A stretch of 64,000 nt of DNA from a virus. The stretch is taken from positions 13,633-77,632 of the IMG/VR virus record IMGVR_UViG_3300035670_008749; one strand, given 5' to 3'. Each line of letters begins with the position of its first letter. Within the stretch, counting starts at the first letter, position 1. Of the stretch, positions 1-64,000 are shown in pieces. The notes beneath the pieces are model-generated. The model did no database searches and was not told the DNA's origin. It saw only the letters and a program-made list of their open reading frames with translations. The translations under genes were made by a program, and so were the position numbers.

Positions 1-2
1 AT

Positions 3-374
3 ATAAAAGACGAGGTTTTACACGTTATAAATCACGTCGTTGAAAATGACATATCCCAATATATGTATGGTCCATGGAATGTGATCTGGGTAAACGGAGA
101 ATGGGAAATGGAAATACCAGAGACTGACGAAAACGGGAAAGAAATAGAAAACGGAGAGAGTACTTTTATTCCTATAATGGAGTCAATGTTGGAAGTATAT
201 TTTTCTCCTATGGTTGTAGTTTCAAAAGAAACTGTTTTTACTGAGGAAGAAATGGAGGAAAAGCCAGAAACGGTTGATCTACAAAAACAATTAGAAAAAG
301 CTCTAAGCGATGAAAATTATGAACTAGCTTCAAAACTTAGAGATCTAATTGAGGTATATAAGAAACAGAAATGA
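3..374 (+). CDS. UvrB/UvrC-motif (UVR coiled-coil) protein, 5'-truncated by the window edge
   Basis: Frame is open from nt 3, upstream of the track start at 63. C-terminal LQKQLEKALSDENYELASKLRDLI is the UVR motif. Confidence 0.7.
   Translation: MKDEVLHVINHVVENDISQYMYGPWNVIWVNGEWEMEIPETDENGKEIENGESTFIPIMESMLEVYFSPMVVVSKETVFTEEEMEEKPETVDLQKQLEKALSDENYELASKLRDLIEVYKKQK
353..360 (+). promoter_or_regulatory. Late-promoter variant GGTATATA
   Basis: One mismatch to GATATATA, ending 10 nt before ATG 371. Confidence 0.45.
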
Positions 375-1243
375 AAAGAAGAATCAAGCTAATAAACGAA
401 CAATTTGCACAATCTATAAATGGTGATGGGTTTAATAGTTCCAACGGAGTATTTAAAGTCAACTACAAGGCTTACTCCGATCTTTCCATTGCGGTTGGAA
501 GAGATGCAGATCCTAGTTTATTAGTCAAGGATTCTGTTTTTCAAGTTGGTGACATAGTAGAAGGTAAAGCAAAAGGAACAAATAAAAAGATAAAAGGCGA
601 AGTCATAGAAACGTTTAAAGCTACTGATGGTAAGTCCTATATCATAAAAATACAGTCATTAAAAAATAAAAAAAATTACACACTAATCCCAGGATCTATT
701 GAATTTTGTGAGGATAGAGGTAATTCAAAAAATGTTATGGGAATGGGAATAGATTCCAGGGAAAAAAACGCACAAAATCTTAAATATAACGGGGGAAACA
801 TTATTTGGGGATCTTTAGAAAATAAAGCCCTAGATCATCCATATTTGGATGTTGAAGGTGATCCAGTAGAAGGACCGATGGGAACTGGCTGGAAAATTCA
901 ATTCTCCGACAATTTACCGGAGGAGGATCTTGTGTTTAATTGTTTTATACCAGCTCCAGAAAAAAATACTATACATTTTTCTAGGTCATCCACCAATAGT
1001 GCATTTAAGGACATTTTAAAAGCAGCAGAGGCATTCTGTTATTTCTGTTATCATCCTGAACTTTCAGAAGAAACCCTAGATTTAAAAACTCTACTTTCCA
1101 TTTTATTTTTAGAATTAAAAAACGAAATGGAACCAAAAAAACATGTTATACAGCATTTCCCTTCGATTTGTAATAAGTCATACGGAGAATCCAAAGACGA
1201 AAATATAGAAAAAGCAAGAGAAATCATAAACCGATTTTTGTAA
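371..1243 (+). CDS. Hypothetical protein, probably late/virion-associated
   Basis: 290 aa ORF. N-terminal MKRRIKLINEQF resembles the head-protein leader motif. Confidence 0.6.
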   Translation: MKRRIKLINEQFAQSINGDGFNSSNGVFKVNYKAYSDLSIAVGRDADPSLLVKDSVFQVGDIVEGKAKGTNKKIKGEVIETFKATDGKSYIIKIQSLKNKKNYTLIPGSIEFCEDRGNSKNVMGMGIDSREKNAQNLKYNGGNIIWGSLENKALDHPYLDVEGDPVEGPMGTGWKIQFSDNLPEEDLVFNCFIPAPEKNTIHFSRSSTNSAFKDILKAAEAFCYFCYHPELSEETLDLKTLLSILFLELKNEMEPKKHVIQHFPSICNKSYGESKDENIEKAREIINRFL

Positions 1244-2028
1244 TGTCCATAGAGAGAAAGAGAAATCTTTTAAGAGTAACAAGGGAAAGATTTGTTAATG
1301 GTATAAAGCCGCCGGCTCCTCCGCCAAATCATATGACTACCCCAAGTGTAGAAAAAAAAGAAATTATCCATAATAAATCGGAAAGGATAAAGACATCTAT
1401 AAAATCATCCTATCTAGGAAATTCACTCTATCCTAATTACATAAATAAATTTAACGGGGAGACATTTATTGTAGCAGGATGTGGTTCATCTATTAATATC
1501 TATAAGGACTTTAGTAAATATTATGTAATAGGGGTTAATGATATAGAGAGAATATTAACTCCAGATTTTTTAGTGGTAGTAAACGACCATAGAACTTTTA
1601 TGAGAGGAAGATGGGAATATGTAAGGGATTCTTTAAGTCCTGTCATATTTACACACCTTGATAATCCCGGACCTATAAATAGAGCTAGCCATCTATCTAG
1701 AATAAAAATAGGATCTAGGAACACCCCGAATTTAGATAATCTAACAGCTGTAGATTACACAATGAATTCACCTTACATGGCAATCATAATAGCATACCAA
1801 TTAGGAGCTAAAAAGATAGGAATGGTAGGAGTAGATTTTACACAAGATCATTTCTTTGCAAATACAGGATCACACAAACTATCTAAGCACGTTAAAAATA
1901 TTGATCAGGAATATCTTGTTCTAAGGAATCTTTTAGAAGCTAAGGGAGTAAAAGTTGCAAATCTTTCCCCTATAAGTTTATTGTCTTCCTGGCCAAAAAT
2001 GGATCTAGATCAGTTTGATTCTCTTTAA
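1243..2028 (+). CDS. DUF115/Maf-like (CstII-fold) putative sugar transferase
   Basis: IVAGCGSS, IGVND, PDFLVVVND, NSPYMAIIIAYQLGAKKIGMVGVDF motifs. Confidence 0.65.
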   Translation: MSIERKRNLLRVTRERFVNGIKPPAPPPNHMTTPSVEKKEIIHNKSERIKTSIKSSYLGNSLYPNYINKFNGETFIVAGCGSSINIYKDFSKYYVIGVNDIERILTPDFLVVVNDHRTFMRGRWEYVRDSLSPVIFTHLDNPGPINRASHLSRIKIGSRNTPNLDNLTAVDYTMNSPYMAIIIAYQLGAKKIGMVGVDFTQDHFFANTGSHKLSKHVKNIDQEYLVLRNLLEAKGVKVANLSPISLLSSWPKMDLDQFDSL

Positions 2029-2056
2029 GAAACTTATTTCTTTTTTTCAATAAAAA
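2029..2056 (+). promoter_or_regulatory. Bipartite promoter GAAACT-N16-TAAAAA
   Basis: Intergenic. Matches the four N17 copies elsewhere with a spacer 1 nt shorter. Confidence 0.4.
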
Positions 2057-2060
2057 ATAT

Positions 2061-2813
2061 ATGGACACAATAAGAAATGGATTCATTATAAGGATTCCTG
2101 AGGGGAATTACAAGGGATCATCACTTGCTAGAATTATATGTGACAGAATAAAAAGTTACTTAAGCTTAGGATATAAGTTATTTATAGTAGAGCTTTCTGA
2201 GAAGGATATAGAATTTTCCACTGAAGTTACTGAACCGGAGAAGGAGAGATTTTTTTATTATCTAGACGATCTTAATATAAGAATCGCTTTTTATATAAAG
2301 AGTAAGTATCATGTAGTATCGACCGATCCTGATTCAAGAAAAAAAGCTAAGAACGAAATTATTAAGATCGGCAGGTTTATAGAAGAGATAGACGCGGGAA
2401 GATTTGATATACCACTAATATGTCACATTGGAGGAGCTAATGGAAACAGAAGAAAAAGTATGGGGGATTTTTGTAAATTCTTTGATACTCTTCCTTGGAG
2501 AATACAGAAACAAATAGCACTAATCAATGATGATAAGCCTAGTCTTTTTTCTGTTAAGGACTTATTGTCTGTTACTTATGTAGAGAAAAAAATACCTATC
2601 ATATTTAGAACAGGATCTCATAGAACTAATCAAGGGGGTTTAACATATAAGGAAAGTCTTTTTTTAGCTGCTTCAACTTGGGCTGAAAGATCGAATCCTA
2701 TAATGTTTTATTGTCCTTCTAGCAAAGAAGAAACTATAACGGTAAACGATCTTAATCCGTACAATTTAATTATAGATGTGGCTTTTGATAACAATTTACC
2801 AGAACCTAACTAG
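2061..2813 (+). CDS. uvsE: UV-damage endonuclease UvsE homologue with substituted metal ligands
   Basis: CHIGG, INDDKPSLFSVKDL, IPIIF, GGLTYKESLFLAASTW follow the UvsE motif order. Confidence 0.75.
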   Translation: MDTIRNGFIIRIPEGNYKGSSLARIICDRIKSYLSLGYKLFIVELSEKDIEFSTEVTEPEKERFFYYLDDLNIRIAFYIKSKYHVVSTDPDSRKKAKNEIIKIGRFIEEIDAGRFDIPLICHIGGANGNRRKSMGDFCKFFDTLPWRIQKQIALINDDKPSLFSVKDLLSVTYVEKKIPIIFRTGSHRTNQGGLTYKESLFLAASTWAERSNPIMFYCPSSKEETITVNDLNPYNLIIDVAFDNNLPEPN

Positions 2814-2821
2814 AAAATTCT

Positions 2822-2829
2822 TACATTTG
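2822..2829 (+). promoter_or_regulatory. Bacteroidota sigma-A -7 element (TAnnTTTG)
   Basis: TACATTTG in the 20 nt gap before ATG 2834. Confidence 0.55.
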
Positions 2830-2833
2830 CTAT

Positions 2834-3634
2834 ATGCCAGAACTAGCAGAAATAAAAATAATGAGTGACCACATTAATAATAAATGTGGGGATAAAGAAT
2901 TTTTTCTCTTAGAAAAAAATCCAGCTCACAAGTCAAAAACGGATCTTTCCCCTATTCACGAAATAATTTCATCAGGGTGTAATATTTTCAGCGAAGCCAG
3001 AGGAAAAGAATTAAGAATGGATTTTAAAAATAAGGAAAACAAGATTTCTTTATTTTTTATGATGGGTATGTCCGGTAATTTTAAATTTGGAAATTCTCAA
3101 CAAGAACCAAAGCACACTCATTTAAAATTTCGTACAAGAGAAGGAGAATACCTTTATATGTATGATCTAAGGAGATTTGCTAGATGGAAAGTGGGAACTC
3201 AATGGAACACAGAAAGAGGTCCTTGCCCGGTAAATGAATTTGTGGAATTTAGAAAAAATTTACACGAATCCCTAGATAGAAAATGCTTTCAAAAGCCTAT
3301 CTATGAAGTATTAATGAATCAGGAATACTTTAACGGAATAGGAAATTATTTAAGAGCAGAAATACTTGGTAGGATAGATTCAGATCCCACAGTAAGCGGA
3401 AAAGAATTTATTACTAAGAATCCGGAAGTAGTTGATTTATGTAAACGTATACCACAAGAAGCTTACATATTGGGAGGAGGAAGATTAAAGGATTGGTATA
3501 ATAATGAAAAAATAAATCAAGAAGATTTAGATTTTAAATCTTGGATGCGTTTTTATGGAAACATAGAAACGTGTATGCCTTTTAAAGACTCAAACGGAAG
3601 AACTTTTTGGATTGATAAAAAATGGGTTCAGTAA
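2834..3634 (+). CDS. nei: Fpg/Nei DNA glycosylase/AP lyase, NEIL1-like (zincless finger)
   Basis: MPELAE catalytic N-terminus, ARGKEL, GMSG, DLRRF, H2TH FNGIGNYLRAEIL, DSNGRTFW; no Cys4 finger. Confidence 0.92.
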   Translation: MPELAEIKIMSDHINNKCGDKEFFLLEKNPAHKSKTDLSPIHEIISSGCNIFSEARGKELRMDFKNKENKISLFFMMGMSGNFKFGNSQQEPKHTHLKFRTREGEYLYMYDLRRFARWKVGTQWNTERGPCPVNEFVEFRKNLHESLDRKCFQKPIYEVLMNQEYFNGIGNYLRAEILGRIDSDPTVSGKEFITKNPEVVDLCKRIPQEAYILGGGRLKDWYNNEKINQEDLDFKSWMRFYGNIETCMPFKDSNGRTFWIDKKWVQ

Positions 3635-3639
3635 ATATA

Positions 3640-3906
3640 TTACCAGGCAACGTATCCTTTAGGCTTTCTTTGATTAGTAATAGCCTTACTCATCTTATCA
3701 TTAGCTTTTATAAGATCGTCGATAGTCTTAACGTAATATCTTGTTTGTCCTGGCATTCCCCAGTCTCCTTTTTTCTTAAGATCAACAAAGTCATAAGTTG
3801 TAAGCTCGTCTCCTTCTACAGGACCGTGATCAACTCTACCATCTCTTTTGGTAGCCTTTTCAAACTCATTTCTAGAGCTTATATTTTTATAACCGTATTT
3901 TTCCAT
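3640..3906 (-). CDS. Small hypothetical late protein
   Basis: Fills the gap between nei and the exonuclease; has its own GATATATA site at 3913-3920. Confidence 0.7.
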   Translation of the reverse strand: MEKYGYKNISSRNEFEKATKRDGRVDHGPVEGDELTTYDFVDLKKKGDWGMPGQTRYYVKTIDDLIKANDKMSKAITNQRKPKGYVAW

Positions 3907-3912
3907 ATAAAC

Positions 3913-3920
3913 TATATATC
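3913..3920 (-). promoter_or_regulatory. Late promoter GATATATA
   Basis: TATATATC on + strand, 6 nt upstream of minus-strand ATG 3906. Confidence 0.65.
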
Positions 3921-4616
3921 ATGTTACACAAAGGAACATTAGAAGGTTCGATTTTTTTCGACATTGAGACATCCGGATTATATCCAACATTAGAGGAGCT
4001 AAAATCAAATGATCCACACTTAGCTGAATTATGGGTTAAGCGATGTAAATGGCTACAGAAACAAGTAGATCCAGGAGAATCAACAGATCCGAGCGATCTT
4101 TGGATAAATCGTTCATCCTTACATCCTGAATTTGGTAGGATTGTTTGTGTTACCTTCGGAGTGTTTACACCGGAAGGATTGGAAAGATTAACTAGCTTTT
4201 ACGGAGATGACGAAAAAGACATCTTAGAGAAAACAAATAAAGTACTAGCAAACTCAAGATCCAAATCATATAAACTAGCAGGACAGAACATAAAAAACTT
4301 CGATGTTCCATATTTGGGTAAAAGAATGCTAATAAACAACTTAACTCCAGATCCAATAATTCAAACATGGAACAAAAAGCCATGGGAAACATCTTTTATG
4401 GATCTTGCAGAGATATTTTCATTCGGTGCGTGGGGGCAAACATTTTCATCTCTTGATTTAATTTCACATGTTTTAGGGGTGCCAACTTCTAAAGACAATA
4501 TGGAAGGGTCTCAAGTACATGAATACTATTGGGACGGTAGAGTTGAAGAGATTAAAGAATACTGTGAGCAGGATGTTGTTTGTACAATGAATTGTTTTAA
4601 GAAAATAACATCTTAA
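3921..4616 (+). CDS. DnaQ-like (PolB-type) 3'-5' exonuclease
   Basis: ExoI FFDIET, ExoII NIKNFDVPYL, ExoIII EYCEQDV. Confidence 0.9.
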   Translation: MLHKGTLEGSIFFDIETSGLYPTLEELKSNDPHLAELWVKRCKWLQKQVDPGESTDPSDLWINRSSLHPEFGRIVCVTFGVFTPEGLERLTSFYGDDEKDILEKTNKVLANSRSKSYKLAGQNIKNFDVPYLGKRMLINNLTPDPIIQTWNKKPWETSFMDLAEIFSFGAWGQTFSSLDLISHVLGVPTSKDNMEGSQVHEYYWDGRVEEIKEYCEQDVVCTMNCFKKITS

Positions 4617-4629
4617 TATAGAAGATTGG

Positions 4630-4637
4630 GATATATA
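4630..4637 (+). promoter_or_regulatory. Late promoter GATATATA
   Basis: Intergenic, 20 nt before TTG 4658. Confidence 0.65.
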
Positions 4638-4657
4638 CGTTAAAGTGATATCCTGAT

Positions 4658-5452
4658 TTGAAAAATATTTTAAATTTTTATTCTTGGGTTTTAGAAAAGG
4701 AGGAAAGGGACGATTTTTATAAAAAAGAACTAAATCCTCTATTCTGGGAAAAAATCAGCGAAGATCTCCCAGAAAATGCCGGCGCTGAAAACTATCAGTT
4801 TGATCCTAAATTAAGAAAGAAACTCCTAGAGTTAGCCGAAGATTTTTACACATCATTAGGATTCGAACCAGAAATAAAAGACATCCAATTAACAGGATCT
4901 TTAGCTAATTACAACTGGACCGATAAATCGGATTTAGATGTACACGTCTTAATAGATTTTACTGAAATAGACGAAAATTTCCCTCTTGTTAAAAAAGCAA
5001 TAGATGGTGTAAGATTTATATGGAATCTTAGACACAAAATAAAAATAAGAGGATTTGATGTGGAATTATATGTCCAAGATATTAACGAGCCCCACACTGC
5101 TTCAGGATTATATTCATTATTGAAAAACGAGTGGATTAGAGTACCCAAGTACAGTCCACCAGAAATAGATTACAAAGACGTAGATCTAAAATTCCAAGGT
5201 ATAGTTTCTGATATATTAAAAATGGAAAATTTAATGGCGGCATCAGATTTTTCAACCGTTACTGAAATTGAACTCTATAATCACGCTTTAGAAATAAAGA
5301 AAAAAATAATGAAAATGCGAAAAGAAGGACTGGAGAGAGAAGGGGAATTTTCGGTTGAAAATTTAGCATTTAAAAAATTAAGAAACGAAGGATATATAGA
5401 AAAGATAATAGAGTTAATCTCTAAAGCATATTCAAATATATACAATGAATAA
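4658..5452 (+). CDS. Pol-beta-superfamily nucleotidyltransferase
   Basis: LTGSLANYNW..SDLDVHV (GS-x-DxD) plus VELYVQ third acid. TTG start. Confidence 0.8.
   Translation: MKNILNFYSWVLEKEERDDFYKKELNPLFWEKISEDLPENAGAENYQFDPKLRKKLLELAEDFYTSLGFEPEIKDIQLTGSLANYNWTDKSDLDVHVLIDFTEIDENFPLVKKAIDGVRFIWNLRHKIKIRGFDVELYVQDINEPHTASGLYSLLKNEWIRVPKYSPPEIDYKDVDLKFQGIVSDILKMENLMAASDFSTVTEIELYNHALEIKKKIMKMRKEGLEREGEFSVENLAFKKLRNEGYIEKIIELISKAYSNIYNE
5391..5398 (+). promoter_or_regulatory. Late promoter GATATATA inside the upstream gene
   Basis: 46 nt before ATG 5445. Confidence 0.5.
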
Positions 5453-8039
5453 TAACATGAAAAAAGACATCTACGGAGGATTTAATCCCATTTTCGAAAG
5501 TATGAGAAATTCCCTTAATGAGGAAGACAGAAGCACTAGAAAAGAAAAAGCAATAGATACTATTACTGCTGTTGTTACAACATTAAACACAATGTTTAGT
5601 TTGTTACTTTCATCTAAAATGGAAGACGCTAAAACTGTAAGAGGGTTCGAGTCTATAAAGAATAAGATATTAGGCTCTGATAACTTTGGGTCTTTCAGAC
5701 AATATGTTCTTTCTTTTTTAGAATCGCTTTCGGTTTTAGACCCCTCACAAAAAGTTGCTTATGAATCTAATATAAAACTAGTTAATGGTTTGCTTGGTGG
5801 AGAAATCGAAGCTGTTTTAGGAGACCCTAAAATTTTTAAGAGCTTAAAAAATGACACTATCGCTAAGATCTTAGAAAACTTTACTAATGATCTTAAAGAC
5901 AGAGAAAACCAAATGAGAAAAACTAACCCTAAGCTTTTCGGAGAAGTTGTTAAGAAGGGAATGGTTGTTAAAGAAGGTTTAACTGAAAAAAGAAAAACCG
6001 GAGACGAAACGGATACAACAGATGCAGAATTTAGAGGGCAAGCTTTTAATAAATCTAAGGAGTCTTTAGATGCTGCTAATTCATTTGTTGGTATGGTTGA
6101 TAGAGATAAGTATGTACCAACTTTAAAAGATAACGCTGATGTAAGAAGATACAAGGAAATAGCAGATTCATTATACAAAAAAGCGCAGGATCTACAAATG
6201 ATTGATAGAGGTGGTGCTTTAGGAGGTAAAATTGTTACTCCTACTGGTGAATTTAAAGCAAAAGAATATAAAAGAAAACAGGACGATCTTATAAACGAAA
6301 TTATTAGACAGAAGAAGGAGTACGAAAGACTTAAGTCTTCTCTATTAAAAATACCTCAGCAAGAAGTTGCTGCTGACCCCGTGTGTGGACCAGGTCAGAT
6401 TTATGACAAAGCATTAGGTAAGTGCGTAGATGTTGTTAAAGATCCTTCTCCTAAGCCTAAGCCTAAGCCTACACCAGTTCCAGTTAAGGAGTGTACTTTC
6501 CCTATACCATTAAATAAGAAATGTACACAGGTAGGAGAACTACAGAAAAAACTAATGGATCTTATTCCTTCGGCTAAAACATATTTAGAAAAATTCGGAG
6601 GACAGGATAAAGTATATGGAAAAGGAACAGCAGCAGTAACTAATATTGTTTGGGGTTATTTATCTGGGCAAAGCGGACAGGCACTAACTTCTGAACTTAG
6701 TGAACCTATGTACGATGGAATAATGGCTCTAACTGATGCTGATGTAGACGTTACTTCAATAATCATAGAAGGAAATTATAATACTTACTATATTGATGAT
6801 TTTGAAGAAATGGATATCGATCAGAAGATCCAAGAAAGAGAAGAAATAAAAGGCTCATCAATTTTATCATTCGAAGATTTTTATTCAGTAATAGAAGAAT
6901 CTTATTCATTTAAAAAAATAGATGAGCAAAGCGTATTCGACAGGCTTAAAGCTAAAGCAGATCCTGCACCGGGAGCAACAGGAGCAACAGGAGCAACAGC
7001 TGCTCCTGCCCCAGCAAAAAAGAAAATCGTAGACAACTGCGTTAAAAAATCTCTAGAACAAGGTAAAGTTTTAGATTGCGTTTCTGGTACAGGACCATCA
7101 CCTACAGGACCTACTGGAGAAACTGGACCTACTGGAGAAACTGGACCTAAATGGAAAGGATTAAAACCAGTACAGGACGGAGCTTATACTGTTCTTTATG
7201 ACGAAAGTTGGGGAGAATGGTGGTCAGACGCTGCAAAAGGAGCTGTAGTAGCAGGACTTATAACTGTTGCTGTAGTTGCTACTGCGGGAGCAGCTGGTAT
7301 TGCAGTTCCTATAGGAGGTACTTTAATAGGAGCTTCTTCTCTAGGAGCATCTGGTCTTGCCGGGGCAGGAGCAGCAGTAGGAGGATTAGCAACAACAACA
7401 GCTGGAGCAGCTGTATTAACAACTGGAGCAATAGGTGGAGCTTCGATAGCAAACTGGGCAGGAAGCGACAGGAAGATGGTTACGATCCTAGTTTACAATG
7501 GATACATCGAAGAAATAGCAGTAAGAGCTATGGCTAGGGGTTTATATAACAGCTTAGGTGGAACAGTATCTTCTCAAGACTTACTAGCTATATTCTCATC
7601 ACTTATTCTTTGTAGAGGTACGTTTACAGATACTGGGGATGGTAAAGCAGTTTCAGTTTGGAGTTTGGTTAAGAGACAATACTCTTCTTTTGGAGGAGGA
7701 AGTCTAGAAGGAGATATAGCTTCTATTACTTCAGGAGGACTTGGCGGATTCGTAAAAGATTTTGTTACCGATATGGACACTATCCCAGGATTCCCTAAAT
7801 CTTTCAAAACTAAAAATCCTACGAACGGTATGCCAATTGAATTTGAAGATGCTAAAGACGCTTGTGTAGCTGCAACTGGTAAATTAAATTCTAACGAACC
7901 TAAATTAATGGAGAATCTTAAGAATATAAAAGAAGAAGATCTAGAATTACTTGGGGATCTAATGGAAGAAATCACCGACGGTGTAGTAGCAGAAATTGGA
8001 GCTTCTGCAGAAAAAGGGGAAGAAAAATCCGAAGAATAG
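5445..8039 (+). CDS. Large putative internal virion/ejection protein (coiled coil, PG-binding-like segment, Gly/Ala hydrophobic hairpin)
   Basis: Directly upstream of the protease and capsid genes. QVGELQKKL...DKVYGKGTAA, GAT/PTG repeats and an approximately 75 aa uncharged Gly/Ala stretch. Start may be 5457. Confidence 0.55.
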   Translation: MNNNMKKDIYGGFNPIFESMRNSLNEEDRSTRKEKAIDTITAVVTTLNTMFSLLLSSKMEDAKTVRGFESIKNKILGSDNFGSFRQYVLSFLESLSVLDPSQKVAYESNIKLVNGLLGGEIEAVLGDPKIFKSLKNDTIAKILENFTNDLKDRENQMRKTNPKLFGEVVKKGMVVKEGLTEKRKTGDETDTTDAEFRGQAFNKSKESLDAANSFVGMVDRDKYVPTLKDNADVRRYKEIADSLYKKAQDLQMIDRGGALGGKIVTPTGEFKAKEYKRKQDDLINEIIRQKKEYERLKSSLLKIPQQEVAADPVCGPGQIYDKALGKCVDVVKDPSPKPKPKPTPVPVKECTFPIPLNKKCTQVGELQKKLMDLIPSAKTYLEKFGGQDKVYGKGTAAVTNIVWGYLSGQSGQALTSELSEPMYDGIMALTDADVDVTSIIIEGNYNTYYIDDFEEMDIDQKIQEREEIKGSSILSFEDFYSVIEESYSFKKIDEQSVFDRLKAKADPAPGATGATGATAAPAPAKKKIVDNCVKKSLEQGKVLDCVSGTGPSPTGPTGETGPTGETGPKWKGLKPVQDGAYTVLYDESWGEWWSDAAKGAVVAGLITVAVVATAGAAGIAVPIGGTLIGASSLGASGLAGAGAAVGGLATTTAGAAVLTTGAIGGASIANWAGSDRKMVTILVYNGYIEEIAVRAMARGLYNSLGGTVSSQDLLAIFSSLILCRGTFTDTGDGKAVSVWSLVKRQYSSFGGGSLEGDIASITSGGLGGFVKDFVTDMDTIPGFPKSFKTKNPTNGMPIEFEDAKDACVAATGKLNSNEPKLMENLKNIKEEDLELLGDLMEEITDGVVAEIGASAEKGEEKSEE

Positions 8040-8042
8040 TTA

Positions 8043-8050
8043 GATATATA
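8043..8050 (+). promoter_or_regulatory. Late promoter GATATATA
   Basis: Intergenic, 11 nt before the protease ATG. Confidence 0.7.
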
Positions 8051-8061
8051 AAAAAACAAAA

Positions 8062-10152
8062 ATGGAAAATAACCTAGATTACGTACTGATATTAGAGAAA
8101 TCCTCTCACAACCTTAGCACTAAAAAGCAAGGGGGTGAATATTTTCTTGAAGGTATAGCTGCTGTTTTTGGAGTTGAAAACTCTAATCACAGAATTTATG
8201 AGGAAAATGAATATTTGCCTCATATGGATTATCTTAAAAAGAAAATAGATCAGAATCGTTTAGTTGGTGAGTTAGATCACCCTAAGGAGTTTGATGTTTC
8301 TCTTAAGAACATATCACACGTTATTACAGATCTTTCCTATGATAAAGGAAACAGAAATGTAAAAATCAAAGTTAAACTTCTAGATACACCAGCAGGTAAA
8401 ATTGCTAAAAGTTTAATCGATGCGGGTATTCCTATTTCTATATCTTCTAGAGCAGCTGGTAACGTTAAGGAGAATAAAAAAGTAGAGATTAAGAAAATAT
8501 TTACATATGACTTAGTTGCTGATCCAGGATTTGAAAATGCTCAATTAGAAAGGGTTTATGAAAGTTTAGGATCACATTTACCTTCAGAATCTATTAAAGA
8601 TTCAATTATTTCTTCATTAACCAACATAAATGAAAGTTTTGGACTTAGAAAAAATTCTAACACACAGATATATAGAATAAAAGATACAGAGAAAATCTCT
8701 AGACTTTTAAAAGAAAACACAAATAATTCAAGAAACATGGACAATAACTTTGTCACTGCAGAAGAACTAAACGAATACTCGTTAATCCTTAAAAAAGAAA
8801 TGGATTCATTGAAAAATGAATTAAGATCTGTTTCTAAAGGATCATCTTCTAGATTATCATCTAATAACACAGATTCAGGGTTGGAAGAAAGAATTCAAAG
8901 ATTAGAAAAATATTCTGAGTATCTTGCTGAGAATTTAGAATCTGCTATTAAATATGGAGATTACTTAGCTGAAAATTTAGAAGGATCTATTTCTTATAAT
9001 AAATATTTAGCCGAAAATTTAGATAAGGCTATTTCTTATGCTAAATACTTAGCTGAGCACGTTGATGGAAATATTTCATATTCTGAATACATCGCAGAAA
9101 ATCTTGATAACAATATTGCTTATAGCAAGTATCTTGCTGAGAATTTGGATAAAAATATTTCTTACTCTGAGTACTTAGCAGAAAACCTTGATAAGAACAT
9201 TTCTTACTCCGAATACTTAGCAGAAAACCTTGATAAGAACATTTCTTACTCTGAGTATCTTGCAGAGAATTTGGATAAAAATATTTCTTACTCTGAGTAC
9301 TTAGCAGAAAACCTTGATAAGAACATTTCTTATTCGGATTATTTAGCTGAGAACCTAGATAAGAGTATCACTTACTCTGACTACTTAGGAGAAAAATTAG
9401 ATCAAAACATTACTTACTCTGATTACTTAGGAGAGAAATTAAACGGAAACATTAACTATTCAGATTATATCGCTGAAAAAGTTAAATCTGGAATTGATTA
9501 CACTGAATATTTAGCAGAGTCTATTAATAGAGGAGGAAAAACAACAAGAAAAAATCTTTCTCAAAACGTAAACGAATCTATTAATGAAGGAAGAAGAACT
9601 TCTGGATTCTCTGGAGATTATACAGATCTTTCTTCCAAAGTTGATAAACTTATCGAATCTGTTAGCACAGCAAAAACAGATCAGATTATAAACGAAAATA
9701 AATACTCCTTCTTAAAGCTTGTCGATGACAGAACTAAGAAAGGATTTTTATCTCTGAACGAGGCCGAAAAACAAAAGGTCGTTAAAGCTCTTAACGAGCA
9801 GAACTATAATTCGGGTACGGATGTAGTTCAAATTATGGGATCCGCTTTAACTGAACAAGTTGAGTCTGGAGAAAAATTCCTCGATATGATACCGGGTGAA
9901 TTGGTTCCTGCATGGGAAGGTCTAAATGAATCACAGAGAGCATCTATTATTGCTCAAAGTAAATTCTATAAATTAGACACTGCTTATCAGATCAATCACT
10001 TCTGGAAAACTAGAGGACTTAATTCTGCAAAACCAGCATCTACTGAATTCTTAAACGAATCTCAAAACACTAACCCTAATGCTAACATGGGTGTAAGCAA
10101 CTCTTACATGCAGAATATAGCAGCAGAGTTAGAAAAAAGATTTAAAAAATAA
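8062..10152 (+). CDS. Prohead protease (T4 gp21-like) fused to scaffold (gp22-like)
   Basis: NHRIY, GELDHP, ISH, LLDTPAG, ISSRAAG, TYDLVADPGF, followed by a repeat-rich coiled coil. Confidence 0.92.
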   Translation: MENNLDYVLILEKSSHNLSTKKQGGEYFLEGIAAVFGVENSNHRIYEENEYLPHMDYLKKKIDQNRLVGELDHPKEFDVSLKNISHVITDLSYDKGNRNVKIKVKLLDTPAGKIAKSLIDAGIPISISSRAAGNVKENKKVEIKKIFTYDLVADPGFENAQLERVYESLGSHLPSESIKDSIISSLTNINESFGLRKNSNTQIYRIKDTEKISRLLKENTNNSRNMDNNFVTAEELNEYSLILKKEMDSLKNELRSVSKGSSSRLSSNNTDSGLEERIQRLEKYSEYLAENLESAIKYGDYLAENLEGSISYNKYLAENLDKAISYAKYLAEHVDGNISYSEYIAENLDNNIAYSKYLAENLDKNISYSEYLAENLDKNISYSEYLAENLDKNISYSEYLAENLDKNISYSEYLAENLDKNISYSDYLAENLDKSITYSDYLGEKLDQNITYSDYLGEKLNGNINYSDYIAEKVKSGIDYTEYLAESINRGGKTTRKNLSQNVNESINEGRRTSGFSGDYTDLSSKVDKLIESVSTAKTDQIINENKYSFLKLVDDRTKKGFLSLNEAEKQKVVKALNEQNYNSGTDVVQIMGSALTEQVESGEKFLDMIPGELVPAWEGLNESQRASIIAQSKFYKLDTAYQINHFWKTRGLNSAKPASTEFLNESQNTNPNANMGVSNSYMQNIAAELEKRFKK
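8667..8674 (+). promoter_or_regulatory. Internal late promoter for scaffold + capsid
   Basis: GATATATAGAATAAAA is identical over 16 nt to the intergenic site at 12015; 62 nt before in-frame ATG 8737. Confidence 0.6.
8737..10152 (+). CDS. Putative nested in-frame scaffold protein (MDNNFVTAEE...)
   Basis: In-frame ATG in A-rich context just after the protease domain and the internal promoter. Confidence 0.55.
   Translation: MDNNFVTAEELNEYSLILKKEMDSLKNELRSVSKGSSSRLSSNNTDSGLEERIQRLEKYSEYLAENLESAIKYGDYLAENLEGSISYNKYLAENLDKAISYAKYLAEHVDGNISYSEYIAENLDNNIAYSKYLAENLDKNISYSEYLAENLDKNISYSEYLAENLDKNISYSEYLAENLDKNISYSEYLAENLDKNISYSDYLAENLDKSITYSDYLGEKLDQNITYSDYLGEKLNGNINYSDYIAEKVKSGIDYTEYLAESINRGGKTTRKNLSQNVNESINEGRRTSGFSGDYTDLSSKVDKLIESVSTAKTDQIINENKYSFLKLVDDRTKKGFLSLNEAEKQKVVKALNEQNYNSGTDVVQIMGSALTEQVESGEKFLDMIPGELVPAWEGLNESQRASIIAQSKFYKLDTAYQINHFWKTRGLNSAKPASTEFLNESQNTNPNANMGVSNSYMQNIAAELEKRFKK
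8911..9528 (+). repeat. About 15 tandem 42 bp / 14 aa repeats (YSEYLAENLDKNIS)
   Basis: Directly visible in the translation; identical peptides use different synonymous codons. Confidence 0.95.
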
Positions 10153-10161
10153 TCTAACAAA

Positions 10162-11940
10162 ATGCAACTCTTAAACGAAAACGAGATCTATGAAACATGG
10201 TCTCCAATTATCGAGAGTAAGACCGGTATGACGGATCGTTCAAAGGTAGAGTGGTTATCTAAATATTGCCACTTCCACTCATTAAACGAGTCTGCTGGAG
10301 CTTATAACTCTCTAGGCGTATTAAACGGTATGGGTAACGTACTTCCTGCTGGTAACTACCAAGGTGGTGCAGCTGGTGCGGGTCCTGCTGGTTTCTACTA
10401 CAACAACACTTATGACGCTGGTCGTCCATATGTTGGTTCTGGTGATAAATTCCCATCATTACTTCCATTGGCTATTCAGGTAGCTGCTAAAACCGTTGGT
10501 TTTGACATCGTTCCTGTTATTCCTATGGCTGGTCCTACTGGGGTATTATCTTACCTAGACTATGTATACGCAGGTGGTACATTATCTGGTACATCTACAG
10601 ATTCTTCTACTAACTTCGTAGCTAACACACCGGATATGATTAAAATCCCTACGGCTATTGCTTCTCCAGCAACTGGTCTTACAGTAGGTAATAATTATGC
10701 TATTGGTGTTGGTCTTTCAGGTACTGATGACCCATCAAACGGTGATGCTTTAGCAGTTGGTAAATTTATCGGTAACTCACGTATTGATGGTTTCCCTATC
10801 TTTGAAATCACTATTATTGGTAGCGGAAAATCTATCTCTGATGTTTGTCCTGCTGCTGGTACTGCTGATATCTATGCGGTAACTGGTACTCCTACTAGTT
10901 CTCAAGTAATTATTGGATCTTTAGCAGCTACTACTGCTGGTTCAGCTGTATTAGTTAAAACGTTAGAAGATCACATCCAAGGTTTCTCTGGAGCTGGTCC
11001 TGACAACACTAACGATTGGCAAGGTCCATACGTAGACGGTACTAAAAACTACGATCCTATGTTAAGAGGAGTAGGTGAGACCACTTATTACAAGTCATTA
11101 GGTCTTTCTACTTTCACTAAGTTCGTAGAAGCTGGTACTTTCCAAGTTGCTGCTTCTGTTACTACTGAGCAAATCCAAGACCTTAACAAGCAGTTCGGTA
11201 TCGACGTAGTTTCTATGATCGAGAACGCACTTGTTAACGAGGTTTCTCAAGCTATTAACAAGCACATCTTATCTAGAGCATATGCTCTTGGATGGTCTAA
11301 CCACTCTCAGTTCTTAATCACTGAAAACACAAACCTTAACCTTAACTTAGTAATTGGTGGTGCTGCTACTTATACAGTTCCTAACTACATCGGTAAACAA
11401 GGTACTGCTATCACAGGCGGTTCTAAACCAGGTGCAGTTGCTGGTCCTGCTTCAGGTACTTTCGAGAACTTATCAACAGTTCAAAGAAGACTTTACAGCC
11501 GCATCTTAGCTGCTGCTAACGTAGTTGCTAACAGAGGTCGTAGAGGTCCTGCTAACTTCATCGTTACTAACTCTCAAATCGCGTCTGCTTTACAAGACAT
11601 CAGTCAGTTCACATTCGCTCCGTTTACTAACACACTTACTCAAAACAACGGTACTTTATACCCCGTAGGTTCGCTTGCTGGTATGACAGTATATGTTGAT
11701 CAAAACATGTCATTCGGTGACACTAGAGTATTAGTTGGTAGAAAAGGTGCTGATGATGAGCCAGGTATGAAATTCATGCCTTACATGATGGCTGAGTCAA
11801 TTCAGACTATCTCTGAGGGTACTATGTCTCCTAAAATCGCGGTTAAATCCCGTTACTCTTTAGTTGAGGCTGGTCACCACCCAGAAACAATGTATTTCTG
11901 CTTCCACGTTAACACTGGAACTGCTACTGCTATTATCTAA
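10162..11940 (+). CDS. Major capsid protein, T4 gp23-like
   Basis: VPVIPMAGPTG, TTEQIQDL...GID, RRGPANFIVT, FMPY, PKIAVKSRYSL; strongly biased codon usage. Confidence 0.95.
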   Translation: MQLLNENEIYETWSPIIESKTGMTDRSKVEWLSKYCHFHSLNESAGAYNSLGVLNGMGNVLPAGNYQGGAAGAGPAGFYYNNTYDAGRPYVGSGDKFPSLLPLAIQVAAKTVGFDIVPVIPMAGPTGVLSYLDYVYAGGTLSGTSTDSSTNFVANTPDMIKIPTAIASPATGLTVGNNYAIGVGLSGTDDPSNGDALAVGKFIGNSRIDGFPIFEITIIGSGKSISDVCPAAGTADIYAVTGTPTSSQVIIGSLAATTAGSAVLVKTLEDHIQGFSGAGPDNTNDWQGPYVDGTKNYDPMLRGVGETTYYKSLGLSTFTKFVEAGTFQVAASVTTEQIQDLNKQFGIDVVSMIENALVNEVSQAINKHILSRAYALGWSNHSQFLITENTNLNLNLVIGGAATYTVPNYIGKQGTAITGGSKPGAVAGPASGTFENLSTVQRRLYSRILAAANVVANRGRRGPANFIVTNSQIASALQDISQFTFAPFTNTLTQNNGTLYPVGSLAGMTVYVDQNMSFGDTRVLVGRKGADDEPGMKFMPYMMAESIQTISEGTMSPKIAVKSRYSLVEAGHHPETMYFCFHVNTGTATAII

Positions 11941-11965
11941 TCAGTAATAGTATAAGTACATACTC

Positions 11966-11996
11966 AAAAGGGTCTTCTTCGGAAGACCCTTTTTTT
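11966..11996 (+). terminator. Rho-independent terminator with C(UUCG)G tetraloop
   Basis: AAAAGGGTCTTC-TTCG-GAAGACCCTTTT followed by a T run, directly after the capsid gene. Confidence 0.95.
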
Positions 11997-12014
11997 GTTT
12001 TTAATGGTTTTTTG

Positions 12015-12022
12015 GATATATA
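12015..12022 (+). promoter_or_regulatory. Late promoter GATATATA
   Basis: Sits between the terminator and ATG 12039, where a new promoter is required. Confidence 0.75.
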
Positions 12023-12038
12023 GAATAAAAGGTAAACT

Positions 12039-13091
12039 ATGTTGTTTGAAAATGCAAGCCAATTCCAAAAAGCAAAACAAACCCTGTTAGATAATAATAG
12101 AGACGTAAATAAAACTGCTTATATTCTTAAAAAATCACCTCTCTTTGATGATTTATCAGAAGGAGAGATAATATCACATCTAACCGAGTTAAACGAAGGA
12201 TTAGGAGATAATATAATGAACTTCTTAAGCAGTGCTTTCGGAGGGGACATTAGTAAATTAAAAACAGTGCTCACTCAGATGAAGGAACAGGAGCTTAAGT
12301 TCAATAGAGAAGAGTATCAGATATGGGATGAGTTTTATAGATTATTAGAAGATCAAAAGGCCTTAGACAAGGATAAAAATAATCCCAACTACCAAACACT
12401 TAGTAGAGAACTGCAGCAATCAAGAAATGCTTTAAATTTAAGATTAAAAGAGTTAACGAAAACCCACAATGAAATATTCAATGCTCTAGAGGAAAAGGTT
12501 AGAGATTTAACAAAAGATAGTGCAAGAAAGAAAACATATTTCAATGCACAAAGAGCTAACGATGTTTTAGAAACAAGAAACGATCGATACGAAAAAATAA
12601 AGTCAATCACAGCAAGAAGTGCTTCTAGGTCGCAAGAATTAGAAAATTTCTTTAATGTTAGTGTTTCTGACTTAGACAAAGAAAGAGCTGAAGCAGAAAG
12701 AAAAGCAAAAGCACAGGAAGAAAAATTAAGAAGACAACAAACGTCTACTGAAAATAATCCTCATGATAGTGATGATCCGTCTTCCTTACCATCTAAATTT
12801 AAGAAAAGAATAGAGGAGATTTCTTCTTTTCCTGGAGATATCCATTACACCAAGATAAGAAAGCTAGGGGATTTACAACACGAGATAGTTGATGTTATAA
12901 CAGACGATAATAAGACCATCACTAGAGAAAATCCTCATGGTAATTTAGGAAAAGATGTAAGAGATGAACTAGTAAGAATGTCTAATGAGCTGACAGCTAA
13001 GATAAAAGATCTTGTAAAAACCAAAGAGGAAAAGATTACTGCAGAAGAGGCAGAGGATGCAGCCAAAAAAATAACGTCGAGAAAAAAATGA
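12039..13091 (+). CDS. Hypothetical coiled-coil head-associated protein
   Basis: Late promoter; LNEG motif; helical, charged sequence. Confidence 0.6.
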   Translation: MLFENASQFQKAKQTLLDNNRDVNKTAYILKKSPLFDDLSEGEIISHLTELNEGLGDNIMNFLSSAFGGDISKLKTVLTQMKEQELKFNREEYQIWDEFYRLLEDQKALDKDKNNPNYQTLSRELQQSRNALNLRLKELTKTHNEIFNALEEKVRDLTKDSARKKTYFNAQRANDVLETRNDRYEKIKSITARSASRSQELENFFNVSVSDLDKERAEAERKAKAQEEKLRRQQTSTENNPHDSDDPSSLPSKFKKRIEEISSFPGDIHYTKIRKLGDLQHEIVDVITDDNKTITRENPHGNLGKDVRDELVRMSNELTAKIKDLVKTKEEKITAEEAEDAAKKITSRKK

Positions 13092-13975
13092 TCTCTAGAA
13101 ACATAAAAAGCATAAATGAATTCGATAGAATAGATGAAGGAATTCTTTCTTCTTTATTAGGCGGTGTTAAAAACTTTTTTACCTCTAAAAAAGGAAAGGT
13201 TGAAAATATTCTTAAAAAAATAAGAGATGCAAGACACGAAGAGGTTAGCAACACAATCTCTATAGAAAAAGAAATACAAGGATTAACTAAAGATAATACT
13301 CCTGAGTATAGATTTGCATTAACTAACTTAAGAAGACAATCTAGAACATATGCTGCTTTAAAGGGACAAGAAATAAACTCTTTAGCTAAAGAGGCTAGAA
13401 GCATAATGGAAGATGATCCTAGACTAGAGGCATTTTTTGCCTCAGAGATGGCTAAGATAGAGGTTGAAACCAAGGAAAAACTTCTTAAAAACTTGGGGGG
13501 AATATCGGATTCTGGGTTTTTAAATCAAATAAATGCTGAATTTGATTCTCTGGTTAAAGACGCTAATAGGAAAGCTTCTTTTTATGATGATTATAAGGAA
13601 AGAGAAAATTATATGCCTTCCATTGAAATACCAGCAAAGATGTCTGATGATGTATTAACATTTCTTAATATGCCCTCAAAAGAAGCATCATCTTTTACTA
13701 GATCTTTGGATGAAACCAATTTGAACAAGTATTATTCACAAATTAGGGATTTCTTTTTCGATCTTGAGGACAAATATTCAACCTCGATAGAAAGAATAAG
13801 AAGAGACAAGAAAAATGCTGAAAAACAAGGTCATGATTGGATTATTCCTTCACTAGAAAAAGAGGAGATGAATGTTAAATATCATTTAAGAAAAAATATA
13901 GACAAGCTTCGATCGAGAGTAAACACTCTTGAAAGAGAAATGAAAAATAGAAGATATGCAACACAGACTGCTTAA
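13088..13975 (+). CDS. Hypothetical coiled-coil head-associated protein
   Basis: N-terminal IKSINEFDRIDEG; overlaps the previous stop. Confidence 0.6.
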   Translation: MISRNIKSINEFDRIDEGILSSLLGGVKNFFTSKKGKVENILKKIRDARHEEVSNTISIEKEIQGLTKDNTPEYRFALTNLRRQSRTYAALKGQEINSLAKEARSIMEDDPRLEAFFASEMAKIEVETKEKLLKNLGGISDSGFLNQINAEFDSLVKDANRKASFYDDYKERENYMPSIEIPAKMSDDVLTFLNMPSKEASSFTRSLDETNLNKYYSQIRDFFFDLEDKYSTSIERIRRDKKNAEKQGHDWIIPSLEKEEMNVKYHLRKNIDKLRSRVNTLEREMKNRRYATQTA

Positions 13976-14246
13976 ACTTAAAGAATTTGTTTTTGAACAA
14001 GAAAGCACACAGCAAAAAACAAAAGAGCTACAGGCTAAAACAGATGCTGAAAAACAAATAATGGATATAGACAAAAGAATATCTGAAGTTGATCTTGCCA
14101 TTGCTAATCTACAAAAAAGAGAAAAGGATGGGACACTATCAAAGAGCGAATCACTGAACCAGCAAGCAATAGAGATGCAAAAGAAAGTAGCTGAATTTCA
14201 AAAAAAAGCAGTTGCATATAAAAAGATAGAATCTATCCAAAAATAA
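13956..14246 (+). CDS. Small coiled-coil protein
   Basis: N-terminal LLKLKEFVFE. Confidence 0.6.
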   Translation: MQHRLLKLKEFVFEQESTQQKTKELQAKTDAEKQIMDIDKRISEVDLAIANLQKREKDGTLSKSESLNQQAIEMQKKVAEFQKKAVAYKKIESIQK

Positions 14247-14254
14247 GATATATA
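14247..14254 (+). promoter_or_regulatory. Late promoter GATATATA
   Basis: Intergenic, 15 nt before ATG 14270. Confidence 0.7.
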
Positions 14255-14269
14255 ATAAAAAATCTAAAA

Positions 14270-14812
14270 ATGAATAATAGAAGATTAGAATATAACCCTC
14301 TTTTTGAATCACTTACAGATTCAGCTAGAAGATACGAGACAATATCAGAGCAATCTACTGCAGACAAAATGAAATATGCTATAGAATATGCTAGAAGAAT
14401 AATAGAAACATGCTATACACAATATGTGTATTTTGTTAACACTATTCCGGACTCAGCTACTAAAAAAACTGTACTAACAGAGCTAGAAACATTTCTAAAA
14501 AAAGAAAATGAGCAACCGAGCATTGATTTTAAAAATTTCTTTGATTCGATGATAGCTAAGATGGAGGAGCTTGCAGGAAAAGTATCTGGTAACCAAGCTA
14601 TTAGAAATCTGGAAAATTTTGAAAAATTGCAACAGATTTACAATAAAATAGAACAAGGTAAAGACGAACTAAAGAACGTTACCGTTCCTGAATACACTAA
14701 ACAGTATGCAACAGAATACACTTCGGATGCTGTTAAGAATGCGGTTAAATCCTTTGTTAAATTTAGTTCGGAATCTTTATCACAGATATTGACTTCGTCT
14801 ACGATGAAATAA
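14270..14812 (+). CDS. Hypothetical late protein
   Basis: N-terminal YNPLFESL resembles FNPIFESM of the 5445 protein. Confidence 0.6.
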   Translation: MNNRRLEYNPLFESLTDSARRYETISEQSTADKMKYAIEYARRIIETCYTQYVYFVNTIPDSATKKTVLTELETFLKKENEQPSIDFKNFFDSMIAKMEELAGKVSGNQAIRNLENFEKLQQIYNKIEQGKDELKNVTVPEYTKQYATEYTSDAVKNAVKSFVKFSSESLSQILTSSTMK

Positions 14813-14826
14813 TAAAAAATAAAAAA

Positions 14827-16848
14827 ATGAGAAACTTCAGTAATAAATTCCTAAGCCTTTTAGAAAGCATGAAATCTTCCAATATGATGATGGAAGATGC
14901 TGCAGGATCAACGGGAGAAAAAACAGGACTTAGAGGTGATAGAACCTCTACTGGTAGATCACAGAAAAGATCAGATCGAAGAGAAGCAAGACTCGAAGAT
15001 AAATTCCTAGATGGCGACAAATTTGTAGTAAGATCATTCATAAAAGCAATAGAGCTATTACAGGGTCAGATATTAGCAACAAGAATAGATGTTTCTAACA
15101 CCATAAAAAATAAATTTGCGGGAGCTAAGTATGGCGACGCATCTCTTAGAGCAGCAGACACTCTTCTTTCTTTAGTTCTAAACATAAAAAGAAGTGCAGA
15201 AAAAATGGCTCAGTCAGAGGGTTCTAGATTGGAGTTAGATGCAAATGCTGCAGATATAAAATTTTACCAGGACGAATACACAAAATATGAGAAGGAATAC
15301 GAGGAGCTAAAAACCCAATGGGCAGATGCACAAAGAAAAGAACAACAGGAACAACCTATTCTCGCAGCAAATCAAAAGATAGAAAAATCATTAAACGTAG
15401 CTAAGGGATTCTTTAAACAAGCTCAGGATGAATTTACTGCTAGTTTTTCACAATTTGTACCTAAAAAGACCGAGGTTAAACAGGATCAACAAGGAGGAGG
15501 AGGAGAACAATTAGAAGCTGGAGGAGATTTAGGAGCAACCTTAGTAGAAAAACCTAAGCCTTTTGTCTACAAAGGAAAAGATGGTGAGATCGTAATGGAG
15601 GTTAAAAAATTAATCTACAATAAATTTAAAAAATATAAGTCAGTTTCCAGTAGCTATGATTGGGGGGTGGTTTATAAGAACTGGCCAGAAGTTAGTGCCA
15701 CATTAAGAGAAAACACCGCTAAGGTTATTAAAGCAATAAAAGCAGGATTAGCAAAGGATCATAAGGATTTAGCTTCAGATAAAACAGGGAGTATTACTCC
15801 TAAATTTTTAGAGATATTAAGAGGAATAAAAGAGGGATTATCGCACAATACAAATAAAATAGTTTCTTTCGAATCTTTTATGAAAAACAGAATCAATGAG
15901 GATTTTGACGAAGAAGCAGCGGGATCAGTACTTTCTTCTGGATCTTCTGGATCTTCCGGGTCTGGTAAAAAATCTTCATCATCGTCTTCATCATCGTCTT
16001 CTCCCTCTTCTCAAAGTGGAAAAAAACAAGCCGAGGCGAATATACCTGCATACCCTGCTACACCTTTTAAAACAGACGAGGAGGGTAACAAGTTTAGAGA
16101 ATGGGTTAATAAAACCTACCCAGACTGGGCAAAAAAGAATAACCTGGATGCTTCTGGTGCCAAGGATAATTCATATATTAGAAAAGCATATGCTGAATAT
16201 GGTAAGGATTATAAACCTAAGTCGGATGCTCCTAAAATCAATATAATGGATAATAAACAATTATCCGCACTTAATGATAAAATTAAAGCAGCCGGAGGTA
16301 AAACAAAATTAGAATTTACTACAGACACTAAAAACCCTGTCATTCTGTTCTACGCTGGAAAAGAGTATGGACATGTATATATTAATTATAGGGTTGATTA
16401 TGTCACTAGCTCCGGATCAAAATTCCTGGGAACATATGATCCTAAAACAAATAATGTAAAATTTGACAACGGAAAAACATTCGATCTTACTAAATGGGTC
16501 ACGACATGTAAAGTAGGAAATAAATTAGCTCCTAGTGAGGTTTCAACCTCACAAGGTAAAAAGGTTTATATGAAACCTTCTAATAATGAAGTTAATGTGA
16601 GAAGCAGCGCTGAAGCTAATACAGGATCAGTAAACAATTTAATATACACGCACAAAGATAAGAGTAAACCTATTGGAATACTTTTGTCTAGCACACTAAC
16701 TAAAAGTTCTAAAATAGGTGATTGGACCTGGTATAAAGTACAATTCCCTTCTTCTATTACATCCGTAGGTGGAGGAGTTTCAGGTCACCCGTATGGTAAA
16801 AAATTCGAATCTGGTTGGGTGAGATCTGACACGGTAGATGTAAAATAA
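14827..16848 (+). CDS. Putative virion protein with C-terminal SH3b-like domain
   Basis: VNVRSSAE...WYKVQF...GWVRSDTV; Ser-rich linker; internal IVSFESFMKNRINE. Confidence 0.6.
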   Translation: MRNFSNKFLSLLESMKSSNMMMEDAAGSTGEKTGLRGDRTSTGRSQKRSDRREARLEDKFLDGDKFVVRSFIKAIELLQGQILATRIDVSNTIKNKFAGAKYGDASLRAADTLLSLVLNIKRSAEKMAQSEGSRLELDANAADIKFYQDEYTKYEKEYEELKTQWADAQRKEQQEQPILAANQKIEKSLNVAKGFFKQAQDEFTASFSQFVPKKTEVKQDQQGGGGEQLEAGGDLGATLVEKPKPFVYKGKDGEIVMEVKKLIYNKFKKYKSVSSSYDWGVVYKNWPEVSATLRENTAKVIKAIKAGLAKDHKDLASDKTGSITPKFLEILRGIKEGLSHNTNKIVSFESFMKNRINEDFDEEAAGSVLSSGSSGSSGSGKKSSSSSSSSSSPSSQSGKKQAEANIPAYPATPFKTDEEGNKFREWVNKTYPDWAKKNNLDASGAKDNSYIRKAYAEYGKDYKPKSDAPKINIMDNKQLSALNDKIKAAGGKTKLEFTTDTKNPVILFYAGKEYGHVYINYRVDYVTSSGSKFLGTYDPKTNNVKFDNGKTFDLTKWVTTCKVGNKLAPSEVSTSQGKKVYMKPSNNEVNVRSSAEANTGSVNNLIYTHKDKSKPIGILLSSTLTKSSKIGDWTWYKVQFPSSITSVGGGVSGHPYGKKFESGWVRSDTVDVK

Positions 16849-16850
16849 TC

Positions 16851-16879
16851 GAAATTTTTAATTAATTTAGGGGTATAAT
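16851..16879 (+). promoter_or_regulatory. Bipartite promoter GAAATT-N17-TATAAT
   Basis: Intergenic, before the kinase-asnB pair. Confidence 0.6.
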
Positions 16880-16893
16880 CATAAACAAAGGTT

Positions 16894-17430
16894 ATGCCCC
16901 TTATTATTGTAGAAGGCCCCAGAAAATCTGGAAAATCATATCTAATAGAAAATCAAAAAGAACTTCCCGTTTTTAAATTTGATTTTAATTCAAACTTTAC
17001 TGCATGGGATTTTGGTAAACAATCAGAACAAATACATTGGTTTGGATTAGGTAAAGAAGTCATGTTGCACGAATTAAATAATAGCGGATTTTTACCTAAA
17101 ATGCTAGTAGATCGAGGAATACTTACTAATTCAGTATGGGGTGTTTTCCAAGGAAGAGTCACTATAAAACAAGCAGAAGCAGATTTAGTAAATTTTAGTA
17201 GAAGGGGTCTTTTTAAGAATGTGTCTATAGTATTAGTTAGAGGAGAATGGCAAGAAAAAAGAACTAAGGATATTTGGGATCAAGATGATAAAAGAGGCGA
17301 GGAGGAAAGATCCCTTTTTGATAGGTTTTCTTTAGTTTTAAGAGGACTTGGTGTTAATGTGAAGGTCTTTGATAATAAATTCGATTTAGAGTCCGTAGTA
17401 CGCTTTAAACAAGAAATTAGAAATATTTAA
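16894..17430 (+). CDS. P-loop (d)NMP kinase, thymidylate-kinase-like
   Basis: LIIVEGPRKSGKS Walker A and LVDRG motif. Confidence 0.75.
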   Translation: MPLIIVEGPRKSGKSYLIENQKELPVFKFDFNSNFTAWDFGKQSEQIHWFGLGKEVMLHELNNSGFLPKMLVDRGILTNSVWGVFQGRVTIKQAEADLVNFSRRGLFKNVSIVLVRGEWQEKRTKDIWDQDDKRGEEERSLFDRFSLVLRGLGVNVKVFDNKFDLESVVRFKQEIRNI

Positions 17431-17433
17431 AAT

Positions 17434-18849
17434 ATGTGTGGAATATTAGTAGCAAAAAGACCCAGCGAGGAAAGAATTCTATCTATAGCGCATAGGGGAA
17501 TCGAACATAATACAATTTACAAAGATGAGTTATGTCTTGTACATCACAGATTACCTATTCAAACAATAGATGGTGATTCTTGGTCACAGCCTATACAAAT
17601 AGGCGAAGATAGATGGCTTCTTTTTAACGGAGAGATTTTTAATTATGGAGATTATGAATCAGATACAGCATATCTCCAATCCCTTTTCTCTACATTTCAG
17701 TTTGGAGGTCTGGGGATTTTAAAATCCCTATATGACCCACATGTGATTTCTTGGGATGGATTTTGGGCTATAGTTTTAGTTGATACTAAAAAGAGAGAGC
17801 TTTACGCATTTACTGATCCCCTAGGTAAAAAATGTTTATATAGAAATGACAAAGGAGAAATCTGTTCAGAAATAAAAGGACTTTATGAGCCTGACGAAAA
17901 AATGGAGCTAGACTATTCATTTTTTTCAGGGATAACTAAATATGGATATCTTCCCACTGAACAAACACCTTTTTCTAATATTAAAAAATTAGAACCTAAC
18001 AGATTCTATAAATGGAGCTTGGATTACCCCTCAATTGTAGAGATTTCTGATCCTTATTATAATTTTCACTTTTTTGAAGCTGGCTTACAAACATATGACG
18101 ACCGATGTGAATGGCTCTTTGAAAAAATGGAAAAATCAGTAGAAAACAGATTGTTGTCTAAAAATTATCCAACATCACTTCTTTTATCCGGTGGATTAGA
18201 TTCATCAATAATAGCAGGACTTTTGCTTAAACTAGGATCTGATGTAAGCTTTTACTCTATATCTAACGGAGAAGATGAAGACTACGTTAAAGCATGTGAG
18301 TACTATTGGGGAGTAGAGTCAAAAAGATTAGACTACAACATAGATCTTGAAAGTGAAGAAGGTAAAATGGGACTTATAGAGATCTATAAAAAATGGAACG
18401 AATCCCCAGTAGACATGGGAAGTGTAGTTCCACAGTATCATTTATTTGACGCCATTAAGAAAAACTCAAACACTAGGATAGTCATTTCTGGAGATGGTGC
18501 GGATGAATTATTCGGGGGATATCGAAGAATCAATGAGTATGACTCACAGCAGTCCGATATTTTTCATGAGTTGACATACTATCATTTACCAAGATTGGAT
18601 AAATTATCTATGGCACACACATTAGAATTAAGAAGTCCTTTCTTAAATCACGATATAGTTAGATTCGCAATAAATCTTCCTTTCGAGGAAAGAAAGCATA
18701 AAAAAATTCTAAAAGACACATTCAAAGGATTAGTTCCAGATTCAGTTATAGAAAGAAGCAAACTGCCATTGAAAAATAATAAGATTGTAGAGGATCAGAT
18801 AGCTTATAGAAAAGAAATCATTAATCTTTTCTTAGGAGTTTCCGTTTGA
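17434..18849 (+). CDS. asnB: Asparagine-synthetase-B-like glutamine amidotransferase
   Basis: MCGI, FNGEIFNY, LLSGGLDSS, SGDGADELFGGY, LELRSPFL. Confidence 0.9.
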   Translation: MCGILVAKRPSEERILSIAHRGIEHNTIYKDELCLVHHRLPIQTIDGDSWSQPIQIGEDRWLLFNGEIFNYGDYESDTAYLQSLFSTFQFGGLGILKSLYDPHVISWDGFWAIVLVDTKKRELYAFTDPLGKKCLYRNDKGEICSEIKGLYEPDEKMELDYSFFSGITKYGYLPTEQTPFSNIKKLEPNRFYKWSLDYPSIVEISDPYYNFHFFEAGLQTYDDRCEWLFEKMEKSVENRLLSKNYPTSLLLSGGLDSSIIAGLLLKLGSDVSFYSISNGEDEDYVKACEYYWGVESKRLDYNIDLESEEGKMGLIEIYKKWNESPVDMGSVVPQYHLFDAIKKNSNTRIVISGDGADELFGGYRRINEYDSQQSDIFHELTYYHLPRLDKLSMAHTLELRSPFLNHDIVRFAINLPFEERKHKKILKDTFKGLVPDSVIERSKLPLKNNKIVEDQIAYRKEIINLFLGVSV

Positions 18850-20325
18850 TTTAACTATATTAACACCTGCGATAGGATCGCCTTTAGCATCCTTAGGTGA
18901 ATATCCCTCGGGTCTATCAGTAAGTACGAAGTCTTCTGAAGGATCTACCACTAAACCAGCAGCACTAAGGAAGTCCCTATTTAACAAAAGAGGGGTACTT
19001 TTTTCTGTTCTATCAACTAAAGAAAATTTAACTTTCTTGTAAACAATTCCATTGAAGTCTACGTCAAGATTAACAACTGCTCTTTTGTGTATTTTTTCAC
19101 CAACCTCTGCTTTAGATTGACCTACTATTTTATTAGTAAATTCTTGATTTCCTAGTTTCCAATGAACACTTCCGTCGACTTCTTCTATGCTATCAGCGTG
19201 TAAGCTACAAGAAGTAGCTCCGTTTCCTGTATCAAGTTTACCTACAAAAGTGCCTATACCTGAAATAGTAATCATTTCTCTAAATCCAGTGATTTTTTTA
19301 GGCTTAACCCAGTTTTTCTTGTCTAATAAGAAATCTACAACCATGTCGGTTACTGGTATATCTGTTGTTTTTTCTATTCCAGTTGTTCCAGGGGAAGCAT
19401 TAACTTCTAAAACATAAGGTTTTTCTTCTCCGTCTCCGTCTCTTGTTTTTTCGACTATTATATCAACCCCGCACCATAAACATCCAGTAGCTTTTGCAGA
19501 TTCAATAGCTATTTTTTCTATGTTCTCGCTCAGCTTTACTTTTTCTGTATCTCCTCCAAGTGAGAAATTAGTTCTAAAATCCCCCTTTATTTTTATTCTT
19601 TTCATAGCTGCTATGACCTTGTATTCTCTACCAGCCATACCATCACTTTCTGCAACAACGTGTATTCTTAAATCGTAATCTGCATCTATTTTTTCTTGTA
19701 GTACTATTTCAGTTCCAGGGGACAAATACCAAAGTGCCTGTAGAGTAGAAACTAATGAAGGTCTAGAATCTATCATAAAAACACCAATCCCTTTAGTTCC
19801 GGATAAGAATTTACAAACAACTGGATATTCTCCGCCAACTTCCTCTACTGCCTTGTCTATATCTGCCTCAGATGATATTAGTGATGTTCTAGGAACAGGT
19901 ATTTTAGCTAACTGAAGTTTTCTTGTGGTTTGTAATTTGTCTTCGCACATGATAACAGAATCATACGAATTAACACAAGGAAACCCTAAATCTTCCATTT
20001 TCTTAAAAAATCCCTTAGCTGCGTTATTTTTAATAGAAGATCTCCTAGTTAAAACTATTGTTCTGTCTAAATATATTTCTTGTTGTTTTCCTCCCCTACT
20101 AGAGATTAGGAAAGTACCTTTATTTGTTTTTTGTATAGCACCTTTTTCTGTGTCTATTATTATACATCTAACACCCCTTTCCTCACAGATTTTCATTATT
20201 TTATCAGTGCTTGGAGCATTCTTTAAACTTTTACCAAGTTTAGTAGTTAAGATAACTACGGTTAAGGGTCTTTCCTTTCCTTTTATACCTTTAAAAACAA
20301 ACTTTTCTAATAATGAAGAATCCAT
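18832..20325 (-). CDS. rimK: RimK-family ATP-grasp ligase fused to a RimB-type retropepsin-like protease
   Basis: DKLQT, GTKGIGV, LQEKI, DLRIHV, FRTNFSLGG, GVDII, LEVNASPG; then GFRE, KLDTG, SLHA, LVDR, LLLNRDFL. Start moved from TTG 20346 to ATG 20325 because the promoter lies at 20330-20337. Confidence 0.9.
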   Translation of the reverse strand: MDSSLLEKFVFKGIKGKERPLTVVILTTKLGKSLKNAPSTDKIMKICEERGVRCIIIDTEKGAIQKTNKGTFLISSRGGKQQEIYLDRTIVLTRRSSIKNNAAKGFFKKMEDLGFPCVNSYDSVIMCEDKLQTTRKLQLAKIPVPRTSLISSEADIDKAVEEVGGEYPVVCKFLSGTKGIGVFMIDSRPSLVSTLQALWYLSPGTEIVLQEKIDADYDLRIHVVAESDGMAGREYKVIAAMKRIKIKGDFRTNFSLGGDTEKVKLSENIEKIAIESAKATGCLWCGVDIIVEKTRDGDGEEKPYVLEVNASPGTTGIEKTTDIPVTDMVVDFLLDKKNWVKPKKITGFREMITISGIGTFVGKLDTGNGATSCSLHADSIEEVDGSVHWKLGNQEFTNKIVGQSKAEVGEKIHKRAVVNLDVDFNGIVYKKVKFSLVDRTEKSTPLLLNRDFLSAAGLVVDPSEDFVLTDRPEGYSPKDAKGDPIAGVNIVKSNGNS

Positions 20326-20329
20326 AATG

Positions 20330-20337
20330 TATATATC
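20330..20337 (-). promoter_or_regulatory. Late promoter GATATATA
   Basis: Between the minus-strand terminator and ATG 20325. Confidence 0.65.
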
Positions 20338-20344
20338 TTTAAAC

Positions 20345-20376
20345 AAAGAAAAAGCCCAGATTTTAATCTAGGCTTT
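20345..20376 (-). terminator. Rho-independent terminator
   Basis: Minus strand AAAGCCTAGATT-AA-AATCTGGGCTTT then TTCTTT, downstream of the acidic protein gene. Confidence 0.8.
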
Positions 20377-20402
20377 AATTTATTATAGTCTTTTGTTTAA
20401 TC

Positions 20403-21047
20403 TTATTTTCCAAAGAAATTATCGAACCTTATAACCTCAGTACCTGTGGATTCTTCTCCTAAATCAGATTCGTCCTCCTCCTCGATCTCTTCCTCCTCGT
20501 CATCATCTTCATCCTCATCAAAATCCATATCATCTTCCTCCTCGTCTTCATCTTCGTCGTCATCTTCTTCGGAGTCCTCGTCCTCGTCCTCGTCTTCGTC
20601 CTCTTCTTCGAAGTCCATTTCTTCGTCCTCATCCTCGTCCTCGTCCTCTTCTTCGTCCTCATCCTCGTCTTCTTCAGAGTCTTCGTCCTCTTCTTCGTCC
20701 TCATCCTCGTCCTCGTCCTCTTCTTCGTCCTCTTCTTCGTCCTCATCCTCGTCTTCTTCAGAGTCTTCGTCCTCTTCTTCGTCCTCTTCTTCGTCCTCAT
20801 CCTCGTCTTCGTCCTCTTCTTCGTCCTCATCCTCGTCTTCGTCCTCTTCTTCGAAGTCCATTTCTTCGTCTTCTTCAGAGTCTTCGTCCTCGTCTTCGTC
20901 CTCGTCTTCGTCCTCTTCTTCGAAGTCCATTTCTTCGTCTTCTTCCTCCTCTTCTATCTCCATATCGTTCCAGAAGTCGTTATCTTCAGGTAGTTCTTGA
21001 GGCTTTTTATAGCTAAATTCCTCAAATGTTAATATTTTTTTATCCAT
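20403..21047 (-). CDS. Extremely acidic Asp/Glu low-complexity protein
   Basis: About 165 central residues are almost all D/E with a recurring EMDFEEEDEDE unit. Normal termini, A-rich start, terminator downstream. Confidence 0.8.
   Translation of the reverse strand: MDKKILTFEEFSYKKPQELPEDNDFWNDMEIEEEEEDEEMDFEEEDEDEDEDEDEDSEEDEEMDFEEEDEDEDEDEEEDEDEDEDEEEDEEEDEDSEEDEDEDEEEDEEEDEDEDEDEEEDEDSEEDEDEDEEEDEDEDEDEEMDFEEEDEDEDEDEDSEEDDDEDEDEEEDDMDFDEDEDDDEEEEIEEEDESDLGEESTGTEVIRFDNFFGK
20465..20960. repeat. Imperfect (TCN)n triplet tract with higher-order units
   Basis: TCTTCGTCCTCATCCTCG-type units repeated; encodes poly-D/E on the minus strand. Confidence 0.9.
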
Positions 21048-21059
21048 CTTTTTGATTTT

Positions 21060-21311
21060 TTATTCTGTTACTCCTATAGAAGCTCCGCTTCCTGTTTCAG
21101 TTGCGCCGTATCCAGGGTAGTCTATTTTAGATGTTTTATTAAAAACTGCATCTTTGTATCCTACATAGTCATATGCAGACTCTGGTGTAATTTTATGAAA
21201 TCCTGTTCTATCCTCTTTGCTAAGATTGTCAGGATTCCATGGATCACTTGCTACTTTCATAAAATCTTTGTAGCTTAGTATTTCTCTTTTTTTTACGTTT
21301 CTTTGGTTCAT
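21060..21311 (-). CDS. Small hypothetical late protein
   Basis: EILSYKDFMK leader-like motif; co-oriented with its neighbours. Confidence 0.7.
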   Translation of the reverse strand: MNQRNVKKREILSYKDFMKVASDPWNPDNLSKEDRTGFHKITPESAYDYVGYKDAVFNKTSKIDYPGYGATETGSGASIGVTE

Positions 21312-21313
21312 AA

Positions 21314-22051
21314 TTACTTATTGAATTGTAGAACACTGGATAAACCAGATTTCATTGCTTTTGTATATATATCAGGATTTCTTTCGCCAGCTGCTTGTAT
21401 TTCATTTTGAATTTTTTGCTTGTCTGCAGTTGTCACGCTAGAGGTTGATAATACATCACCTAGTTTAAATCCACATATTTTATCAGAAATCATTTTTTCA
21501 ATATTGTTCATGAAGTTAGTGTTATTGATAGCATTAGTTAAAGCCTCCCTTAATCCTGCTGCTATAGTTCCACCAAATCCAGTATTAGTATCTAATTGCA
21601 TACCTAATCGTGGTAATAAATATTCTATTCCTCTTTCTTGTAATGTTTCAGATAAACCTTCTACTATAGCTACCGACCAGTTCTTACATGAGCCAGATCC
21701 GAAATATTTACCTAGATCTGTCCAATGCACCTGCTCGATTACGTTTCTTATTACTTGATAAAAGAATGTGGGCTGTCCGTTCTCGTCCATTGGATTAATA
21801 CCAAATTTTTGAGCCGCCCAGTCTATAATATAATCTTTGAAAGTATCTGTAAAACCTCCTCCTAAGGAGCTAAAAAATGAGGTAAATATATTTTCATTTA
21901 TTTCACTCTCAGTAAGTCCCTCTGATTGCATTCTAAGATATTCGTTTTCTAGCATTGCCATTTCTTCTCTGTAATGACCTATGCCTAAATTACGTCCCTT
22001 AGATCCGTTTCTGGACTCTGATATAAATTTTGAATAACTACGAATAACCAT
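21314..22051 (-). CDS. Hypothetical late/virion protein
   Basis: MVIRSYSKFISE leader, INE motif, late promoter upstream. Confidence 0.7.
   Translation of the reverse strand: MVIRSYSKFISESRNGSKGRNLGIGHYREEMAMLENEYLRMQSEGLTESEINENIFTSFFSSLGGGFTDTFKDYIIDWAAQKFGINPMDENGQPTFFYQVIRNVIEQVHWTDLGKYFGSGSCKNWSVAIVEGLSETLQERGIEYLLPRLGMQLDTNTGFGGTIAAGLREALTNAINNTNFMNNIEKMISDKICGFKLGDVLSTSSVTTADKQKIQNEIQAAGERNPDIYTKAMKSGLSSVLQFNK
21366..21373 (-). promoter_or_regulatory. Late promoter GATATATA inside the upstream gene
   Basis: 54 nt upstream of minus-strand ATG 21311. Confidence 0.45.
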
Positions 22052-22069
22052 TGGGTTTTACTTTTATAG

Positions 22070-22104
22070 TATATATCGTTTTATCTTAAAGAATCCGATA
22101 TATA
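22070..22104. promoter_or_regulatory. Back-to-back divergent GATATATA promoters
   Basis: Minus copy at 22070-22077 and plus copy at 22097-22104 in one 60 nt divergent gap. Confidence 0.8.
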
Positions 22105-22111
22105 TGATGAA

Positions 22112-22516
22112 ATGCCTAGAATTTTAAAGATCGATAATTTTGAAAAAGACTTCAAGCCAGAGTATGGATTAGACTCAGATGGCTCTTGTTATATAGTAAA
22201 ATCGCCTTTCTATATAGAGATAATATCATCCTACGAAATAGAGGAATTGGGTACACCACCTAAGATTAAGCCCGTATGGAGCAGAATAAAGCTTATGCAA
22301 AATGATATAATAAGCGTAACTAAATCCGGTTGTTTCACGCAATTAAAAGATTATGACGGATTTGTTGAATGTAAACCGGAAAATCTATCCAAAGAAGGGG
22401 AACCTAAATTTGATAGATTTCCTAAAGAAATGCTAAGAAAAATAGGAAAGGATATTATAAATTCTAAACCAATGACTTTCGAGGAGAGGGGTAAAATAAT
22501 TATTGCTAGAACATGA
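22112..22516 (+). CDS. Hypothetical late protein
   Basis: MPRILKIDNFE leader. Confidence 0.65.
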   Translation: MPRILKIDNFEKDFKPEYGLDSDGSCYIVKSPFYIEIISSYEIEELGTPPKIKPVWSRIKLMQNDIISVTKSGCFTQLKDYDGFVECKPENLSKEGEPKFDRFPKEMLRKIGKDIINSKPMTFEERGKIIIART

Positions 22517-23070
22517 GAAGAATATTTAGCTTCGATCAATTTATAAATGAAAGCAGTGCTGCTGGCAATATGGACAGAACATACAGTGTTCCTTTTGCTT
22601 ACTCTTCTAATGATCCTAAAGACGGATACAACAGTAAAACATTTGTTGATGATCTCGAATCTATTTTTGTAGAAAAACCGGAACTTAAGGAAGAGATCAC
22701 TAAATTTATATCAACCACAATGAAAGTATCCTCAGTAGACCAGCTCTCATCTAGGCCTTTTTCTGAAATAATTAAAATAATTCCTGAGATAGAAAGGATC
22801 ATAGAAGCGGGAGAGTATGAGCCAGAGGAAGCAATGCCAGGAGGTGCTATTTTGTTTATTAGAAATAAGATGTTAAAAAACGGCTTTGGTGCAGATTTTT
22901 ATCTCAACAGTCACGGAACTAAAATTGAGGTGGTTACAGAAGACGAAACAGGGATGGAAAAGGTTTATATGTTTAAATCTGATAAATTTCCTTTCGAAAG
23001 ATTCAATTTTACAGAGGAGGAAAAACAGGAAACAGAGGATCTTATTAATCAAAGGAGATCTAACTCTTAA
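22513..23070 (+). CDS. Hypothetical late/virion protein
   Basis: MRRIFSFDQFINE leader. Confidence 0.7.
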   Translation: MRRIFSFDQFINESSAAGNMDRTYSVPFAYSSNDPKDGYNSKTFVDDLESIFVEKPELKEEITKFISTTMKVSSVDQLSSRPFSEIIKIIPEIERIIEAGEYEPEEAMPGGAILFIRNKMLKNGFGADFYLNSHGTKIEVVTEDETGMEKVYMFKSDKFPFERFNFTEEEKQETEDLINQRRSNS

Positions 23071-23791
23071 ACCTATTCATTATCATATCTATGGATTTTT
23101 CTTTACTTAGCTCTGTGCCTATTTCCATATCAATCTCCTTAGATACTTCAGCAACAAGAACACAATCATATTGATCTGAAAAATCCTTTATGTTGCTTTT
23201 TAAAAATTTTTTTATTTTAGCAATATCCTTTGTTGTCTCACAAAGAGGATCTAATAACTCAGTCATAAGGAGTGCAACATTCTCTTTTTGAGATATTTTT
23301 ACTATGGAAAAGAACCATGTAAATATTCTCATAGTTTTTTCACCCTTCTTTCTAATTATTAAAAATCCTTGGTCCCATAGATTATATTTAGAACAATAAC
23401 TTTCTAAGTCTACCAGTGAATTGTATTTTTCATAGAAATTATTATTCTCCTCAATAAAATTATCAATCGTGCTAATTGAGTTCTTAGCAATTTCTTCTAT
23501 CTCACCAATACGATCTAAATTTTTGTCCAGCATATTATAGAAGTGGTCTTTATCATCCTCCGTCATTCTAGCTAATGTCTTTTGGCTAAACTCCGTGTTT
23601 TTAATAAAGCTTTCTAAATCCTTCTTAATGGAAAGGAGGGTTTTGAAATATTTTTCAAATCCTGGCTTATTAAAGTTTTCTTTAACCTTCATAAGATAAG
23701 CCATTAGAACATAGTACTTGTATTCCAAATCTATTGGATCTTCCAAAAACCAGTATGGTCTCATTTCTGATATGTATGGACTCTTTTCCAT
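23060..23791 (-). CDS. Hypothetical protein
   Basis: 243 aa ORF (WFLEDPIDLEYKYYVLMAYL); TATATATA variant upstream. Confidence 0.7.
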   Translation of the reverse strand: MEKSPYISEMRPYWFLEDPIDLEYKYYVLMAYLMKVKENFNKPGFEKYFKTLLSIKKDLESFIKNTEFSQKTLARMTEDDKDHFYNMLDKNLDRIGEIEEIAKNSISTIDNFIEENNNFYEKYNSLVDLESYCSKYNLWDQGFLIIRKKGEKTMRIFTWFFSIVKISQKENVALLMTELLDPLCETTKDIAKIKKFLKSNIKDFSDQYDCVLVAEVSKEIDMEIGTELSKEKSIDMIMNRFKS

Positions 23792-23852
23792 TTATTATTA
23801 TATATAGAAAAACACTAAATTATTCACATAAAAAAAATATTTTTAAAAACCT

Positions 23853-23881
23853 GAAACTATCCTGCGAACGGGGACTAAAAT
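23853..23881 (+). promoter_or_regulatory. Bipartite promoter GAAACT-N17-TAAAAT for the glycan operon
   Basis: Only intergenic gap ahead of 19 co-oriented genes. Confidence 0.55.
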
Positions 23882-23929
23882 TTTTACGAAGTAAATCCCC
23901 GGCTATGAACACTATATTAATTTAATCCT

Positions 23930-24553
23930 ATGAGCCCCCAGTTTTTAGTTATAGCATATTACACAGAAAACACTTCGTACGAAGCACTCGCAGGCAATCT
24001 TAAAAGATCCCTGCAGAACTTTAGTTTGGCTCATTACATAGAGCCTATCAAAGATTTAGGATCTTGGGAAAAAAATACACATCACAAGGCTTATTTTATT
24101 AAAGAAATATTAGAGTCAAGAAACCAAGATGTTTTATATGTAGATGTAGATGCACAATTTAAATCTTATCCCGATCTTATTCCAAATCTTGACTGCGACA
24201 TAGCATACAGAACTCAAGATTTTAAATGGAGAGCAGATGAAGCTTTATCAGGTACATTATTCTTGAAAAACAATGATCGTGTGAGATCATTCGTTGATAG
24301 ATGGATAGAATTAAATGAAGCAACTCCAGCTGAAAGAATGAAGCCAGAAACATGGGAACAAAAAAATATGCAGAGGGCACATAGAGAAATGGAAGATCTT
24401 GTTTATTATAATCTTCCACCCGAATATACATTTATTTACGATCACATGCGTACGATGTATCCTCGTACGTCACCCGTCATAGAGCATTACCAGGAATCGA
24501 GAAATGTACACAGAAAAATGAATCAAAATTCTAATTTTAGAGTAAGAAGATAG
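23930..24553 (+). CDS. GT-A nucleotide-diphospho-sugar transferase
   Basis: VLYVDVDA DxD motif, LSGTLF, WEQ, LPPEY. Confidence 0.8.
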   Translation: MSPQFLVIAYYTENTSYEALAGNLKRSLQNFSLAHYIEPIKDLGSWEKNTHHKAYFIKEILESRNQDVLYVDVDAQFKSYPDLIPNLDCDIAYRTQDFKWRADEALSGTLFLKNNDRVRSFVDRWIELNEATPAERMKPETWEQKNMQRAHREMEDLVYYNLPPEYTFIYDHMRTMYPRTSPVIEHYQESRNVHRKMNQNSNFRVRR

Positions 24554-24554
24554 T

Positions 24555-25292
24555 ATGAAATTAGAATATGCTGTAGTTAGCTCTAACTCTAATCCTGAGT
24601 ATCTTGATTTTTGGCCATATGTAGCTAAGGCATGGAAGAATTTGATAGGATTAGAACCGGTTCTTCTTTATATAGACAATGCAGCACCCCCTGCTTGGGT
24701 TTATGAACACGGTAAGGTTTTTTATTTGGAATCAAGAAATGATTGGGACATTGCACAACAGGCACAATGTATTAGATTCTGGGCGGCAAACATACTGGAT
24801 AAGCCATTTATCATATCCGATATGGATATGCTCCCTATCTCCAAGGATTACTATATAAATCACGCTGAGTATATAGGAGACACTGGACTAATATCGTATA
24901 GTTCAGATATTATTAAATATAGATGGTATAGGACTAATCCACAATATCCAATGTGCTATCTTGCGGGAGATCCAAAAAGTTTTTCAGATCTTCTAGATTT
25001 GAATGAAGAAAGTCATTTGGATTTTCTTCTAAGATTGAAAAGAATGAATCTGCGAAGTGGGACTGATCAGAAGTTTTTTTATAATCAAACCCTAAGAAAA
25101 TCTGGATACTATATTAGACATCTTGAGAGAGGCTGGATAGAAGAAAAATATGCTACTGGTAGGTTGGATAAGGTAATATGGCCTAAAAACGACTATAATG
25201 CACACGAATATATAGATTGTCACTTACCAAGACCCTTATCGGCTAATCTTGGTATGTGTAAAGAATTATTTAATAAGCTTAAAATAGATTGA
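24555..25292 (+). CDS. Putative GT-A glycosyltransferase
   Basis: ISDMDMLP DxD motif, TDQ, DCHLPRP; operon context. Confidence 0.6.
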   Translation: MKLEYAVVSSNSNPEYLDFWPYVAKAWKNLIGLEPVLLYIDNAAPPAWVYEHGKVFYLESRNDWDIAQQAQCIRFWAANILDKPFIISDMDMLPISKDYYINHAEYIGDTGLISYSSDIIKYRWYRTNPQYPMCYLAGDPKSFSDLLDLNEESHLDFLLRLKRMNLRSGTDQKFFYNQTLRKSGYYIRHLERGWIEEKYATGRLDKVIWPKNDYNAHEYIDCHLPRPLSANLGMCKELFNKLKID

Positions 25293-26095
25293 TGAGATTA
25301 TCTATAATACTTCCAACAGGTGGAAATGATCATTTAAGAAATAGGAATTTTAATGAATGCTTATCTGCTATAAAGAATCAAACCTTTACTGATTACGAGG
25401 TAATAGTGGTGGAACAGGCATTAGATGGTAATTTTTATAAAAGAAGTAACCCTATAATACCATATAAGCACATAGCAATAAAAGACCCGCAAAACAGAGG
25501 ATTCAATCTTAGCTGGTGTAGAAACGTAGGAGCGAGAGAGGCTAATGGAGAGCTAATAGTTTTGATGGATTCAGACTTCGTGTTTGAAAATAATTATTTT
25601 ACAGTTATAAGCCAATTTGCAGGTGAATTTGCAGCAGGTGCAGAAACATACTATTGGTGTAATACCGAAGAGGCAACTATGGATTGGATTAGAACTAAAA
25701 ATTTTGATGTCTTTAGAAAAAGAGGAGGAGAGCCCAGGGATCCGGTATTTAAATTTAGATCAATGACTAGGGGATGTGGATTCGGAGCTATCTTGGTTTA
25801 TAACAAAGATTGGTTTTGGAACGTATTCGGTGGATATAACGAGAATTTCTTTAGGTATGGATGGGAAGATAAAGCAGCAACAGAAACAATAAAATTCTTG
25901 CTTAAAAGAAGTGACGAAACGATGGATAGGATTCCTTATGAAGCTGCACATTTAAGCCACAGGTCTAAGGATGTAAGAAATATTAATCTAAACGAAAAGC
26001 TTTTTAATGATTTTACTAATATGGATCAGAATGATTTAGTTAGTAAAATAAAGGAAGTAGGAGTAGGAAAAAAATCTAATCCGAGCACGATATGA
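25292..26095 (+). CDS. GT2/GT7-like glycosyltransferase
   Basis: VIVVEQ, FNLSWCRNVG, MDSD, GGYNENFFRYGWED. ATG overlaps the upstream TGA. Confidence 0.85.
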   Translation: MRLSIILPTGGNDHLRNRNFNECLSAIKNQTFTDYEVIVVEQALDGNFYKRSNPIIPYKHIAIKDPQNRGFNLSWCRNVGAREANGELIVLMDSDFVFENNYFTVISQFAGEFAAGAETYYWCNTEEATMDWIRTKNFDVFRKRGGEPRDPVFKFRSMTRGCGFGAILVYNKDWFWNVFGGYNENFFRYGWEDKAATETIKFLLKRSDETMDRIPYEAAHLSHRSKDVRNINLNEKLFNDFTNMDQNDLVSKIKEVGVGKKSNPSTI

Positions 26096-27012
26096 CAGAA
26101 AGAAGAAAAAGAAATATAACCCCGCAAGGATTTAAAAGAATATTAAATAGATTTCCTCCTGCTCCTTCCGTGGTAATAAAAAATAATGAAAATATATCTA
26201 ATAAAGAATTAGGTAATAAGAGTGAAGTAAATGTTGTACCTAAAGAAGAAAGAGATAACATGAATAATTATTATGAATTATATAATGACTATGAGGATGA
26301 TCCTAAAAAATATAATGTAAGTGTGGGATTTCTTATAGTAGCAACAGGAAAATATGATGTATTTATAGAGCCACTAATAAGATCAATAGAGAAATATTTT
26401 CTTCCTAATAACAAGAAGTTTTATAATATTTTTAGCGATAAGGATCTTTCATTTAAAAACATTGATTATTCTGTGTTTCCGGTGGAACATAAACCATTTC
26501 CTTACCCTACATTGTATAGATTTCACTTTTTTGAAAAATATAAAGAATCAATAAAAGGAGATCAACTTATTTATATAGATGCTGATACATTAATTACGTC
26601 ATCTATTGGAACAGAAGTTATAACACCTATTACTGTTACACAGCATTGCGGGTATGTTAATCGATGGGGGACTTTTGAAAATAGAACGGAGTCTAAATGC
26701 TTCGTTAGTAGAATGGATGGAAGAAATTATTATGGCGGGGGATTTTATTCGTTATCGAGAGACGAGTTTTTTAAGATGAGTTCGGAATGTAAAGAGATGA
26801 TAGATTGGGAATCTAATAAAGGGAGAGTACCTATTTGGCACGATGAATCTGCTTTAAATAAATATTTAACAATAGTAAAACCAACTAGGGTTCTTAGCCC
26901 TTCGTATCATTATCCGGAAGACAACCAAAAAATTTATTCATCGTGGGGGAACAATAAATTTGAATGTAAAATACTTTTATTAAACAAAGACCATAAAGAA
27001 ATAAGATCATGA
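26092..27012 (+). CDS. GT6 alpha-1,3-Gal/GalNAc transferase (ABO-type)
   Basis: IVATGKY, YIDAD, YYGGGF, WHDESALNKY, LSPSY, K-x-H-x-x-x-R C-terminus. Confidence 0.9.
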   Translation: MTERRKRNITPQGFKRILNRFPPAPSVVIKNNENISNKELGNKSEVNVVPKEERDNMNNYYELYNDYEDDPKKYNVSVGFLIVATGKYDVFIEPLIRSIEKYFLPNNKKFYNIFSDKDLSFKNIDYSVFPVEHKPFPYPTLYRFHFFEKYKESIKGDQLIYIDADTLITSSIGTEVITPITVTQHCGYVNRWGTFENRTESKCFVSRMDGRNYYGGGFYSLSRDEFFKMSSECKEMIDWESNKGRVPIWHDESALNKYLTIVKPTRVLSPSYHYPEDNQKIYSSWGNNKFECKILLLNKDHKEIRS

Positions 27013-27626
27013 GAATAGCATTAATATCTTTTCACAAAAACATAAGTAGATATCCCACAGAATGGATAGAAAAATACAGGGAATCAATAATAAATCAAAC
27101 GCATAAGGATTTTGATATATTTGAATTAAACTACGGTAATAGTGAGGAAAGAATATTTGAAAATAGTGAATTTATATCACTGAATCTTAATGATCATGCC
27201 CAAGCTCATAATTATCTGATTGAAAAATGCTTTAGTTTAAATTATGATATGGTATTAAATACCAATGTTGATGATCGATATCCATTAGACAGAGTAAAAA
27301 TACAGATAGATAATTTTAATCCCGAGATTTCTGTTATGTCTGGAAACTATGTTTCTTTTAGTGAAACAAGAGAAAATATACACTGTACAAAATTCCATGA
27401 GCTTGATATTTCTAAAGAATTTTTTAACAATCATAATATAGTTGCTCATCCTGCATGTGCTTATACTAAGAAAATGCTAGAATACAATGAAAAACTAATA
27501 TCTGAAGAAATTGCATCTGATGATTTTTGTATGTGGAAAAGGCTTTTATCCAAAGGGGCTAAATTTAAAATACTACCTAATGTACTTCTATACTATCGGA
27601 TAAGTGAACTTAAAACAAAATCGTAA
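27009..27626 (+). CDS. GT2-like glycosyltransferase
   Basis: SIINQT, NVDD, VAHPA, DDFCMW, LLYYR. Confidence 0.8.
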   Translation: MRIALISFHKNISRYPTEWIEKYRESIINQTHKDFDIFELNYGNSEERIFENSEFISLNLNDHAQAHNYLIEKCFSLNYDMVLNTNVDDRYPLDRVKIQIDNFNPEISVMSGNYVSFSETRENIHCTKFHELDISKEFFNNHNIVAHPACAYTKKMLEYNEKLISEEIASDDFCMWKRLLSKGAKFKILPNVLLYYRISELKTKS

Positions 27627-27629
27627 AAT

Positions 27630-28250
27630 ATGATAAACGATATATTCAAAGAAAATGTAAAAAAGTGGTTTAAAGATAAAGGTGATGTGTACAAAAGATT
27701 AGATTATCCAGAGTTAAATGAAAATTCCGTGGTATTTGATGTTGGTGGGTATTTGGGAACATTTGCCGAGTCTATTTATACTCGATACGGATCTAATATT
27801 TATTTATTTGAGCCTGTCGATGAGTTTTATCATGCTTGTAATTTTAAATTTAATCACCTTTCCAAGATAAGAAACTATAAGTTCGGTTTATCTAGTAATA
27901 ATACTATCTCTAATATTTATATTTCAGATGACGCTAGCTCTATCACGTATATAGATGATGCTAATATTGAATCTATAGAATTAAGGGATATAATAGAAGT
28001 AATAAGGGAATTAAATATAGATTCTGTTGATTTAATTAAGATTAACATAGAAGGTGAAGAATATAATCTATTAGAAAAACTCGTATCTGATGTGGATTTA
28101 TTAAAAAAAGTAAAAAATATACAAGTACAATATCACACTTTTATTCATGACGCAGAGGAAAGAAGAAAAAGCATAAATGAATCATTAAAAAATACCCACG
28201 AATGTACATGGTGCTATGATTGGGTTTGGGAGAACTGGAAATTAAAATAG
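27630..28250 (+). CDS. FkbM-family methyltransferase
   Basis: FDVGGYLG, FEP, IKINIEGEE. Confidence 0.88.
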   Translation: MINDIFKENVKKWFKDKGDVYKRLDYPELNENSVVFDVGGYLGTFAESIYTRYGSNIYLFEPVDEFYHACNFKFNHLSKIRNYKFGLSSNNTISNIYISDDASSITYIDDANIESIELRDIIEVIRELNIDSVDLIKINIEGEEYNLLEKLVSDVDLLKKVKNIQVQYHTFIHDAEERRKSINESLKNTHECTWCYDWVWENWKLK

Positions 28251-28251
28251 G

Positions 28252-28839
28252 ATGTTTTATTCACAAGCAGGACAGGATAAATGGGTTTTAGAAAAAACAA
28301 ATTCTAAAAAAAATGGATATTTTTTAGATATAGGTGCTTATGATGGAATTAATTATAGTAATACCTTATATTTTGAAAAGTATTTAAGTTGGAATGGTGT
28401 ATGTATAGAGCCAGATCTAAAAAATTATCAATTACTTGTTAAAAATAGGGACTGTATATGTGAAAACGTTGCAGTTAGCAATTTCAAAGGAAAAGTACCT
28501 TTTAGCAGTTCTGAAATGGGTAGCAAAATAAATGATTCCTATGATTATTTTATAGAATGTGATACACTAGAAAATATATTGATTAAAAATAATGCACCTC
28601 TATTTATAGATTATTTATCGATAGATGTTGAGGGTAGTGAGATAGCTATAATAGAAAATTTTCCTTTTAATAATTGGAAATTTGGAGCTATTACTATAGA
28701 GCATAATCTATATTCTGATGGTGACTATAGAAAAAAAGAAATACAAAAAATACTTACAAGTAACGGATATGTTATAGACAAAGAAAACGTAACTCATAAC
28801 GGTTTACCTTTTGAAGATTGGTACATCATTAAAAAATAA
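28252..28839 (+). CDS. FkbM-family methyltransferase
   Basis: YSQAGQD, LDIGAYDG, SNT, IEP, LSIDVEGSE. Confidence 0.9.
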   Translation: MFYSQAGQDKWVLEKTNSKKNGYFLDIGAYDGINYSNTLYFEKYLSWNGVCIEPDLKNYQLLVKNRDCICENVAVSNFKGKVPFSSSEMGSKINDSYDYFIECDTLENILIKNNAPLFIDYLSIDVEGSEIAIIENFPFNNWKFGAITIEHNLYSDGDYRKKEIQKILTSNGYVIDKENVTHNGLPFEDWYIIKK

Positions 28840-28841
28840 AT

Positions 28842-29747
28842 ATGAAATTTAAAAAAGTAGTAATATGGGGATACCCATTAGACACACATACTCATTCATA
28901 TATACATGCTTCATTTTATAAAGCTTTTAAAAGTTTAGGGTATGATACTTATTGGTTTACTGACGACAGATACGAGGACATAGGATTTGACGACTGTTTA
29001 TTTATTGCTGCAGGTGAACAAGAAAAAAATATACCTATTAATAAAAAATCTTATTATGTTTTACATAATGTTGATGGTAAAAAATATATCGACGCTGGAT
29101 GTAAAATATTAGTTCTACAGGTTCATACTAAAAAGGATGAATCATTTAAGAGTGAGGTAATAAACGATTATACTTTTATAAATAAAGATACAATTAATAC
29201 ACTATATACATGTTGGGCAACTGATCTATTGCCATCAGAGATAGATCTAGGACTTGCTAAAAATGTACAGAATCCCAAGAAATGTCTTTGGATAGGAACA
29301 TTCGGAGATTCTGTAGGTGTTTATCAGAATGGTACTGAATTAGATCCATTTTTTAATTCTTGTAAAGCAAACGGAATAGATGTTATTAAGATAAACCCAT
29401 GGTCATCCCCGGTTTCTTTTGAACAAAATATGGTTATGGTAAATTCATCGTACATCTCTCCTACTATACAAGGACCTTGGCAAATTGAGAACGAATATAT
29501 TCCTTGTAGGATATTTAAGAATCTATCTTACGGACATATGGGATATGTTAATTCACCTAGGGTTAATTCTTTATTTAGTAATGAACTTATATTCAGCAGA
29601 GATACCTCTGAGCTGTTTAATAAATCTATAGATTTTAAAAATTCCAATGATCATATTGAAAGATTAAAATATCTGATGAATGAGGTTAAAGAAAAGCACA
29701 CATATGTAAATAGAATAAAACAAATAATAGAATGCTTACCAGAGTAG
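28842..29747 (+). CDS. Putative GT-B glycosyltransferase (CgeB-like C-terminus)
   Basis: PCRIFKNLSYG and EKHTYVNRIKQI. Confidence 0.6.
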   Translation: MKFKKVVIWGYPLDTHTHSYIHASFYKAFKSLGYDTYWFTDDRYEDIGFDDCLFIAAGEQEKNIPINKKSYYVLHNVDGKKYIDAGCKILVLQVHTKKDESFKSEVINDYTFINKDTINTLYTCWATDLLPSEIDLGLAKNVQNPKKCLWIGTFGDSVGVYQNGTELDPFFNSCKANGIDVIKINPWSSPVSFEQNMVMVNSSYISPTIQGPWQIENEYIPCRIFKNLSYGHMGYVNSPRVNSLFSNELIFSRDTSELFNKSIDFKNSNDHIERLKYLMNEVKEKHTYVNRIKQIIECLPE

Positions 29748-30493
29748 ATAAAGCCTTATTATGTAAAGATTGTGATTCTCTAGATAGAGACTTAAATAGT
29801 GGAAATATAGTGGATAATTTCCAGATAATGCACAATGGAATAAAAATAATAAAGGACTGTTATTGTGGAGAATGGATGACTGAATTAATATTAAAATGTA
29901 AAGGACACCACGAACCACAGGAGGAGTTTGCTTTTTATAAAGTTTTAGAAAAAATAAAGGAAGGAGCATTAATGATAGAAGTTGGATCATCATGGTCTTA
30001 CTATTCTATGTGGTTTAATAAAAAAATAGAAGGAGCTAAAAATTTCATGATAGACGTGGATTCAATTAACCTTAATTTAGGTATAGAGAATTTTAAAATT
30101 AATAACATGAAAGGGAGATTTCATATAGGAAGAATACCAGAATTAAATATTTTAGATTTTATAAATCAAAATTCCATTGATTTTGTAGATATCCTTCATG
30201 TAGATATACAAGGATGGGAATATCATCTTCTGGAACAGCTTGGTGACTCTATAAAAAATATCGGATACATTTTTATATCTACTCACACTGATAAGAATAA
30301 TAATGGTAAAGATTGGGGAGCACCTAAAGAATTACTACACGAGGAATGCTTATCCTTTTTGATCGATAAAAAATTTAAAATACTGTGTGAACATGATATG
30401 AATGAATCATATTCACACGACGGATTAATAGTAGCTAGAAATCCAACCATAGATAATGATTTCTCTAAAATAAATATTTCAAAATATTGTTGA
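29732..30493 (+). CDS. FkbM-like methyltransferase
   Basis: HHEPQEE, IEVGS, LHVDIQGWE, ISTH. Confidence 0.8.
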   Translation: MLTRVDKALLCKDCDSLDRDLNSGNIVDNFQIMHNGIKIIKDCYCGEWMTELILKCKGHHEPQEEFAFYKVLEKIKEGALMIEVGSSWSYYSMWFNKKIEGAKNFMIDVDSINLNLGIENFKINNMKGRFHIGRIPELNILDFINQNSIDFVDILHVDIQGWEYHLLEQLGDSIKNIGYIFISTHTDKNNNGKDWGAPKELLHEECLSFLIDKKFKILCEHDMNESYSHDGLIVARNPTIDNDFSKINISKYC

Positions 30494-30495
30494 TT

Positions 30496-31194
30496 ATGAA
30501 TAAAATAGAATTGCTTGATAAGTACAAAGATTTATTAGATGGAGGATCTAATGAGGGATTAAGATATAATGATCCTGATAGATCGAGATATATGTCATTT
30601 AAACACTGCTTGGAATTTTTAAGTAAAAGGGATAATGCTGATGTATTAGAACTAGGTACTTCCAGAAGTTTTGTTGATGGTAAATTTGAAGGATGTAACA
30701 TGAATGACCCTAAATACTGGGATCCTAATGATTTCTCTAAGTGGGATTGGGGAGCTGGATGTTTTACATTAATATTCGGTACTATTGGTAATTATAATTC
30801 ATTTACCACTGTTGATTTAATTGAATCACATTTGAAAAGATGTAAGATAATGACAGATTCTTTAAATATTAAGTGTAATCATGTTACATCCGATTCCACA
30901 ATATATTTAGAAAACACTGATAAAAAATATGATCTTATATATTTAGATACTGGCGACATGTGGCCTATAGAATATACATGTAATCTACAACTAAAAGAAG
31001 CAGAAATCATAGTTCGTAGAGATCTTTTAAAAGAGGGTGGAATAATATTAATCGATGATGTATTAAATGGTACACCTAGAGAAATGGGAGATATAGACAA
31101 TAAATTAGGTAAATCTGAAGAATCAATACCCTACCTTGTTCAAAAAGGATATGATATAATATTCGAAGGATATCAATATATACTAAAAAAATAA
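30496..31194 (+). CDS. Class I SAM methyltransferase (Methyltransf_24-like)
   Basis: VLELGT, DLIYLD, LKEGGIILIDD. ATG 30496 preferred to TTG 30487. Confidence 0.8.
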   Translation: MNKIELLDKYKDLLDGGSNEGLRYNDPDRSRYMSFKHCLEFLSKRDNADVLELGTSRSFVDGKFEGCNMNDPKYWDPNDFSKWDWGAGCFTLIFGTIGNYNSFTTVDLIESHLKRCKIMTDSLNIKCNHVTSDSTIYLENTDKKYDLIYLDTGDMWPIEYTCNLQLKEAEIIVRRDLLKEGGIILIDDVLNGTPREMGDIDNKLGKSEESIPYLVQKGYDIIFEGYQYILKK

Positions 31195-31198
31195 AAAA

Positions 31199-31831
31199 AT
31201 GACAAATTACAATTTTACAGCTACACAGGACTGGCATTTTTACTTTTCTAAAATATTTGAAACTACTAAGATAGCAAATATGTTAGAATTTGGATTAGGA
31301 GTGGGCACACCATACCTAGCAGATAACTGCGAATATTTAAAATCAGTCGAACTATCTCTAGGATCTTATAATTTAGAGTGGTATCAACAAACACTAGAAA
31401 AAATGAAGGATCGAAAAAATTGGGATTGTGTTTATGTGGAAGTCAATCAAAATATAGTACAGGCTAATGAGAATGCACAAAGATTAAGATTTCCTTTAGC
31501 AGATACTAATTATCTTAATGACCTTAGTGAATTGGTTTTGCCTTTTATGTCAGATAGAAAATATGACTTTATATTTGTAGACGCGGGAATACACACAAGA
31601 GGAGATCTAGTAAATTTATCTTTTCATAAAGCTGATATAATTGCAGCACATGACACGAGTAGGGATACTAATAGAGTTTTAAAAAATGTCTATGGATATA
31701 ACATAGTAAAAGTTCCAGCTGATTACGAAGAAATACATTTTGAAGATACGTATATGGGCACTACAATCTGGGTTAAAAATGACAGAGTAGATCTAATAAA
31801 TATTTTAAGAAACTATAAAGTAAATCAATGA
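31199..31831 (+). CDS. Class I SAM methyltransferase
   Basis: MLEFGLGVGT, YDFIFVD, AHDT. Confidence 0.7.
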   Translation: MTNYNFTATQDWHFYFSKIFETTKIANMLEFGLGVGTPYLADNCEYLKSVELSLGSYNLEWYQQTLEKMKDRKNWDCVYVEVNQNIVQANENAQRLRFPLADTNYLNDLSELVLPFMSDRKYDFIFVDAGIHTRGDLVNLSFHKADIIAAHDTSRDTNRVLKNVYGYNIVKVPADYEEIHFEDTYMGTTIWVKNDRVDLINILRNYKVNQ

Positions 31832-32799
31832 GAATCTTACACGTAACATATCATTCAGGGTGTGTTATATCTGTGGATTATATTTGTAATAAGCTCGGAT
31901 ATCATTTAGAAACCCAAAGAGCTAATTGGAATTATAATATTTCTCAAGACCTTGCTGATAATATATGGAATCAAAACAGGGATTACTACAATTCTTTCGA
32001 TTGTGTTATTACCTCAGATACCGCGCCTCTTTCTAGAATATTTCTTAGAGAACAGTTCAGAGGAAAATTAATAATCTGGGTGTGTAATAGATTTGATTAC
32101 AACGACGGAGCAACTAATTCGGTAAATTTTCCAGATCCCGGTTATTATGACATATTCAAGTCTGCTCTCAATAGGCCTAATACCATTATTAGATCCTATA
32201 CAAAATTTGAACACGAATATGCTAAAAAGTACAGAGGCATAGAATGGGATCCCGAAGTTTTTAGACCTGTTAGTATTGTTGAGAAAATTGCTAAGTCTGA
32301 ATTTTTCCCTAGCGGACAAAAAAAGAGTGACACCTTTTTAATAACCAGATATCACAACGATAATATTTATATGGATCTTAAAGGAGTTTGCGATAAATTA
32401 GGTATACCTACATACAGAGGGGAATATAATGGACCTTCGGATCTTATAGGGATAAGAGGTATAATACACATTCCGTATGCCTGGTCTAATCTAGCGATCT
32501 TTGAAAATTGGTCTATCGGTAATGTTTACTTTATACCATCTAAAAAATTCTTATTAGATCTTTCGTGTCAATCTAATTTTTTCTGGAGCCCCCCGTTTGA
32601 TAGGGGATATATTGAATCTTCCGAATGGTATTTACCCGAGCACAATGATTTATTTATTTACTTTAATTCTTTTGATCATCTGGTAGAATTAACTAAAAAT
32701 AATGAATTGATAGAAAAGAAAAGAAACAATATTATAAATTTCAGTAAGATCCATGAGGGGAAATGTATTTCTCAGTGGAAAGATATAATTGAAAGATGA
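31828..32799 (+). CDS. Putative glycosyltransferase
   Basis: MRILHV start, HIPYAWSNLAIFE; operon context. Confidence 0.5.
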   Translation: MRILHVTYHSGCVISVDYICNKLGYHLETQRANWNYNISQDLADNIWNQNRDYYNSFDCVITSDTAPLSRIFLREQFRGKLIIWVCNRFDYNDGATNSVNFPDPGYYDIFKSALNRPNTIIRSYTKFEHEYAKKYRGIEWDPEVFRPVSIVEKIAKSEFFPSGQKKSDTFLITRYHNDNIYMDLKGVCDKLGIPTYRGEYNGPSDLIGIRGIIHIPYAWSNLAIFENWSIGNVYFIPSKKFLLDLSCQSNFFWSPPFDRGYIESSEWYLPEHNDLFIYFNSFDHLVELTKNNELIEKKRNNIINFSKIHEGKCISQWKDIIER

Positions 32800-33542
32800 T
32801 AACGTTTTCTAGAATTGGATCCTTCGGTAGATTGGGTAACCAGATGTTCCAAATAGCAGCAGCAATAGGACTTGCAGAAAGAAATAATGATATTGCTTTT
32901 TTTAATAAATGGGAATACTCTAAATATTTCAAAATCCCCATAAATCAAAATCTAGATCGGAATAATATAAAGAAAGTTTTCAACGAGAGAGGATTTCATT
33001 ACTCTCCTATACCTTATTATAACGGGACAGATTTGGTTGGATATTTCCAGTCCGAAAAGTATTTTATAGATGCTATTGAAACTGTTAAAAAACACTTTGA
33101 TTTTATAGATGAACTGCACGATGGTACTATAGAAAGTAATAAGGAAACTTGTTCCATACACGTAAGGAGAGGTGATTATTTAAATATTACTGAATATCAT
33201 CCTGTACAAGATATGCAGTATTATAATAAAGCTATTGATCACATGAGAGGGAGAGGTGTAAATCTTTTCTACGTTTTTTCTGATGATGTTGATTGGTGTA
33301 AAAAAAACTTTCCTATCGATGATAGTATTAAATATGTACAGGGAAATATAGACGTAAAGGATTTGTGTCTTATGTCCTCTTGTAAAAATAATATAATAGC
33401 TAATTCTAGTTTTTCTTGGTGGGGTGCTTGGCTAAACAAGAATCCAAATAAAATTGTGATAGCACCCGAAAGATGGTTTGGTCCAGCTAAAAGAGGTACT
33501 ATACTTGATGATTTATATTGCGAAAGCTGGCTAAAATTCTAA
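32796..33542 (+). CDS. GT11 alpha-1,2-fucosyltransferase
   Basis: GRLGNQMFQ, GYFQSEKYF, HVRRGDY, FSDD, ANSSFSWWGAWL. Confidence 0.93.
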   Translation: MITFSRIGSFGRLGNQMFQIAAAIGLAERNNDIAFFNKWEYSKYFKIPINQNLDRNNIKKVFNERGFHYSPIPYYNGTDLVGYFQSEKYFIDAIETVKKHFDFIDELHDGTIESNKETCSIHVRRGDYLNITEYHPVQDMQYYNKAIDHMRGRGVNLFYVFSDDVDWCKKNFPIDDSIKYVQGNIDVKDLCLMSSCKNNIIANSSFSWWGAWLNKNPNKIVIAPERWFGPAKRGTILDDLYCESWLKF

Positions 33543-33546
33543 AAAA

Positions 33547-34485
33547 ATGAAAAAAATACTTATTCTTGGTTCTAATGGATTGGTTGGATCTAATCTATAT
33601 AAAAAATATATAGAAAAATATCCTGATGCTAGTGTTTTAGCACCGAAGAGATATAATCTAAATTTAACTTCTTGGAAGGATACAATAGATTACTTTTTGA
33701 CTCACAAACCGGATGTTGTTTTTCTTTGTGCAGCTAAGGTGGGAGGAATAAAAGCCAATAACGATAATAAAGCTACTTTTATAACTACTAACCTAAAAAT
33801 ACAAACCAATGTTATCGAATCCTGTCATTTATCTGGGGTTAAAAAATTGGTCTTTCTAGGATCTTCCTGCATATATCCAAAAAATTGTCCGCAGCCTATA
33901 AAGGAAGAATATCTTTTGACTGGTCCTTTAGAAGAAACAAACGATGCTTATGCTATAGCTAAGATTGCTGGTATTAAGATGTGTCAATCATACAGACAAC
34001 AATACGGAACTGATTATATCTCTGTTATGCCTTGTAATCTTTATGGTCCAGGTGATAATTTTGATCTTAATACGTGTCACGTTCTTCCGGCTTTAATTAG
34101 GAAATTTCATGAGGCTAAAAAAAATAATCTCCCCGAAGTTGAAGTGTGGGGGACAGGAAAACCGATGAGGGAATTTTTATATGTCGAAGATTTAGTAGAA
34201 GCTCTTATTTATTTGTCAGAAAATTATTCTTCGGGTGAAATAATAAATGTTGGTTCTGGTGAGGATATCTCAATATCAGATCTTTCTAATACTATAGCTA
34301 AAGTTGTTGGATATAATGGAGCTATAAGATTTAATACTGAATATCCGGATGGGACTTATCGTAAAGTTATGGATGTTTCTCGAATCACTGAAACCGGATG
34401 GAAGCCTTCTACTACAATAGATGAGGGGATTAAAAAAACTTATGAATACTATAAAAATACAATATGCCGATTAGAAAAGCAATAA
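33547..34485 (+). CDS. fcl: GDP-L-fucose synthase
   Basis: GSNGLVG, AAKVGGI, LGSSCIYP, YAIAK, PCNLYGP, WGTG..REF. Confidence 0.95.
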   Translation: MKKILILGSNGLVGSNLYKKYIEKYPDASVLAPKRYNLNLTSWKDTIDYFLTHKPDVVFLCAAKVGGIKANNDNKATFITTNLKIQTNVIESCHLSGVKKLVFLGSSCIYPKNCPQPIKEEYLLTGPLEETNDAYAIAKIAGIKMCQSYRQQYGTDYISVMPCNLYGPGDNFDLNTCHVLPALIRKFHEAKKNNLPEVEVWGTGKPMREFLYVEDLVEALIYLSENYSSGEIINVGSGEDISISDLSNTIAKVVGYNGAIRFNTEYPDGTYRKVMDVSRITETGWKPSTTIDEGIKKTYEYYKNTICRLEKQ

Positions 34486-35486
34486 TAACTGGCGTCAATG
34501 GACAAGATGGTAGTTATCTTGCGGAGCTGCTTTTAGAAAAAGGATACAAAGTACATGGAACAATACGAAGATCCTCGTCTTTTAATACATGGAGAATAGA
34601 TCATCTCAGAAAAAATCCAATGTTTAAGTGGCACTACGCTGATGTTACGGATCCAGTATCGATTAGTAATCTAATATCAACAATTAAACCTGACGAATTT
34701 TACAACTTGGCTGCTCAAAGTCATGTGAAGATCTCTTTTGAAATCCCTTATTATACTGGACAAGTAGATGCTATAGGAACTTTAAACGTTTTAGAGTCAA
34801 TAAGAACTCATTCACCAAAGACTAAACTATATCAAGCATCGACATCTGAGCTTTATGGCAAAGTACAGGAAATACCTCAAACAGAAAAAACTCCTTTTTA
34901 TCCAAGAAGTCCTTACGGGGTTGCTAAACTTTACGGATTTTGGATTATAAAAAACTACAGAGAAGCTTACAACATCTTTGCATGTAATGGTATTCTCTTT
35001 AATCATACATCTCCCAGAAGGGGCGAGAATTTTGTAGAGAAGAAGATTGTTGATGGATTAGTTGACATTAAACTAGGTAAATCTGATATTTTAAAATTAG
35101 GTAACTTAAATTCATCAAGAGATATTGGACACGCTAAAGAATATGTTGAAGGTATGTGGAGGATGCTACAGCAGGAACATCCGAGGGACTTTGTTCTTGC
35201 AACAGGTGTTACATATACAATAAAAGAAATTGTAGAAATGACCTCTTTAAAGTTGGGAATGGAAATAGAATTTACGGGAAAAGAAGAGGAAGAGATTGGT
35301 AGAATAAAAGAAACCGGAAGAAGAATAATTGAGGTGGATCCTAAATATTTCAGACCATCAGAGGTTGATCTATTAATTGGTGATGCTACTGAGGCAAAAA
35401 AAAATCTAGGATGGGAACCTAAGCTTTCCCTTTCTAATATAATAGATGAAATGATAGAAGATAAAATAAAATCTTATGGACTATAA
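34464..35486 (+). CDS. gmd: GDP-mannose 4,6-dehydratase
   Basis: ITGVNGQDGSYL, LAAQSHV, QASTSELYG, PRSPYGVAK. Confidence 0.96.
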   Translation: MPIRKAIITGVNGQDGSYLAELLLEKGYKVHGTIRRSSSFNTWRIDHLRKNPMFKWHYADVTDPVSISNLISTIKPDEFYNLAAQSHVKISFEIPYYTGQVDAIGTLNVLESIRTHSPKTKLYQASTSELYGKVQEIPQTEKTPFYPRSPYGVAKLYGFWIIKNYREAYNIFACNGILFNHTSPRRGENFVEKKIVDGLVDIKLGKSDILKLGNLNSSRDIGHAKEYVEGMWRMLQQEHPRDFVLATGVTYTIKEIVEMTSLKLGMEIEFTGKEEEEIGRIKETGRRIIEVDPKYFRPSEVDLLIGDATEAKKNLGWEPKLSLSNIIDEMIEDKIKSYGL

Positions 35487-36054
35487 TCTATTAATAGAAA
35501 AAGAGATAGAAGCTCTAAGAAAAATACCAGTCGAAAGGGTTGAGGATATTATTAGACACATACATTGGAATTTAACGTCTGGTAGGATAATTACTTCTGG
35601 GATGGGCAAAGCTGGTCAGATAGCTCATACTTTTGCAACAACTCTTTCTTCTACGGGAACCCCAGCTTTCTTTTTACACCCCTCAGAAGCTCAACATGGA
35701 GATTTGGGAATAATACAACCTGGTGATATAATTATAGTTTTTAGTAATTCGGGTAAGACTAGAGAGGTTATAGAACTAATAGATCTAATCCATAATCTGG
35801 GATACAACAATTACATATACGCTATCGTTGGAACCAAAACCCAAGATATCTCTATAAAATGTGCAGACTACATTGAATTTGGTCCTGTTGAGGAAATATG
35901 TCCGATGGGATTAACCCCAACAACTTCAACAACATGTATGTCTGTTATATCTGATCTAATCGTAGTTGGTCTGATGAAAAAAAATAGTTTTAATAAAGAA
36001 AAATACTCAAAGCTTCACCATGGTGGATATCTCGGTCAGAAATCAAAAAACTAG
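35476..36054 (+). CDS. kdsD: Arabinose-5-phosphate isomerase, SIS domain only
   Basis: SGMGKAG, STGTPAFFLHPSEAQHGDLG, SNSG, PTTST, HHGG; no CBS domains. Confidence 0.9.
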   Translation: MDYNLLIEKEIEALRKIPVERVEDIIRHIHWNLTSGRIITSGMGKAGQIAHTFATTLSSTGTPAFFLHPSEAQHGDLGIIQPGDIIIVFSNSGKTREVIELIDLIHNLGYNNYIYAIVGTKTQDISIKCADYIEFGPVEEICPMGLTPTTSTTCMSVISDLIVVGLMKKNSFNKEKYSKLHHGGYLGQKSKN

Positions 36055-36823
36055 GATTCTTATAGGAGGTCCTTGCGTTATACAAAGCTGGGACACGTGT
36101 TTTGAGGTAGCAACAGAGGTTAGGAGATGTGGACTTCTTCATAATTTCCAAACAATATTTAAAGCAAGTTTTGATAAGGCTAATAGAACATCTACTGATG
36201 GCTTTAGAGGGATAGGCATAGATAAGGGTTTAGAAGTGCTAAGAAATATAAAATCTCGTTTAAACATAGACATAATAACAGACGTTCATGAAACTAATCA
36301 GGTTGAAAGGGTGGCTTCTGTTGTAGATTATTTACAGATCCCAGCATTTCTATGTAGACAAACAGATCTTATAGAAGCTTGCGCTAAAACTGGTTTACCG
36401 GTTTTAATTAAAAAGGGACAATTTCTTTCTCCTGAATCTTGCAAATTCATAGAGGATAAATTTTATAATTTCGGCGGTAAAGAGTTAATGATAGGGGAAA
36501 GAGGAAATACCTTTGGATACAATGATCTAGTAGTAGACGCCACTTCAATATCAAGGTTAAAAAAATCATGCGAAAGATCTAAAATAATTATGGACTGTAC
36601 ACACAGTTTGCAAAGACCTAACGGGATAAACGGAAAAACAGAAGGAAGAGGAGAAATGATAGAAGATATGGTTAAGTTTGCTTCTGTTATGGATGCAGAT
36701 GGATTATTTATAGAAACCCATCCTTATCCAAGCCTTTCACCTTCCGATTCAGAAAATATGCTGGAACTTAATAAATTGGAGGGAATAATTAAAAAATCTA
36801 GATTAATATATGACACCCACTAA
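36020..36823 (+). CDS. kdsA: KDO8P synthase, metal-dependent type
   Basis: GPCVI, ASFDKANRTS, TDVHE, QIPAFLCRQTDL, KKGQF, ERG, FIETHP. Confidence 0.93.
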   Translation: MVDISVRNQKTRILIGGPCVIQSWDTCFEVATEVRRCGLLHNFQTIFKASFDKANRTSTDGFRGIGIDKGLEVLRNIKSRLNIDIITDVHETNQVERVASVVDYLQIPAFLCRQTDLIEACAKTGLPVLIKKGQFLSPESCKFIEDKFYNFGGKELMIGERGNTFGYNDLVVDATSISRLKKSCERSKIIMDCTHSLQRPNGINGKTEGRGEMIEDMVKFASVMDADGLFIETHPYPSLSPSDSENMLELNKLEGIIKKSRLIYDTH

Positions 36824-37520
36824 ATTACTAGATATTGTTATAATTAGCTATGCTAATGACGATTATTGTAAGAATCTTACTAAGAGCTGTATAACATCTA
36901 TATTAAACTCCGAGAGTAATGCTATTAAAGATTTTAATATTATAGTGGTAGAATCTGAACCTGGGGTTAAATGGGAAGATTTAGCTGAAAATGTAAAAAC
37001 CTACCAAGCTCCTCTTCCTTATGGATATCACAAATTTTTAAATTTTGGTAGGAAACAAGGAAATTCCCCGTGGGTTGCTCTTTGTAATAACGACCTTGAA
37101 TTTACACAGGGATGGTTTACTAGAATACTAGAAGCTTCTTCTACAGTTCCTGAAGCACTTTCTTTTTCTCCTTTATGTCCTAAGACCCAAACTCTTTACG
37201 GGATAAATGAAAACATGGGACTTATTGAAGGATATGAAATAAGAAAACAAATTTCAGGCTGGTGTATAATACACAAAAGAGAAATTTATGAAAAGATAGG
37301 AGACCTAGATGAAAGATTTCATCATTGGTTCTGTGATAATGATTACTCAATGGAACTAATGAAAAATAAAATTAAACACGTTTTAGTTACTAATTCAGTT
37401 GTGGTGCACCACGATAAAAACATAGGGAAGACAACAGAAAGAGTGATCAAAGATTATAATTTAATGCACAAAATGACTAGCGGATCTTATCCGTTATTTA
37501 AGGAAAAATGGAACTTATAA
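36810..37520 (+). CDS. GT2 glycosyltransferase
   Basis: CNND, IGDLDERF..WFCDNDY. Confidence 0.85.
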   Translation: MTPTKLLDIVIISYANDDYCKNLTKSCITSILNSESNAIKDFNIIVVESEPGVKWEDLAENVKTYQAPLPYGYHKFLNFGRKQGNSPWVALCNNDLEFTQGWFTRILEASSTVPEALSFSPLCPKTQTLYGINENMGLIEGYEIRKQISGWCIIHKREIYEKIGDLDERFHHWFCDNDYSMELMKNKIKHVLVTNSVVVHHDKNIGKTTERVIKDYNLMHKMTSGSYPLFKEKWNL

Positions 37521-37530
37521 AAATATAAAT

Positions 37531-38151
37531 ATGACTAGATACGACATAATAAACAGAATTATTGAAAATAGGGGATATAAAAATTATCTCGAGATAGGGG
37601 TAAGAGATGGCGAATGTTTTAAAGAAGTTTGTTGTGAAAATAAAACAGGGGTAGATCCTGCTCCAACATCTTCTGATACCACTCATATAATGACATCAGA
37701 TTCTTTCTTTAGTTCTCTTGATCCAGAGCAAAAGTTTGATATCATTTTTATTGATGGATTGCATTTAGAACATCAAGTAGATAAAGATATTGAAAACTCT
37801 TTAAATTATCTATCTGAGGGTGGTACTATTGTTTTACACGACTGTAATCCCCCGACTAAATTTCATACGGAGGAGAGACCGGTTTTTACTGCTCCTGCAA
37901 ACGGGAATTGGAACGGAACGGTATATCTTTCTTTAGTAAAATTAAGACTTTATAGAAACGATCTAAAATTAGTAACTGTTGACACTGATTGGGGGGTAGG
38001 AATACTAACTAGAGATGCTAGCGAAACTATTGACGTATTTCCTAGCGAGGCTACAACATGGGATTTTTTCACATTAAATAGACATAGCGTATTAGATTTA
38101 ATATCTCCCGAGGAATTTGAAGAAAATTATCCCGTTTATAAAACGGAATAA
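37531..38151 (+). CDS. Class I SAM methyltransferase (Methyltransf_24)
   Basis: YLEIGV, GVDP, FDIIFIDGLH, GGTIVLHD. Confidence 0.88.
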   Translation: MTRYDIINRIIENRGYKNYLEIGVRDGECFKEVCCENKTGVDPAPTSSDTTHIMTSDSFFSSLDPEQKFDIIFIDGLHLEHQVDKDIENSLNYLSEGGTIVLHDCNPPTKFHTEERPVFTAPANGNWNGTVYLSLVKLRLYRNDLKLVTVDTDWGVGILTRDASETIDVFPSEATTWDFFTLNRHSVLDLISPEEFEENYPVYKTE

Positions 38152-38154
38152 TTC

Positions 38155-38183
38155 GAAATTATTTATGAGTCATAACCTATAAA
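38155..38183 (+). promoter_or_regulatory. Bipartite promoter GAAATT-N17-TATAAA
   Basis: Intergenic, 7 nt before ATG 38191. Confidence 0.6.
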
Positions 38184-38190
38184 ATATAGT

Positions 38191-38451
38191 ATGAATCTGG
38201 AAGAGGGTTTTAAAATGGTTATTTCTAGAGAAAAAGGTAAAGCTTATGTAGAAATAACTAGACACAAAGAGTCCTATATGAGCAACATACTTATAATAAA
38301 TAGCTTCGGCAGTAAAAGATATGAAGAAACTTGGATAATAGAAAAAGATTTAGATGCCTGGATTTCTTCTTTAGCAAGGGAAGGATTCACAAAGATAAAA
38401 ACTATAGAAGATGTGGAGTCTCCTAAAAAAAGTACTAAAAAGAAAAAATAA
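38191..38451 (+). CDS. Hypothetical protein
   Basis: 86 aa ORF directly after a promoter. Confidence 0.6.
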   Translation: MNLEEGFKMVISREKGKAYVEITRHKESYMSNILIINSFGSKRYEETWIIEKDLDAWISSLAREGFTKIKTIEDVESPKKSTKKKK

Positions 38452-38455
38452 TAAT

Positions 38456-39037
38456 ATGGAAAACATAGAAGAGATAGATGTCGAGTTTCTTGACAGGGAA
38501 CTTAAACCTTTTCTTTATAAATGGGCTAAGGGGGACAATTCAGGTACTGTTTGTGAATATGAAAGTGTATTTAAAGATCCAACTACAGGAATAATCTGGA
38601 TAAATTTTAAAGGAGGAACTAGAATAAATTATGCTCTACTTAATGAGTATATGATGCAAATAGATTCTTCTTCTATAGTTCATAATGAACCGGTAGCGCA
38701 AAACAATAACCTACCAGTTAAAAATGTAATGCTTTCTGAATCTAAAGCTAAGGTTCCAGATTTAGAAAATCCCATAGTTTCTCTTTTACAAAAACAAAAA
38801 CCAAACTGGGTAGAGGTTGGAATTAATCTTAAACTAAATCTCCCCACTAAAAATCTTTATAATGTTCTAACATCATCTTTTGATGATGCAGAGGAGGAAA
38901 TTATAGAGTTTGTTGTTAGAGATTTAGATATTGAAATAATAAAAGAGAGCCTGAGGATAAATATAAAGGATATATATAAATCAAATGGAACTTTACGAAA
39001 AGGCGGAACAATCAGTAATACAAAAAACGAGGAATAG
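38456..39037 (+). CDS. Hypothetical protein
   Basis: ATG 38456 avoids the overlap implied by the track start at 38411. Confidence 0.65.
   Translation: MENIEEIDVEFLDRELKPFLYKWAKGDNSGTVCEYESVFKDPTTGIIWINFKGGTRINYALLNEYMMQIDSSSIVHNEPVAQNNNLPVKNVMLSESKAKVPDLENPIVSLLQKQKPNWVEVGINLKLNLPTKNLYNVLTSSFDDAEEEIIEFVVRDLDIEIIKESLRINIKDIYKSNGTLRKGGTISNTKNEE
38969..38976 (+). promoter_or_regulatory. Late promoter GATATATA inside the upstream gene
   Basis: 8 nt before NUDIX ATG 38985. Confidence 0.55.
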
Positions 39038-39548
39038 AGAGGTCGTAGAAATAGATGGACATCTATTTATTAGACAGATAAATCCTGGGGTTATTATAAT
39101 GCCCTACACTTTAAATGAAGAGGGATTTCCGTTTAAAATAGGAATCATATCTGAAGTATTGGATCAACGTCCAGGAGGAATGGCAAAAACTCTAATAACT
39201 GGCTCGCAAGACGATAAAGATTCTAACATATACCAAACAGCTGTTAGAGAAATGGAAGAGGAATCGGGGTTCCTAGTCGAGGATCTTAAAAGATGGCAGT
39301 TCTTAGGGAGTTTATATACATCAAAAATGGTAATTAATTCTAATCCATGTTTTGCTGTGAATATTACCGGATTAGTTTCGGGAGAAAAAAAGACAGATGG
39401 CTCTAAATCTGAGAAAGACACTAAGTTTGAACTTGTATCTATAGATGAGGCTCTAAATTTAGAGGATTCTTTAGTTAGTACACTATTCATAAAAACATTC
39501 AAAGACATTTTTAACAGTAAAGAGGAAGAAGATGAATCTACCAAATAG
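38985..39548 (+). CDS. NUDIX hydrolase
   Basis: GSQDDKDSNIYQTAVREMEEESG Nudix box. Confidence 0.8.
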   Translation: MELYEKAEQSVIQKTRNREVVEIDGHLFIRQINPGVIIMPYTLNEEGFPFKIGIISEVLDQRPGGMAKTLITGSQDDKDSNIYQTAVREMEEESGFLVEDLKRWQFLGSLYTSKMVINSNPCFAVNITGLVSGEKKTDGSKSEKDTKFELVSIDEALNLEDSLVSTLFIKTFKDIFNSKEEEDESTK

Positions 39549-39699
39549 AAAAGAAAGAAGGAGAGCTGCAAAAGAAATGGGCCTTCTAGGAAAGAAAAAA
39601 GAAATTAGCGAAGAGTCTAAAGAAAGAGCTAAAGCTATGGGTAATCTCATTAGGCTCCGAAATTTGACCGAGCAAAGAAATAGAAAAAAAGATAACTGA
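39532..39699 (+). CDS. Small basic protein (55 aa), not in ORF track
   Basis: MNLPNRKERRRAAKEMGLLGKKKE...NRKKDN fills the gap between NUDIX and 39706. Confidence 0.65.
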   Translation: MNLPNRKERRRAAKEMGLLGKKKEISEESKERAKAMGNLIRLRNLTEQRNRKKDN

Positions 39700-39705
39700 T
39701 TTATA

Positions 39706-40032
39706 GTGTCCAATAAATCTTTTATAATTCCTAAAGCAGACAAGCTAAAGTCCTTTAATCAGGATTCTTGTGATAATTTCCATGTGATAGATGTTAATCT
39801 ATGGTTCAAGAATAATAATCTTACTCCTTCGTCCATGAATGAAATAAGACAGTACATTTTTGAAGAATGGTTGCATAAGAAAATAACTAGTTCTAAATCT
39901 AAGATCTCTACTGGATCAAAACTTGTTATAATTTACGATAGTCCTACAGATCCTTTTGTAGATCTTTTAAAACATAAAATCTTAGAAATTTTAGATTACG
40001 ATTTTTGTGATATTATTTTAATGGACGAATAA
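39706..40032 (+). CDS. Hypothetical protein
   Basis: 108 aa, GTG start, fills the gap. Confidence 0.55.
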   Translation: MSNKSFIIPKADKLKSFNQDSCDNFHVIDVNLWFKNNNLTPSSMNEIRQYIFEEWLHKKITSSKSKISTGSKLVIIYDSPTDPFVDLLKHKILEILDYDFCDIILMDE

Positions 40033-40039
40033 AAGCTCG

Positions 40040-40047
40040 GGTATATA
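40040..40047 (+). promoter_or_regulatory. Late-promoter variant GGTATATA
   Basis: Intergenic, heads the baseplate operon. Confidence 0.55.
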
Positions 40048-40051
40048 CTAT

Positions 40052-41953
40052 ATGGCAGAAGAACCCAAGCACATATTATCCAAAGGTGGAGCTTTAAATG
40101 ATATAAAAAATCTCCAGGACGCTGGTCAGGTAGTAAGTGATGTACAGTATTACAACAGTAAGATAATATATGCTTTTCCCAGTGATAAAGCGTTTGCTAC
40201 TTACGAGCTTTCAGAATTAAGGTATCTTCCTAAAAGTTTATTCTATGATGCAGCCACATCAGATGGTGTATATAGAGGACTTTTCGCTTATTACGTTTTA
40301 GGTGGTTCTAAAGATAGAGTTAGATATCATGCTTCTGAACTAGAACAAGGTTTATCTAAGATAACTCCTGTCGAATCAAGAAATCCATCTGCCCGACAAA
40401 TAATAGAAACAGTTACTGGAGGGGGAAAGACCCCAAATTACTTAAATCCTAATAGTCCATATAGGGGACAAATATACAATGTAAAAGATTTTATCTTCTG
40501 TAAGTATTACGGTATTATTCCAAACAACAGAATGTTAACTCTGCGGAGGTTTGCACATCCAACATTAGATTCTTTAAGAGTTATAGCTAATGACATGGTA
40601 GGGGATTTTAGCGCTGTTAGTGGTGCTTCAGGTTCGCTTATTCCACAGTACGATAAGCCAAAAGAACCGATAAAAGATTTAGGTATATTACAAGATACCG
40701 ATGCAGTTTTTAATACATCTCTTCCAGTTGCTCAATTAGTTACTTTTTTTGGAGCAGATACAGGAAATAATCTTAGTACTATATTAGGAATAGATACTGG
40801 ACTAAATTTCTCTTTACAAACACAGGATCCGATGAAAAACGAACAGACTGGGGATCCTGGATTAATGAATACCCCATATGGAGATTTGATAAAAGCAGCG
40901 GTAACTAGCGGAACTAACAGCGTAGGAGCGGAGGATATAGAATCTATTGATAAATTAATAGGTACTATAGTTGCTCCTGAAAAAAATATAAATAGATTAC
41001 AAAGAGCTCTTTTAGACGAAGCAGTAACTGCTGATGGACCGCTTTCTAAAAAAATATTTGTCAACCTAAACACAGTAAATCAAGTTGCAATTAGACAACA
41101 GGGATTTGCAGGAGGAACTAATGGTTTCACCCTGAATTTTCATTACACTCTTAGTTCTGCGGGAGAGGTTAATTCTAAATTATTGTTCCTTGATTTAATG
41201 ACTAATGTATTATCTGTTGGTACTGACTATGGGCAATTTTTAACTCCGGAGATAAGAATACAACAAACTGCAGTAGGTATGGGATTCCCTGGAGGGCCTG
41301 CTGGATATGCAAAATCCATAACCGATCCTATTAATTATATAAGAGACGTGGTAGGAAAAATGCTATCCGCCGGCGAGGTTAACAAAGCCAAAGCACAAGA
41401 GGAGGAGGTCAACAAAGGTGTTTCTGCTGTTTATGCCGACGTTCAGAAATTTATAAGTAATCCTGACACATTTAAGTTTGAAGGAACGCAGCTTTCTAAA
41501 TCGATTGCCGTTATGCTTTCTGAGGCATTCCTTAAAAAGATATACTATAGTCCAATCATGTTAAGTGGATACCCAACTGGCGAATGGCATTTAACAATAG
41601 GCAATCCTTTGAATCCTATAGCCATGATGGGAAATTTAGTTTGTAACAATGTTAAAATAAACTTTAACGATGATTTAGGACCTGACGATTTTCCAACTGA
41701 AATGACTGTTTCACTACAGCTTATGCCAGGGAGACAAAGACACAGAGGGGATTGGGAATCTATGTTTAACAGAGGTAACGGAAGATTGTATCTAGGTCAA
41801 TTAGTTAGCAGCAAAGAAACGACTAATGCCTTTGTTAACACTCAAGGTAACTTCGTTAATAATACTGCAGGACAAAACATTTACAATATAGTAGAGGAAA
41901 ATGTAAACCCTCTTACAGGAACAGAAACTAATGCCCAAGGTCCAGGAGAATAG
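40052..41953 (+). CDS. Putative baseplate/tail-tube-junction structural protein
   Basis: First gene of the baseplate block; C-terminal beta-rich NVKINF...FPTEMTVSLQL resembles tube-fold proteins. Confidence 0.55.
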   Translation: MAEEPKHILSKGGALNDIKNLQDAGQVVSDVQYYNSKIIYAFPSDKAFATYELSELRYLPKSLFYDAATSDGVYRGLFAYYVLGGSKDRVRYHASELEQGLSKITPVESRNPSARQIIETVTGGGKTPNYLNPNSPYRGQIYNVKDFIFCKYYGIIPNNRMLTLRRFAHPTLDSLRVIANDMVGDFSAVSGASGSLIPQYDKPKEPIKDLGILQDTDAVFNTSLPVAQLVTFFGADTGNNLSTILGIDTGLNFSLQTQDPMKNEQTGDPGLMNTPYGDLIKAAVTSGTNSVGAEDIESIDKLIGTIVAPEKNINRLQRALLDEAVTADGPLSKKIFVNLNTVNQVAIRQQGFAGGTNGFTLNFHYTLSSAGEVNSKLLFLDLMTNVLSVGTDYGQFLTPEIRIQQTAVGMGFPGGPAGYAKSITDPINYIRDVVGKMLSAGEVNKAKAQEEEVNKGVSAVYADVQKFISNPDTFKFEGTQLSKSIAVMLSEAFLKKIYYSPIMLSGYPTGEWHLTIGNPLNPIAMMGNLVCNNVKINFNDDLGPDDFPTEMTVSLQLMPGRQRHRGDWESMFNRGNGRLYLGQLVSSKETTNAFVNTQGNFVNNTAGQNIYNIVEENVNPLTGTETNAQGPGE

Positions 41954-41969
41954 ACATAAATTATAAAAG

Positions 41970-42575
41970 ATGCTAACAATAGATATTATAAATGATAAGC
42001 CCTTCTTTACCAATCCTAACACGCAGGATAGGTATGTAGACTTATTGACACCATCATGGGTTGCTAGAGCAGTAAGATACTCTATAAAAGCAATAGCCTT
42101 TGTTACTGACGAAACAAAAATGAGACCTGATTTGGTTTCTATGCAATATATGGGAGATACTTCTAGATTAGGAACCTTATTAAAACTCAATAATATATCT
42201 AATCCATTGAGTGTTAATTCAGGGGAAATATTATTAGTACCCGGGGATCAGATGGTCACGGATCTATTTCAAAGTGGCAAGGCGGTTTCTTCACAAAAAC
42301 AAAAAGCAAGATCTTTTAGGAAAGAACTACAAGATAAAATATCTCAGGTCAGTAAAGATCGTTTAGAATATCTTAATGCTAAAAACGTGTCCAATCTAGC
42401 AGAAGTTCCCCTTCCTCCTAATTTACTACAAGAGGGACAGCAACAAATACTTGTTACAGAGGGAAGACTGATCTTTGGACCTGATATAGGGCAGTGTAGA
42501 AGTAGAGCAAAGAAAAACGTTTCCGTTACTGACATAAAAACCAAATTAGCACAAAAGAACATTTTTAGAAGATAA
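41970..42575 (+). CDS. Baseplate wedge protein, gp53/LysM-like
   Basis: MRPDLVSMQYMGD...LLKLNNISNP...GEILLVP. Confidence 0.75.
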   Translation: MLTIDIINDKPFFTNPNTQDRYVDLLTPSWVARAVRYSIKAIAFVTDETKMRPDLVSMQYMGDTSRLGTLLKLNNISNPLSVNSGEILLVPGDQMVTDLFQSGKAVSSQKQKARSFRKELQDKISQVSKDRLEYLNAKNVSNLAEVPLPPNLLQEGQQQILVTEGRLIFGPDIGQCRSRAKKNVSVTDIKTKLAQKNIFRR

Positions 42576-42578
42576 AAT

Positions 42579-44201
42579 ATGCCTGCAGAAATAAACATAA
42601 GGAAGGCGATATTACAGTACAGAAATCCTGATATATTTCTGGATGAGCTTAGTGTAATTGACACATCTAACCAAGACGGAGATACCCAATTAAATGACCA
42701 AAAGAATGGGAACGTACAAAAGAAGTATTTTGGATCAACCACTCCTTTGGTTAGAATAAACACAGAAATAATAAGTGGTATAAAGTATTTTAAATTAGAT
42801 CTTACTGGATTTAAACCCACCCTTCTTTTTAGATTTGAAACAATAGATCAGAAATTTATATTTACATCCTATCCTAAAGACGGTGACTTAGTTTCTATAT
42901 ACATAAGACCTTATGGTGAAATGTTTAAACCAATAAGGATGGACTTTATAATAAATGAAGTTATAGCACCTTTTAATGGCGGTCCCTACACAGACTACAC
43001 TCCGTCTACGGGTAAATATCAGACCTATACAATAATGGCCGAGGTTAGAATACCTAAGCTCTATAAGCACATATGTAAAAGCTTCAATGGTAATAGTTCG
43101 GATGCCCTTTTAAAAATATCAGAGGATCTAGGATTAGGCTATGCTTCAAATGAAGCAAAAACCAACGATTCTATGAATTGGATATCACCTAATCTTGACT
43201 ATCAAACTCTAATAAAAGATATAGTAAACAATGCCTGGTTAAGTGAAGAGGATTATTTTGATTGTTGGATAGATCAATATTACAATATAAATTTAATAAA
43301 TCTAAAAAAACAATTCGACGACGTAAATCCAAATCTAGAAAACATGAGAATGGCTTATGGAGCAGACTCATTTGGAGATGTTTTCTCCGGAGGTGGAGCA
43401 CCAGAGACACACGAAGTAGAATTCCCACTTTTGCTTACGAACTCTACACAGTTTAGTAAGTCGCCTCTTTTTATTAGTGATATTTCCATAGAACAGAATG
43501 CTGGTAGTATAAACAAGGATCTAGGATACTTTCAAAAGATTCAGTTTTATGATAGCAAACTTGTTTCTGACAAGCCAAAGAACAAATTTGTTGAATATGA
43601 TATAGAGTCTGTCACAAATAAAAATCTAGGTTCTAGAGACACGCTGAATAAGGGAAGGCTAGGTGAGGACACTTACAAGGAAGAAATAAAGAAGACATAT
43701 GTTGGAACCATGTATTTTGAAAATGTACACGAAAATTTTCAGCAAGCTTCAACTCAAAATATTCTAAACAGAAACGATTCTTATAAGATAATACTTAGAG
43801 TTAAAAATAGATCATGGACTCCTTTTTTATATAGAGGGCAAACATTTCCTGTAGCGATTTTTTCTGAGGGCAATCCAGAAGTAAGTGCATCCTCTAGTTA
43901 TAGCCCAGTAGGGGATCAAAAAAAATCCCTTGCCAATGATCCAGATAAAAGAACCATAAATGCTTTTCTTTCTGGTAATTATGTTGTTCTTGGATTTACT
44001 ATAGAATATGACGAGGAAGGAATATACCAAACGATGTTACTAGGAAAGAAACAATGGGCACTAAATCCTGGATTGGCTTCAGAACCTATTCCTTTAGATC
44101 CCAAGATATTCGATGCTGATTTCAATGATTTGGCTAAGAGTGTTTCCTTTACTGTTCAAGAAAATACACAAAAGCTGAAAGGCGACATATATAATAATTA
44201 A
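42579..44201 (+). CDS. Putative baseplate hub protein (gp27-like)
   Basis: Position between gp53-like and gp5-like genes; C-terminal LSGNYVV. Confidence 0.55.
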   Translation: MPAEINIRKAILQYRNPDIFLDELSVIDTSNQDGDTQLNDQKNGNVQKKYFGSTTPLVRINTEIISGIKYFKLDLTGFKPTLLFRFETIDQKFIFTSYPKDGDLVSIYIRPYGEMFKPIRMDFIINEVIAPFNGGPYTDYTPSTGKYQTYTIMAEVRIPKLYKHICKSFNGNSSDALLKISEDLGLGYASNEAKTNDSMNWISPNLDYQTLIKDIVNNAWLSEEDYFDCWIDQYYNINLINLKKQFDDVNPNLENMRMAYGADSFGDVFSGGGAPETHEVEFPLLLTNSTQFSKSPLFISDISIEQNAGSINKDLGYFQKIQFYDSKLVSDKPKNKFVEYDIESVTNKNLGSRDTLNKGRLGEDTYKEEIKKTYVGTMYFENVHENFQQASTQNILNRNDSYKIILRVKNRSWTPFLYRGQTFPVAIFSEGNPEVSASSSYSPVGDQKKSLANDPDKRTINAFLSGNYVVLGFTIEYDEEGIYQTMLLGKKQWALNPGLASEPIPLDPKIFDADFNDLAKSVSFTVQENTQKLKGDIYNN

Positions 44202-44207
44202 AAGGAT

Positions 44208-46787
44208 ATGGCAAATTTTTTATCGGATCTTAAAAGCGGCCCTTTGGGAAGTAAGCTAATTCCTGACGGGGATGCTCTCAAAAGAAAAGTAGACGGACAA
44301 AGAGAAACTTTCTTAAAGGGAGTATCAACTACTAAGCACGGTAAAAAAGAAGACCCCACTTATTTACATTTTAGATTTATCTTTGATTTCGGAGAAACAT
44401 CTATAATGGACCCCGAAACTTTTCTTGCGCCATCTCCATTATTTAGACCAACTGAACGCACAGCTAATCAGGACGAAATAAACAGTTTTGCAAGAGCTAA
44501 TGGAGTTGCAGAACAGGACATACCTAATTATATTAGAGCCCTAACAGAAAACGAAGCAAAATCTGGGAATGGAAATTTTTATAGTGACACTGATTTTTTC
44601 TACGGAAGTAAATTTAAAGTAAACTCTAGAGCACAGCAGGGAGCCTTTAATATAAATGGTGGGGGTGTAGGATATATGGGTGCTCAGAGATTTCTTGCAC
44701 AGAGATCGGTCAAAAGACAGCAAATGCTTGAAGCCTTTAAAAAGGGTTTAAGATTCATAAACGAAAAATGTCCTTATTACTTCCAATCAATTAGCGGATT
44801 GGACCAGTTATTAAAGGTTGATATAAAAAATTTACATAAACCTGCAGGTAAGCCACAAAGAATGGGAACGTTAACAATAGATTGTTTAGAATCTATTGAT
44901 ATGAGGATATTTTCTCTATCTGAACTTTACAGAAAAGCAATATATGACTACACATATCATCGTGTAATGTTACCAGAGAATCTTAGAAAGTTTAGAATGT
45001 GGCTAGTTGTTTCTGAGATTAGAAACATCCAAATGAGCTACGGAATAAACGATATTCTGAATCCTTTTTCTATTCCTTCGGTTGCACAAGCAGCAAATTT
45101 CGTAGACAGCTTTAATAGTCAAACCGGATTTTTAGACAATACCGGAGGACTACTACAAAAATCTACAAACGCTTTAGGTATAACCCAAGAACAGCCAGAG
45201 GACAAGTTTGGATCATACACTTTAGGACCATATGCTTTCATTTATCAATTTGATCAATGTGAATTTGATTTTGATGATTCGTATCCATCTTTCAGTTCAA
45301 TAGATAATAAAGGAGGATCTGCTGTTACTAATAAATTTAAGATACACGTAGGAAGAGTTAAGGATTACAAAATACAATTTAATGCTCTGTCTGACGTTAT
45401 AAAGAAAGAAGACAACATAAAATCCATGGTTCTTTCCGATGTATGGGGATCTAAAACAAGTGGATATACCAACTACGACTATACAGGAACTGAGGGATTA
45501 AATCCAGTTACTTTTGATGATAAAGCTAATCCTGCTGAATACTTTGCTAGCTTAGCTGCTAATTTTATAACTAACAGTGTGGCTGATCTAAAAGACCAAG
45601 GTGTACAATTATTACAGGGAGCTTTATTGGGTAACATTTATGGGTTGGGTGGTATTAACGTTGGTGCTGCAACGAGGAATGTTCAATCCCTAGTTAATAC
45701 GTTAAAAGAAGGAATACCAAACCCTTTTGCTGATAACACACCACAGGCACAGGGTCTAGGTGGACCGGATCAGAGACAATATCCAACTATTAATGAAGAT
45801 GCTTATCTTGGAGTTCCTAACCCTAATCAACAAAATCTAGGAACTGCATATAATAACCAAACGGGAACACCTGGAACTGCTAGCGGAGATGTGTATTCTA
45901 ACAATCCGGGTTCAGATTTAGGATTACCTGATAGACAATATCCCGTTCCTGGTGGTGATGAATATAAGAACGTACCTGGTTCAGATTCAGGCGTACCTGG
46001 AAGAGTATATCCTACGATAGAACAAGATATCTACACTACTAATCCTGGAGCAGATGCGGGATTGCCGGATAGACAATATCCAACATCACAAAGTGATGAG
46101 TATAATGATGTACCAGGAAATAGCTTAGGTGTACCTGGTAGGATTTATCCAGAGCCAAACGACGATGCTTACGAGAACAACCCTGGATCCGATTTAGGTC
46201 TTCCGGAGCGCCAATATCCTCAAGTAAATGACGACGCTTATTCTGATCCTTCTGTGGTGGATACTAGCAACATTGGAAGTGTTTACCCAGATCCTAATAA
46301 CACTTATGGGAATTTAAGCGACAAGGAATATGATGAACCACAAAAAGTTGTTCCTGAAAATATAGGCGATGTATATCCGGAAACAGTTAACAGCTATGGT
46401 AATTTGAATGATAAAGAATATGCGGAGCCTAGATCTTCTTCTACTGAAAATATAGGGGATGTTTACGAGAGTACAGAGAATAAATACCCGGGATTGAACG
46501 AGAAGGTTTATGTAAATTCAGCTCCGAGAGAGGAAAACTTAGGGGAAGTATATAAGGATACTAAAAATGAATATCCTAGTGTTAATGATGCTTCATATGA
46601 TCTTCCATCTAATGTCAATAACATATTAAATGATGATGTTTATAAAAGTGTACCTGGGAGCGATTTAGGAACTCCTGGAAGAAATTACGAATCTATAAAC
46701 GAATCTCTATATAGGAGATCAAATGGACCTATCAATATATCTAATATAGGAAGAGTATATCCTACTACAGGAAATGAAAACAATTAG
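44208..46787 (+). CDS. Baseplate/tail structural protein with repetitive disordered C-terminus
   Basis: EDPTYL, PYYFQSISGLD, CLESIDMRI N-terminal domain; 23 aa and 30 aa repeats after it. Confidence 0.6.
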   Translation: MANFLSDLKSGPLGSKLIPDGDALKRKVDGQRETFLKGVSTTKHGKKEDPTYLHFRFIFDFGETSIMDPETFLAPSPLFRPTERTANQDEINSFARANGVAEQDIPNYIRALTENEAKSGNGNFYSDTDFFYGSKFKVNSRAQQGAFNINGGGVGYMGAQRFLAQRSVKRQQMLEAFKKGLRFINEKCPYYFQSISGLDQLLKVDIKNLHKPAGKPQRMGTLTIDCLESIDMRIFSLSELYRKAIYDYTYHRVMLPENLRKFRMWLVVSEIRNIQMSYGINDILNPFSIPSVAQAANFVDSFNSQTGFLDNTGGLLQKSTNALGITQEQPEDKFGSYTLGPYAFIYQFDQCEFDFDDSYPSFSSIDNKGGSAVTNKFKIHVGRVKDYKIQFNALSDVIKKEDNIKSMVLSDVWGSKTSGYTNYDYTGTEGLNPVTFDDKANPAEYFASLAANFITNSVADLKDQGVQLLQGALLGNIYGLGGINVGAATRNVQSLVNTLKEGIPNPFADNTPQAQGLGGPDQRQYPTINEDAYLGVPNPNQQNLGTAYNNQTGTPGTASGDVYSNNPGSDLGLPDRQYPVPGGDEYKNVPGSDSGVPGRVYPTIEQDIYTTNPGADAGLPDRQYPTSQSDEYNDVPGNSLGVPGRIYPEPNDDAYENNPGSDLGLPERQYPQVNDDAYSDPSVVDTSNIGSVYPDPNNTYGNLSDKEYDEPQKVVPENIGDVYPETVNSYGNLNDKEYAEPRSSSTENIGDVYESTENKYPGLNEKVYVNSAPREENLGEVYKDTKNEYPSVNDASYDLPSNVNNILNDDVYKSVPGSDLGTPGRNYESINESLYRRSNGPINISNIGRVYPTTGNENN
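45745..46770 (+). repeat. Coding repeats: alternating 23 aa units, then about 30 aa units
   Basis: DxYxxNPGSDLGLPDRQYP alternates with DEYxxVPGxxxGVPGRxYP; then four NIGxVY units. Confidence 0.85.
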
Positions 46788-46809
46788 TAATATTTAGGTA
46801 TAATTAAAA

Positions 46810-47715
46810 ATGGGATTAGTAGACAGAAATAAACTAGAGAAACCTAATACGGAGATATCACATTATCTTGGTGTAGTTGTGGATAATAAAGATCCAGAAT
46901 TTAAAGGAAGGGCTAAAGTTCGTGTATTTGGTATTTTTGATGAGCTAGCTGATGCTGATCTTCCTTGGTCACATCAGAGATTTGAACAAAGCTACGGTTT
47001 GGGCGGGGGATCTGGAAGAATATCAGTGCCTAAATTAGGATCTGTAGTTCATGTTCAATTTAACAACGGAAACTATTACAGTCCGGAATATAAAGCAGTA
47101 CAGGAACTATCTCCTGATTTAATAGATGAAATTAGAGCTAGTTACGACGGAGCGCATTCTTTAATCTATGATGGTATAGAAAGATTGAAGATGTATTATA
47201 CTGTAGAGAAAGGATTAGTAATAGATTTAAAGGAGTCTAAGATAATAATAAGAAACGATAATTCCATACTAATCACACATGCTGATGACACTGCATCGAT
47301 TGAACTTAAAGGTGGTAAGATAACTAAGTATGCTGACCAAGAAATAGAAAACACTGCGGTAACTAGAATTAAGCACAGCTCCGAAGAGGTTTGGATGGAT
47401 GGAAAAACTACCAATCTAGGTCACTCACCTTTATTCTCAGCAGTTTGTGCGGAACCTTTATGGGATTTCTTAAAAAAATTAGCTATATCAGTCGATAGTA
47501 AAATGCCAGCTACACCAGGGGTTAATTCAACTTTAGCATCTAGCTTCGAACAATTAGCAACAAGTCAGACCGTGAGGGTTACTAGAGAAAATGCTCCAGA
47601 CTTTCCGACCGTACCTGCTGATGCTAACTCTCCTGTTGGTATACCTAATACAGGAACATCAGGAACATCAGGCACCAGTGGAACATCAGGAACTAGCGGA
47701 ATAACTGGAGTATGA
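46810..47715 (+). CDS. Baseplate central spike, gp5 N-terminal OB domain
   Basis: YLGVVVDNKDPEFKGRAKVRVFG, LPW, VPKLGSVVHVQF; no lysozyme domain; (GTS)n tail. Confidence 0.88.
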   Translation: MGLVDRNKLEKPNTEISHYLGVVVDNKDPEFKGRAKVRVFGIFDELADADLPWSHQRFEQSYGLGGGSGRISVPKLGSVVHVQFNNGNYYSPEYKAVQELSPDLIDEIRASYDGAHSLIYDGIERLKMYYTVEKGLVIDLKESKIIIRNDNSILITHADDTASIELKGGKITKYADQEIENTAVTRIKHSSEEVWMDGKTTNLGHSPLFSAVCAEPLWDFLKKLAISVDSKMPATPGVNSTLASSFEQLATSQTVRVTRENAPDFPTVPADANSPVGIPNTGTSGTSGTSGTSGTSGITGV

Positions 47716-47716
47716 T

Positions 47717-50700
47717 ATGGCAGGAAGTATAGAATCTAGAATAGATGATTTATTAGGCAAGGATTTTTCCGAGATGTCTACCGAGGAGATATTAAATATA
47801 ATATCCGGTGGAAGTGATTTTAATATTCCCTATGAAGATCTACAATCTAAAGAAGGATTCGAAAAAGAGTTAGATAAAAGCCAAAAAGAAGTTAACTCTA
47901 TTATAGAAAGTTTAAATCCGCAAAAGCCGCCTATTCCTATAAAAGATATAGAAGATCTTTCTTGTAATTATGAAGGCGATGATTTATATAGCAGGATAAT
48001 TTTAGAAACGCTCAAAAGGGAAGATATTAAGCTGTATAATGAACTTTTGGAGTCTGATGAATACAAAGGTAATCTACCTGTTTCGGAAAGAGATCTAGGG
48101 GTAAAAATAGCGGGTAATAGGGATCTTGGATTTTCTAAAAAGATACCTTCAGAAGGAATTACAAAATATCTTAGAAGCAAAAATCCTGAATTTTTAGAAA
48201 AAACAAACGAAAAAATATTTGATAATCTGGATCCTTTGTTATTGGGTAAACCTTCTAATTCTGGATCTAGAAAGAAAAGAAAAATGAATGTATTGGGATT
48301 TGAAATTCCTTTACAATTTATAATGAACGGAACTCAAATAGTTCACGTTAAAATTGGTGATGGGGAAATAAACTTAGACGGTGCCCTAGAAAAAATAAAC
48401 AGCATTCTAAAAACACAGAATAGCAATACTAATCCCTGTGATTTCAAAGACGTCGACGAAAATACATCCTCTGAAAGAATAGATGCTTTTGATGCTAACT
48501 TTTATCCCGACGGAGACGACCCAATAATAGATGATGACTGTTTACCAGGTATACCGGAAGATCCTATAACTGGCGATCCTATTCTAACAAAATCTAGTTT
48601 TGATGAAACATTGGAAGATTTTTGTGATCCTCCGGTCTACGAATTTAAAAGAGAGGAAGTTAATGATCCCGAACCTCCTAGCGTGGATGTTGATGCTATA
48701 GATGCCTGTGTTTCTTCAGCTTTGGATGCAGGTAAAAAATTAGAAGAGGACGTAAAACTTTTAGCTAGATGGCAAATGATAGAGAGAAATCTAGAGGAGA
48801 TACTTTATCACTATGAAGCTATATACGAATATCAAAAATCATTGTATGATAATTGGCTTTCAAGAGTACCAAAAAACGAGGGAGGAGATCCCACCGATCT
48901 TCAAATTGGAATTTCTATATTGACCTATAGGGATCAGATTTCTATATACCAGAAAGAGTTAATAGATCAGATACAGAAATACAACAACGATAAGACTATA
49001 TTTCTTGAGAATAATAACATATTCACTGAAGAGCTATTTCTTTTAGATGTTTATGCTACTGAACTAAGTGATAGTGATACTGAACAGCTTTTTAATGATC
49101 AAATAAATGCCGGATTATCTCCTGTTACATATAATGATTCCACGCAATCTTGGCCTGTTACCGAAGCGGTTCTTAGATTTAAAGAAAACGTAGAGGACAT
49201 AAGATCTATCATGATAGAAGGCAACTTTATATCTGTTATAGAAAATAAAATACAAGAAACACAGGATCTACTAGAAGCGGCGACATCAACACTAGCACAA
49301 AGAAAAGATGCTCCTGTTTCAGTAGAAGATGTAGAGAAATCTTTTCTTCCTTCGAATACTGCTACCTCAGATGTTTATGGACAGGGGAATTCTGCTCTAA
49401 ACATAAACGAGAGAGTTTTTAAAAGTCCTTTACAACTAAGTTTAACAACCGAGTCATATGCTTATGATTCTTATGGATATGATTTCTTAGAAGCACTAAA
49501 AGAATTTTCAGTAAGATACAAAACAAACTTTGTTAAATCTAGAGGGGAATTGCAATTTGAGTTATCATTTGTTAGCGACTATGGATTTCCTTTACCATAC
49601 AAAAAAACAAAAAAACCTGCTAAGATAAGTTTTAAGGGTGCTTCCTCTGAGCCTCTATCTGAAGTAACTGAACCAGACGAAGAAAAAATAAAAATAGGAA
49701 ATGAACACGCAGAAAACGGTGGTTTACTTAGTAATTATTCCCCCGAGTATCTAAAGTCTTATCAGTTCTTAAAAATTAACAATATAAGAACCGGATTTCC
49801 CGATGTAGCTAAATTCTATGATTTTATAGAAAAGATAATAAAAAAGAATGACTCTAAGGAAAGCATAATTGAAAAAATAGTTGAAGAACGTGGAATACTA
49901 TATGGAAATCTCATAGAGAAGTCGTCTTCTAATTGGTTATTTTTTACTGCGGAAGAAAGAGGAGATAATGATGCTAGGGATCCTTCTAAAACAAGGCCAG
50001 CTGGTTTTACCTCAGAAGGAGAGCCCACACCGGTATTTACAGATTTCTATAGTAATTTTAAAACTAAATGGAATGCTAAATATCTAGAGAATAAAAATCT
50101 GTACGTAAATCCTGCTTTACAAAATCTTAGAACGCAAGCTATTAAAGCTGGAGAGGGATTAGCAAAGACATTACCCGCTTCCGATGTTATAGGTATTAGA
50201 ATTTTAGAAAACTATTTAGATGTAAAAAAGAAATATGAGCAGATAAAGGAAATTATGCTTCTTTCTGCACAGAAAATAAGTGAGATAAACGAGACGATTA
50301 GTCCAGAGAATGTAGGTAAAAGATTTTCTGATATAAAATGTGCAGGAGCTAACACACCCCCTGCGGATGATGATAAAGAGAACTGTCCTCCAGTTTGTTG
50401 TGGAGAGCCTGGATCCGATTTCAAAACTGACAACTATTTGCTTTCGTCCCCACCAAGTTCAGATTGTCCGACAATGTTCCAGAGATGTTGGTGGAAACAG
50501 TTCTGTAAAGATGTTACTAAAGTTGGTATACTTCCTTACCCTAACGGGCTTCCTCCGATAGAGGATCCTAAGTATTTTCTAGCACAAGGTCCCACTATTA
50601 GGTTAGGATTTAAATATTGGCCGGTTGGGTACTTACCTCCTGCGTTTCTTCCTATTCCTATTCCTAATCCAATAGACGGTAATCCATACATTAGGATTCC

Positions 50701-52819
50701 ATTACCTATGATTTGGACTATAGTTCCTCCAATACTTATACCTCTTCCTTTTAATTTAGGGATACTTGTAATTTTTATACCTTTCATCGGAGGATTTATG
50801 CCCACCCCTCTAGTTTATATCAAGGAGTTTATAACAGGTAGTTCGCTTTTCCTGACTGGTATCAGGGGACCTAGATTTATACCAAGAAAATCTGATCCCG
50901 AAATAAAAGATCCATTGGAGAAAATAAAACAGGCATTATCTTTCGGAGTACCTGATAAATTGATTCCTCTGCCTGGATTTGGACTTGATAATTTAGATTC
51001 TTCGGTTAGGGTTTTAGCAGATATAAAATCTAACATTACTAAAATATTCGATAGTGTTCCTCCTCCAGGTAACGTTCAAAAAATACGGGACCTACAAGAA
51101 AAAGAAAGAGCGCTAAAAACAAGGCTAAGAGAAAAAGAGAGAGAATATAAAAATAAATCCGCTCTTATAGATTTACCTGCCCCTGATATTTCTGCGGAGA
51201 CTGAGGAACTAAAAGCAATAATAAGACAAAGAAAAGACGCCCTAAAAACAGTAATAACTGACTATCTAAACACAAGCATACCCGATCCTAAATCGATATA
51301 TTTTCCCAAGGATAAAGACAAGCTAAAGATAGACATTCCTGGTATAATAAAGTCACTTAGAATATTAAAGGAAATGAGAGCCAGCTTAGTTCCTGTTGAT
51401 TGCCCGGATTACATAAACTTTAAGGATGAGATGAGGGAGGTGCTAAAACTAATGAGAATAGTTTGTCCTCCTGAGTACATAATACAAAATTTTGAAGTTG
51501 CTAATTCTAGTAAGATATTCATGAGAAAGGATAAGGATCCTAGAATTATGTCCGATGAAGAGTTTAGTAATTTAGTAAAAGAAATAAGAGGAGCATCATT
51601 ATTAATAACTAGTGTTATTCTTTGGGGTAATAAATTCTCAGTAATTAAAAAGGTAAGAGAAGGAGCTTTCTCTGCAGTCGAAAGCGGGGAGTTTGAAGGA
51701 GTATTTAAATTTCCAGAAATTAAGATAACTAACTCTGCCCCAGGAGCTCTTAAATTTTTAAGAAAGAAAAATCCTATTATAGAGGCTATGAAGATAAGAA
51801 TAATGGATGGCTTATCTAAAATAGATTACACCACGGAAGATTTTTCTAGGTATGTTAGATATGAGGGAGAAGATCCTATTTTAATAATCAGAGTAAAAGA
51901 TCTTAAAAAATTAGTTTCTAAAAAATTAGGACTAAGCAGAATAGGACCTTTCGATCCGGTCAGACCTTTAGACGAGGAAGAACCTCTTATATCAAGATTT
52001 CCTTATCCTAAAGGACCTTTATCTTGTCTTGGGTCACTTAATGGAGGATTTGGTAATGCTGTGGCTGCTTTTGAACTTCCTACTGTATTTCCTCCCAAGC
52101 AAGATCAATTAACCCAAATACCTGGACTTGGCGGGACTATACAGATTACTATTCCAGGATCTAAGATAAAATCTTTTCTTATTGAAGGTCTTACAAAAGC
52201 ATTGGATGCTGGAGCATTAGAGAAACTATTACCAGAAATAAACGATGTTAATTCGCCTAAATTTTTAAATCTTGAACCTAGCGACATACAGAAGTTAAGT
52301 AAGAATCTAGTTACAAATCTGATAAATCCAGATTCCCCTGACGTTCCCCCTTTTTTAAATGTATTAAAGGTTCCTATTTTTCCCCCTGCTAGACCAACAG
52401 ATATGATCGAGCAGGCTTTAATAGGATTAGGTGCACCTCCTCCAGCTAGAATAGTTTACAGCTTATTTTGGGCTTATTTTAAAAGTCTTCCTAAAACGCC
52501 ATTATCCGATAAAATAGTTTTACCAGTTGTTACTGCTTCGTCCGAGTTAATTTCTAAAATTCCTTGGCCTCTTGCAGTACTTATTGGTAGGAATGTTTTA
52601 AACATAATAAATCCAATAGCAATGAGCGACGACCATCCAGTTTGGAGAAGAATGAGTCTTAAGAATACATACTATGTTATTTATATAGACGAATTTTTAA
52701 GAAGCGCAGCGGATGTATCTGGATTATTTAAATTTTTCTTTGGGGCTGCAGATCCAGTATATCCTGTTCCAGAACTCCCAGAAGAACTCAACAAAGTCTT
52801 TAATCAAAAAAAATATTAA
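47717..52819 (+). CDS. 1700 aa hypothetical structural protein
   Basis: Starts 1 nt after the gp5-like gene; acidic/Cys and Pro-rich hydrophobic segments. Confidence 0.6.
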   Translation: MAGSIESRIDDLLGKDFSEMSTEEILNIISGGSDFNIPYEDLQSKEGFEKELDKSQKEVNSIIESLNPQKPPIPIKDIEDLSCNYEGDDLYSRIILETLKREDIKLYNELLESDEYKGNLPVSERDLGVKIAGNRDLGFSKKIPSEGITKYLRSKNPEFLEKTNEKIFDNLDPLLLGKPSNSGSRKKRKMNVLGFEIPLQFIMNGTQIVHVKIGDGEINLDGALEKINSILKTQNSNTNPCDFKDVDENTSSERIDAFDANFYPDGDDPIIDDDCLPGIPEDPITGDPILTKSSFDETLEDFCDPPVYEFKREEVNDPEPPSVDVDAIDACVSSALDAGKKLEEDVKLLARWQMIERNLEEILYHYEAIYEYQKSLYDNWLSRVPKNEGGDPTDLQIGISILTYRDQISIYQKELIDQIQKYNNDKTIFLENNNIFTEELFLLDVYATELSDSDTEQLFNDQINAGLSPVTYNDSTQSWPVTEAVLRFKENVEDIRSIMIEGNFISVIENKIQETQDLLEAATSTLAQRKDAPVSVEDVEKSFLPSNTATSDVYGQGNSALNINERVFKSPLQLSLTTESYAYDSYGYDFLEALKEFSVRYKTNFVKSRGELQFELSFVSDYGFPLPYKKTKKPAKISFKGASSEPLSEVTEPDEEKIKIGNEHAENGGLLSNYSPEYLKSYQFLKINNIRTGFPDVAKFYDFIEKIIKKNDSKESIIEKIVEERGILYGNLIEKSSSNWLFFTAEERGDNDARDPSKTRPAGFTSEGEPTPVFTDFYSNFKTKWNAKYLENKNLYVNPALQNLRTQAIKAGEGLAKTLPASDVIGIRILENYLDVKKKYEQIKEIMLLSAQKISEINETISPENVGKRFSDIKCAGANTPPADDDKENCPPVCCGEPGSDFKTDNYLLSSPPSSDCPTMFQRCWWKQFCKDVTKVGILPYPNGLPPIEDPKYFLAQGPTIRLGFKYWPVGYLPPAFLPIPIPNPIDGNPYIRIPLPMIWTIVPPILIPLPFNLGILVIFIPFIGGFMPTPLVYIKEFITGSSLFLTGIRGPRFIPRKSDPEIKDPLEKIKQALSFGVPDKLIPLPGFGLDNLDSSVRVLADIKSNITKIFDSVPPPGNVQKIRDLQEKERALKTRLREKEREYKNKSALIDLPAPDISAETEELKAIIRQRKDALKTVITDYLNTSIPDPKSIYFPKDKDKLKIDIPGIIKSLRILKEMRASLVPVDCPDYINFKDEMREVLKLMRIVCPPEYIIQNFEVANSSKIFMRKDKDPRIMSDEEFSNLVKEIRGASLLITSVILWGNKFSVIKKVREGAFSAVESGEFEGVFKFPEIKITNSAPGALKFLRKKNPIIEAMKIRIMDGLSKIDYTTEDFSRYVRYEGEDPILIIRVKDLKKLVSKKLGLSRIGPFDPVRPLDEEEPLISRFPYPKGPLSCLGSLNGGFGNAVAAFELPTVFPPKQDQLTQIPGLGGTIQITIPGSKIKSFLIEGLTKALDAGALEKLLPEINDVNSPKFLNLEPSDIQKLSKNLVTNLINPDSPDVPPFLNVLKVPIFPPARPTDMIEQALIGLGAPPPARIVYSLFWAYFKSLPKTPLSDKIVLPVVTASSELISKIPWPLAVLIGRNVLNIINPIAMSDDHPVWRRMSLKNTYYVIYIDEFLRSAADVSGLFKFFFGAADPVYPVPELPEELNKVFNQKKY

Positions 52820-52826
52820 CTTCTTA

Positions 52827-52855
52827 GAAATTTTAATGCAATTTTAAACTACAAA
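52827..52855 (+). promoter_or_regulatory. Bipartite promoter GAAATT-N17-TACAAA
   Basis: Intergenic, before the S1-like gene. Confidence 0.55.
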
Positions 52856-52875
52856 CAATGATAAACCCAAATAAC

Positions 52876-53985
52876 ATGAAAAACAAAAATTTTAGTTCCT
52901 TTGATTATGACACAGCCGAAAGAGAAAGATTGGAAGCTATGTATAACGGAACCTTTCCGGAGGAAAATAAAAGAATAACAGGAAAGGACATACAGAACAA
53001 TTCTTCTGAGCAGATAACTATAACATCTGTTGATAACGAAAGGGGTGTTGCCTTAGGAGAAACCCTCTTTGGACAGACCATTATAATCGATACCAAGAAG
53101 GAAGAAAAAAATATGAGAAAGCTAGGATATCCCGCGATGGAGATAAATCCCGGACAGTCTCTAGACGTTGTAATACACAAAGATTCATCCGGAGCATTTA
53201 ACGGATCTGTTTCTGCTGGATACGAAAAAGCACTTAAAAGAGAATTACACAGATCTATCAAAGAAGAAGATTGTGCATTCAAAGTTAGAGTTAAAAATGT
53301 TTGTAACGGTGGATTCATGGTTGATCTATCGGGAATAGAGTGTTTCCTTCCTGGGAGTCTTGCTGCAGCAAACAGAATTATGAATTTTGCTGACTATGTA
53401 GGTAAAGAGCTCACTGTAATGGTTGAGATATACGATCAGAAAAGGGATATCTTTGTTGTATCGTTCAAAAAATATCTTAGAAAAATTATAGATAAAGAGG
53501 TACAGAATCTTTCATTCTCTACTAAATATCAAGGAGTTGTTACTGGACTATCCAACAATGGAGTATTTGTTGAATGGAGCGAGATCTACACTGGTATAAT
53601 TCCAATTGATGATTCTAACAGGGAGCATCTAGAAAAATATCAATCTGGGGACACAATAGAATTCTATGTGATTGACATTAAAAATCCACAAAGAATAAAT
53701 TTATCTGCCACACAACCAAACGAGAAAATGAAGAATATCCAAGAAATAAAGGATACTTCGTCCGAAGTTTTAGGGGAAAATACCGATTTGAAAATATATA
53801 AAGGAGAGGTTACTAAAATTAAAACTTTCGGGGTTTTTGTAAAAATGGAAAACGGATTAACCGGTCTTATCGAAAAGGAGAAATTAGTAAGCTCTATTAA
53901 AGAATACGAGGTTGGGCAATCGGTTGATTTCTCGATCTTAAGTGTAGATAGTTCTACTCTTAAAATACAATTAATTGAGAAATAA
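52876..53985 (+). CDS. Ribosomal protein S1-like multi-S1-domain protein
   Basis: GGFMVDLSGIECFLPGS, YQGVVTGLSNNGVFV, YKGEVTKIKTFGVFVKMENGLTGLI. Start 52876 or 52858. Confidence 0.85.
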   Translation: MKNKNFSSFDYDTAERERLEAMYNGTFPEENKRITGKDIQNNSSEQITITSVDNERGVALGETLFGQTIIIDTKKEEKNMRKLGYPAMEINPGQSLDVVIHKDSSGAFNGSVSAGYEKALKRELHRSIKEEDCAFKVRVKNVCNGGFMVDLSGIECFLPGSLAAANRIMNFADYVGKELTVMVEIYDQKRDIFVVSFKKYLRKIIDKEVQNLSFSTKYQGVVTGLSNNGVFVEWSEIYTGIIPIDDSNREHLEKYQSGDTIEFYVIDIKNPQRINLSATQPNEKMKNIQEIKDTSSEVLGENTDLKIYKGEVTKIKTFGVFVKMENGLTGLIEKEKLVSSIKEYEVGQSVDFSILSVDSSTLKIQLIEK

Positions 53986-53988
53986 AAG

Positions 53989-55431
53989 TTGGCTAATTTA
54001 CTTACTAATGATTTTTTCTACTCTACTAAGCTAGGATTTGAATTTGAGTTTTACAGTAACTTAAATAGAAATGAGATAGCGAACCAATTAGGAAAGGTAT
54101 TAGGCAAGAAAGTACTTCTTTTTAAAAAATATCATTCTAGCTTTAAACCTACTAAGGACATTTTTAAGTTGGAGCCAGATTACTCAGGAGGATCCAAGAT
54201 GGTTGAATTCATCACGGGTCCTCTTCCTTATTTTGAGGCTATAGTAATTCTTATTAAAACTTTAAAGTGGATAGATGAGAATGGGTACACAGATAAGAAA
54301 TGTGCTTTTCAATTTGGATTAAGTGTCGACACATCCATATATCCGGATGTGCCCCCGATGAATCAGCTTAATACTCTTAAGTATATTCTGGGATTTGATG
54401 AAAACTTTATATACAAAAGATTCCCTGAAAGATCTGGATCATTATATGCTAAATCAATTAAAAGAATAGTTCCCGTTAACAAATTTGTTGACCCTACTAA
54501 TGTGTCTTTTATAGACAAGAATTTATTTGAGGTGCCTTTGGAAAAAAATATGGGTATCAATTTCTTAAAACTTCCAGAGGGATATTTTGAGGTCAGATAT
54601 CTAGGAGGGAAAGACTACCAGAAAAGATACACATCACTAAAAGAAGTAATAGACTATATAATAACTTATACTGTAGATGTTTTAAGATTCAATAACGGAT
54701 TCACTGAAAATGACTTAAAAGTGCTAAGAATGTTCTTGAATGAGATTTACAAGAGCGCATCAACCTTTATAGATCCGGACACTTTCCAGAAAAACTATCC
54801 ACACATGAATATTATGGTGGATCTTCGATCCGATCCCCAGATATTAAGGTCTTTCTTTATTACGATAAGAGAGGTTCTTTATGATTTGATAGTTGAAAAC
54901 AACATAAAGGAAGGACTAATAAATTACGATAGTTCACTAGGTAAATTCCAACTTAAAGATATAAAAACAACTAGAGCATATCTTCTTAGAGATTATGATA
55001 TTCTTGAGGGAGAAATATCAGGCAATATATTAAATTGTAGGATGTTTACGTGCAAATTAAACGATTGTACGATAGAAGAATGTGATCTAATAACAAACAA
55101 CGAAATAAATCGATCTAAGGTAATGATTTCAGATCTTTATTTTACTAATAAAGTACACGATAGTTATATTGACAACAAAGATAAAGAAATAAACTGCGAG
55201 GTATTTGGAGGAATAATAAGATCAGGATTTATTGGAAAATTGGCTAGCATATCGCCAGAAACAGAAGTTGTTAATGATGCTGAAGACGATAAGAAGTTAA
55301 AAGGAAGTTTGAAAAGGAAACAATTCCCTAATAGAAACGAAGGAGATAGTCCAGCGCAGCCTGCTAGATTCTCTGATAATAATTCTAAGCCTTCTGGTAT
55401 ACCTGGAATAAATTTCAAATCAAATAATTAA
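53989..55431 (+). CDS. Putative amidoligase (COOH-NH2 ligase type 2) with C-terminal beta-helix-like repeats
   Basis: LGFEFEF, LEPDYS, VEFITGPL, FEVRYLGG; TTG start. Confidence 0.7.
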   Translation: MANLLTNDFFYSTKLGFEFEFYSNLNRNEIANQLGKVLGKKVLLFKKYHSSFKPTKDIFKLEPDYSGGSKMVEFITGPLPYFEAIVILIKTLKWIDENGYTDKKCAFQFGLSVDTSIYPDVPPMNQLNTLKYILGFDENFIYKRFPERSGSLYAKSIKRIVPVNKFVDPTNVSFIDKNLFEVPLEKNMGINFLKLPEGYFEVRYLGGKDYQKRYTSLKEVIDYIITYTVDVLRFNNGFTENDLKVLRMFLNEIYKSASTFIDPDTFQKNYPHMNIMVDLRSDPQILRSFFITIREVLYDLIVENNIKEGLINYDSSLGKFQLKDIKTTRAYLLRDYDILEGEISGNILNCRMFTCKLNDCTIEECDLITNNEINRSKVMISDLYFTNKVHDSYIDNKDKEINCEVFGGIIRSGFIGKLASISPETEVVNDAEDDKKLKGSLKRKQFPNRNEGDSPAQPARFSDNNSKPSGIPGINFKSNN

Positions 55432-55437
55432 ATAGCC

Positions 55438-56217
55438 ATGACTGAAGCAGATTTAATCCAGGAAATAAGAGATGATATCTCTCATTCTTGTGCCTTACCA
55501 TATAACCTAAACGAGCAGGAGATAAAAAGGATTATAAAAAGAGCGAGGGCTTATTTTTATGATAATTATCAATATGCAGTAGAGGATAGAATATTTGTTT
55601 TAGGAAAAGAATTATTTTCTACCCAATCTTTTAGAGCAACCCGTCAAATACAAATGCCCCAGTGCGTTAGATCTATTTATGAGGTAAGGGAGGTAAACGG
55701 ATCTGGTTTAATTGGTACGCCTGATAAAGATTTTGGAGATTCTAAATTATTAGGATCTGAACTTATGTTATCCCCTTTTGCAGGAGACAACTTAGTTTAT
55801 AGAACGGTACTATATTCTTTCTTTGATCTTGCTAAGGCATATTTGTTAGAAACATATGCTTTTAACTACAACAAGAACACAAAGAGGCTTACTATTCTTG
55901 GTAGAGACCCTAACAGAACATATCAAACAGATGGAGGAACTTCCACTACACAATTTACCGGTACTGATGTAGGGGTAAGAGCTTACATAGATATTCCGGA
56001 AGAAAGCCTATACGATGATGAGTTATTTGTTAGATACTGTCTTGCAGAAGCTAAGATTAATATTGGTAGATTGTTAGGAACATTTGAATATAATCTCCCT
56101 GGCGGTGTTAGAGTTAATTATAATAATATACAAACTCTAGGTACATCTGAAAAACAGGAGATTATACAGATGATAAAAGACGAGAACACCCCTTCATACT
56201 TCTTGCAGTGGAATTAA
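55438..56217 (+). CDS. Neck protein, T4 gp13-like
   Basis: C-terminal NIGRLLGTFEYNLPGGVRVNY. Confidence 0.75.
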   Translation: MTEADLIQEIRDDISHSCALPYNLNEQEIKRIIKRARAYFYDNYQYAVEDRIFVLGKELFSTQSFRATRQIQMPQCVRSIYEVREVNGSGLIGTPDKDFGDSKLLGSELMLSPFAGDNLVYRTVLYSFFDLAKAYLLETYAFNYNKNTKRLTILGRDPNRTYQTDGGTSTTQFTGTDVGVRAYIDIPEESLYDDELFVRYCLAEAKINIGRLLGTFEYNLPGGVRVNYNNIQTLGTSEKQEIIQMIKDENTPSYFLQWN

Positions 56218-56240
56218 TTTATTATGTTATTAATCCTTGG

Positions 56241-56248
56241 AATATATA
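56241..56248 (+). promoter_or_regulatory. Late-promoter variant AATATATA
   Basis: Intergenic, 7 nt before ATG 56256. Confidence 0.45.
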
Positions 56249-56255
56249 GATCAAG

Positions 56256-56627
56256 ATGGCAAGATATTCCGAAATTTATCCAAGAAATCCTGACGACCCA
56301 AATTACAAAGAGGGACTTTTACATACTGATGATGAGGTAGAGATTCTCATAGGTATGATAAAAAACTGTATGTTAACTAGTCCTGGTGAAGTTCTTGGAG
56401 ATCCTTATTTTGGAATAGACTTAGAAGGTCTTATTTTTGATCTAGAGGTGGACCAGAACACACTAACTAGAGCAGTAGATTTACACTTACTTACATACGT
56501 GCCTTTAGCTTATTCCCTTTTTAATGTTGAATTTCAGGTTGGTTTTATCAAGGGGGAAACTAGGGACGCTTGTGTTATAGATTTTGCAATAAAAGGAAAT
56601 CCTATATTAGGAATTAAAATATTATAA
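56256..56627 (+). CDS. Baseplate wedge subunit, gp25-like
   Basis: MLTSPGEVLGDPYFGIDLEGLIF. Confidence 0.85.
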   Translation: MARYSEIYPRNPDDPNYKEGLLHTDDEVEILIGMIKNCMLTSPGEVLGDPYFGIDLEGLIFDLEVDQNTLTRAVDLHLLTYVPLAYSLFNVEFQVGFIKGETRDACVIDFAIKGNPILGIKIL

Positions 56628-56629
56628 AG

Positions 56630-58327
56630 ATGGATTTAATACCAAAGAATAGAGCGAAGATATCGGACTTATTATCTCAAACATTTGAGTTAATTCAAGC
56701 AAGATATGGAATGTCCAACCAGCTTTTTACAGTTGCTTCGGTGTGGGGACAAATAATATTTGTATTAGACAACCTTTCTCAATTCGTGTTGTTTTTTATA
56801 GAGGACTCGATAACGGAGTTAAATATAAACACTGCTACAAGGGAATCCTCGATATATGGACTGGCAACTTTAGCCGGACACAACCCCACCAGAAACATAT
56901 CTGCTAAAGGAGAAGTTACCATAAAATGGAACGGTAAAAACATAGAAGATGTAGGAGGAAGCGCAGTTCTTATACCTAGGAACTCTCAAATAAAATGTGT
57001 GAACAATGGTAAATTTTATTTACTTAAATTCCCACAAGAATATACAAGATTAAACCTTGACGGTACCTCCCAATTAGCCTGTTCAATAATGGAGGGCACA
57101 CTTGCAGTTAATCGATACACTGGAGGGGGAGGACTTCTTCAAAGTTTTAATATTTCATCTAGGGGTACTTCTGGTATAGAAAACTTTGAGGTTTATGTCA
57201 AAGTTAATGGAGTGGAATGGAAAAGATATGATTCTTTATATGATATACCAAGAAACGGATTGGGATACTTAGTAAAAAGTTCAATCATATCAGGTATTGA
57301 TATTTTCTTTGGTAATAGAGATTTTGGATTACCTCCCGCTGCAGGATCTGTGATAGAAGTTACCTATCTTGAATCTGCTGGAGCTAATGGCAATATAAAT
57401 GTTGAAAATTCTTCTCAAGTTATATTTAATTTCGATTCTGAAGGGACTGATTTATTTGGAAACACTATTAGTCTATCTGAAGTTCTACAAGTTAAATGCA
57501 CGATTGCCCCACAAATGGGGGCAAACCAAGAGTCAGTAGATTTAACAAGATTGATAGCTCCTAAGACGTCCAGAAGTTTTGTTTTGGCCAACCCAACTAA
57601 CTACATAACATTCTTTGAAAAATTTGGGCAGTTTTCGATAATAGAGGCTTTCACAACATTTGATGATCAGTACATTGATGACGATAATGTCATATACTTA
57701 ATACTCGTTCCAGATATTCAGCTAACCTTAAAAAGTAATGAGACATATTTTGACATCCCTGTTTCTAGATTTAAATTAACACAACCACAAAGGGATAGGA
57801 TATATCAACTTCTTGATGAAAGCGGACAAAAGATAGTTACAACCGAGGTTAAAATATTAGATCCTGTTATAAAAAGATACGTTGTAAACATAGCATTAAC
57901 GATGTTTGAAGGTAATGATCCTGACACATTAAAAACAACTATAACAAACACTCTTAGCGACTACTTCCTTAATATCAGAAGAAGAGATAAAATACCTAAG
58001 TCTGATTTAATTGCCGCTGTTGAAGAAATAGAAGGGGTTGATTCGGTTTCTCTTTACTTTGTTGGTGAAGAAAACGAAGCTGCTAAGGCACAGAATCCTA
58101 ATGCACCAGAGATAGGATTTGATGAATTCGGAGACATAATAATAGGCAAGGACGAAATAGTTGTTATATCGGGTGGATGGGACGATAGAAATGGTATATT
58201 CTATGATCTTGGAGCAGGTATGGAAACTCTCTCATCTATAAATATAGACATAAGAGCGATTGTTCCTTATACATATAATTCAAGAGTAAACGGATTACTT
58301 AAAAGTTCTTTAAAAACAGGAAACTAA
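56630..58327 (+). CDS. Baseplate wedge protein, gp6-like
   Basis: NINTATRESSIYGLATLAGHNP, IFFGN..FGLPP, YLESAGANGN, GANQES. Confidence 0.85.
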   Translation: MDLIPKNRAKISDLLSQTFELIQARYGMSNQLFTVASVWGQIIFVLDNLSQFVLFFIEDSITELNINTATRESSIYGLATLAGHNPTRNISAKGEVTIKWNGKNIEDVGGSAVLIPRNSQIKCVNNGKFYLLKFPQEYTRLNLDGTSQLACSIMEGTLAVNRYTGGGGLLQSFNISSRGTSGIENFEVYVKVNGVEWKRYDSLYDIPRNGLGYLVKSSIISGIDIFFGNRDFGLPPAAGSVIEVTYLESAGANGNINVENSSQVIFNFDSEGTDLFGNTISLSEVLQVKCTIAPQMGANQESVDLTRLIAPKTSRSFVLANPTNYITFFEKFGQFSIIEAFTTFDDQYIDDDNVIYLILVPDIQLTLKSNETYFDIPVSRFKLTQPQRDRIYQLLDESGQKIVTTEVKILDPVIKRYVVNIALTMFEGNDPDTLKTTITNTLSDYFLNIRRRDKIPKSDLIAAVEEIEGVDSVSLYFVGEENEAAKAQNPNAPEIGFDEFGDIIIGKDEIVVISGGWDDRNGIFYDLGAGMETLSSINIDIRAIVPYTYNSRVNGLLKSSLKTGN

Positions 58328-58328
58328 A

Positions 58329-58574
58329 ATGGAAAAACAAAGCTGGTACGAATTTATAAAAACACAAAACGACCAAAGGTCTAATATTGGTTTTGATTAT
58401 GAGGGTAAGATATTTGAAAATACTTTATCTAATCCTATATTACAGGGAGACGCAAATAGGATGGACATACTAGCTAGTATCGAGAGAGTAGTTTACTACT
58501 GGTTTGAAACTGCTAAGTATATAAAGAACTATGTTAACTATACAGTTTCTAAAAATAACAAATACGTAAGATAG
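58329..58574 (+). CDS. Small baseplate-region protein
   Basis: 1 nt gaps to both the gp6-like gene and the giant ORF. Confidence 0.65.
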   Translation: MEKQSWYEFIKTQNDQRSNIGFDYEGKIFENTLSNPILQGDANRMDILASIERVVYYWFETAKYIKNYVNYTVSKNNKYVR

Positions 58575-58575
58575 G

Positions 58576-61500
58576 ATGACTTTTCAAAATCTTTTATTCT
58601 TCGATAAAAAAGGTGATCAATACATTTTTAAATGGAATGGTACACATTGGGAAGGATCTGTTCTTTTTCCTATAGTTTCTGAGAAACTGTTCGAGGTACA
58701 GCACATCTTTATAATAGAAAAATTTTTAGATCTTTCAGCAGAGACAAAATACGGATTTCCTCACTCTTACGGAACTAGTCCAGGAACTCCTGTATGGAGA
58801 ACAAGATGGGAATCTAATTATGACGGAAAAACTGATGTATCTAATATCATATACACTTATGAATTAGGTGTTGATGGGGAATTAGACGCGCCAGTGTTAG
58901 TTAAGACAAATAGCGTAGAATTTTATCCTGAGGTAGTACCAGGAGACACAGTAGATTCTCCAAGTGGTATAGTTGTTACTAACGATATTAATGAGTCATC
59001 GATGCAGATTAATATCGCTTTAAATTCAGATACTGAAGGAATATATGACCGAACTTTTATTCTAGAAGATTATACTGATCCTAATAATCCAGTTACTATT
59101 TTAAAAGTGGGATTTCACGGAGAAGTTGAAGGAGAAGACAGCAGACTTGCAGTCATGCTAGGAAACTTTGGTAGAGAATTTAACCAATCTGATGCTTTAA
59201 TAGTAAGAGAGGGAGATATCAAAGAACAGTTTCCTGATTATGAAATAATTAATAATAAAAGGAAGGAGTTACTATTAGCGGGTGAAAGTATATTCCCCTA
59301 TCTTGGATCATACAAATCTCTATTTAACGCTATAAAGTTTTTTGGATATTATGATTTAAGAATCAAGGAGTACTGGCTTAATATAAAGAAAGATGAAGCA
59401 GATACACTAACTCCTCTTCAACAAAACCAAAAAATATTAAATGAGTTGAGTATCCCTAATGTAGAGGGACAAAATAGATTGGAACTTATAAGTAGTTTAA
59501 TTAAAGATGAAAATGAGGGAAAATTCAAACAAATAGAAATATACGGTAAAAGGAAGGACGGAACTTTCGGATTAAAAAAACAATTCGAACAATTATTTCC
59601 ATCTAAATCTTTTAAAAAGACTTCGTTATTCGGACTTTTTTATGATATAAATAGAGTAGTAGAAGGCCAAGATGAAGATCAATACGGATATCCTATAGTA
59701 GAAGATGCTTTTGCTTTTAGCCCAGAGGAAGTACTTATAAAACTATTTGGATTAAAAGAAAGATTAAAAAGGGATTATCTACCACTTAACGCTAGGATAA
59801 TTGATATAACAGGAGAGGGCGTATACTTTAATATCTACAAAACTAGAGGATGGACGGATCAATTAGACATAAGTGAGATAAAAGGAGGCATAAAAGTAGA
59901 CTTCAGTGTGTTTCCGCAAGATGGATACATTGAAGATCTTAGACCTTTTTATACCAAACCTAATCAATCTGGTTTTTTATATCCAGCGGTAAATGGAACA
60001 GAAGAAGGCATAAGCTATTATGGAAATACGGTAAATCCTTATTCTAATTTTCAAAAATATCCTCTACCTACAATACCCGCTTTAGAAAGTGCAGTACAAT
60101 CTTTTTATGATGATATAAAAAATGGAACAATGCCTAAATTTTTAGGCGATGGTGATTATGATTATCCAGGATATAAGTTATTCTCAGACGGGTCTGAATA
60201 TGTCTTTCCCGCTGGATGTCCTTTGATAATTAAGAATAATACCTTTGTTCTACCTTGGGAAGATGTGAGTGGAAGCTGGAATTCTTTTGATACGACGATA
60301 ACAACTACATCCTTACAAATAGCTAGTTATACTAGCACTACTTCTAGTAATCCTGGTACTCCTCTACAGACTGTTAATAGTACTACTACTTTTACTTTAC
60401 CAACAACTTTTCCTTCCAGCGTAACAATTAATATAGGAACAGGGAACGACTGGTTCGATACAACATCACCGCAGGTTTTATTTGTTAGAGTGGAGTCTGT
60501 AAGTTCTCCTGGTAATTTAGTACTTGGATATTGTAGTGCGGGGGATTATAACAGCTTAACTGGAAATCTCTACATCCAGATGATGTATACTAGAGGTTCC
60601 GGTGAATATTCAAATTGGAAAGTTACTCCTACTAATTTAGGATTTAGCACGTACACCTTTGATTACTATGAGAATTTTGTACAATCTAATGGATTTTATT
60701 CATGGGATAGAATACCTTATTTAGATTTCTATGAAATTGAATGGACAATATACAAAGACGATGATTCAAGTCCATACTTTTTCCAGATAAGAGGAGGTCT
60801 TCCTGAATTAGAGACTATAGTACATTTTGTACCTTATGTTGGAGAGTACAATGTTAAATGCAGAGTTTGGGACACTTTGAATTCTATTTCATTAGGAATA
60901 AAAAGATCTATATTGAAAGTTGATAGAAGATCGATAGAACTGAACACCATTACCCGATTTAGGGAATCTGAAATATACAACTGGGATAATTCACCTTTAA
61001 AATGGGAAAGCTATCCTTCGCAATGGATTTTCCCTGTAGAAAACACGAATAAAATATTGGATATTTCTGATGTAATAGAGAACTATCCAGAATACTCTAA
61101 TAATTTTAACGAAGGACAGCAGTGTGAGGTTCTAAGTAAAATTCCAGAGGTAAAAGCAACAATAGAATTTGAGGTAGGAGTTTCACAAATAGATATCAAT
61201 AATATTGTTAGCACTTATAATGGATCTGGATATTCTTTAGCTATAGTAACAACAAACACTCCCCATGGATATTCTTCTGGTGACGATGTATGGATATATG
61301 ATTCTACTGGAGACCCTTATGGACAATACCCAATAACGGTAACTGGTACTACTACATTTGAGATACCAGAGATAGTTATCACTGCTATAACTGGAGGATA
61401 TGTTTATGGATCGGGTAATATTAAAATTACTTCTGACTCGGTATTAATAGCCGATTGTAATTTCCAAGGGGATCTTAATGCTACTACAAGTTTAATTTAT

Positions 61501-64000
61501 AGCACAATAAATTCTTCACCTCTGAATCCCAAGTATAAAGTCATAAATCTTATAGATTCAACCACTTTAAATTATAAAAAGTTTACATTACAAGCACCAA
61601 ATAACACCGGGGTTTTATGGAACGGCAAGACATTAACTATACAAACTACCGGATCTATACTTTCTAATATCACTTCAGGGGCTTTTGCCGGGGGTGTTAA
61701 TGAAACGGAGGAATACCTGGAATATAATTTTTCTACCCTACCTAAGAAAGAGATGAGGTACTGGGGAACTAAAAGACTTTCCTGGGACACATTTGAAGAC
61801 TTTCAATTTGAAAAAGCATATGCTCATACCTGGGACATGTACGATTACCACAATGACTGGTTAGGAGGATTTAGTTTATATTCTTTACAATACGGAGACC
61901 GGGTTAGGGTAACTAAGGATTCATTGGGAATAGTATTTGGCGAAACCGATTCACCTGGCAATAACTATTTAGACTTAAGCGAAGCTGCTAGTCAATTGAA
62001 CGATTCGGTAGACGATAACATAAAAAGGTTCGACTACACAGTTAGAGGATTTTCTGAACTGCCTAATAATTTTTACGAAAACAATACACCTATTTCACCA
62101 GATCTTAGTACCAATCCAGGTCCTAAAAACATAACATCTAAATTCTACAAAGTTCCTACATATTCTCCCGTCCTTTTTCAACCTACTGGAATAGCTTGGG
62201 ATGCTGATGGGGATATATGGGTTACCGGCGAGGATGTTATTAAATTTGATGGCGCCAATTATACAACTTATGATTCTTCCAATAGCGTTATGCCGGGGGT
62301 TTCTATTCTTACTAATTGTATAGAGATAGACAGAAATGATGTTAAGTGGATAGGGATAGAAAATAGTTTAACACCTCTGGTTAAAATAAACGAGAAAGAT
62401 CCTGCGGACAGCTTTGCTTACTCTGTTAGTGATTTCGTTGATAACGGAGGAAATCCTGTTAGTCCTATAACAGCTTCCAGTATAAATGCAATAGAAATAA
62501 ACCCACAAAGCGGAGATATATTTGCAGCATTTACTTGTAACTCTTCTCCTTCTTTTGATGGACTTTTATTCTATGATTCTCATGCTAAATCCTGGTCTCT
62601 CTACACAACATCTAATTCAGATATTCCTTCAGATAATATTAGAGATCTTAGATTAGAATACTATGGAATGAATAAATGGTATCTTTGGATAGCAACAGAT
62701 GCTGGATTATCTAGATTTAACGGAATAGATTTTAAAAATTATACAAGCACTAATTCAGGATTACCAGATAATGATGTTTATTCGATAGAGCTAGATAAAT
62801 TGGACCACAAATGGATCGGTACTGGATCAGCTCTAGCTTACTGGGATCATATAAGATGGGCAGTATGGAATCCTTCTACAAATCCCGAATTATCTACCGG
62901 TAAGTTTGGAAATATAGTGGAGACTGGTAATGCTAATATATGGTTTACTATAGACCAAACGGCATCCCCAGGAGGAACGGAATTATACTTCTTCGATGGA
63001 TATTTCTTTACTAAGGTTTTATACAGAAATGACGGAGTGTCCTTAATAAATCCTTGTAATGTTTCTCATGGAAAAACACTACTTTCAGCTCCATGGAAAA
63101 CTATCAAGAATGGAGAAACGACATATCCAAAAAACCTTCTCTTTGTTACTGACGATGGAGAGATAGGAAAGCTTGATTATATTGTACCACATATCCATGC
63201 AACATCTAAATCCGTAGGGACTAATGGATGGGATTTTGTTTACCATGACACATCAACTCCATTACCCTCAGTAGAATACATTAATAGCAGTGGAATTGGG
63301 ACATCTCAATTAGGATTTAGCTTTATAATCGGTCCTTTTAATGACAATATCACACTGAACTCAGATTACACTAGACCTGTCATGCCTAATGTTGACAGAT
63401 ACTCCTGGTATAAGCCTATTTGGCAGCGTTATAGCATCGATCGTCTTAAAGATCAGTTTCCATCTTTAAACATCGACGATATCTTCTTATACGCTCCGCT
63501 ACGAGATATTTTAAACGAAAAAGCAAACAAAGAGCCTTATTGGAGAAATTCACAAATTGAAAGGATAGCACAGAAGAAATCAAGAGATCTTTTTGAAAAC
63601 TTTGAATGGGTTATAACTCTAGGAAACAGTAGTCCAGATCAGGGGGTAAAAGTCACCGTTGACAATGAGGGAGATATTATAGCAATCGGTGATTTTACTG
63701 GTACTATATTTATGGGCGAGGTTAATAATATCGGTACACAGGACATTTATTTAAACAGTTTAGATCAGGGTGTATACATTGCTAAATATAATAAAGGGGG
63801 AGTTATCCAATGGGCAACATCTATATCTTCAACATCTCCACAAGGTCCTATTTATGCACGATCTGTTATAACAGATTCTAATGGTAATATCTACGTTGCT
63901 TGTGACAATAATCTCACAGGATTTATTGAAATAAATAAATATGATTCCGATGGTATTTTATTAAATACAATTACAGTCCCTGTTACCCCGGATCAATTCC
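58576..64000 (+). CDS. Giant baseplate wedge (gp7-like) / adhesin with beta-propeller repeats, 3'-truncated, not in ORF track
   Basis: ATG 58576 (MTFQNLLFFDKKG) reads open to the window end, at least 1808 aa. YLGSYKSLFNAIKFFGY; Reg_prop-type WIATDAGLSRFNG...NSGLPDNDVYSI; SBBP-like DNEGDIIAIGDFTG. Confidence 0.85.
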   Translation, partial: MTFQNLLFFDKKGDQYIFKWNGTHWEGSVLFPIVSEKLFEVQHIFIIEKFLDLSAETKYGFPHSYGTSPGTPVWRTRWESNYDGKTDVSNIIYTYELGVDGELDAPVLVKTNSVEFYPEVVPGDTVDSPSGIVVTNDINESSMQINIALNSDTEGIYDRTFILEDYTDPNNPVTILKVGFHGEVEGEDSRLAVMLGNFGREFNQSDALIVREGDIKEQFPDYEIINNKRKELLLAGESIFPYLGSYKSLFNAIKFFGYYDLRIKEYWLNIKKDEADTLTPLQQNQKILNELSIPNVEGQNRLELISSLIKDENEGKFKQIEIYGKRKDGTFGLKKQFEQLFPSKSFKKTSLFGLFYDINRVVEGQDEDQYGYPIVEDAFAFSPEEVLIKLFGLKERLKRDYLPLNARIIDITGEGVYFNIYKTRGWTDQLDISEIKGGIKVDFSVFPQDGYIEDLRPFYTKPNQSGFLYPAVNGTEEGISYYGNTVNPYSNFQKYPLPTIPALESAVQSFYDDIKNGTMPKFLGDGDYDYPGYKLFSDGSEYVFPAGCPLIIKNNTFVLPWEDVSGSWNSFDTTITTTSLQIASYTSTTSSNPGTPLQTVNSTTTFTLPTTFPSSVTINIGTGNDWFDTTSPQVLFVRVESVSSPGNLVLGYCSAGDYNSLTGNLYIQMMYTRGSGEYSNWKVTPTNLGFSTYTFDYYENFVQSNGFYSWDRIPYLDFYEIEWTIYKDDDSSPYFFQIRGGLPELETIVHFVPYVGEYNVKCRVWDTLNSISLGIKRSILKVDRRSIELNTITRFRESEIYNWDNSPLKWESYPSQWIFPVENTNKILDISDVIENYPEYSNNFNEGQQCEVLSKIPEVKATIEFEVGVSQIDINNIVSTYNGSGYSLAIVTTNTPHGYSSGDDVWIYDSTGDPYGQYPITVTGTTTFEIPEIVITAITGGYVYGSGNIKITSDSVLIADCNFQGDLNATTSLIYSTINSSPLNPKYKVINLIDSTTLNYKKFTLQAPNNTGVLWNGKTLTIQTTGSILSNITSGAFAGGVNETEEYLEYNFSTLPKKEMRYWGTKRLSWDTFEDFQFEKAYAHTWDMYDYHNDWLGGFSLYSLQYGDRVRVTKDSLGIVFGETDSPGNNYLDLSEAASQLNDSVDDNIKRFDYTVRGFSELPNNFYENNTPISPDLSTNPGPKNITSKFYKVPTYSPVLFQPTGIAWDADGDIWVTGEDVIKFDGANYTTYDSSNSVMPGVSILTNCIEIDRNDVKWIGIENSLTPLVKINEKDPADSFAYSVSDFVDNGGNPVSPITASSINAIEINPQSGDIFAAFTCNSSPSFDGLLFYDSHAKSWSLYTTSNSDIPSDNIRDLRLEYYGMNKWYLWIATDAGLSRFNGIDFKNYTSTNSGLPDNDVYSIELDKLDHKWIGTGSALAYWDHIRWAVWNPSTNPELSTGKFGNIVETGNANIWFTIDQTASPGGTELYFFDGYFFTKVLYRNDGVSLINPCNVSHGKTLLSAPWKTIKNGETTYPKNLLFVTDDGEIGKLDYIVPHIHATSKSVGTNGWDFVYHDTSTPLPSVEYINSSGIGTSQLGFSFIIGPFNDNITLNSDYTRPVMPNVDRYSWYKPIWQRYSIDRLKDQFPSLNIDDIFLYAPLRDILNEKANKEPYWRNSQIERIAQKKSRDLFENFEWVITLGNSSPDQGVKVTVDNEGDIIAIGDFTGTIFMGEVNNIGTQDIYLNSLDQGVYIAKYNKGGVIQWATSISSTSPQGPIYARSVITDSNGNIYVACDNNLTGFIEINKYDSDGILLNTITVPVTPDQF

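Follow-up and report, generated by a model that had tools for sequence, protein, structure and literature searches.

A phage RimK-RimB-like fusion gene and its acidic, disordered neighbour as candidate members of a T4-style head-cargo set

The window analysed here is a 64,000-nucleotide stretch of an IMG/VR virus record (IMGVR_UViG_3300035670_008749, positions 13,633 to 77,632). On its minus strand, a gene for a RimK-RimB-like fusion protein lies directly downstream of a gene for a highly acidic protein (Table 1), the arrangement that a sequence-only reading of the window had reported. The open reading frame of the fusion was listed as 18832..20346(-), with a TTG start at 20346. The ATG at 20325 (MDSSLLEKF...) is the more likely start on sequence grounds, since it is common to all relatives and the TTG sits in the U-run of the terminator upstream. 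That terminator, placed between the acidic and fusion genes by the earlier reading, is a strong hairpin. The promoter-like motif GATATATA stands upstream of the fusion and of p245, and also precedes the head protease gene and the ORFs at 12039 and 14270, with a mild overall enrichment in numbers (12 found, 7.25 expected). The late timing of the proposed promoter is read only from the genes that the motif precedes.

Table 1 Features of the fusion locus and of the head genes in the window
Feature	Position	Strand	Remarks
Head maturation protease (Peptidase_S77, T4 gp21 type)	8062..10152	+	long C-terminal extension; PF03420, 40.3 bits vs cut-off 27
Major capsid protein (Gp23 family)	10162..11940	+	N-terminal ...SPIIE|S site; PF07068, 136 bits
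RimK-RimB-like fusion gene	18832..20325	-	497 aa + stop
RimB/RloA-like retropepsin domain (PF05618/DUF785)	18886..19287	-	aa ~347-480
Catalytic Asp-Thr-Gly motif (D365 T366 G367)	19225..19233	-	invariant across family
RimK-type ATP-grasp alpha-L-glutamate ligase domain	19306..20193	-	aa ~45-340
N-terminal 13 residues of fusion, MDSSLLEKFVFKG	20287..20325	-	vestige of the T4-CTS-like family tag, degenerate
GATATATA promoter-like motif	20330..20337	-	4 nt upstream of fusion ATG
Intrinsic terminator hairpin, then T-run	20351..20376	-	11-bp stem; folding z = -4.9; ends p245-p83-acidic unit
Acidic disordered protein gene	20403..21047	-	214 aa; net charge -157
p83, small conserved protein	21060..21311	-	co-transcribed with acidic gene; N-terminal ILSYKDF; C-terminal Glu in most relatives
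p245, first gene of p245-p83-acidic unit	21314..22051	-	full tag IRSYSKFISE|S
GATATATA motif upstream of p245	22070..22077	-	likely promoter of p245-p83-acidic unit

The sequence-only reading described a complete RimK ATP-grasp fused to an intact DTG retropepsin, and profiles, models and motifs agree that both catalytic domains look intact. The RimK part matches Pfam PF08443 (1.6e-37 over aa 135-338; 129 bits against a cut-off of 21), and the fusion passes NCBIfam rimK_fam TIGR00768 (152.4 bits, cut-off 143.4); profile matches to solved RimK structures in the PDB range from 1e-39 to 1e-42. A Foldseek search with the AF2 model of the fusion (pLDDT 83) returned 7qys, 7qyr, 5zct and 4iwx (E 3e-23 to 6e-21, TM 0.82-0.87). 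Pseudomonas and E. coli RimK superpose on the model, with the best TM (0.87) for 7qys. The C-terminal domain matches PF05618 marginally (28.1 bits, cut-off 27), and a profile from 14 homologues matches the RloA retropepsins 9g58/9g59 at 1.7e-6. The model of this domain (pLDDT 88) matches Lpg0085, RloA2 and RloA (2pma, 9g59, 9g58) at 2e-8 to 9e-7, followed by HIV-1 protease. The sequence D365-T366-G367-N-G (DTGNG) is invariant in the phage fusion family. The protein is a predicted ATP-dependent alpha-L-glutamate ligase with a RimB-type retropepsin at its C-terminus. RimK and a RimB-type protease are known from experiment to work together as writer and eraser, with S6 as the only proven protein substrate of RimK and RimB trimming the S6 tails (PMC7343187, PMC11957791). 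RimB was shown in 2025 to be a poly-Glu retropepsin; the characterised enzyme requires at least six contiguous Glu, ignores Asp and leaves Asp tails uncut (PMC11957791). RimB cuts internal oligo-Glu and stimulates the synthesis of poly-alpha-Glu by RimK. By analogy, the RimB-like domain of the fusion may trim or cut oligo-glutamate, and may stimulate the ligase.

The fusion is a genuine member of a widespread phage RimK-DUF785 family. The family itself is already known, since phage RimK with a C-terminal DUF785 was described from ocean metagenomes in 2008 by Monier, Claverie and Ogata (PMC2530865). We found it in at least 549 IMG/VR stretches (viral contigs), on contigs of 80-430 kb, and it comprises at least 271 clusters at 90% identity. 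At 50% identity there are 142 clusters (E<=1e-30), most of which align in one stretch across both domains and in the order RimK then RimB. In a search of 185,579 prokaryote species, the fusion turned up on no more than a few MAG contigs, most of them in Bacteroidota bins. The nearest relatives of the window fusion are phage copies, cellular RimK being more distant. Cultured carriers are Pelagibacter phage Mosig and Yersinia phage YerA41, to which the window fusion is only 32-35% identical. The sequence-only reading had overlooked this family, the T4-like tag of most of its members and the precedent for a poly-D/E protein in T4 gp67.

The acidic protein contains 99 Glu and 64 Asp in 214 residues (76% Asp/Glu). 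Its two ends are conserved in frame in all close relatives, the N-terminus as a CTS-like KKILSFEEF or KKILTFEEF and the C-terminus as EVIRFDNFFGK (VIRFDNFF), which indicates that 20403-21047(-) is a real gene. Between them, the acid tract varies in length and composition even among close relatives; only the ends of the protein are kept and the tract evolves freely. The tracts are mixed in D, E, S and T, with strongly differing repeat units (for example EDED, TEEESDEE and TEDTAD), and the longest Glu run is 5 in the window and 2-11 across orthologues. With its conserved, tag-like ends as anchors, the protein forms an intrinsically disordered polyanion. Of 78 related loci, 44 have an acidic disordered protein bearing this C-terminal motif beside the fusion, and these loci fall into two separate clades. 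The fusions of these clades are ~39-42% identical, and the adjacency occurs in three gene orders and in differing orientations, with all other neighbours different. The C-terminal motif was found in 37 of 1139 ORFs, 36 of them within 56-313 nt of a fusion. No acidic partner was found next to the fusion gene in intermediate and other clades, or in YerA41 and Mosig. The genes are thus not unlinked in relatives, the outcome that would have counted against the earlier reading, but the link is not universal, and the acidic gene is a frequent, non-obligate genomic partner of the fusion.

The T4 internal proteins IPII and IPIII, and also Alt, carry a capsid-targeting sequence, are processed by gp21 and are ejected with the DNA. 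IPII and IPIII read MKTYQEFIAEA, and the N-termini of the fusion family include KSYEDFLNEAK and LNFFSFLNEAK, which agree with it in the spacing and nature of the key residues (an aromatic, a second aromatic at +3, a hydrophobic at +4 and Glu at +6). This pattern, [FYW]..[FYW][ILVMF].E, begins among the N-terminal 19 residues in 91 of 1031 proteins, compared with 2.2e-4 per internal position. Distant fusions (<50% identity) carry the tag in 31 of 46 cases, and p245 and p185 of the window carry it as well. The window fusion has only the +3 and +4 residues of the pattern, in L-L-E-K-F-V-F-K: F9 and V10 are kept, and the cleavage Glu is replaced by Lys. Its clade reads LLEKFVFKG, without the first aromatic residue and without the tag Glu. 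The analogy to the T4 tag rests on a pattern of seven residues. The head maturation protease is expected to be the enzyme that cuts such phi-x-Glu tags. In one clade, a distance of 4-5 kb separates the fusion gene from the protease and major capsid protein genes that precede it. The YerA41 homologue, g112, is marked as particle-associated by LC-MS/MS, in a virion list that also has polymerases, helicases and ribonucleotide reductase and is for that reason non-specific (PMC7354516). In YerA41 the fusion homologue belongs to the middle genes and not to the late ones.

Our overall reading, held with middling confidence, is that the window protein is a RimK-DUF785 member that would be expressed with the head genes and belong to a T4-style head-cargo set, beside a gp67-like acidic neighbour. 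The resemblance of the family tag to IPII/IPIII points this way, as do the gp21-type protease, the gp23-type capsid protein, the position of the gene in or beside the head module and the homologue in purified virions. For the window's own fusion protein the chances of packaging are about even, since the tag is degenerate in its clade and no longer has the cleavage Glu. Both proteins, the fusion and its acidic neighbour, would be part of the phage head cargo, as opposed to a proven enzyme-substrate pair. The simplest link between them is a common destination and timing; a relation of enzyme to substrate or to regulator is possible. T4 gp67 (PIP) is an acidic prohead core protein and the precursor of acidic internal peptides, with a poly-D/E C-terminal half after FLIE|G. 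The acidic protein of the window is most readily seen as an acidic protein of the head core or cargo, similar to gp67.

Rearrangement has left the acidic gene beside the fusion in two distant clades, which points to a more specific link than a shared destination. The two could form a dedicated polyanion system with the acidic protein as working partner, a reading that we consider unlikely. The RimB domain might cleave the acid tract, a task beyond the phi-x-Glu head protease, and so clear a polyanionic core from the prohead; the RimK domain might extend Glu-terminated fragments; or the tract might act as a product-mimic inhibitor that holds the enzyme inactive until delivery. Cleavage of internal oligo-Glu is within the abilities of RimB, and gp21-type proteases leave a C-terminal Glu, the kind of end that RimK extends. 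The clades and cultured phages in which the partner is missing count against such a system, as does the separate transcription of the acidic gene behind a strong terminator. In L026/L027 the block p245-p83-acidic has been turned round as a whole, the acidic gene moving with p245 and p83 and not with the fusion. The mixed tracts, with their very different repeat units and maximum Glu runs that in the window fall short of the six contiguous residues needed by RimB, also speak against the earlier proposal that the acidic neighbour is the protease substrate. A capsid-internal form of the system, or delivery of the polyanion as a nucleic-acid mimic, appears improbable. The head protease may leave thousands of Glu-terminated fragments and be unable to cut a pure acid tract; co-packaged RimK may then lengthen these ends and the RimB domain break down the acidic filler, and the negative charge of the prohead core may be set or cleared before or during DNA packaging.

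The sequence-only reading had also proposed that a writer/eraser acts on host S6, and a cytoplasmic or injected enzyme that (de)glutamylates S6, in a translation takeover together with a phage S1-domain protein, is an unlikely alternative to head cargo. S6 is the proven RimK substrate, the domains are nearest to true RimK structures, a protein with three S1 domains is encoded at 52858-53985, and the identical role was proposed by Monier et al. (PMC2530865). The relatives of the major capsid protein, however, point to Bacteroidota hosts, and none of the S6 proteins in five Bacteroidota MAGs with related contigs has a C-terminal Glu (they end in KS, KS, KS, EEA and KEG). These MAGs may not represent the host of the window phage and are weak evidence for that reason. 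In vitro assays of a bacterial RimBK hybrid showed no glutamylation of RpsF (PMC11957791). For Bacteroidota-type hosts, S6 is a doubtful acceptor. Other acceptors had been suggested among late proteins with a C-terminal Glu; the proteins at 5445 (...KSEE), 21060 (...VTE) and 40052 (...PGE) do end in this way, but such ends are not enriched (8 of ~75 ORFs, about chance). Very improbable, in our view, is a ligase for small molecules or free polymers, whose product would be poly-alpha-glutamate in free form or a short Glu peptide for amidation by the neighbouring AsnB-like amidotransferase, in the manner of the ATP-grasp and amidotransferase logic of N-acetylglutaminylglutamine amide synthesis. 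The stimulation of RimK by RimB in poly-alpha-Glu synthesis would fit this, as would the AsnB-like gene (17434-18849) and P-loop gene (16894-17430) that are convergent to the fusion in all relatives of at least 55% identity, and weak NCBIfam matches to the 'trio' families TIGR03103 and TIGR03104. These matches are far under the cut-offs, with much better scores for the generic RimK and AsnB models; no clade of <50% identity has the gene pair next to the fusion, and the pair lies on the opposite strand.

RimK-RimB fusions are among the commonest 'cellular' enzymes of large aquatic phages. Three points stand out: most copies carry a T4-like head-loading tag, the canonical S6 acceptor seems to be missing in the likely hosts, and the fusion recurrently has as its neighbour a disordered polyanion whose C-terminal motif is fixed. 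If the fusion proved to be an injected effector, or to act inside the head, virus biology would gain a new use of protein glutamylation. The window adds one more family member and a sharper picture of the acidic neighbour, and no new kind of system.

The phage RimK proteins of Monier et al. share the RimK ATP-grasp followed by PF05618/DUF785, the T4-like phage contigs and more than 100 homologues, but DUF785 was treated there as a domain of unknown function, and the tag, virion association and acidic neighbour went unnoticed (PMC2530865). Compared with the cultured examples of that family, the window derives from a freshwater, Bacteroidota-type large myovirus. Pseudomonas rimABK has the same two catalytic modules, in the RimK fold and in a PF05618 retropepsin with DTG; the window differs in having no RimA, a phage head-gene neighbourhood, a doubtful S6 acceptor and an activity of the fusion that is only predicted (PMC7343187, PMC11957791). 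In the Desulfotalea psychrophila RimBK hybrid, RimB is N-terminal, unlike the fusion, where RimK is (PMC11957791); the fusion, although it would work like RimBK, falls outside that architecture because of its domain order. With the T4 internal proteins, the window phage shares gp21-type and gp23-type head genes, and the family N-termini match MKTYQEFIAE at the genetically important positions 4 and 7, which serve targeting, and 8 and 10, which serve processing (PMC9026906). Homology to them does not extend beyond the tag, which is degenerate in the window, and the data on packaging are those of the non-specific YerA41 proteomics. Homology between T4 gp67 and the acidic protein is undemonstrable, since both are of low complexity, and gp67 is smaller (80 aa with a tract of ~35 residues, against 214 aa with a tract of ~150 and conserved tag-like motifs at both ends). 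The likeness is one of composition and setting: both would be head-module proteins with an encoded Asp/Glu tract, which in gp67 lies beside a phi-x-Glu site.

The fusion gene encodes a RimK-type ATP-grasp domain (residues ~45-340) followed by a PF05618 (formerly DUF785) domain (residues ~347-480). The RimK domain scored 152 bits with TIGR00768 (cut-off 143) and 1.6e-37 with PF08443, and a profile of 14 homologues matched RimK structures from Pseudomonas and E. coli at 1e-39 to 1e-42. An AF2 model of the fusion (pLDDT 83) superposed on the RimK proteins of these two bacteria with TM scores of 0.82-0.87. The single-sequence Pfam score of the PF05618 domain was marginal (28.1 vs 27). A family profile matched the RloA retropepsins 9g58 and 9g59 at 1.7e-6, and a separate model of the C-terminal domain (pLDDT 88) retrieved Lpg0085, RloA2 and RloA at 2e-8 to 9e-7, then HIV-1 protease. 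The motif K-x-D-T-G-N-G is invariant across two alignments, with the DTG at 19225-19233. Thus, the profile matches, structure models and invariant motif confirm the observation, made in the sequence-only reading, of a RimK ATP-grasp and a DTG retropepsin in one ORF.

The fusion belongs to an abundant phage enzyme family that is already known. A protein search returned at least 271 clusters, and the matches listed were mostly ~490 aa, about half of them with both Pfam domains. An exhaustive search found 142 clusters (50% identity) at E<=1e-30, most aligned in one stretch over both domains and some being polyproteins of 600-1300 aa. IMG/VR holds at least 549 fusion-encoding stretches, on contigs of 80-430 kb; among cultured phages the fusion occurs in Yersinia phages YerA41 and GN1 and in Pelagibacter phage Mosig. 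Among 185,579 prokaryote species, with one genome each, the full fusion was limited to a few MAG contigs, most of them from Bacteroidota bins. The architecture is already published, since phage RimK with a C-terminal DUF785 was described by Monier et al. 2008 (PMC2530865). RimB is an oligo-Glu-specific retropepsin, and a bacterial RimBK hybrid, with a domain order opposite to that of the phage fusion, has been reported (Little et al. 2025, PMC11957791).

The window phage, a large myovirus, has a head system of the T4 type, and its baseplate genes lie farther along the window than the head genes. The source record is 77.6 kb, of which the window covers 64 kb, and has an estimated completeness of 26% (CheckV). 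The nearest relatives of the capsid protein are from Lak, Tenacibaculum, Chryseobacterium and Flavobacterium phages and Sphingomonas phage PAU, which makes a Bacteroidota-type host likely. A megablast search of a 10-kb region against cultured phages gave no match. The fusion, the acidic protein, p83 and p245 are four minus-strand genes amid an otherwise plus-strand head region. The TTG start listed for the fusion (20346) falls within the terminator U-run, and ATG 20325 is the start common to all relatives.

Coordinates of head-region genes, the minus-strand group and other features of the window
Feature	Position	Strand	Remark
Head protease, Peptidase_S77 (T4 gp21 family)	8062-10152	+	
Major capsid protein, Gp23 family	10162-11940	+	
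p673	14827-16848	+	
P-loop kinase-like gene (178 aa) and AsnB-type glutamine amidotransferase (471 aa)	16894-18849	+	tight pair
Fusion	18832-20325	-	ATG start
GATATATA promoter-like motif, upstream of fusion	20330-20337		
Strong terminator between acidic gene and fusion	20351-20376		folding z = -4.9
Acidic protein	20403-21047	-	
p83	21060-21311	-	
p245	21314-22051	-	
Co-oriented genes	23930-38151	+	~18 genes
ORF with three S1 RNA-binding domains	52858-53985	+	375 aa

Several other features of the window were recorded. The head protease gene encodes ~470 residues beyond the S77 domain and contains an internal GATATATA at 8667; it could hold a nested scaffold gene. p673, which could be a basic internal head protein, has a net charge of +25, the N-terminal site NFSNKFLSLLE|S (the bar marks the expected cut), a linker rich in Ser and a C-terminal region kept in relatives. 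The P-loop/AsnB pair and the fusion are convergent, with an 18-nt overlap at the 3' end of the fusion; the pair is kept beside the fusion in all relatives of at least 55% identity and is missing in more distant clades. The P-loop kinase-like gene had no family match. The ORF with S1 domains, each above the Pfam cut-off, lies among tail and baseplate genes. Some of the co-oriented genes resemble, by their N-terminal sequences alone, sugar-nucleotide enzymes (GDP-mannose dehydratase and KdsA types) and glycosyltransferases.

The fusion has an acidic neighbour in two clades of relatives. Every distinct member of the window's clade (22 of 22) has the p245-p83-acidic block directly upstream of the fusion. 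In two loci (L026 and L027) this block is inverted as one unit, which shows that the acidic gene moves together with p245 and p83. A second clade is distant (fusion 39-43% identical) and has none of the other neighbours in common; there, a disordered ORF of 84-182 aa, acidic or acid-rich, is convergent with the fusion, ~180-310 nt downstream, and ends in RVLSFEDFF, RVMRFEDFV or RVLSYTDFF. This type of C-terminal motif occurs in 37 of the 1139 ORFs of 78 loci, 36 of them within 56-313 nt of the fusion. In a midpoint-rooted tree of the fusion (MAFFT and FastTree, no support tests), clades without an adjacent acidic partner separate the two clades that have one, and no such partner adjoins the fusion in YerA41 or Mosig. 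The adjacency noted in the sequence-only reading therefore extends to relatives, but it is not universal. What the window adds is this synteny, in two clades, of the fusion and a polyanion that bears the motif.

The N-termini of the fusion family suggest a link to the phage head. T4 IPII and IPIII start with MKTYQEFIAEA (T4 record), in which genetics assigned residues 4 and 7 to targeting and residues 8 and 10 to processing (PMC9026906). Distant fusion family members start with KSYEDFLNEAK, LNFFSFLNEAK, YFDQFVLNEAK and similar sequences. In 91 of the 1031 proteins of related loci, the corresponding pattern, [FYW]..[FYW][ILVMF].E, starts within residues 1-19, against an internal frequency of only 2.2e-4 per position, and is present in 31 of the 46 fusions below 50% identity. 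In the window, the full tag is found in p245 (IRSYSKFISE|S) and p185 (IFSFDQFINE|S), phi-x-Glu sites in the capsid protein (SPIIE|S), p864, p180 and p673, and the aromatic part of the tag, without the Glu site, in the acidic protein (ILTFEEF) and p83 (ILSYKDF). Head packaging of the fusion family is thus well suggested by its N-termini. Gene position was counted as independent support, with the fusion 4-5 kb after the protease and MCP in one clade. In YerA41, the product of the homologue g112 ("Ribosomal protein modification protein"), which is a middle gene there, was detected in purified particles, in a list that is not specific (PMC7354516). The fusion of the window's clade starts with LLEKFVFKG, which keeps the family-invariant Phe and the next hydrophobic residue. 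Because the first aromatic and the Glu of the tag are lost, packaging of the window's own fusion is an evenly balanced prediction.

In some distant loci (such as L041:10201-12238), 4-5 small genes in a row all start with a full tag (IPSFEEFLNES and similar); these arrays look like a diversifying head-cargo set comparable to T-even internal-protein loci. In the clade that has the fusion after the capsid gene (L035:2977-5454, L037 and L086), a 790-860-aa acid-rich protein (21-24% D/E) lies between the capsid gene and the fusion and may be a scaffold; in L035 and L037 its C-terminus is tag-like (YQFLI[SN]E).

The acidic ORF is a genuine gene. Its start context and N-terminus (KKILSFEEF...FW.D) are kept in all relatives of at least 55% fusion identity. 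The C-terminus is also tag-like: relatives down to ~66% identity have VIRFDNFF, and the 55-58% clade has NPAFNxFFN or ESFDDYF. Between these ends, the tract varies freely in length (155-277 aa) and in its repeat unit, which is EDED with DDMDLE, TEEESDEE, DTEEE or TEDTAD. By its sequence, the protein is a predicted disordered polyanion held by conserved ends. We considered that the ORF might be a repeat artefact, as the opposite strand reads as a poly-Ser ORF and another frame as K/R/T. This was rejected, since among relatives with differing repeat units the D/E frame alone shows ends that are conserved, in frame and non-repetitive. By net charge, no neighbouring protein is a clear basic partner except p673. 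The C-terminus RVIRFDNFF (20403-20435; also loci L125-L127) looks like the final beta-strand of Bacteroidota S6 (ERIIRFGTF / RVIRFLTT), a segment directly ahead of what is, in other bacteria, the RimK-modified tail; this resemblance is too short, may be chance and was given no weight.

The sequence-only reading took the fusion to build and trim acidic tails, on host S6 or on virion proteins, with the acidic neighbour as a possible protease substrate. The substrate role gains little support. Characterised RimB requires a run of at least 6 Glu and leaves Asp and mixed tails uncut (PMC11957791). The longest Glu run in the acidic protein is 5 in the window (2 to 11 among orthologues). The strong terminator and separate promoter-like motif between the two genes also argue against a substrate role. 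The case for S6 as acceptor is weakened by its C-termini in five Bacteroidota MAGs with related contigs (KS, KS, KS, EEA and KEG), and the bacterial RimBK hybrid gave no RpsF glutamylation in vitro (PMC11957791). Proteins with a C-terminal Glu, of which several late ones were put forward as RimK acceptors, are not enriched in the phage (8 of ~75). A ligase building a peptide-type DNA hypermodification, an idea prompted by the 1-kDa thymidine adduct of YerA41, was dropped because the adduct is reported to be oligosaccharide-like (PMC9023294) and nothing in the window links the enzyme to DNA. Besides its RimK fusion and this oligosaccharide-like thymidine modification, YerA41 also has sugar-nucleotide genes.

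The earlier interpretation was thus partly right on chemistry, overreached on substrate and S6, and missed the head-cargo context. Our best reading is that the fusion and the acidic protein both belong to a late, head-associated cargo or core set, their recurrent adjacency reflecting a shared destination; a more specific partnership, as substrate, regulator or co-assembled pair, is improbable. A poly-D/E head protein has a direct precedent in the T4 prohead core protein gp67 (PIP), whose C-terminal half is poly-D/E and follows a FLIE|G site.

Follow-up and report, generated by a model that had tools for sequence, protein, structure and literature searches.

The window, i.e. the whole stretch of 64,000 nt that was analysed, contains an operon of about 22 co-directional genes extending from 23930 to 39548. 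Up to position 37531 the operon genes overlap or are separated by gaps of at most 10 nt; the last four show one 39-nt gap and overlaps of 41 to 53 nt, and the borders are gaps of 138 and 157 nt. The operon is thus tightly packed; the original prediction had proposed an operon, but with too small a span. The features of the region are the following:

23792-23929, + strand: upstream region of the operon, leader or promoter (138-nt gap ahead of the first gene)
23930-24553, + strand: possible GT-A nucleotide-diphospho-sugar transferase, weak (PF03407, E 0.0015, 19 bits versus a cut-off of 22)
24555-25292, + strand: virus-specific hypothetical protein, GT8-like lead (nearest named ESM Atlas clusters)
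25289-26095, + strand: GT2-family glycosyltransferase (PF00535, E 1.4e-9)
26092-27012, + strand: GT6 alpha-1,3-Gal/GalNAc transferase, DXD type (PF03414, BoGT6a and human ABO matches)
27009-27626, + strand: GT2-like GT-A glycosyltransferase partnering GT6 (AF2 model with pLDDT 92, Foldseek)
27630-28250 and 28252-28839, + strand: two FkbM-type SAM methyltransferases (PF05050, E 1e-7 and 7e-15)
28842-29747, + strand: compact GT-B fold glycosyltransferase, family undefined (AF2 model with pLDDT 90, Foldseek)
29732-30493, + strand: FkbM-like methyltransferase, C-terminal half (PF05050, E 3.8e-5, 24.3 bits versus a cut-off of 22.7)
30487-31194, + strand: protein with faint methyltransferase-like signals only (Pfam Spermine_synth and Methyltransf_24, E 0.03-0.09; phrog_24975)
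31199-31831, + strand: probable class I SAM methyltransferase, Methyltransf_24-like (family-invariant EFGLGxG and FVDAGIH)
31828-32799, + strand: conserved viral protein (at least 870 homologous clusters, on contigs up to 462 kb)
32796-33542, + strand: GT11 alpha-1,2-fucosyltransferase (PF01531, E 2e-34; phrog_2644, 3e-59)
33547-34485, + strand: GDP-L-fucose synthase, Fcl (NF047922, E 1.9e-128)
34464-35486, + strand: GDP-mannose 4,6-dehydratase, Gmd (TIGR01472, E 7.7e-149)
35476-36054, + strand: KdsD-like, SIS-only arabinose-5-P isomerase (KpsF/GutQ and KdsD models)
36020-36823, + strand: KDO-8-P synthase KdsA (NF003543, E 1e-93, over the cut-off)
36810-37520, + strand: weak GT2-like protein (PF00535, 9e-5, 22.9 bits versus a cut-off of 23.3)
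37531-38151, + strand: Methyltransf_24 methyltransferase (PF13578, 8e-11)
38191-39548, + strand: two ORFs without assigned function and, at 38985-39548, a NUDIX hydrolase (PF00293, E 1.8e-5, 25.2 bits versus a cut-off of 21.1); end of the operon

At least six glycosyltransferases are encoded, three further ones being leads only, together with four methyltransferases with Pfam support, two weaker candidates, KdsD, KdsA and the NUDIX protein. No operon protein displays a transmembrane-like segment, all of the about 22 products being predicted as soluble, and the operon has no flippase, polymerase or priming transferase. KdsB, WaaA and ManC were found neither in this contig nor in that of a sister phage; because each of these contigs covers part of a genome (completeness 26% and 53%), the absence of priming, export and CMP-KDO genes applies to the known sequence.

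The attribution of the sequence to a phage was borne out: it is an IMG/VR viral contig, and the window has genes for a prohead protease, the major head protein and the baseplate. The phage is a freshwater one of roughly 300 kb and of the Lak/Flavobacteriia jumbo-phage type (source habitat: freshwater or subsurface), with a major head protein 38-42% identical to those of Lak and other huge phages. It is not a cyanophage: this protein matches Flavobacteriia-type jumbo phages and not T4-like ones. The operon is enclosed in a structural block on the same strand, with the protease and major head protein (8062-11940) on one side and the baseplate genes (from 46810) on the other. It is fully syntenic in the sister phage, where GT6 and GT11 are its most diverged genes. 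A neighbour protein of the head region (14827-16848) contains a poly-Ser tract and is merely 39% identical to its sister-phage version.

The original calls for the fucose genes hold: Gmd is over the model cut-off, Fcl is recognized by the NCBIfam GDP-L-fucose synthase model, though with 428 bits for an equivalog cut-off of 500, and GT11 carries the HVRRGDY and SSFSWWGAWL motifs. For the KdsD-like protein, the KpsF/GutQ and KdsD models cover the SIS part alone (positions 48-201 of 328). Judging from these family assignments, Gmd and Fcl would convert host GDP-mannose into GDP-L-fucose and KdsD and KdsA would boost the supply of KDO-8-P, the host presumably providing KDO activation and transfer as well as UDP-Gal/GalNAc. 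The gene at 25289-26095, which lies just outside the operon start given originally (26092), was first described as a GT7-like putative beta-galactosyltransferase. This is unsupported: its Glyco_transf_7C score (19.8 bits) is below the cut-off of 23, and the protein belongs to GT2 by its PF00535 match, with a PHROG 'galactosyl transferase' hit at 7.5e-6 and generic GT2 enzymes as PDB relatives. The preceding protein (24555-25292) has no Pfam match, and its link to GT8 is a lead only because the ESM Atlas viral GT8/Nucleotid_trans match (0.94) shares just 139 features.

The GT6 assignment is firm (PF03414, E 8e-28, 97.5 bits versus a cut-off of 25), the best solved-structure match being BoGT6a of Bacteroides ovatus (E 1.4e-28), with human ABO at about 1e-25. 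The protein had been singled out for a DAD motif in place of the bacterial NxN; D163-A164-D165 does fall in the same alignment columns as BoGT6a N95-A96-N97, but DXD is already published as the defining trait of a phage/Parachlamydia GT6 clade that includes P-SSM2 (PMC3516806). The other motifs are the catalytic WHDE (249-252), the donor motif GGGF (215-218), K299 and R305. The BoGT6a contacts His122, Gly124, Thr134, Tyr153, Trp189, His190, Asp191 and Glu192, as well as Thr70, Arg73 and Tyr13, are kept. Among them, His185, Gly187, Thr194, Tyr213, Trp249 and Glu252 of the phage enzyme are the equivalents of residues which bind 2'-fucosyllactose in BoGT6a and GTA, and a Leu is found where alpha3GalT has a fucose-excluding Trp. 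Since GGGF resembles the donor motifs of GTA (LGGF) and BoGT6a (AGGL), an A-type GalNAc cap would be likelier than a B-type one. These donor and acceptor specificities are predictions drawn from a few residues, and Gly215, the first of the donor motif, is without precedent in characterized enzymes. Similar to BoGT6a in its donor and acceptor contacts, the phage enzyme differs from it by DAD in place of the metal-independent NAN type and by the lack of the C-terminal BHB membrane domain.

This domain is also missing from PaGT6 of Parachlamydia acanthamoebae, a member of the clade labelled 'minimal catalytic domain, DXD' (Thiyagarajan et al. 2012), which shares with the phage GT6 the DXD and an xGGF-type donor motif. 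In the published assay PaGT6 makes A antigen: it takes GalNAc from UDP-GalNAc, accepts H trisaccharide and 2'-fucosyllactose, requires Mn/Mg and rejects LacNAc (PMC3516806). The phage protein, the activity of which is predicted, departs from it in two ways: its donor motif opens with Gly and not with Ala or Leu, and it has a basic, clade-specific N-terminal extension (about 75 aa) with a motif kept in relatives of its own subclade.

Beyond the known DXD trait, four elements are new: the GT6/GT11 divergence in the sister phage and, from a survey of 63 viral GT6 loci, the generality of DXD (63/63), the GT11 linkage and the adjacency or fusion to a GT2-like partner. The xGGF/xGGV donor motif is present in 59 of the 63, with Gly at the site where GTA has Gly and GTB has Ala, and the fucose-permissive His is kept in every aligned viral GT6. 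Although only 103 of 50,697 phage records contain a GT11, 47 of the 63 loci have one at no more than 10 kb from GT6, and in many the two genes directly abut. The GT2-like partner occurs in 21 loci, directly adjacent in 11 and fused in frame in two (L003 and L043); P0050 and P0110 also contain the fusion. In the operon this partner is the 27009-27626 protein, which has an NTNxDD invariant in its family and Foldseek matches to 6p61, SpsA, K4CP and WrtF (E 1e-11 to 1e-9, TM about 0.7).

The same data bear on the possibility that GT6 makes no A/B-type product, because it uses a different or non-fucosylated acceptor or another UDP-sugar, GT11 acting on a separate branch. This would agree with the singular Gly215, with the 13 other genes between GT6 and GT11 in the operon and with the 16 of 63 loci without GT11 within 10 kb. 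We nevertheless judge it unlikely: the fucose-compatible residues are kept, GT6 and GT11 abut in many loci, many of the GT11-less loci are cut by contig ends, and the sole assayed DXD prokaryotic GT6 needs a fucosylated acceptor (PMC3516806).

We consider it probable that the operon is a cytoplasmic glycan-building kit of which a conserved three-enzyme core yields an A-type terminal determinant. By analogy with E. coli O86, our guess is that the 27009 GT2-like enzyme attaches a beta-linked Gal; conserved residues and gene linkage suggest that GT11 would next add Fuc in alpha-1,2 and that the metal-dependent DXD GT6 would add GalNAc, less likely Gal, in alpha-1,3. The product would be the A-type trisaccharide GalNAc-a1,3(Fuc-a1,2)Gal-R, the remaining glycosyltransferases assembling the underlying chain and the methyltransferases presumably O-methylating it. 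The logic of the originally proposed A/B-like glycan, from GDP-fucose to GT11 to GT6, is supported at the sequence level by the conserved acceptor residues and the GT11 linkage, with the A type favoured over the B type. In E. coli O86, wbnJ (GT2 beta-1,3-GalT), wbnK (GT11) and wbnI (GT6) produce a blood-group-B-like O-antigen unit; the GT2, GT11, GT6 order and the GDP-fucose genes in the cluster are the same, but O86 additionally contains wzx and wzy and depends on a priming transferase, whereas membrane components are absent from the phage operon. The chain would thus be either assembled on a lipid carrier of the host, whose machinery would export it to the envelope, or built directly on phage proteins.

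Between these destinations we lean slightly, and tentatively, towards display on the envelope of the infected cell. Virion glycosylation, in which the soluble enzymes assemble the glycan, fucosylated and methylated, in the cytoplasm and straight on proteins of the capsid, decoration or fibres, is a serious possibility, if also one we hold short of an even chance; such a coat would shield the particle from lectins, grazers, non-specific adsorption or host recognition. The leader of the operon contains ATATATAGAA at 23800-23809, a copy of ATATATAGAW kept at the same place in the sister phage (L004 7674). The window has seven copies, all on the + strand, for 2.0 expected (seven or more in 0 of 100 shuffles), and the motif stands upstream of head and baseplate genes as well as of the glycan operon. 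The leader gave no match in Rfam; the motif may be a promoter, and possibly a late one. Because of this sharing and of the position of the operon within the structural block, virion glycosylation fits at least as well as the host envelope, although the head-proximal location may be plain synteny. It is also favoured by the absence of membrane protein, priming transferase and exporter from the operon and of any large polytopic flippase- or polymerase-type protein among the 1266 ORFs around the 63 viral GT6 genes, by the several operon proteins that fall in virus-only families common to giant viruses, and by the diverged poly-Ser protein of the head region. On the other side, no acceptor protein and no initiating protein-glycosyltransferase was identified, and KDO genes would rather be expected with envelope glycolipids.

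Chlorovirus PBCV-1 has its own GMD/GMER, soluble glycosyltransferases and a sugar methyltransferase domain. This system and that of mycobacteriophages resemble the operon in their soluble viral glycosyltransferases, GDP-fucose synthesis and sugar methylation without export genes; they have neither GT6 nor GT11, and virion proteins are only putative acceptors in the present phage. As far as PMC12619734 recounts it, mycobacteriophage virions are glycosylated at capsid and tail-tube C-termini and the glycosyltransferase genes adjoin structural genes. For a comparable lineage of freshwater jumbo phages, four glycosyltransferase groups are reported as near-core, with presence in at least 80% of the genomes (PMC12619734), a further point for the virion.

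The GT-B protein at 28842-29747, a type which adjoins GT6 in eight viral loci, has Foldseek matches to T4 AGT, Gtf3, OtsA and PimA at E about 1e-5. The top one, T4 DNA alpha-glucosyltransferase, could point to DNA hypermodification, with glycosyltransferases decorating hydroxymethylated phage bases against host nucleases, as could a thymidylate-synthase-family gene of the sister contig. We regard this as very improbable: the AGT match reflects the GT-B fold in general (identity is 8%, and many unrelated GT-B enzymes score an equal E-value), the GT6 acceptor residues suit a fucosyl-galactoside, and we know of no precedent for GT6, GT11, GDP-fucose or KDO enzymes acting on DNA.

The module is of a described type, the phage clusters of DXD GT6, GT11 and GDP-fucose genes that were first noticed in cyanophage P-SSM2. 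There (PSSM2_257-271), GDP-mannose dehydratase, fcl-like epimerase/reductases, GT2s, GT11 and a DXD GT6 are co-directional; similar cyanomyovirus clusters, e.g. that of S-SCSM1, are grouped with P-SSM2 as the closest system. The identity to P-SSM2 is 56% for gmd, 51% for fcl and 33% for both GT6 and GT11. NUDIX GDP-mannose hydrolase and alpha-1,2-FucT also occur in cyanophage clusters (PMC9602691), and the function of P-SSM2-type clusters, a change of the host surface, is likewise hypothesized. Unlike P-SSM2, the present phage is of the Lak/Flavobacteriia jumbo lineage, from freshwater or subsurface; its operon is placed within the structural gene block and has in addition four to six methyltransferases, KdsD/KdsA, the GT2-like partner of GT6 and the basic N-terminal extension of the latter.

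As to the less defined genes, the 31199-31831 family gave no match in a Pfam search on 58 homologues, and hhalign relates it to the methyltransferase at 37531 (probability 67%, E 5e-5). None of the clusters homologous to the 31828-32799 protein has a Pfam domain, and its ESM Atlas relatives are viral hypothetical clusters only. The genes at 38191-39548 had no match in a PDB sequence search; all three are kept in the sister phage.

The operon extends from 23930 to 39548, with about 22 successive genes all on the + strand, and is set apart by flanking gaps of 138 and 157 nt. Up to 37531 its genes overlap or lie at most 10 nt apart; among the last four there is one 39-nt gap, and the overlaps are of 41-53 nt. 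The original prediction had placed an operon at 26092-35486: the gap and overlap map supports its existence but shows that its extent was underestimated. The four enzymes named in it, GT6, GT11, Fcl and Gmd, all hold by family profile matches. The supposed 'GT7-like' beta-galactosyltransferase (25289-26095) is better classed as a GT2; of the profiles Glyco_transf_7N and 7C, 7C alone gives a match, with 19.8 bits where 23 are required. Across the 26-32 kb stretch of glycosyltransferases and methyltransferases the G+C content is 28.5-29%, versus 32-35% on both sides.

Operon genes with an assigned or suspected function (single numbers are start coordinates; 'lead' stands for a glycosyltransferase lead).
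23930, + strand: lead only; Nucleotid_trans match below threshold
24555, + strand: lead only; nearest named clusters are viral GT8-like
25289-26095, + strand: GT2 by family match; Glyco_transf_7C below threshold
26092-27012, + strand: GT6 (PF03414, E 8e-28)
27009, + strand: GT2-like GT-A enzyme without Pfam match (AF2 model and Foldseek)
27630, 28252 and 29732, + strand: three FkbM-type methyltransferases
28842, + strand: compact GT-B enzyme (model pLDDT 90; generic GT-B matches)
30487, + strand: faint methyltransferase candidate
31199, + strand: probable methyltransferase (EFGLGxG and FVDAGIH motifs; hhalign probability 67% versus 37531)
31828-32799, + strand: lead only; family without known domain
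32796-33542, + strand: GT11 (PF01531, E 2e-34)
33547-34485, + strand: Fcl (E 1.9e-128)
34464-35486, + strand: Gmd (E 7.7e-149, above cut-off)
36810, + strand: weak GT2-like protein
37531, + strand: Methyltransf_24 methyltransferase
Sugar supply, + strand: SIS-only KdsD-like isomerase, KdsA and NUDIX hydrolase

Among the leads, paralogy between 23930 and 24555 was not detectable. Homologues of the 31828-32799 protein (323 aa), 45-84% identical to it, make up at least 870 clusters formed at 90% identity, on contigs up to 462 kb; no Pfam domain was found among these clusters, and the protein is better conserved than the adjoining glycosyltransferases. An identical copy is encoded on a 159.6-kb contig.

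GT6 is the enzyme family behind the human ABO blood groups. The phage member scores 97.5 bits against PF03414 (cut-off 25), over profile positions 71-312 of 313, and matches the solved members BoGT6a from Bacteroides ovatus (1.4e-28), human ABO (about 1e-25) and bovine alpha3GalT (1e-13). The alignment with BoGT6a was interpreted against the published description of its structure (PMC3516806). As originally predicted, a DAD occupies the place of NxN: D163-A164-D165 lies opposite N95-A96-N97 at the metal site, and both aspartates are invariant in 20 relatives. In the family, the vertebrate and phage clades are marked by DXD at this site and the bacterial clade by NXN. The UDP/donor contacts Ile8/Thr10/Tyr13 and Thr70/Arg73 correspond to V83/T85/Y88 and T140/R143, and the acceptor contacts His122/Gly124, Thr134 and Tyr153 to H185/G187, T194 and Y213. 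The donor-specificity motif Ala155-Gly-Gly-Leu becomes G215-G-G-F, and the catalytic motif Trp189-His-Asp-Glu192 is kept as W249-H-D-E252. In the family alignment E252 (Glu192 of BoGT6a, Glu303 of GTA), K299 and R305 are invariant; from that alignment and the GTA C-terminus, the last two are probably the equivalents of Lys359/Arg365 of alpha3GalT (Lys231 in BoGT6a).

Acceptance of 2'-fucosylated galactose by the ABO enzymes GTA and GTB and by BoGT6a is made possible by His122, a small residue at 124 and a residue other than Trp at position 'A7', where alpha3GalT has Gln, Trp and Trp (PMC3516806). The phage enzyme has H185, G187 and, at A7 in the family alignment, L296, three residues before the invariant Lys299. 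On these residues, it would fit the A/B-synthase-like subgroup that uses Fuc-a1,2-Gal acceptors. One glycine of GGGF falls where GTA has Gly and GTB has Ala, which makes UDP-GalNAc the more likely donor; the Gly at the first position of the motif is without characterised precedent. An A-type fucosylated cap, GalNAc-a1,3(Fuc-a1,2)Gal-R, is a reasonable reading of the enzyme set. The N-terminal extension of 75 residues begins with a short basic motif (R-x-L-V-N-R-F-x-P-P type), followed by a linker rich in Asn and Ser and by a YYxL segment that is conserved. It is common to relatives at 55-78% identity, which makes it probable that translation does start at the upstream codon, and it could possibly tether the enzyme to a partner protein or to the membrane. 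A search for its motif in the other operon proteins found none.

The GT11 scores 119.5 bits against PF01531 (cut-off 23.9) and carries the HxRRxD GDP-fucose motif as HVRRGDY; no solved structure was matched by sequence. Fcl, with 428 bits, is under the 500-bit equivalog cut-off. As the NUDIX protein has no sequence match in the PDB, its role as a GDP-mannose hydrolase is a guess. The KDO pathway (KdsD, KdsA, KdsC, KdsB, WaaA) is incomplete, being represented by the SIS-only KdsD-like protein and KdsA only. KdsB (PF02348), WaaA (PF04413) and a ManC-type nucleotidyltransferase were found neither in this contig nor in the 153-kb contig of a sister phage, both incomplete. None of the operon proteins has a transmembrane-like segment (no hydrophobic 19-mer above KD 1.4), and no Pfam match to a priming phosphoglycosyl transferase, a flippase/ABC exporter or a polymerase/ligase was obtained in the operon, the contig being a fragment. 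Whereas a Wzx/Wzy or ABC O-antigen/capsule locus is self-sufficient and includes the membrane steps, the phage operon falls outside that definition.

Two destinations of the glycan deserve consideration here. Attachment to the host envelope, which in our judgement comes close to probable, agrees with the KDO genes, typical of envelope glycolipids, and with the fact that peripheral glycosyltransferases normally use lipid-linked intermediates, exported by host machinery; seroconverting phages are a precedent, and a role of this kind has been proposed for cyanophages. Attachment to the virion, only slightly less likely and also short of probable, is favoured by the absence here of every membrane step and by the number of transferases and methyltransferases, suggestive of a complete glycan made de novo. 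Several operon proteins also belong to virus-only families also found in giant viruses, another point for the virion. Modification of the phage DNA is very unlikely, and other destinations account for what is left.

The 27009 protein was modelled with a pLDDT of 92 (AF2), and Foldseek aligned the model with a Leptospira glycosyltransferase, SpsA, K4CP and WrtF (E 1e-11 to 1e-9). In two other viral loci (L003 and L043) and two metagenomic proteins (P0050 and P0110), a domain of this GT2-like type and a GT6 form a single polypeptide, as would be expected of enzymes acting one after the other. If the order resembles that of WbnJ-WbnK-WbnI in E. coli O86, the 27009 enzyme would add the galactose later decorated by GT11 and GT6.

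The window is a section of a 77.6-kb IMG/VR viral contig of which CheckV puts the completeness at 26%, hence a genome size of about 300 kb. Its genes include those for a prohead protease, baseplate proteins and the major head protein. The last shares 42% identity with that of an uncultured 462-kb phage and 38% with those of Prevotella Lak megaphages, and also matches Tenacibaculum, Chryseobacterium and Flavobacterium jumbo phages; with such a Lak/Flavobacteriia-type head protein this is a large Bacteroidota-type phage and not a cyanophage. Near-identical DNA was found in freshwater, riverine and subsurface metagenomes (about ten studies). In a freshwater lineage named 'moraphage' (25 published genomes, 200-307 kb), with hosts predicted among Flavobacteriia, four glycosyltransferase groups are near-core, at 80% of genomes or more (PMC12619734); the agreement of our phage with it, in size, freshwater/subsurface origin and type of head protein, is circumstantial only.

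Of 50,697 deposited phage records, 72 have a GT6 and 103 a GT11, nearly all of them from cyanophages or uncultured huge phages, and a near-identity search of the same number of records with the operon DNA gave no match. A single-sequence GT6 scan of viral contigs was likewise negative; a profile scan of IMG/VR returned 61 further viral loci, 63 with the Prochlorococcus cyanophage P-SSM2 and a 642-kb megaphage. All 63 enzymes have D-x-D and 59 have the xGGF/xGGV donor motif. A GT11 gene lies within 10 kb, often abutting, in 47 of the 63, a lower bound as many loci stop at a contig edge; a gmd-like gene is found in 24 and a homologue of the 27009 GT2-like protein in 21. No flippase- or polymerase-like polytopic protein was detected around the 63 genes, which adds to the argument for the virion. 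Close GT6 relatives occur on metagenomic contigs of up to 347 kb. One locus labelled as a giant-virus MAG (L051, IMGVR_UViG_GVMAG-M-3300027797-21_000001) has a DXD GT6 (DVD, YVAGGF).

The DXD motif itself, which the original prediction singled out as remarkable, was already known for phage GT6: Thiyagarajan et al. (2012) split the family into three clades (PMC3516806), and the published DXD clade makes the motif of the phage enzyme the expected state, not an anomaly. PaGT6 from Parachlamydia acanthamoebae, another DXD enzyme, has been assayed: its transfer of GalNAc to H trisaccharide or 2'-fucosyllactose required Mn or Mg, and LacNAc was not an acceptor (PMC3516806). In P-SSM2, a GDP-mannose dehydratase gene, fcl-like epimerase genes, GT2s, GT11 and GT6 are clustered, and the window operon has the same combination of gmd, fcl, GT11 and DXD GT6. 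Other cyanomyoviruses combine gmd and fcl with genes for an alpha-1,2-fucosyltransferase and a NUDIX GDP-mannose hydrolase, and their clusters are hypothesised to protect the infected cell from grazers or further phages by changing its surface (PMC9602691). Systems of this kind are therefore already known; what is new is the phage lineage and some comparative facts on the module, so that a known theme is extended and no new one opened. A complete A-type toolkit occurs beyond marine cyanophages, in large freshwater phages of Lak/Flavobacteriia type, and the locus offers a three-enzyme cassette, GT2-like, GT11 and GT6, of which the first and last are sometimes fused. The patchy distribution of GT6 has prompted a published proposal that the vertebrate enzymes derive from one of DXD type in a prokaryote or phage; the 63 viral loci, always DXD and usually GT11-linked, enlarge the reservoir from which such genes might spread.

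The sister phage (153-kb contig, 53% complete) carries the entire operon in identical order. Its operon proteins are mostly 78-94% identical to ours, the outliers being GT6 (61%), GT11 (60%) and 31199 (66%). It has an extra gene, not in the window, for a 431-aa protein with a polysaccharide pyruvyl transferase domain (L004 15034-16329; PF04230, E 1e-6), flanked by its counterparts of 30487 and 31199. The diverged proteins and the extra transferase suggest that the structure of the glycan probably differs between close relatives. A difference in the specificity motifs of the sister GT6 was looked for and not found, its key motifs being all identical despite the divergence. Just after the head genes, the 673-aa protein of 14827-16848, of unassigned family, has about 20 Ser in 30 residues (about residues 370-400), and is 39% identical in the sister phage versus 92% for the major head protein; a role in decoration or as a fibre may be considered, and it is possibly a substrate of O-glycosylation. 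At its end the sister contig has a thymidylate-synthase-family gene (G001:C1:152814-153314, L068; PF00303, E 2e-36), for which ThyA and pyrimidine hydroxymethylase are the candidate identities.

The sequence ATATATAGAW occurs seven times in the window, always on the coding strand, for 2.0 expected, and none of 100 shuffles reached seven:
5392, 8668, 12016, 23800, 25208, 33606 and 56242, + strand: ATATATAGAW sites
Most are 14-130 nt before a start codon. They are found upstream of the head-region genes 5445 and 12039 and of 56256, beside baseplate genes, and also in front of the operon (at 130 nt) and of the GT2 gene 25289 (at 81 nt), these last two positions being kept in the sister phage. A looser form, (G)ATATATA(G/A), precedes several other starts by 13-23 nt. 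The motif is thus a candidate phage promoter element and, if a late promoter, would have the operon co-expressed with the structural genes. Sigma-70 promoters (95 versus 101.8 expected) and terminators (5 versus 7.7) were not enriched.

Virion attachment gains from the motif shared with head and baseplate genes, from the embedding of the operon in a structural block, and from the neighbouring head-region protein with its poly-Ser tract. For 46810, the idea that its (GTS)n tail is a glycosylation tail was dropped, the protein being a baseplate hub/spike homologue. A reading that joins a virion coat, phage 'glycan serotypes' and a mobile cassette of GT2-like, GT11 and DXD-GT6 genes is tentative and, as a whole, somewhat doubtful. 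Were it true, the capsid or fibres of a freshwater Bacteroidota jumbo phage would bear an oligosaccharide coat, heavily O-methylated and ending in a trisaccharide like that of blood group A; the diverged GT6, GT11 and 31199 alleles and the pyruvyl-transferase indel would be serotypes under diversifying selection, and the cassette would be common to cyanomyoviruses, jumbo phages, 640-kb megaphages and a giant-virus MAG. A glycan on the virion would in itself be a rare complex, methylated coat for a tailed phage.

The 5' leader of the operon gave no match in Rfam and is conserved (window 23840-23929; sister L004 7715-7805). Its hairpin reads CCUG-CGAA-CGGG in the window and CCUG-CAUA-CAGG in the sister phage, a U-G pair being replaced by U-A. 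Farther upstream, two small proteins (22112-22516 and 22513-23070) have similar N-termini, MPRILKIDNF and MRRIFSFDQF, which may be a common targeting or docking peptide.
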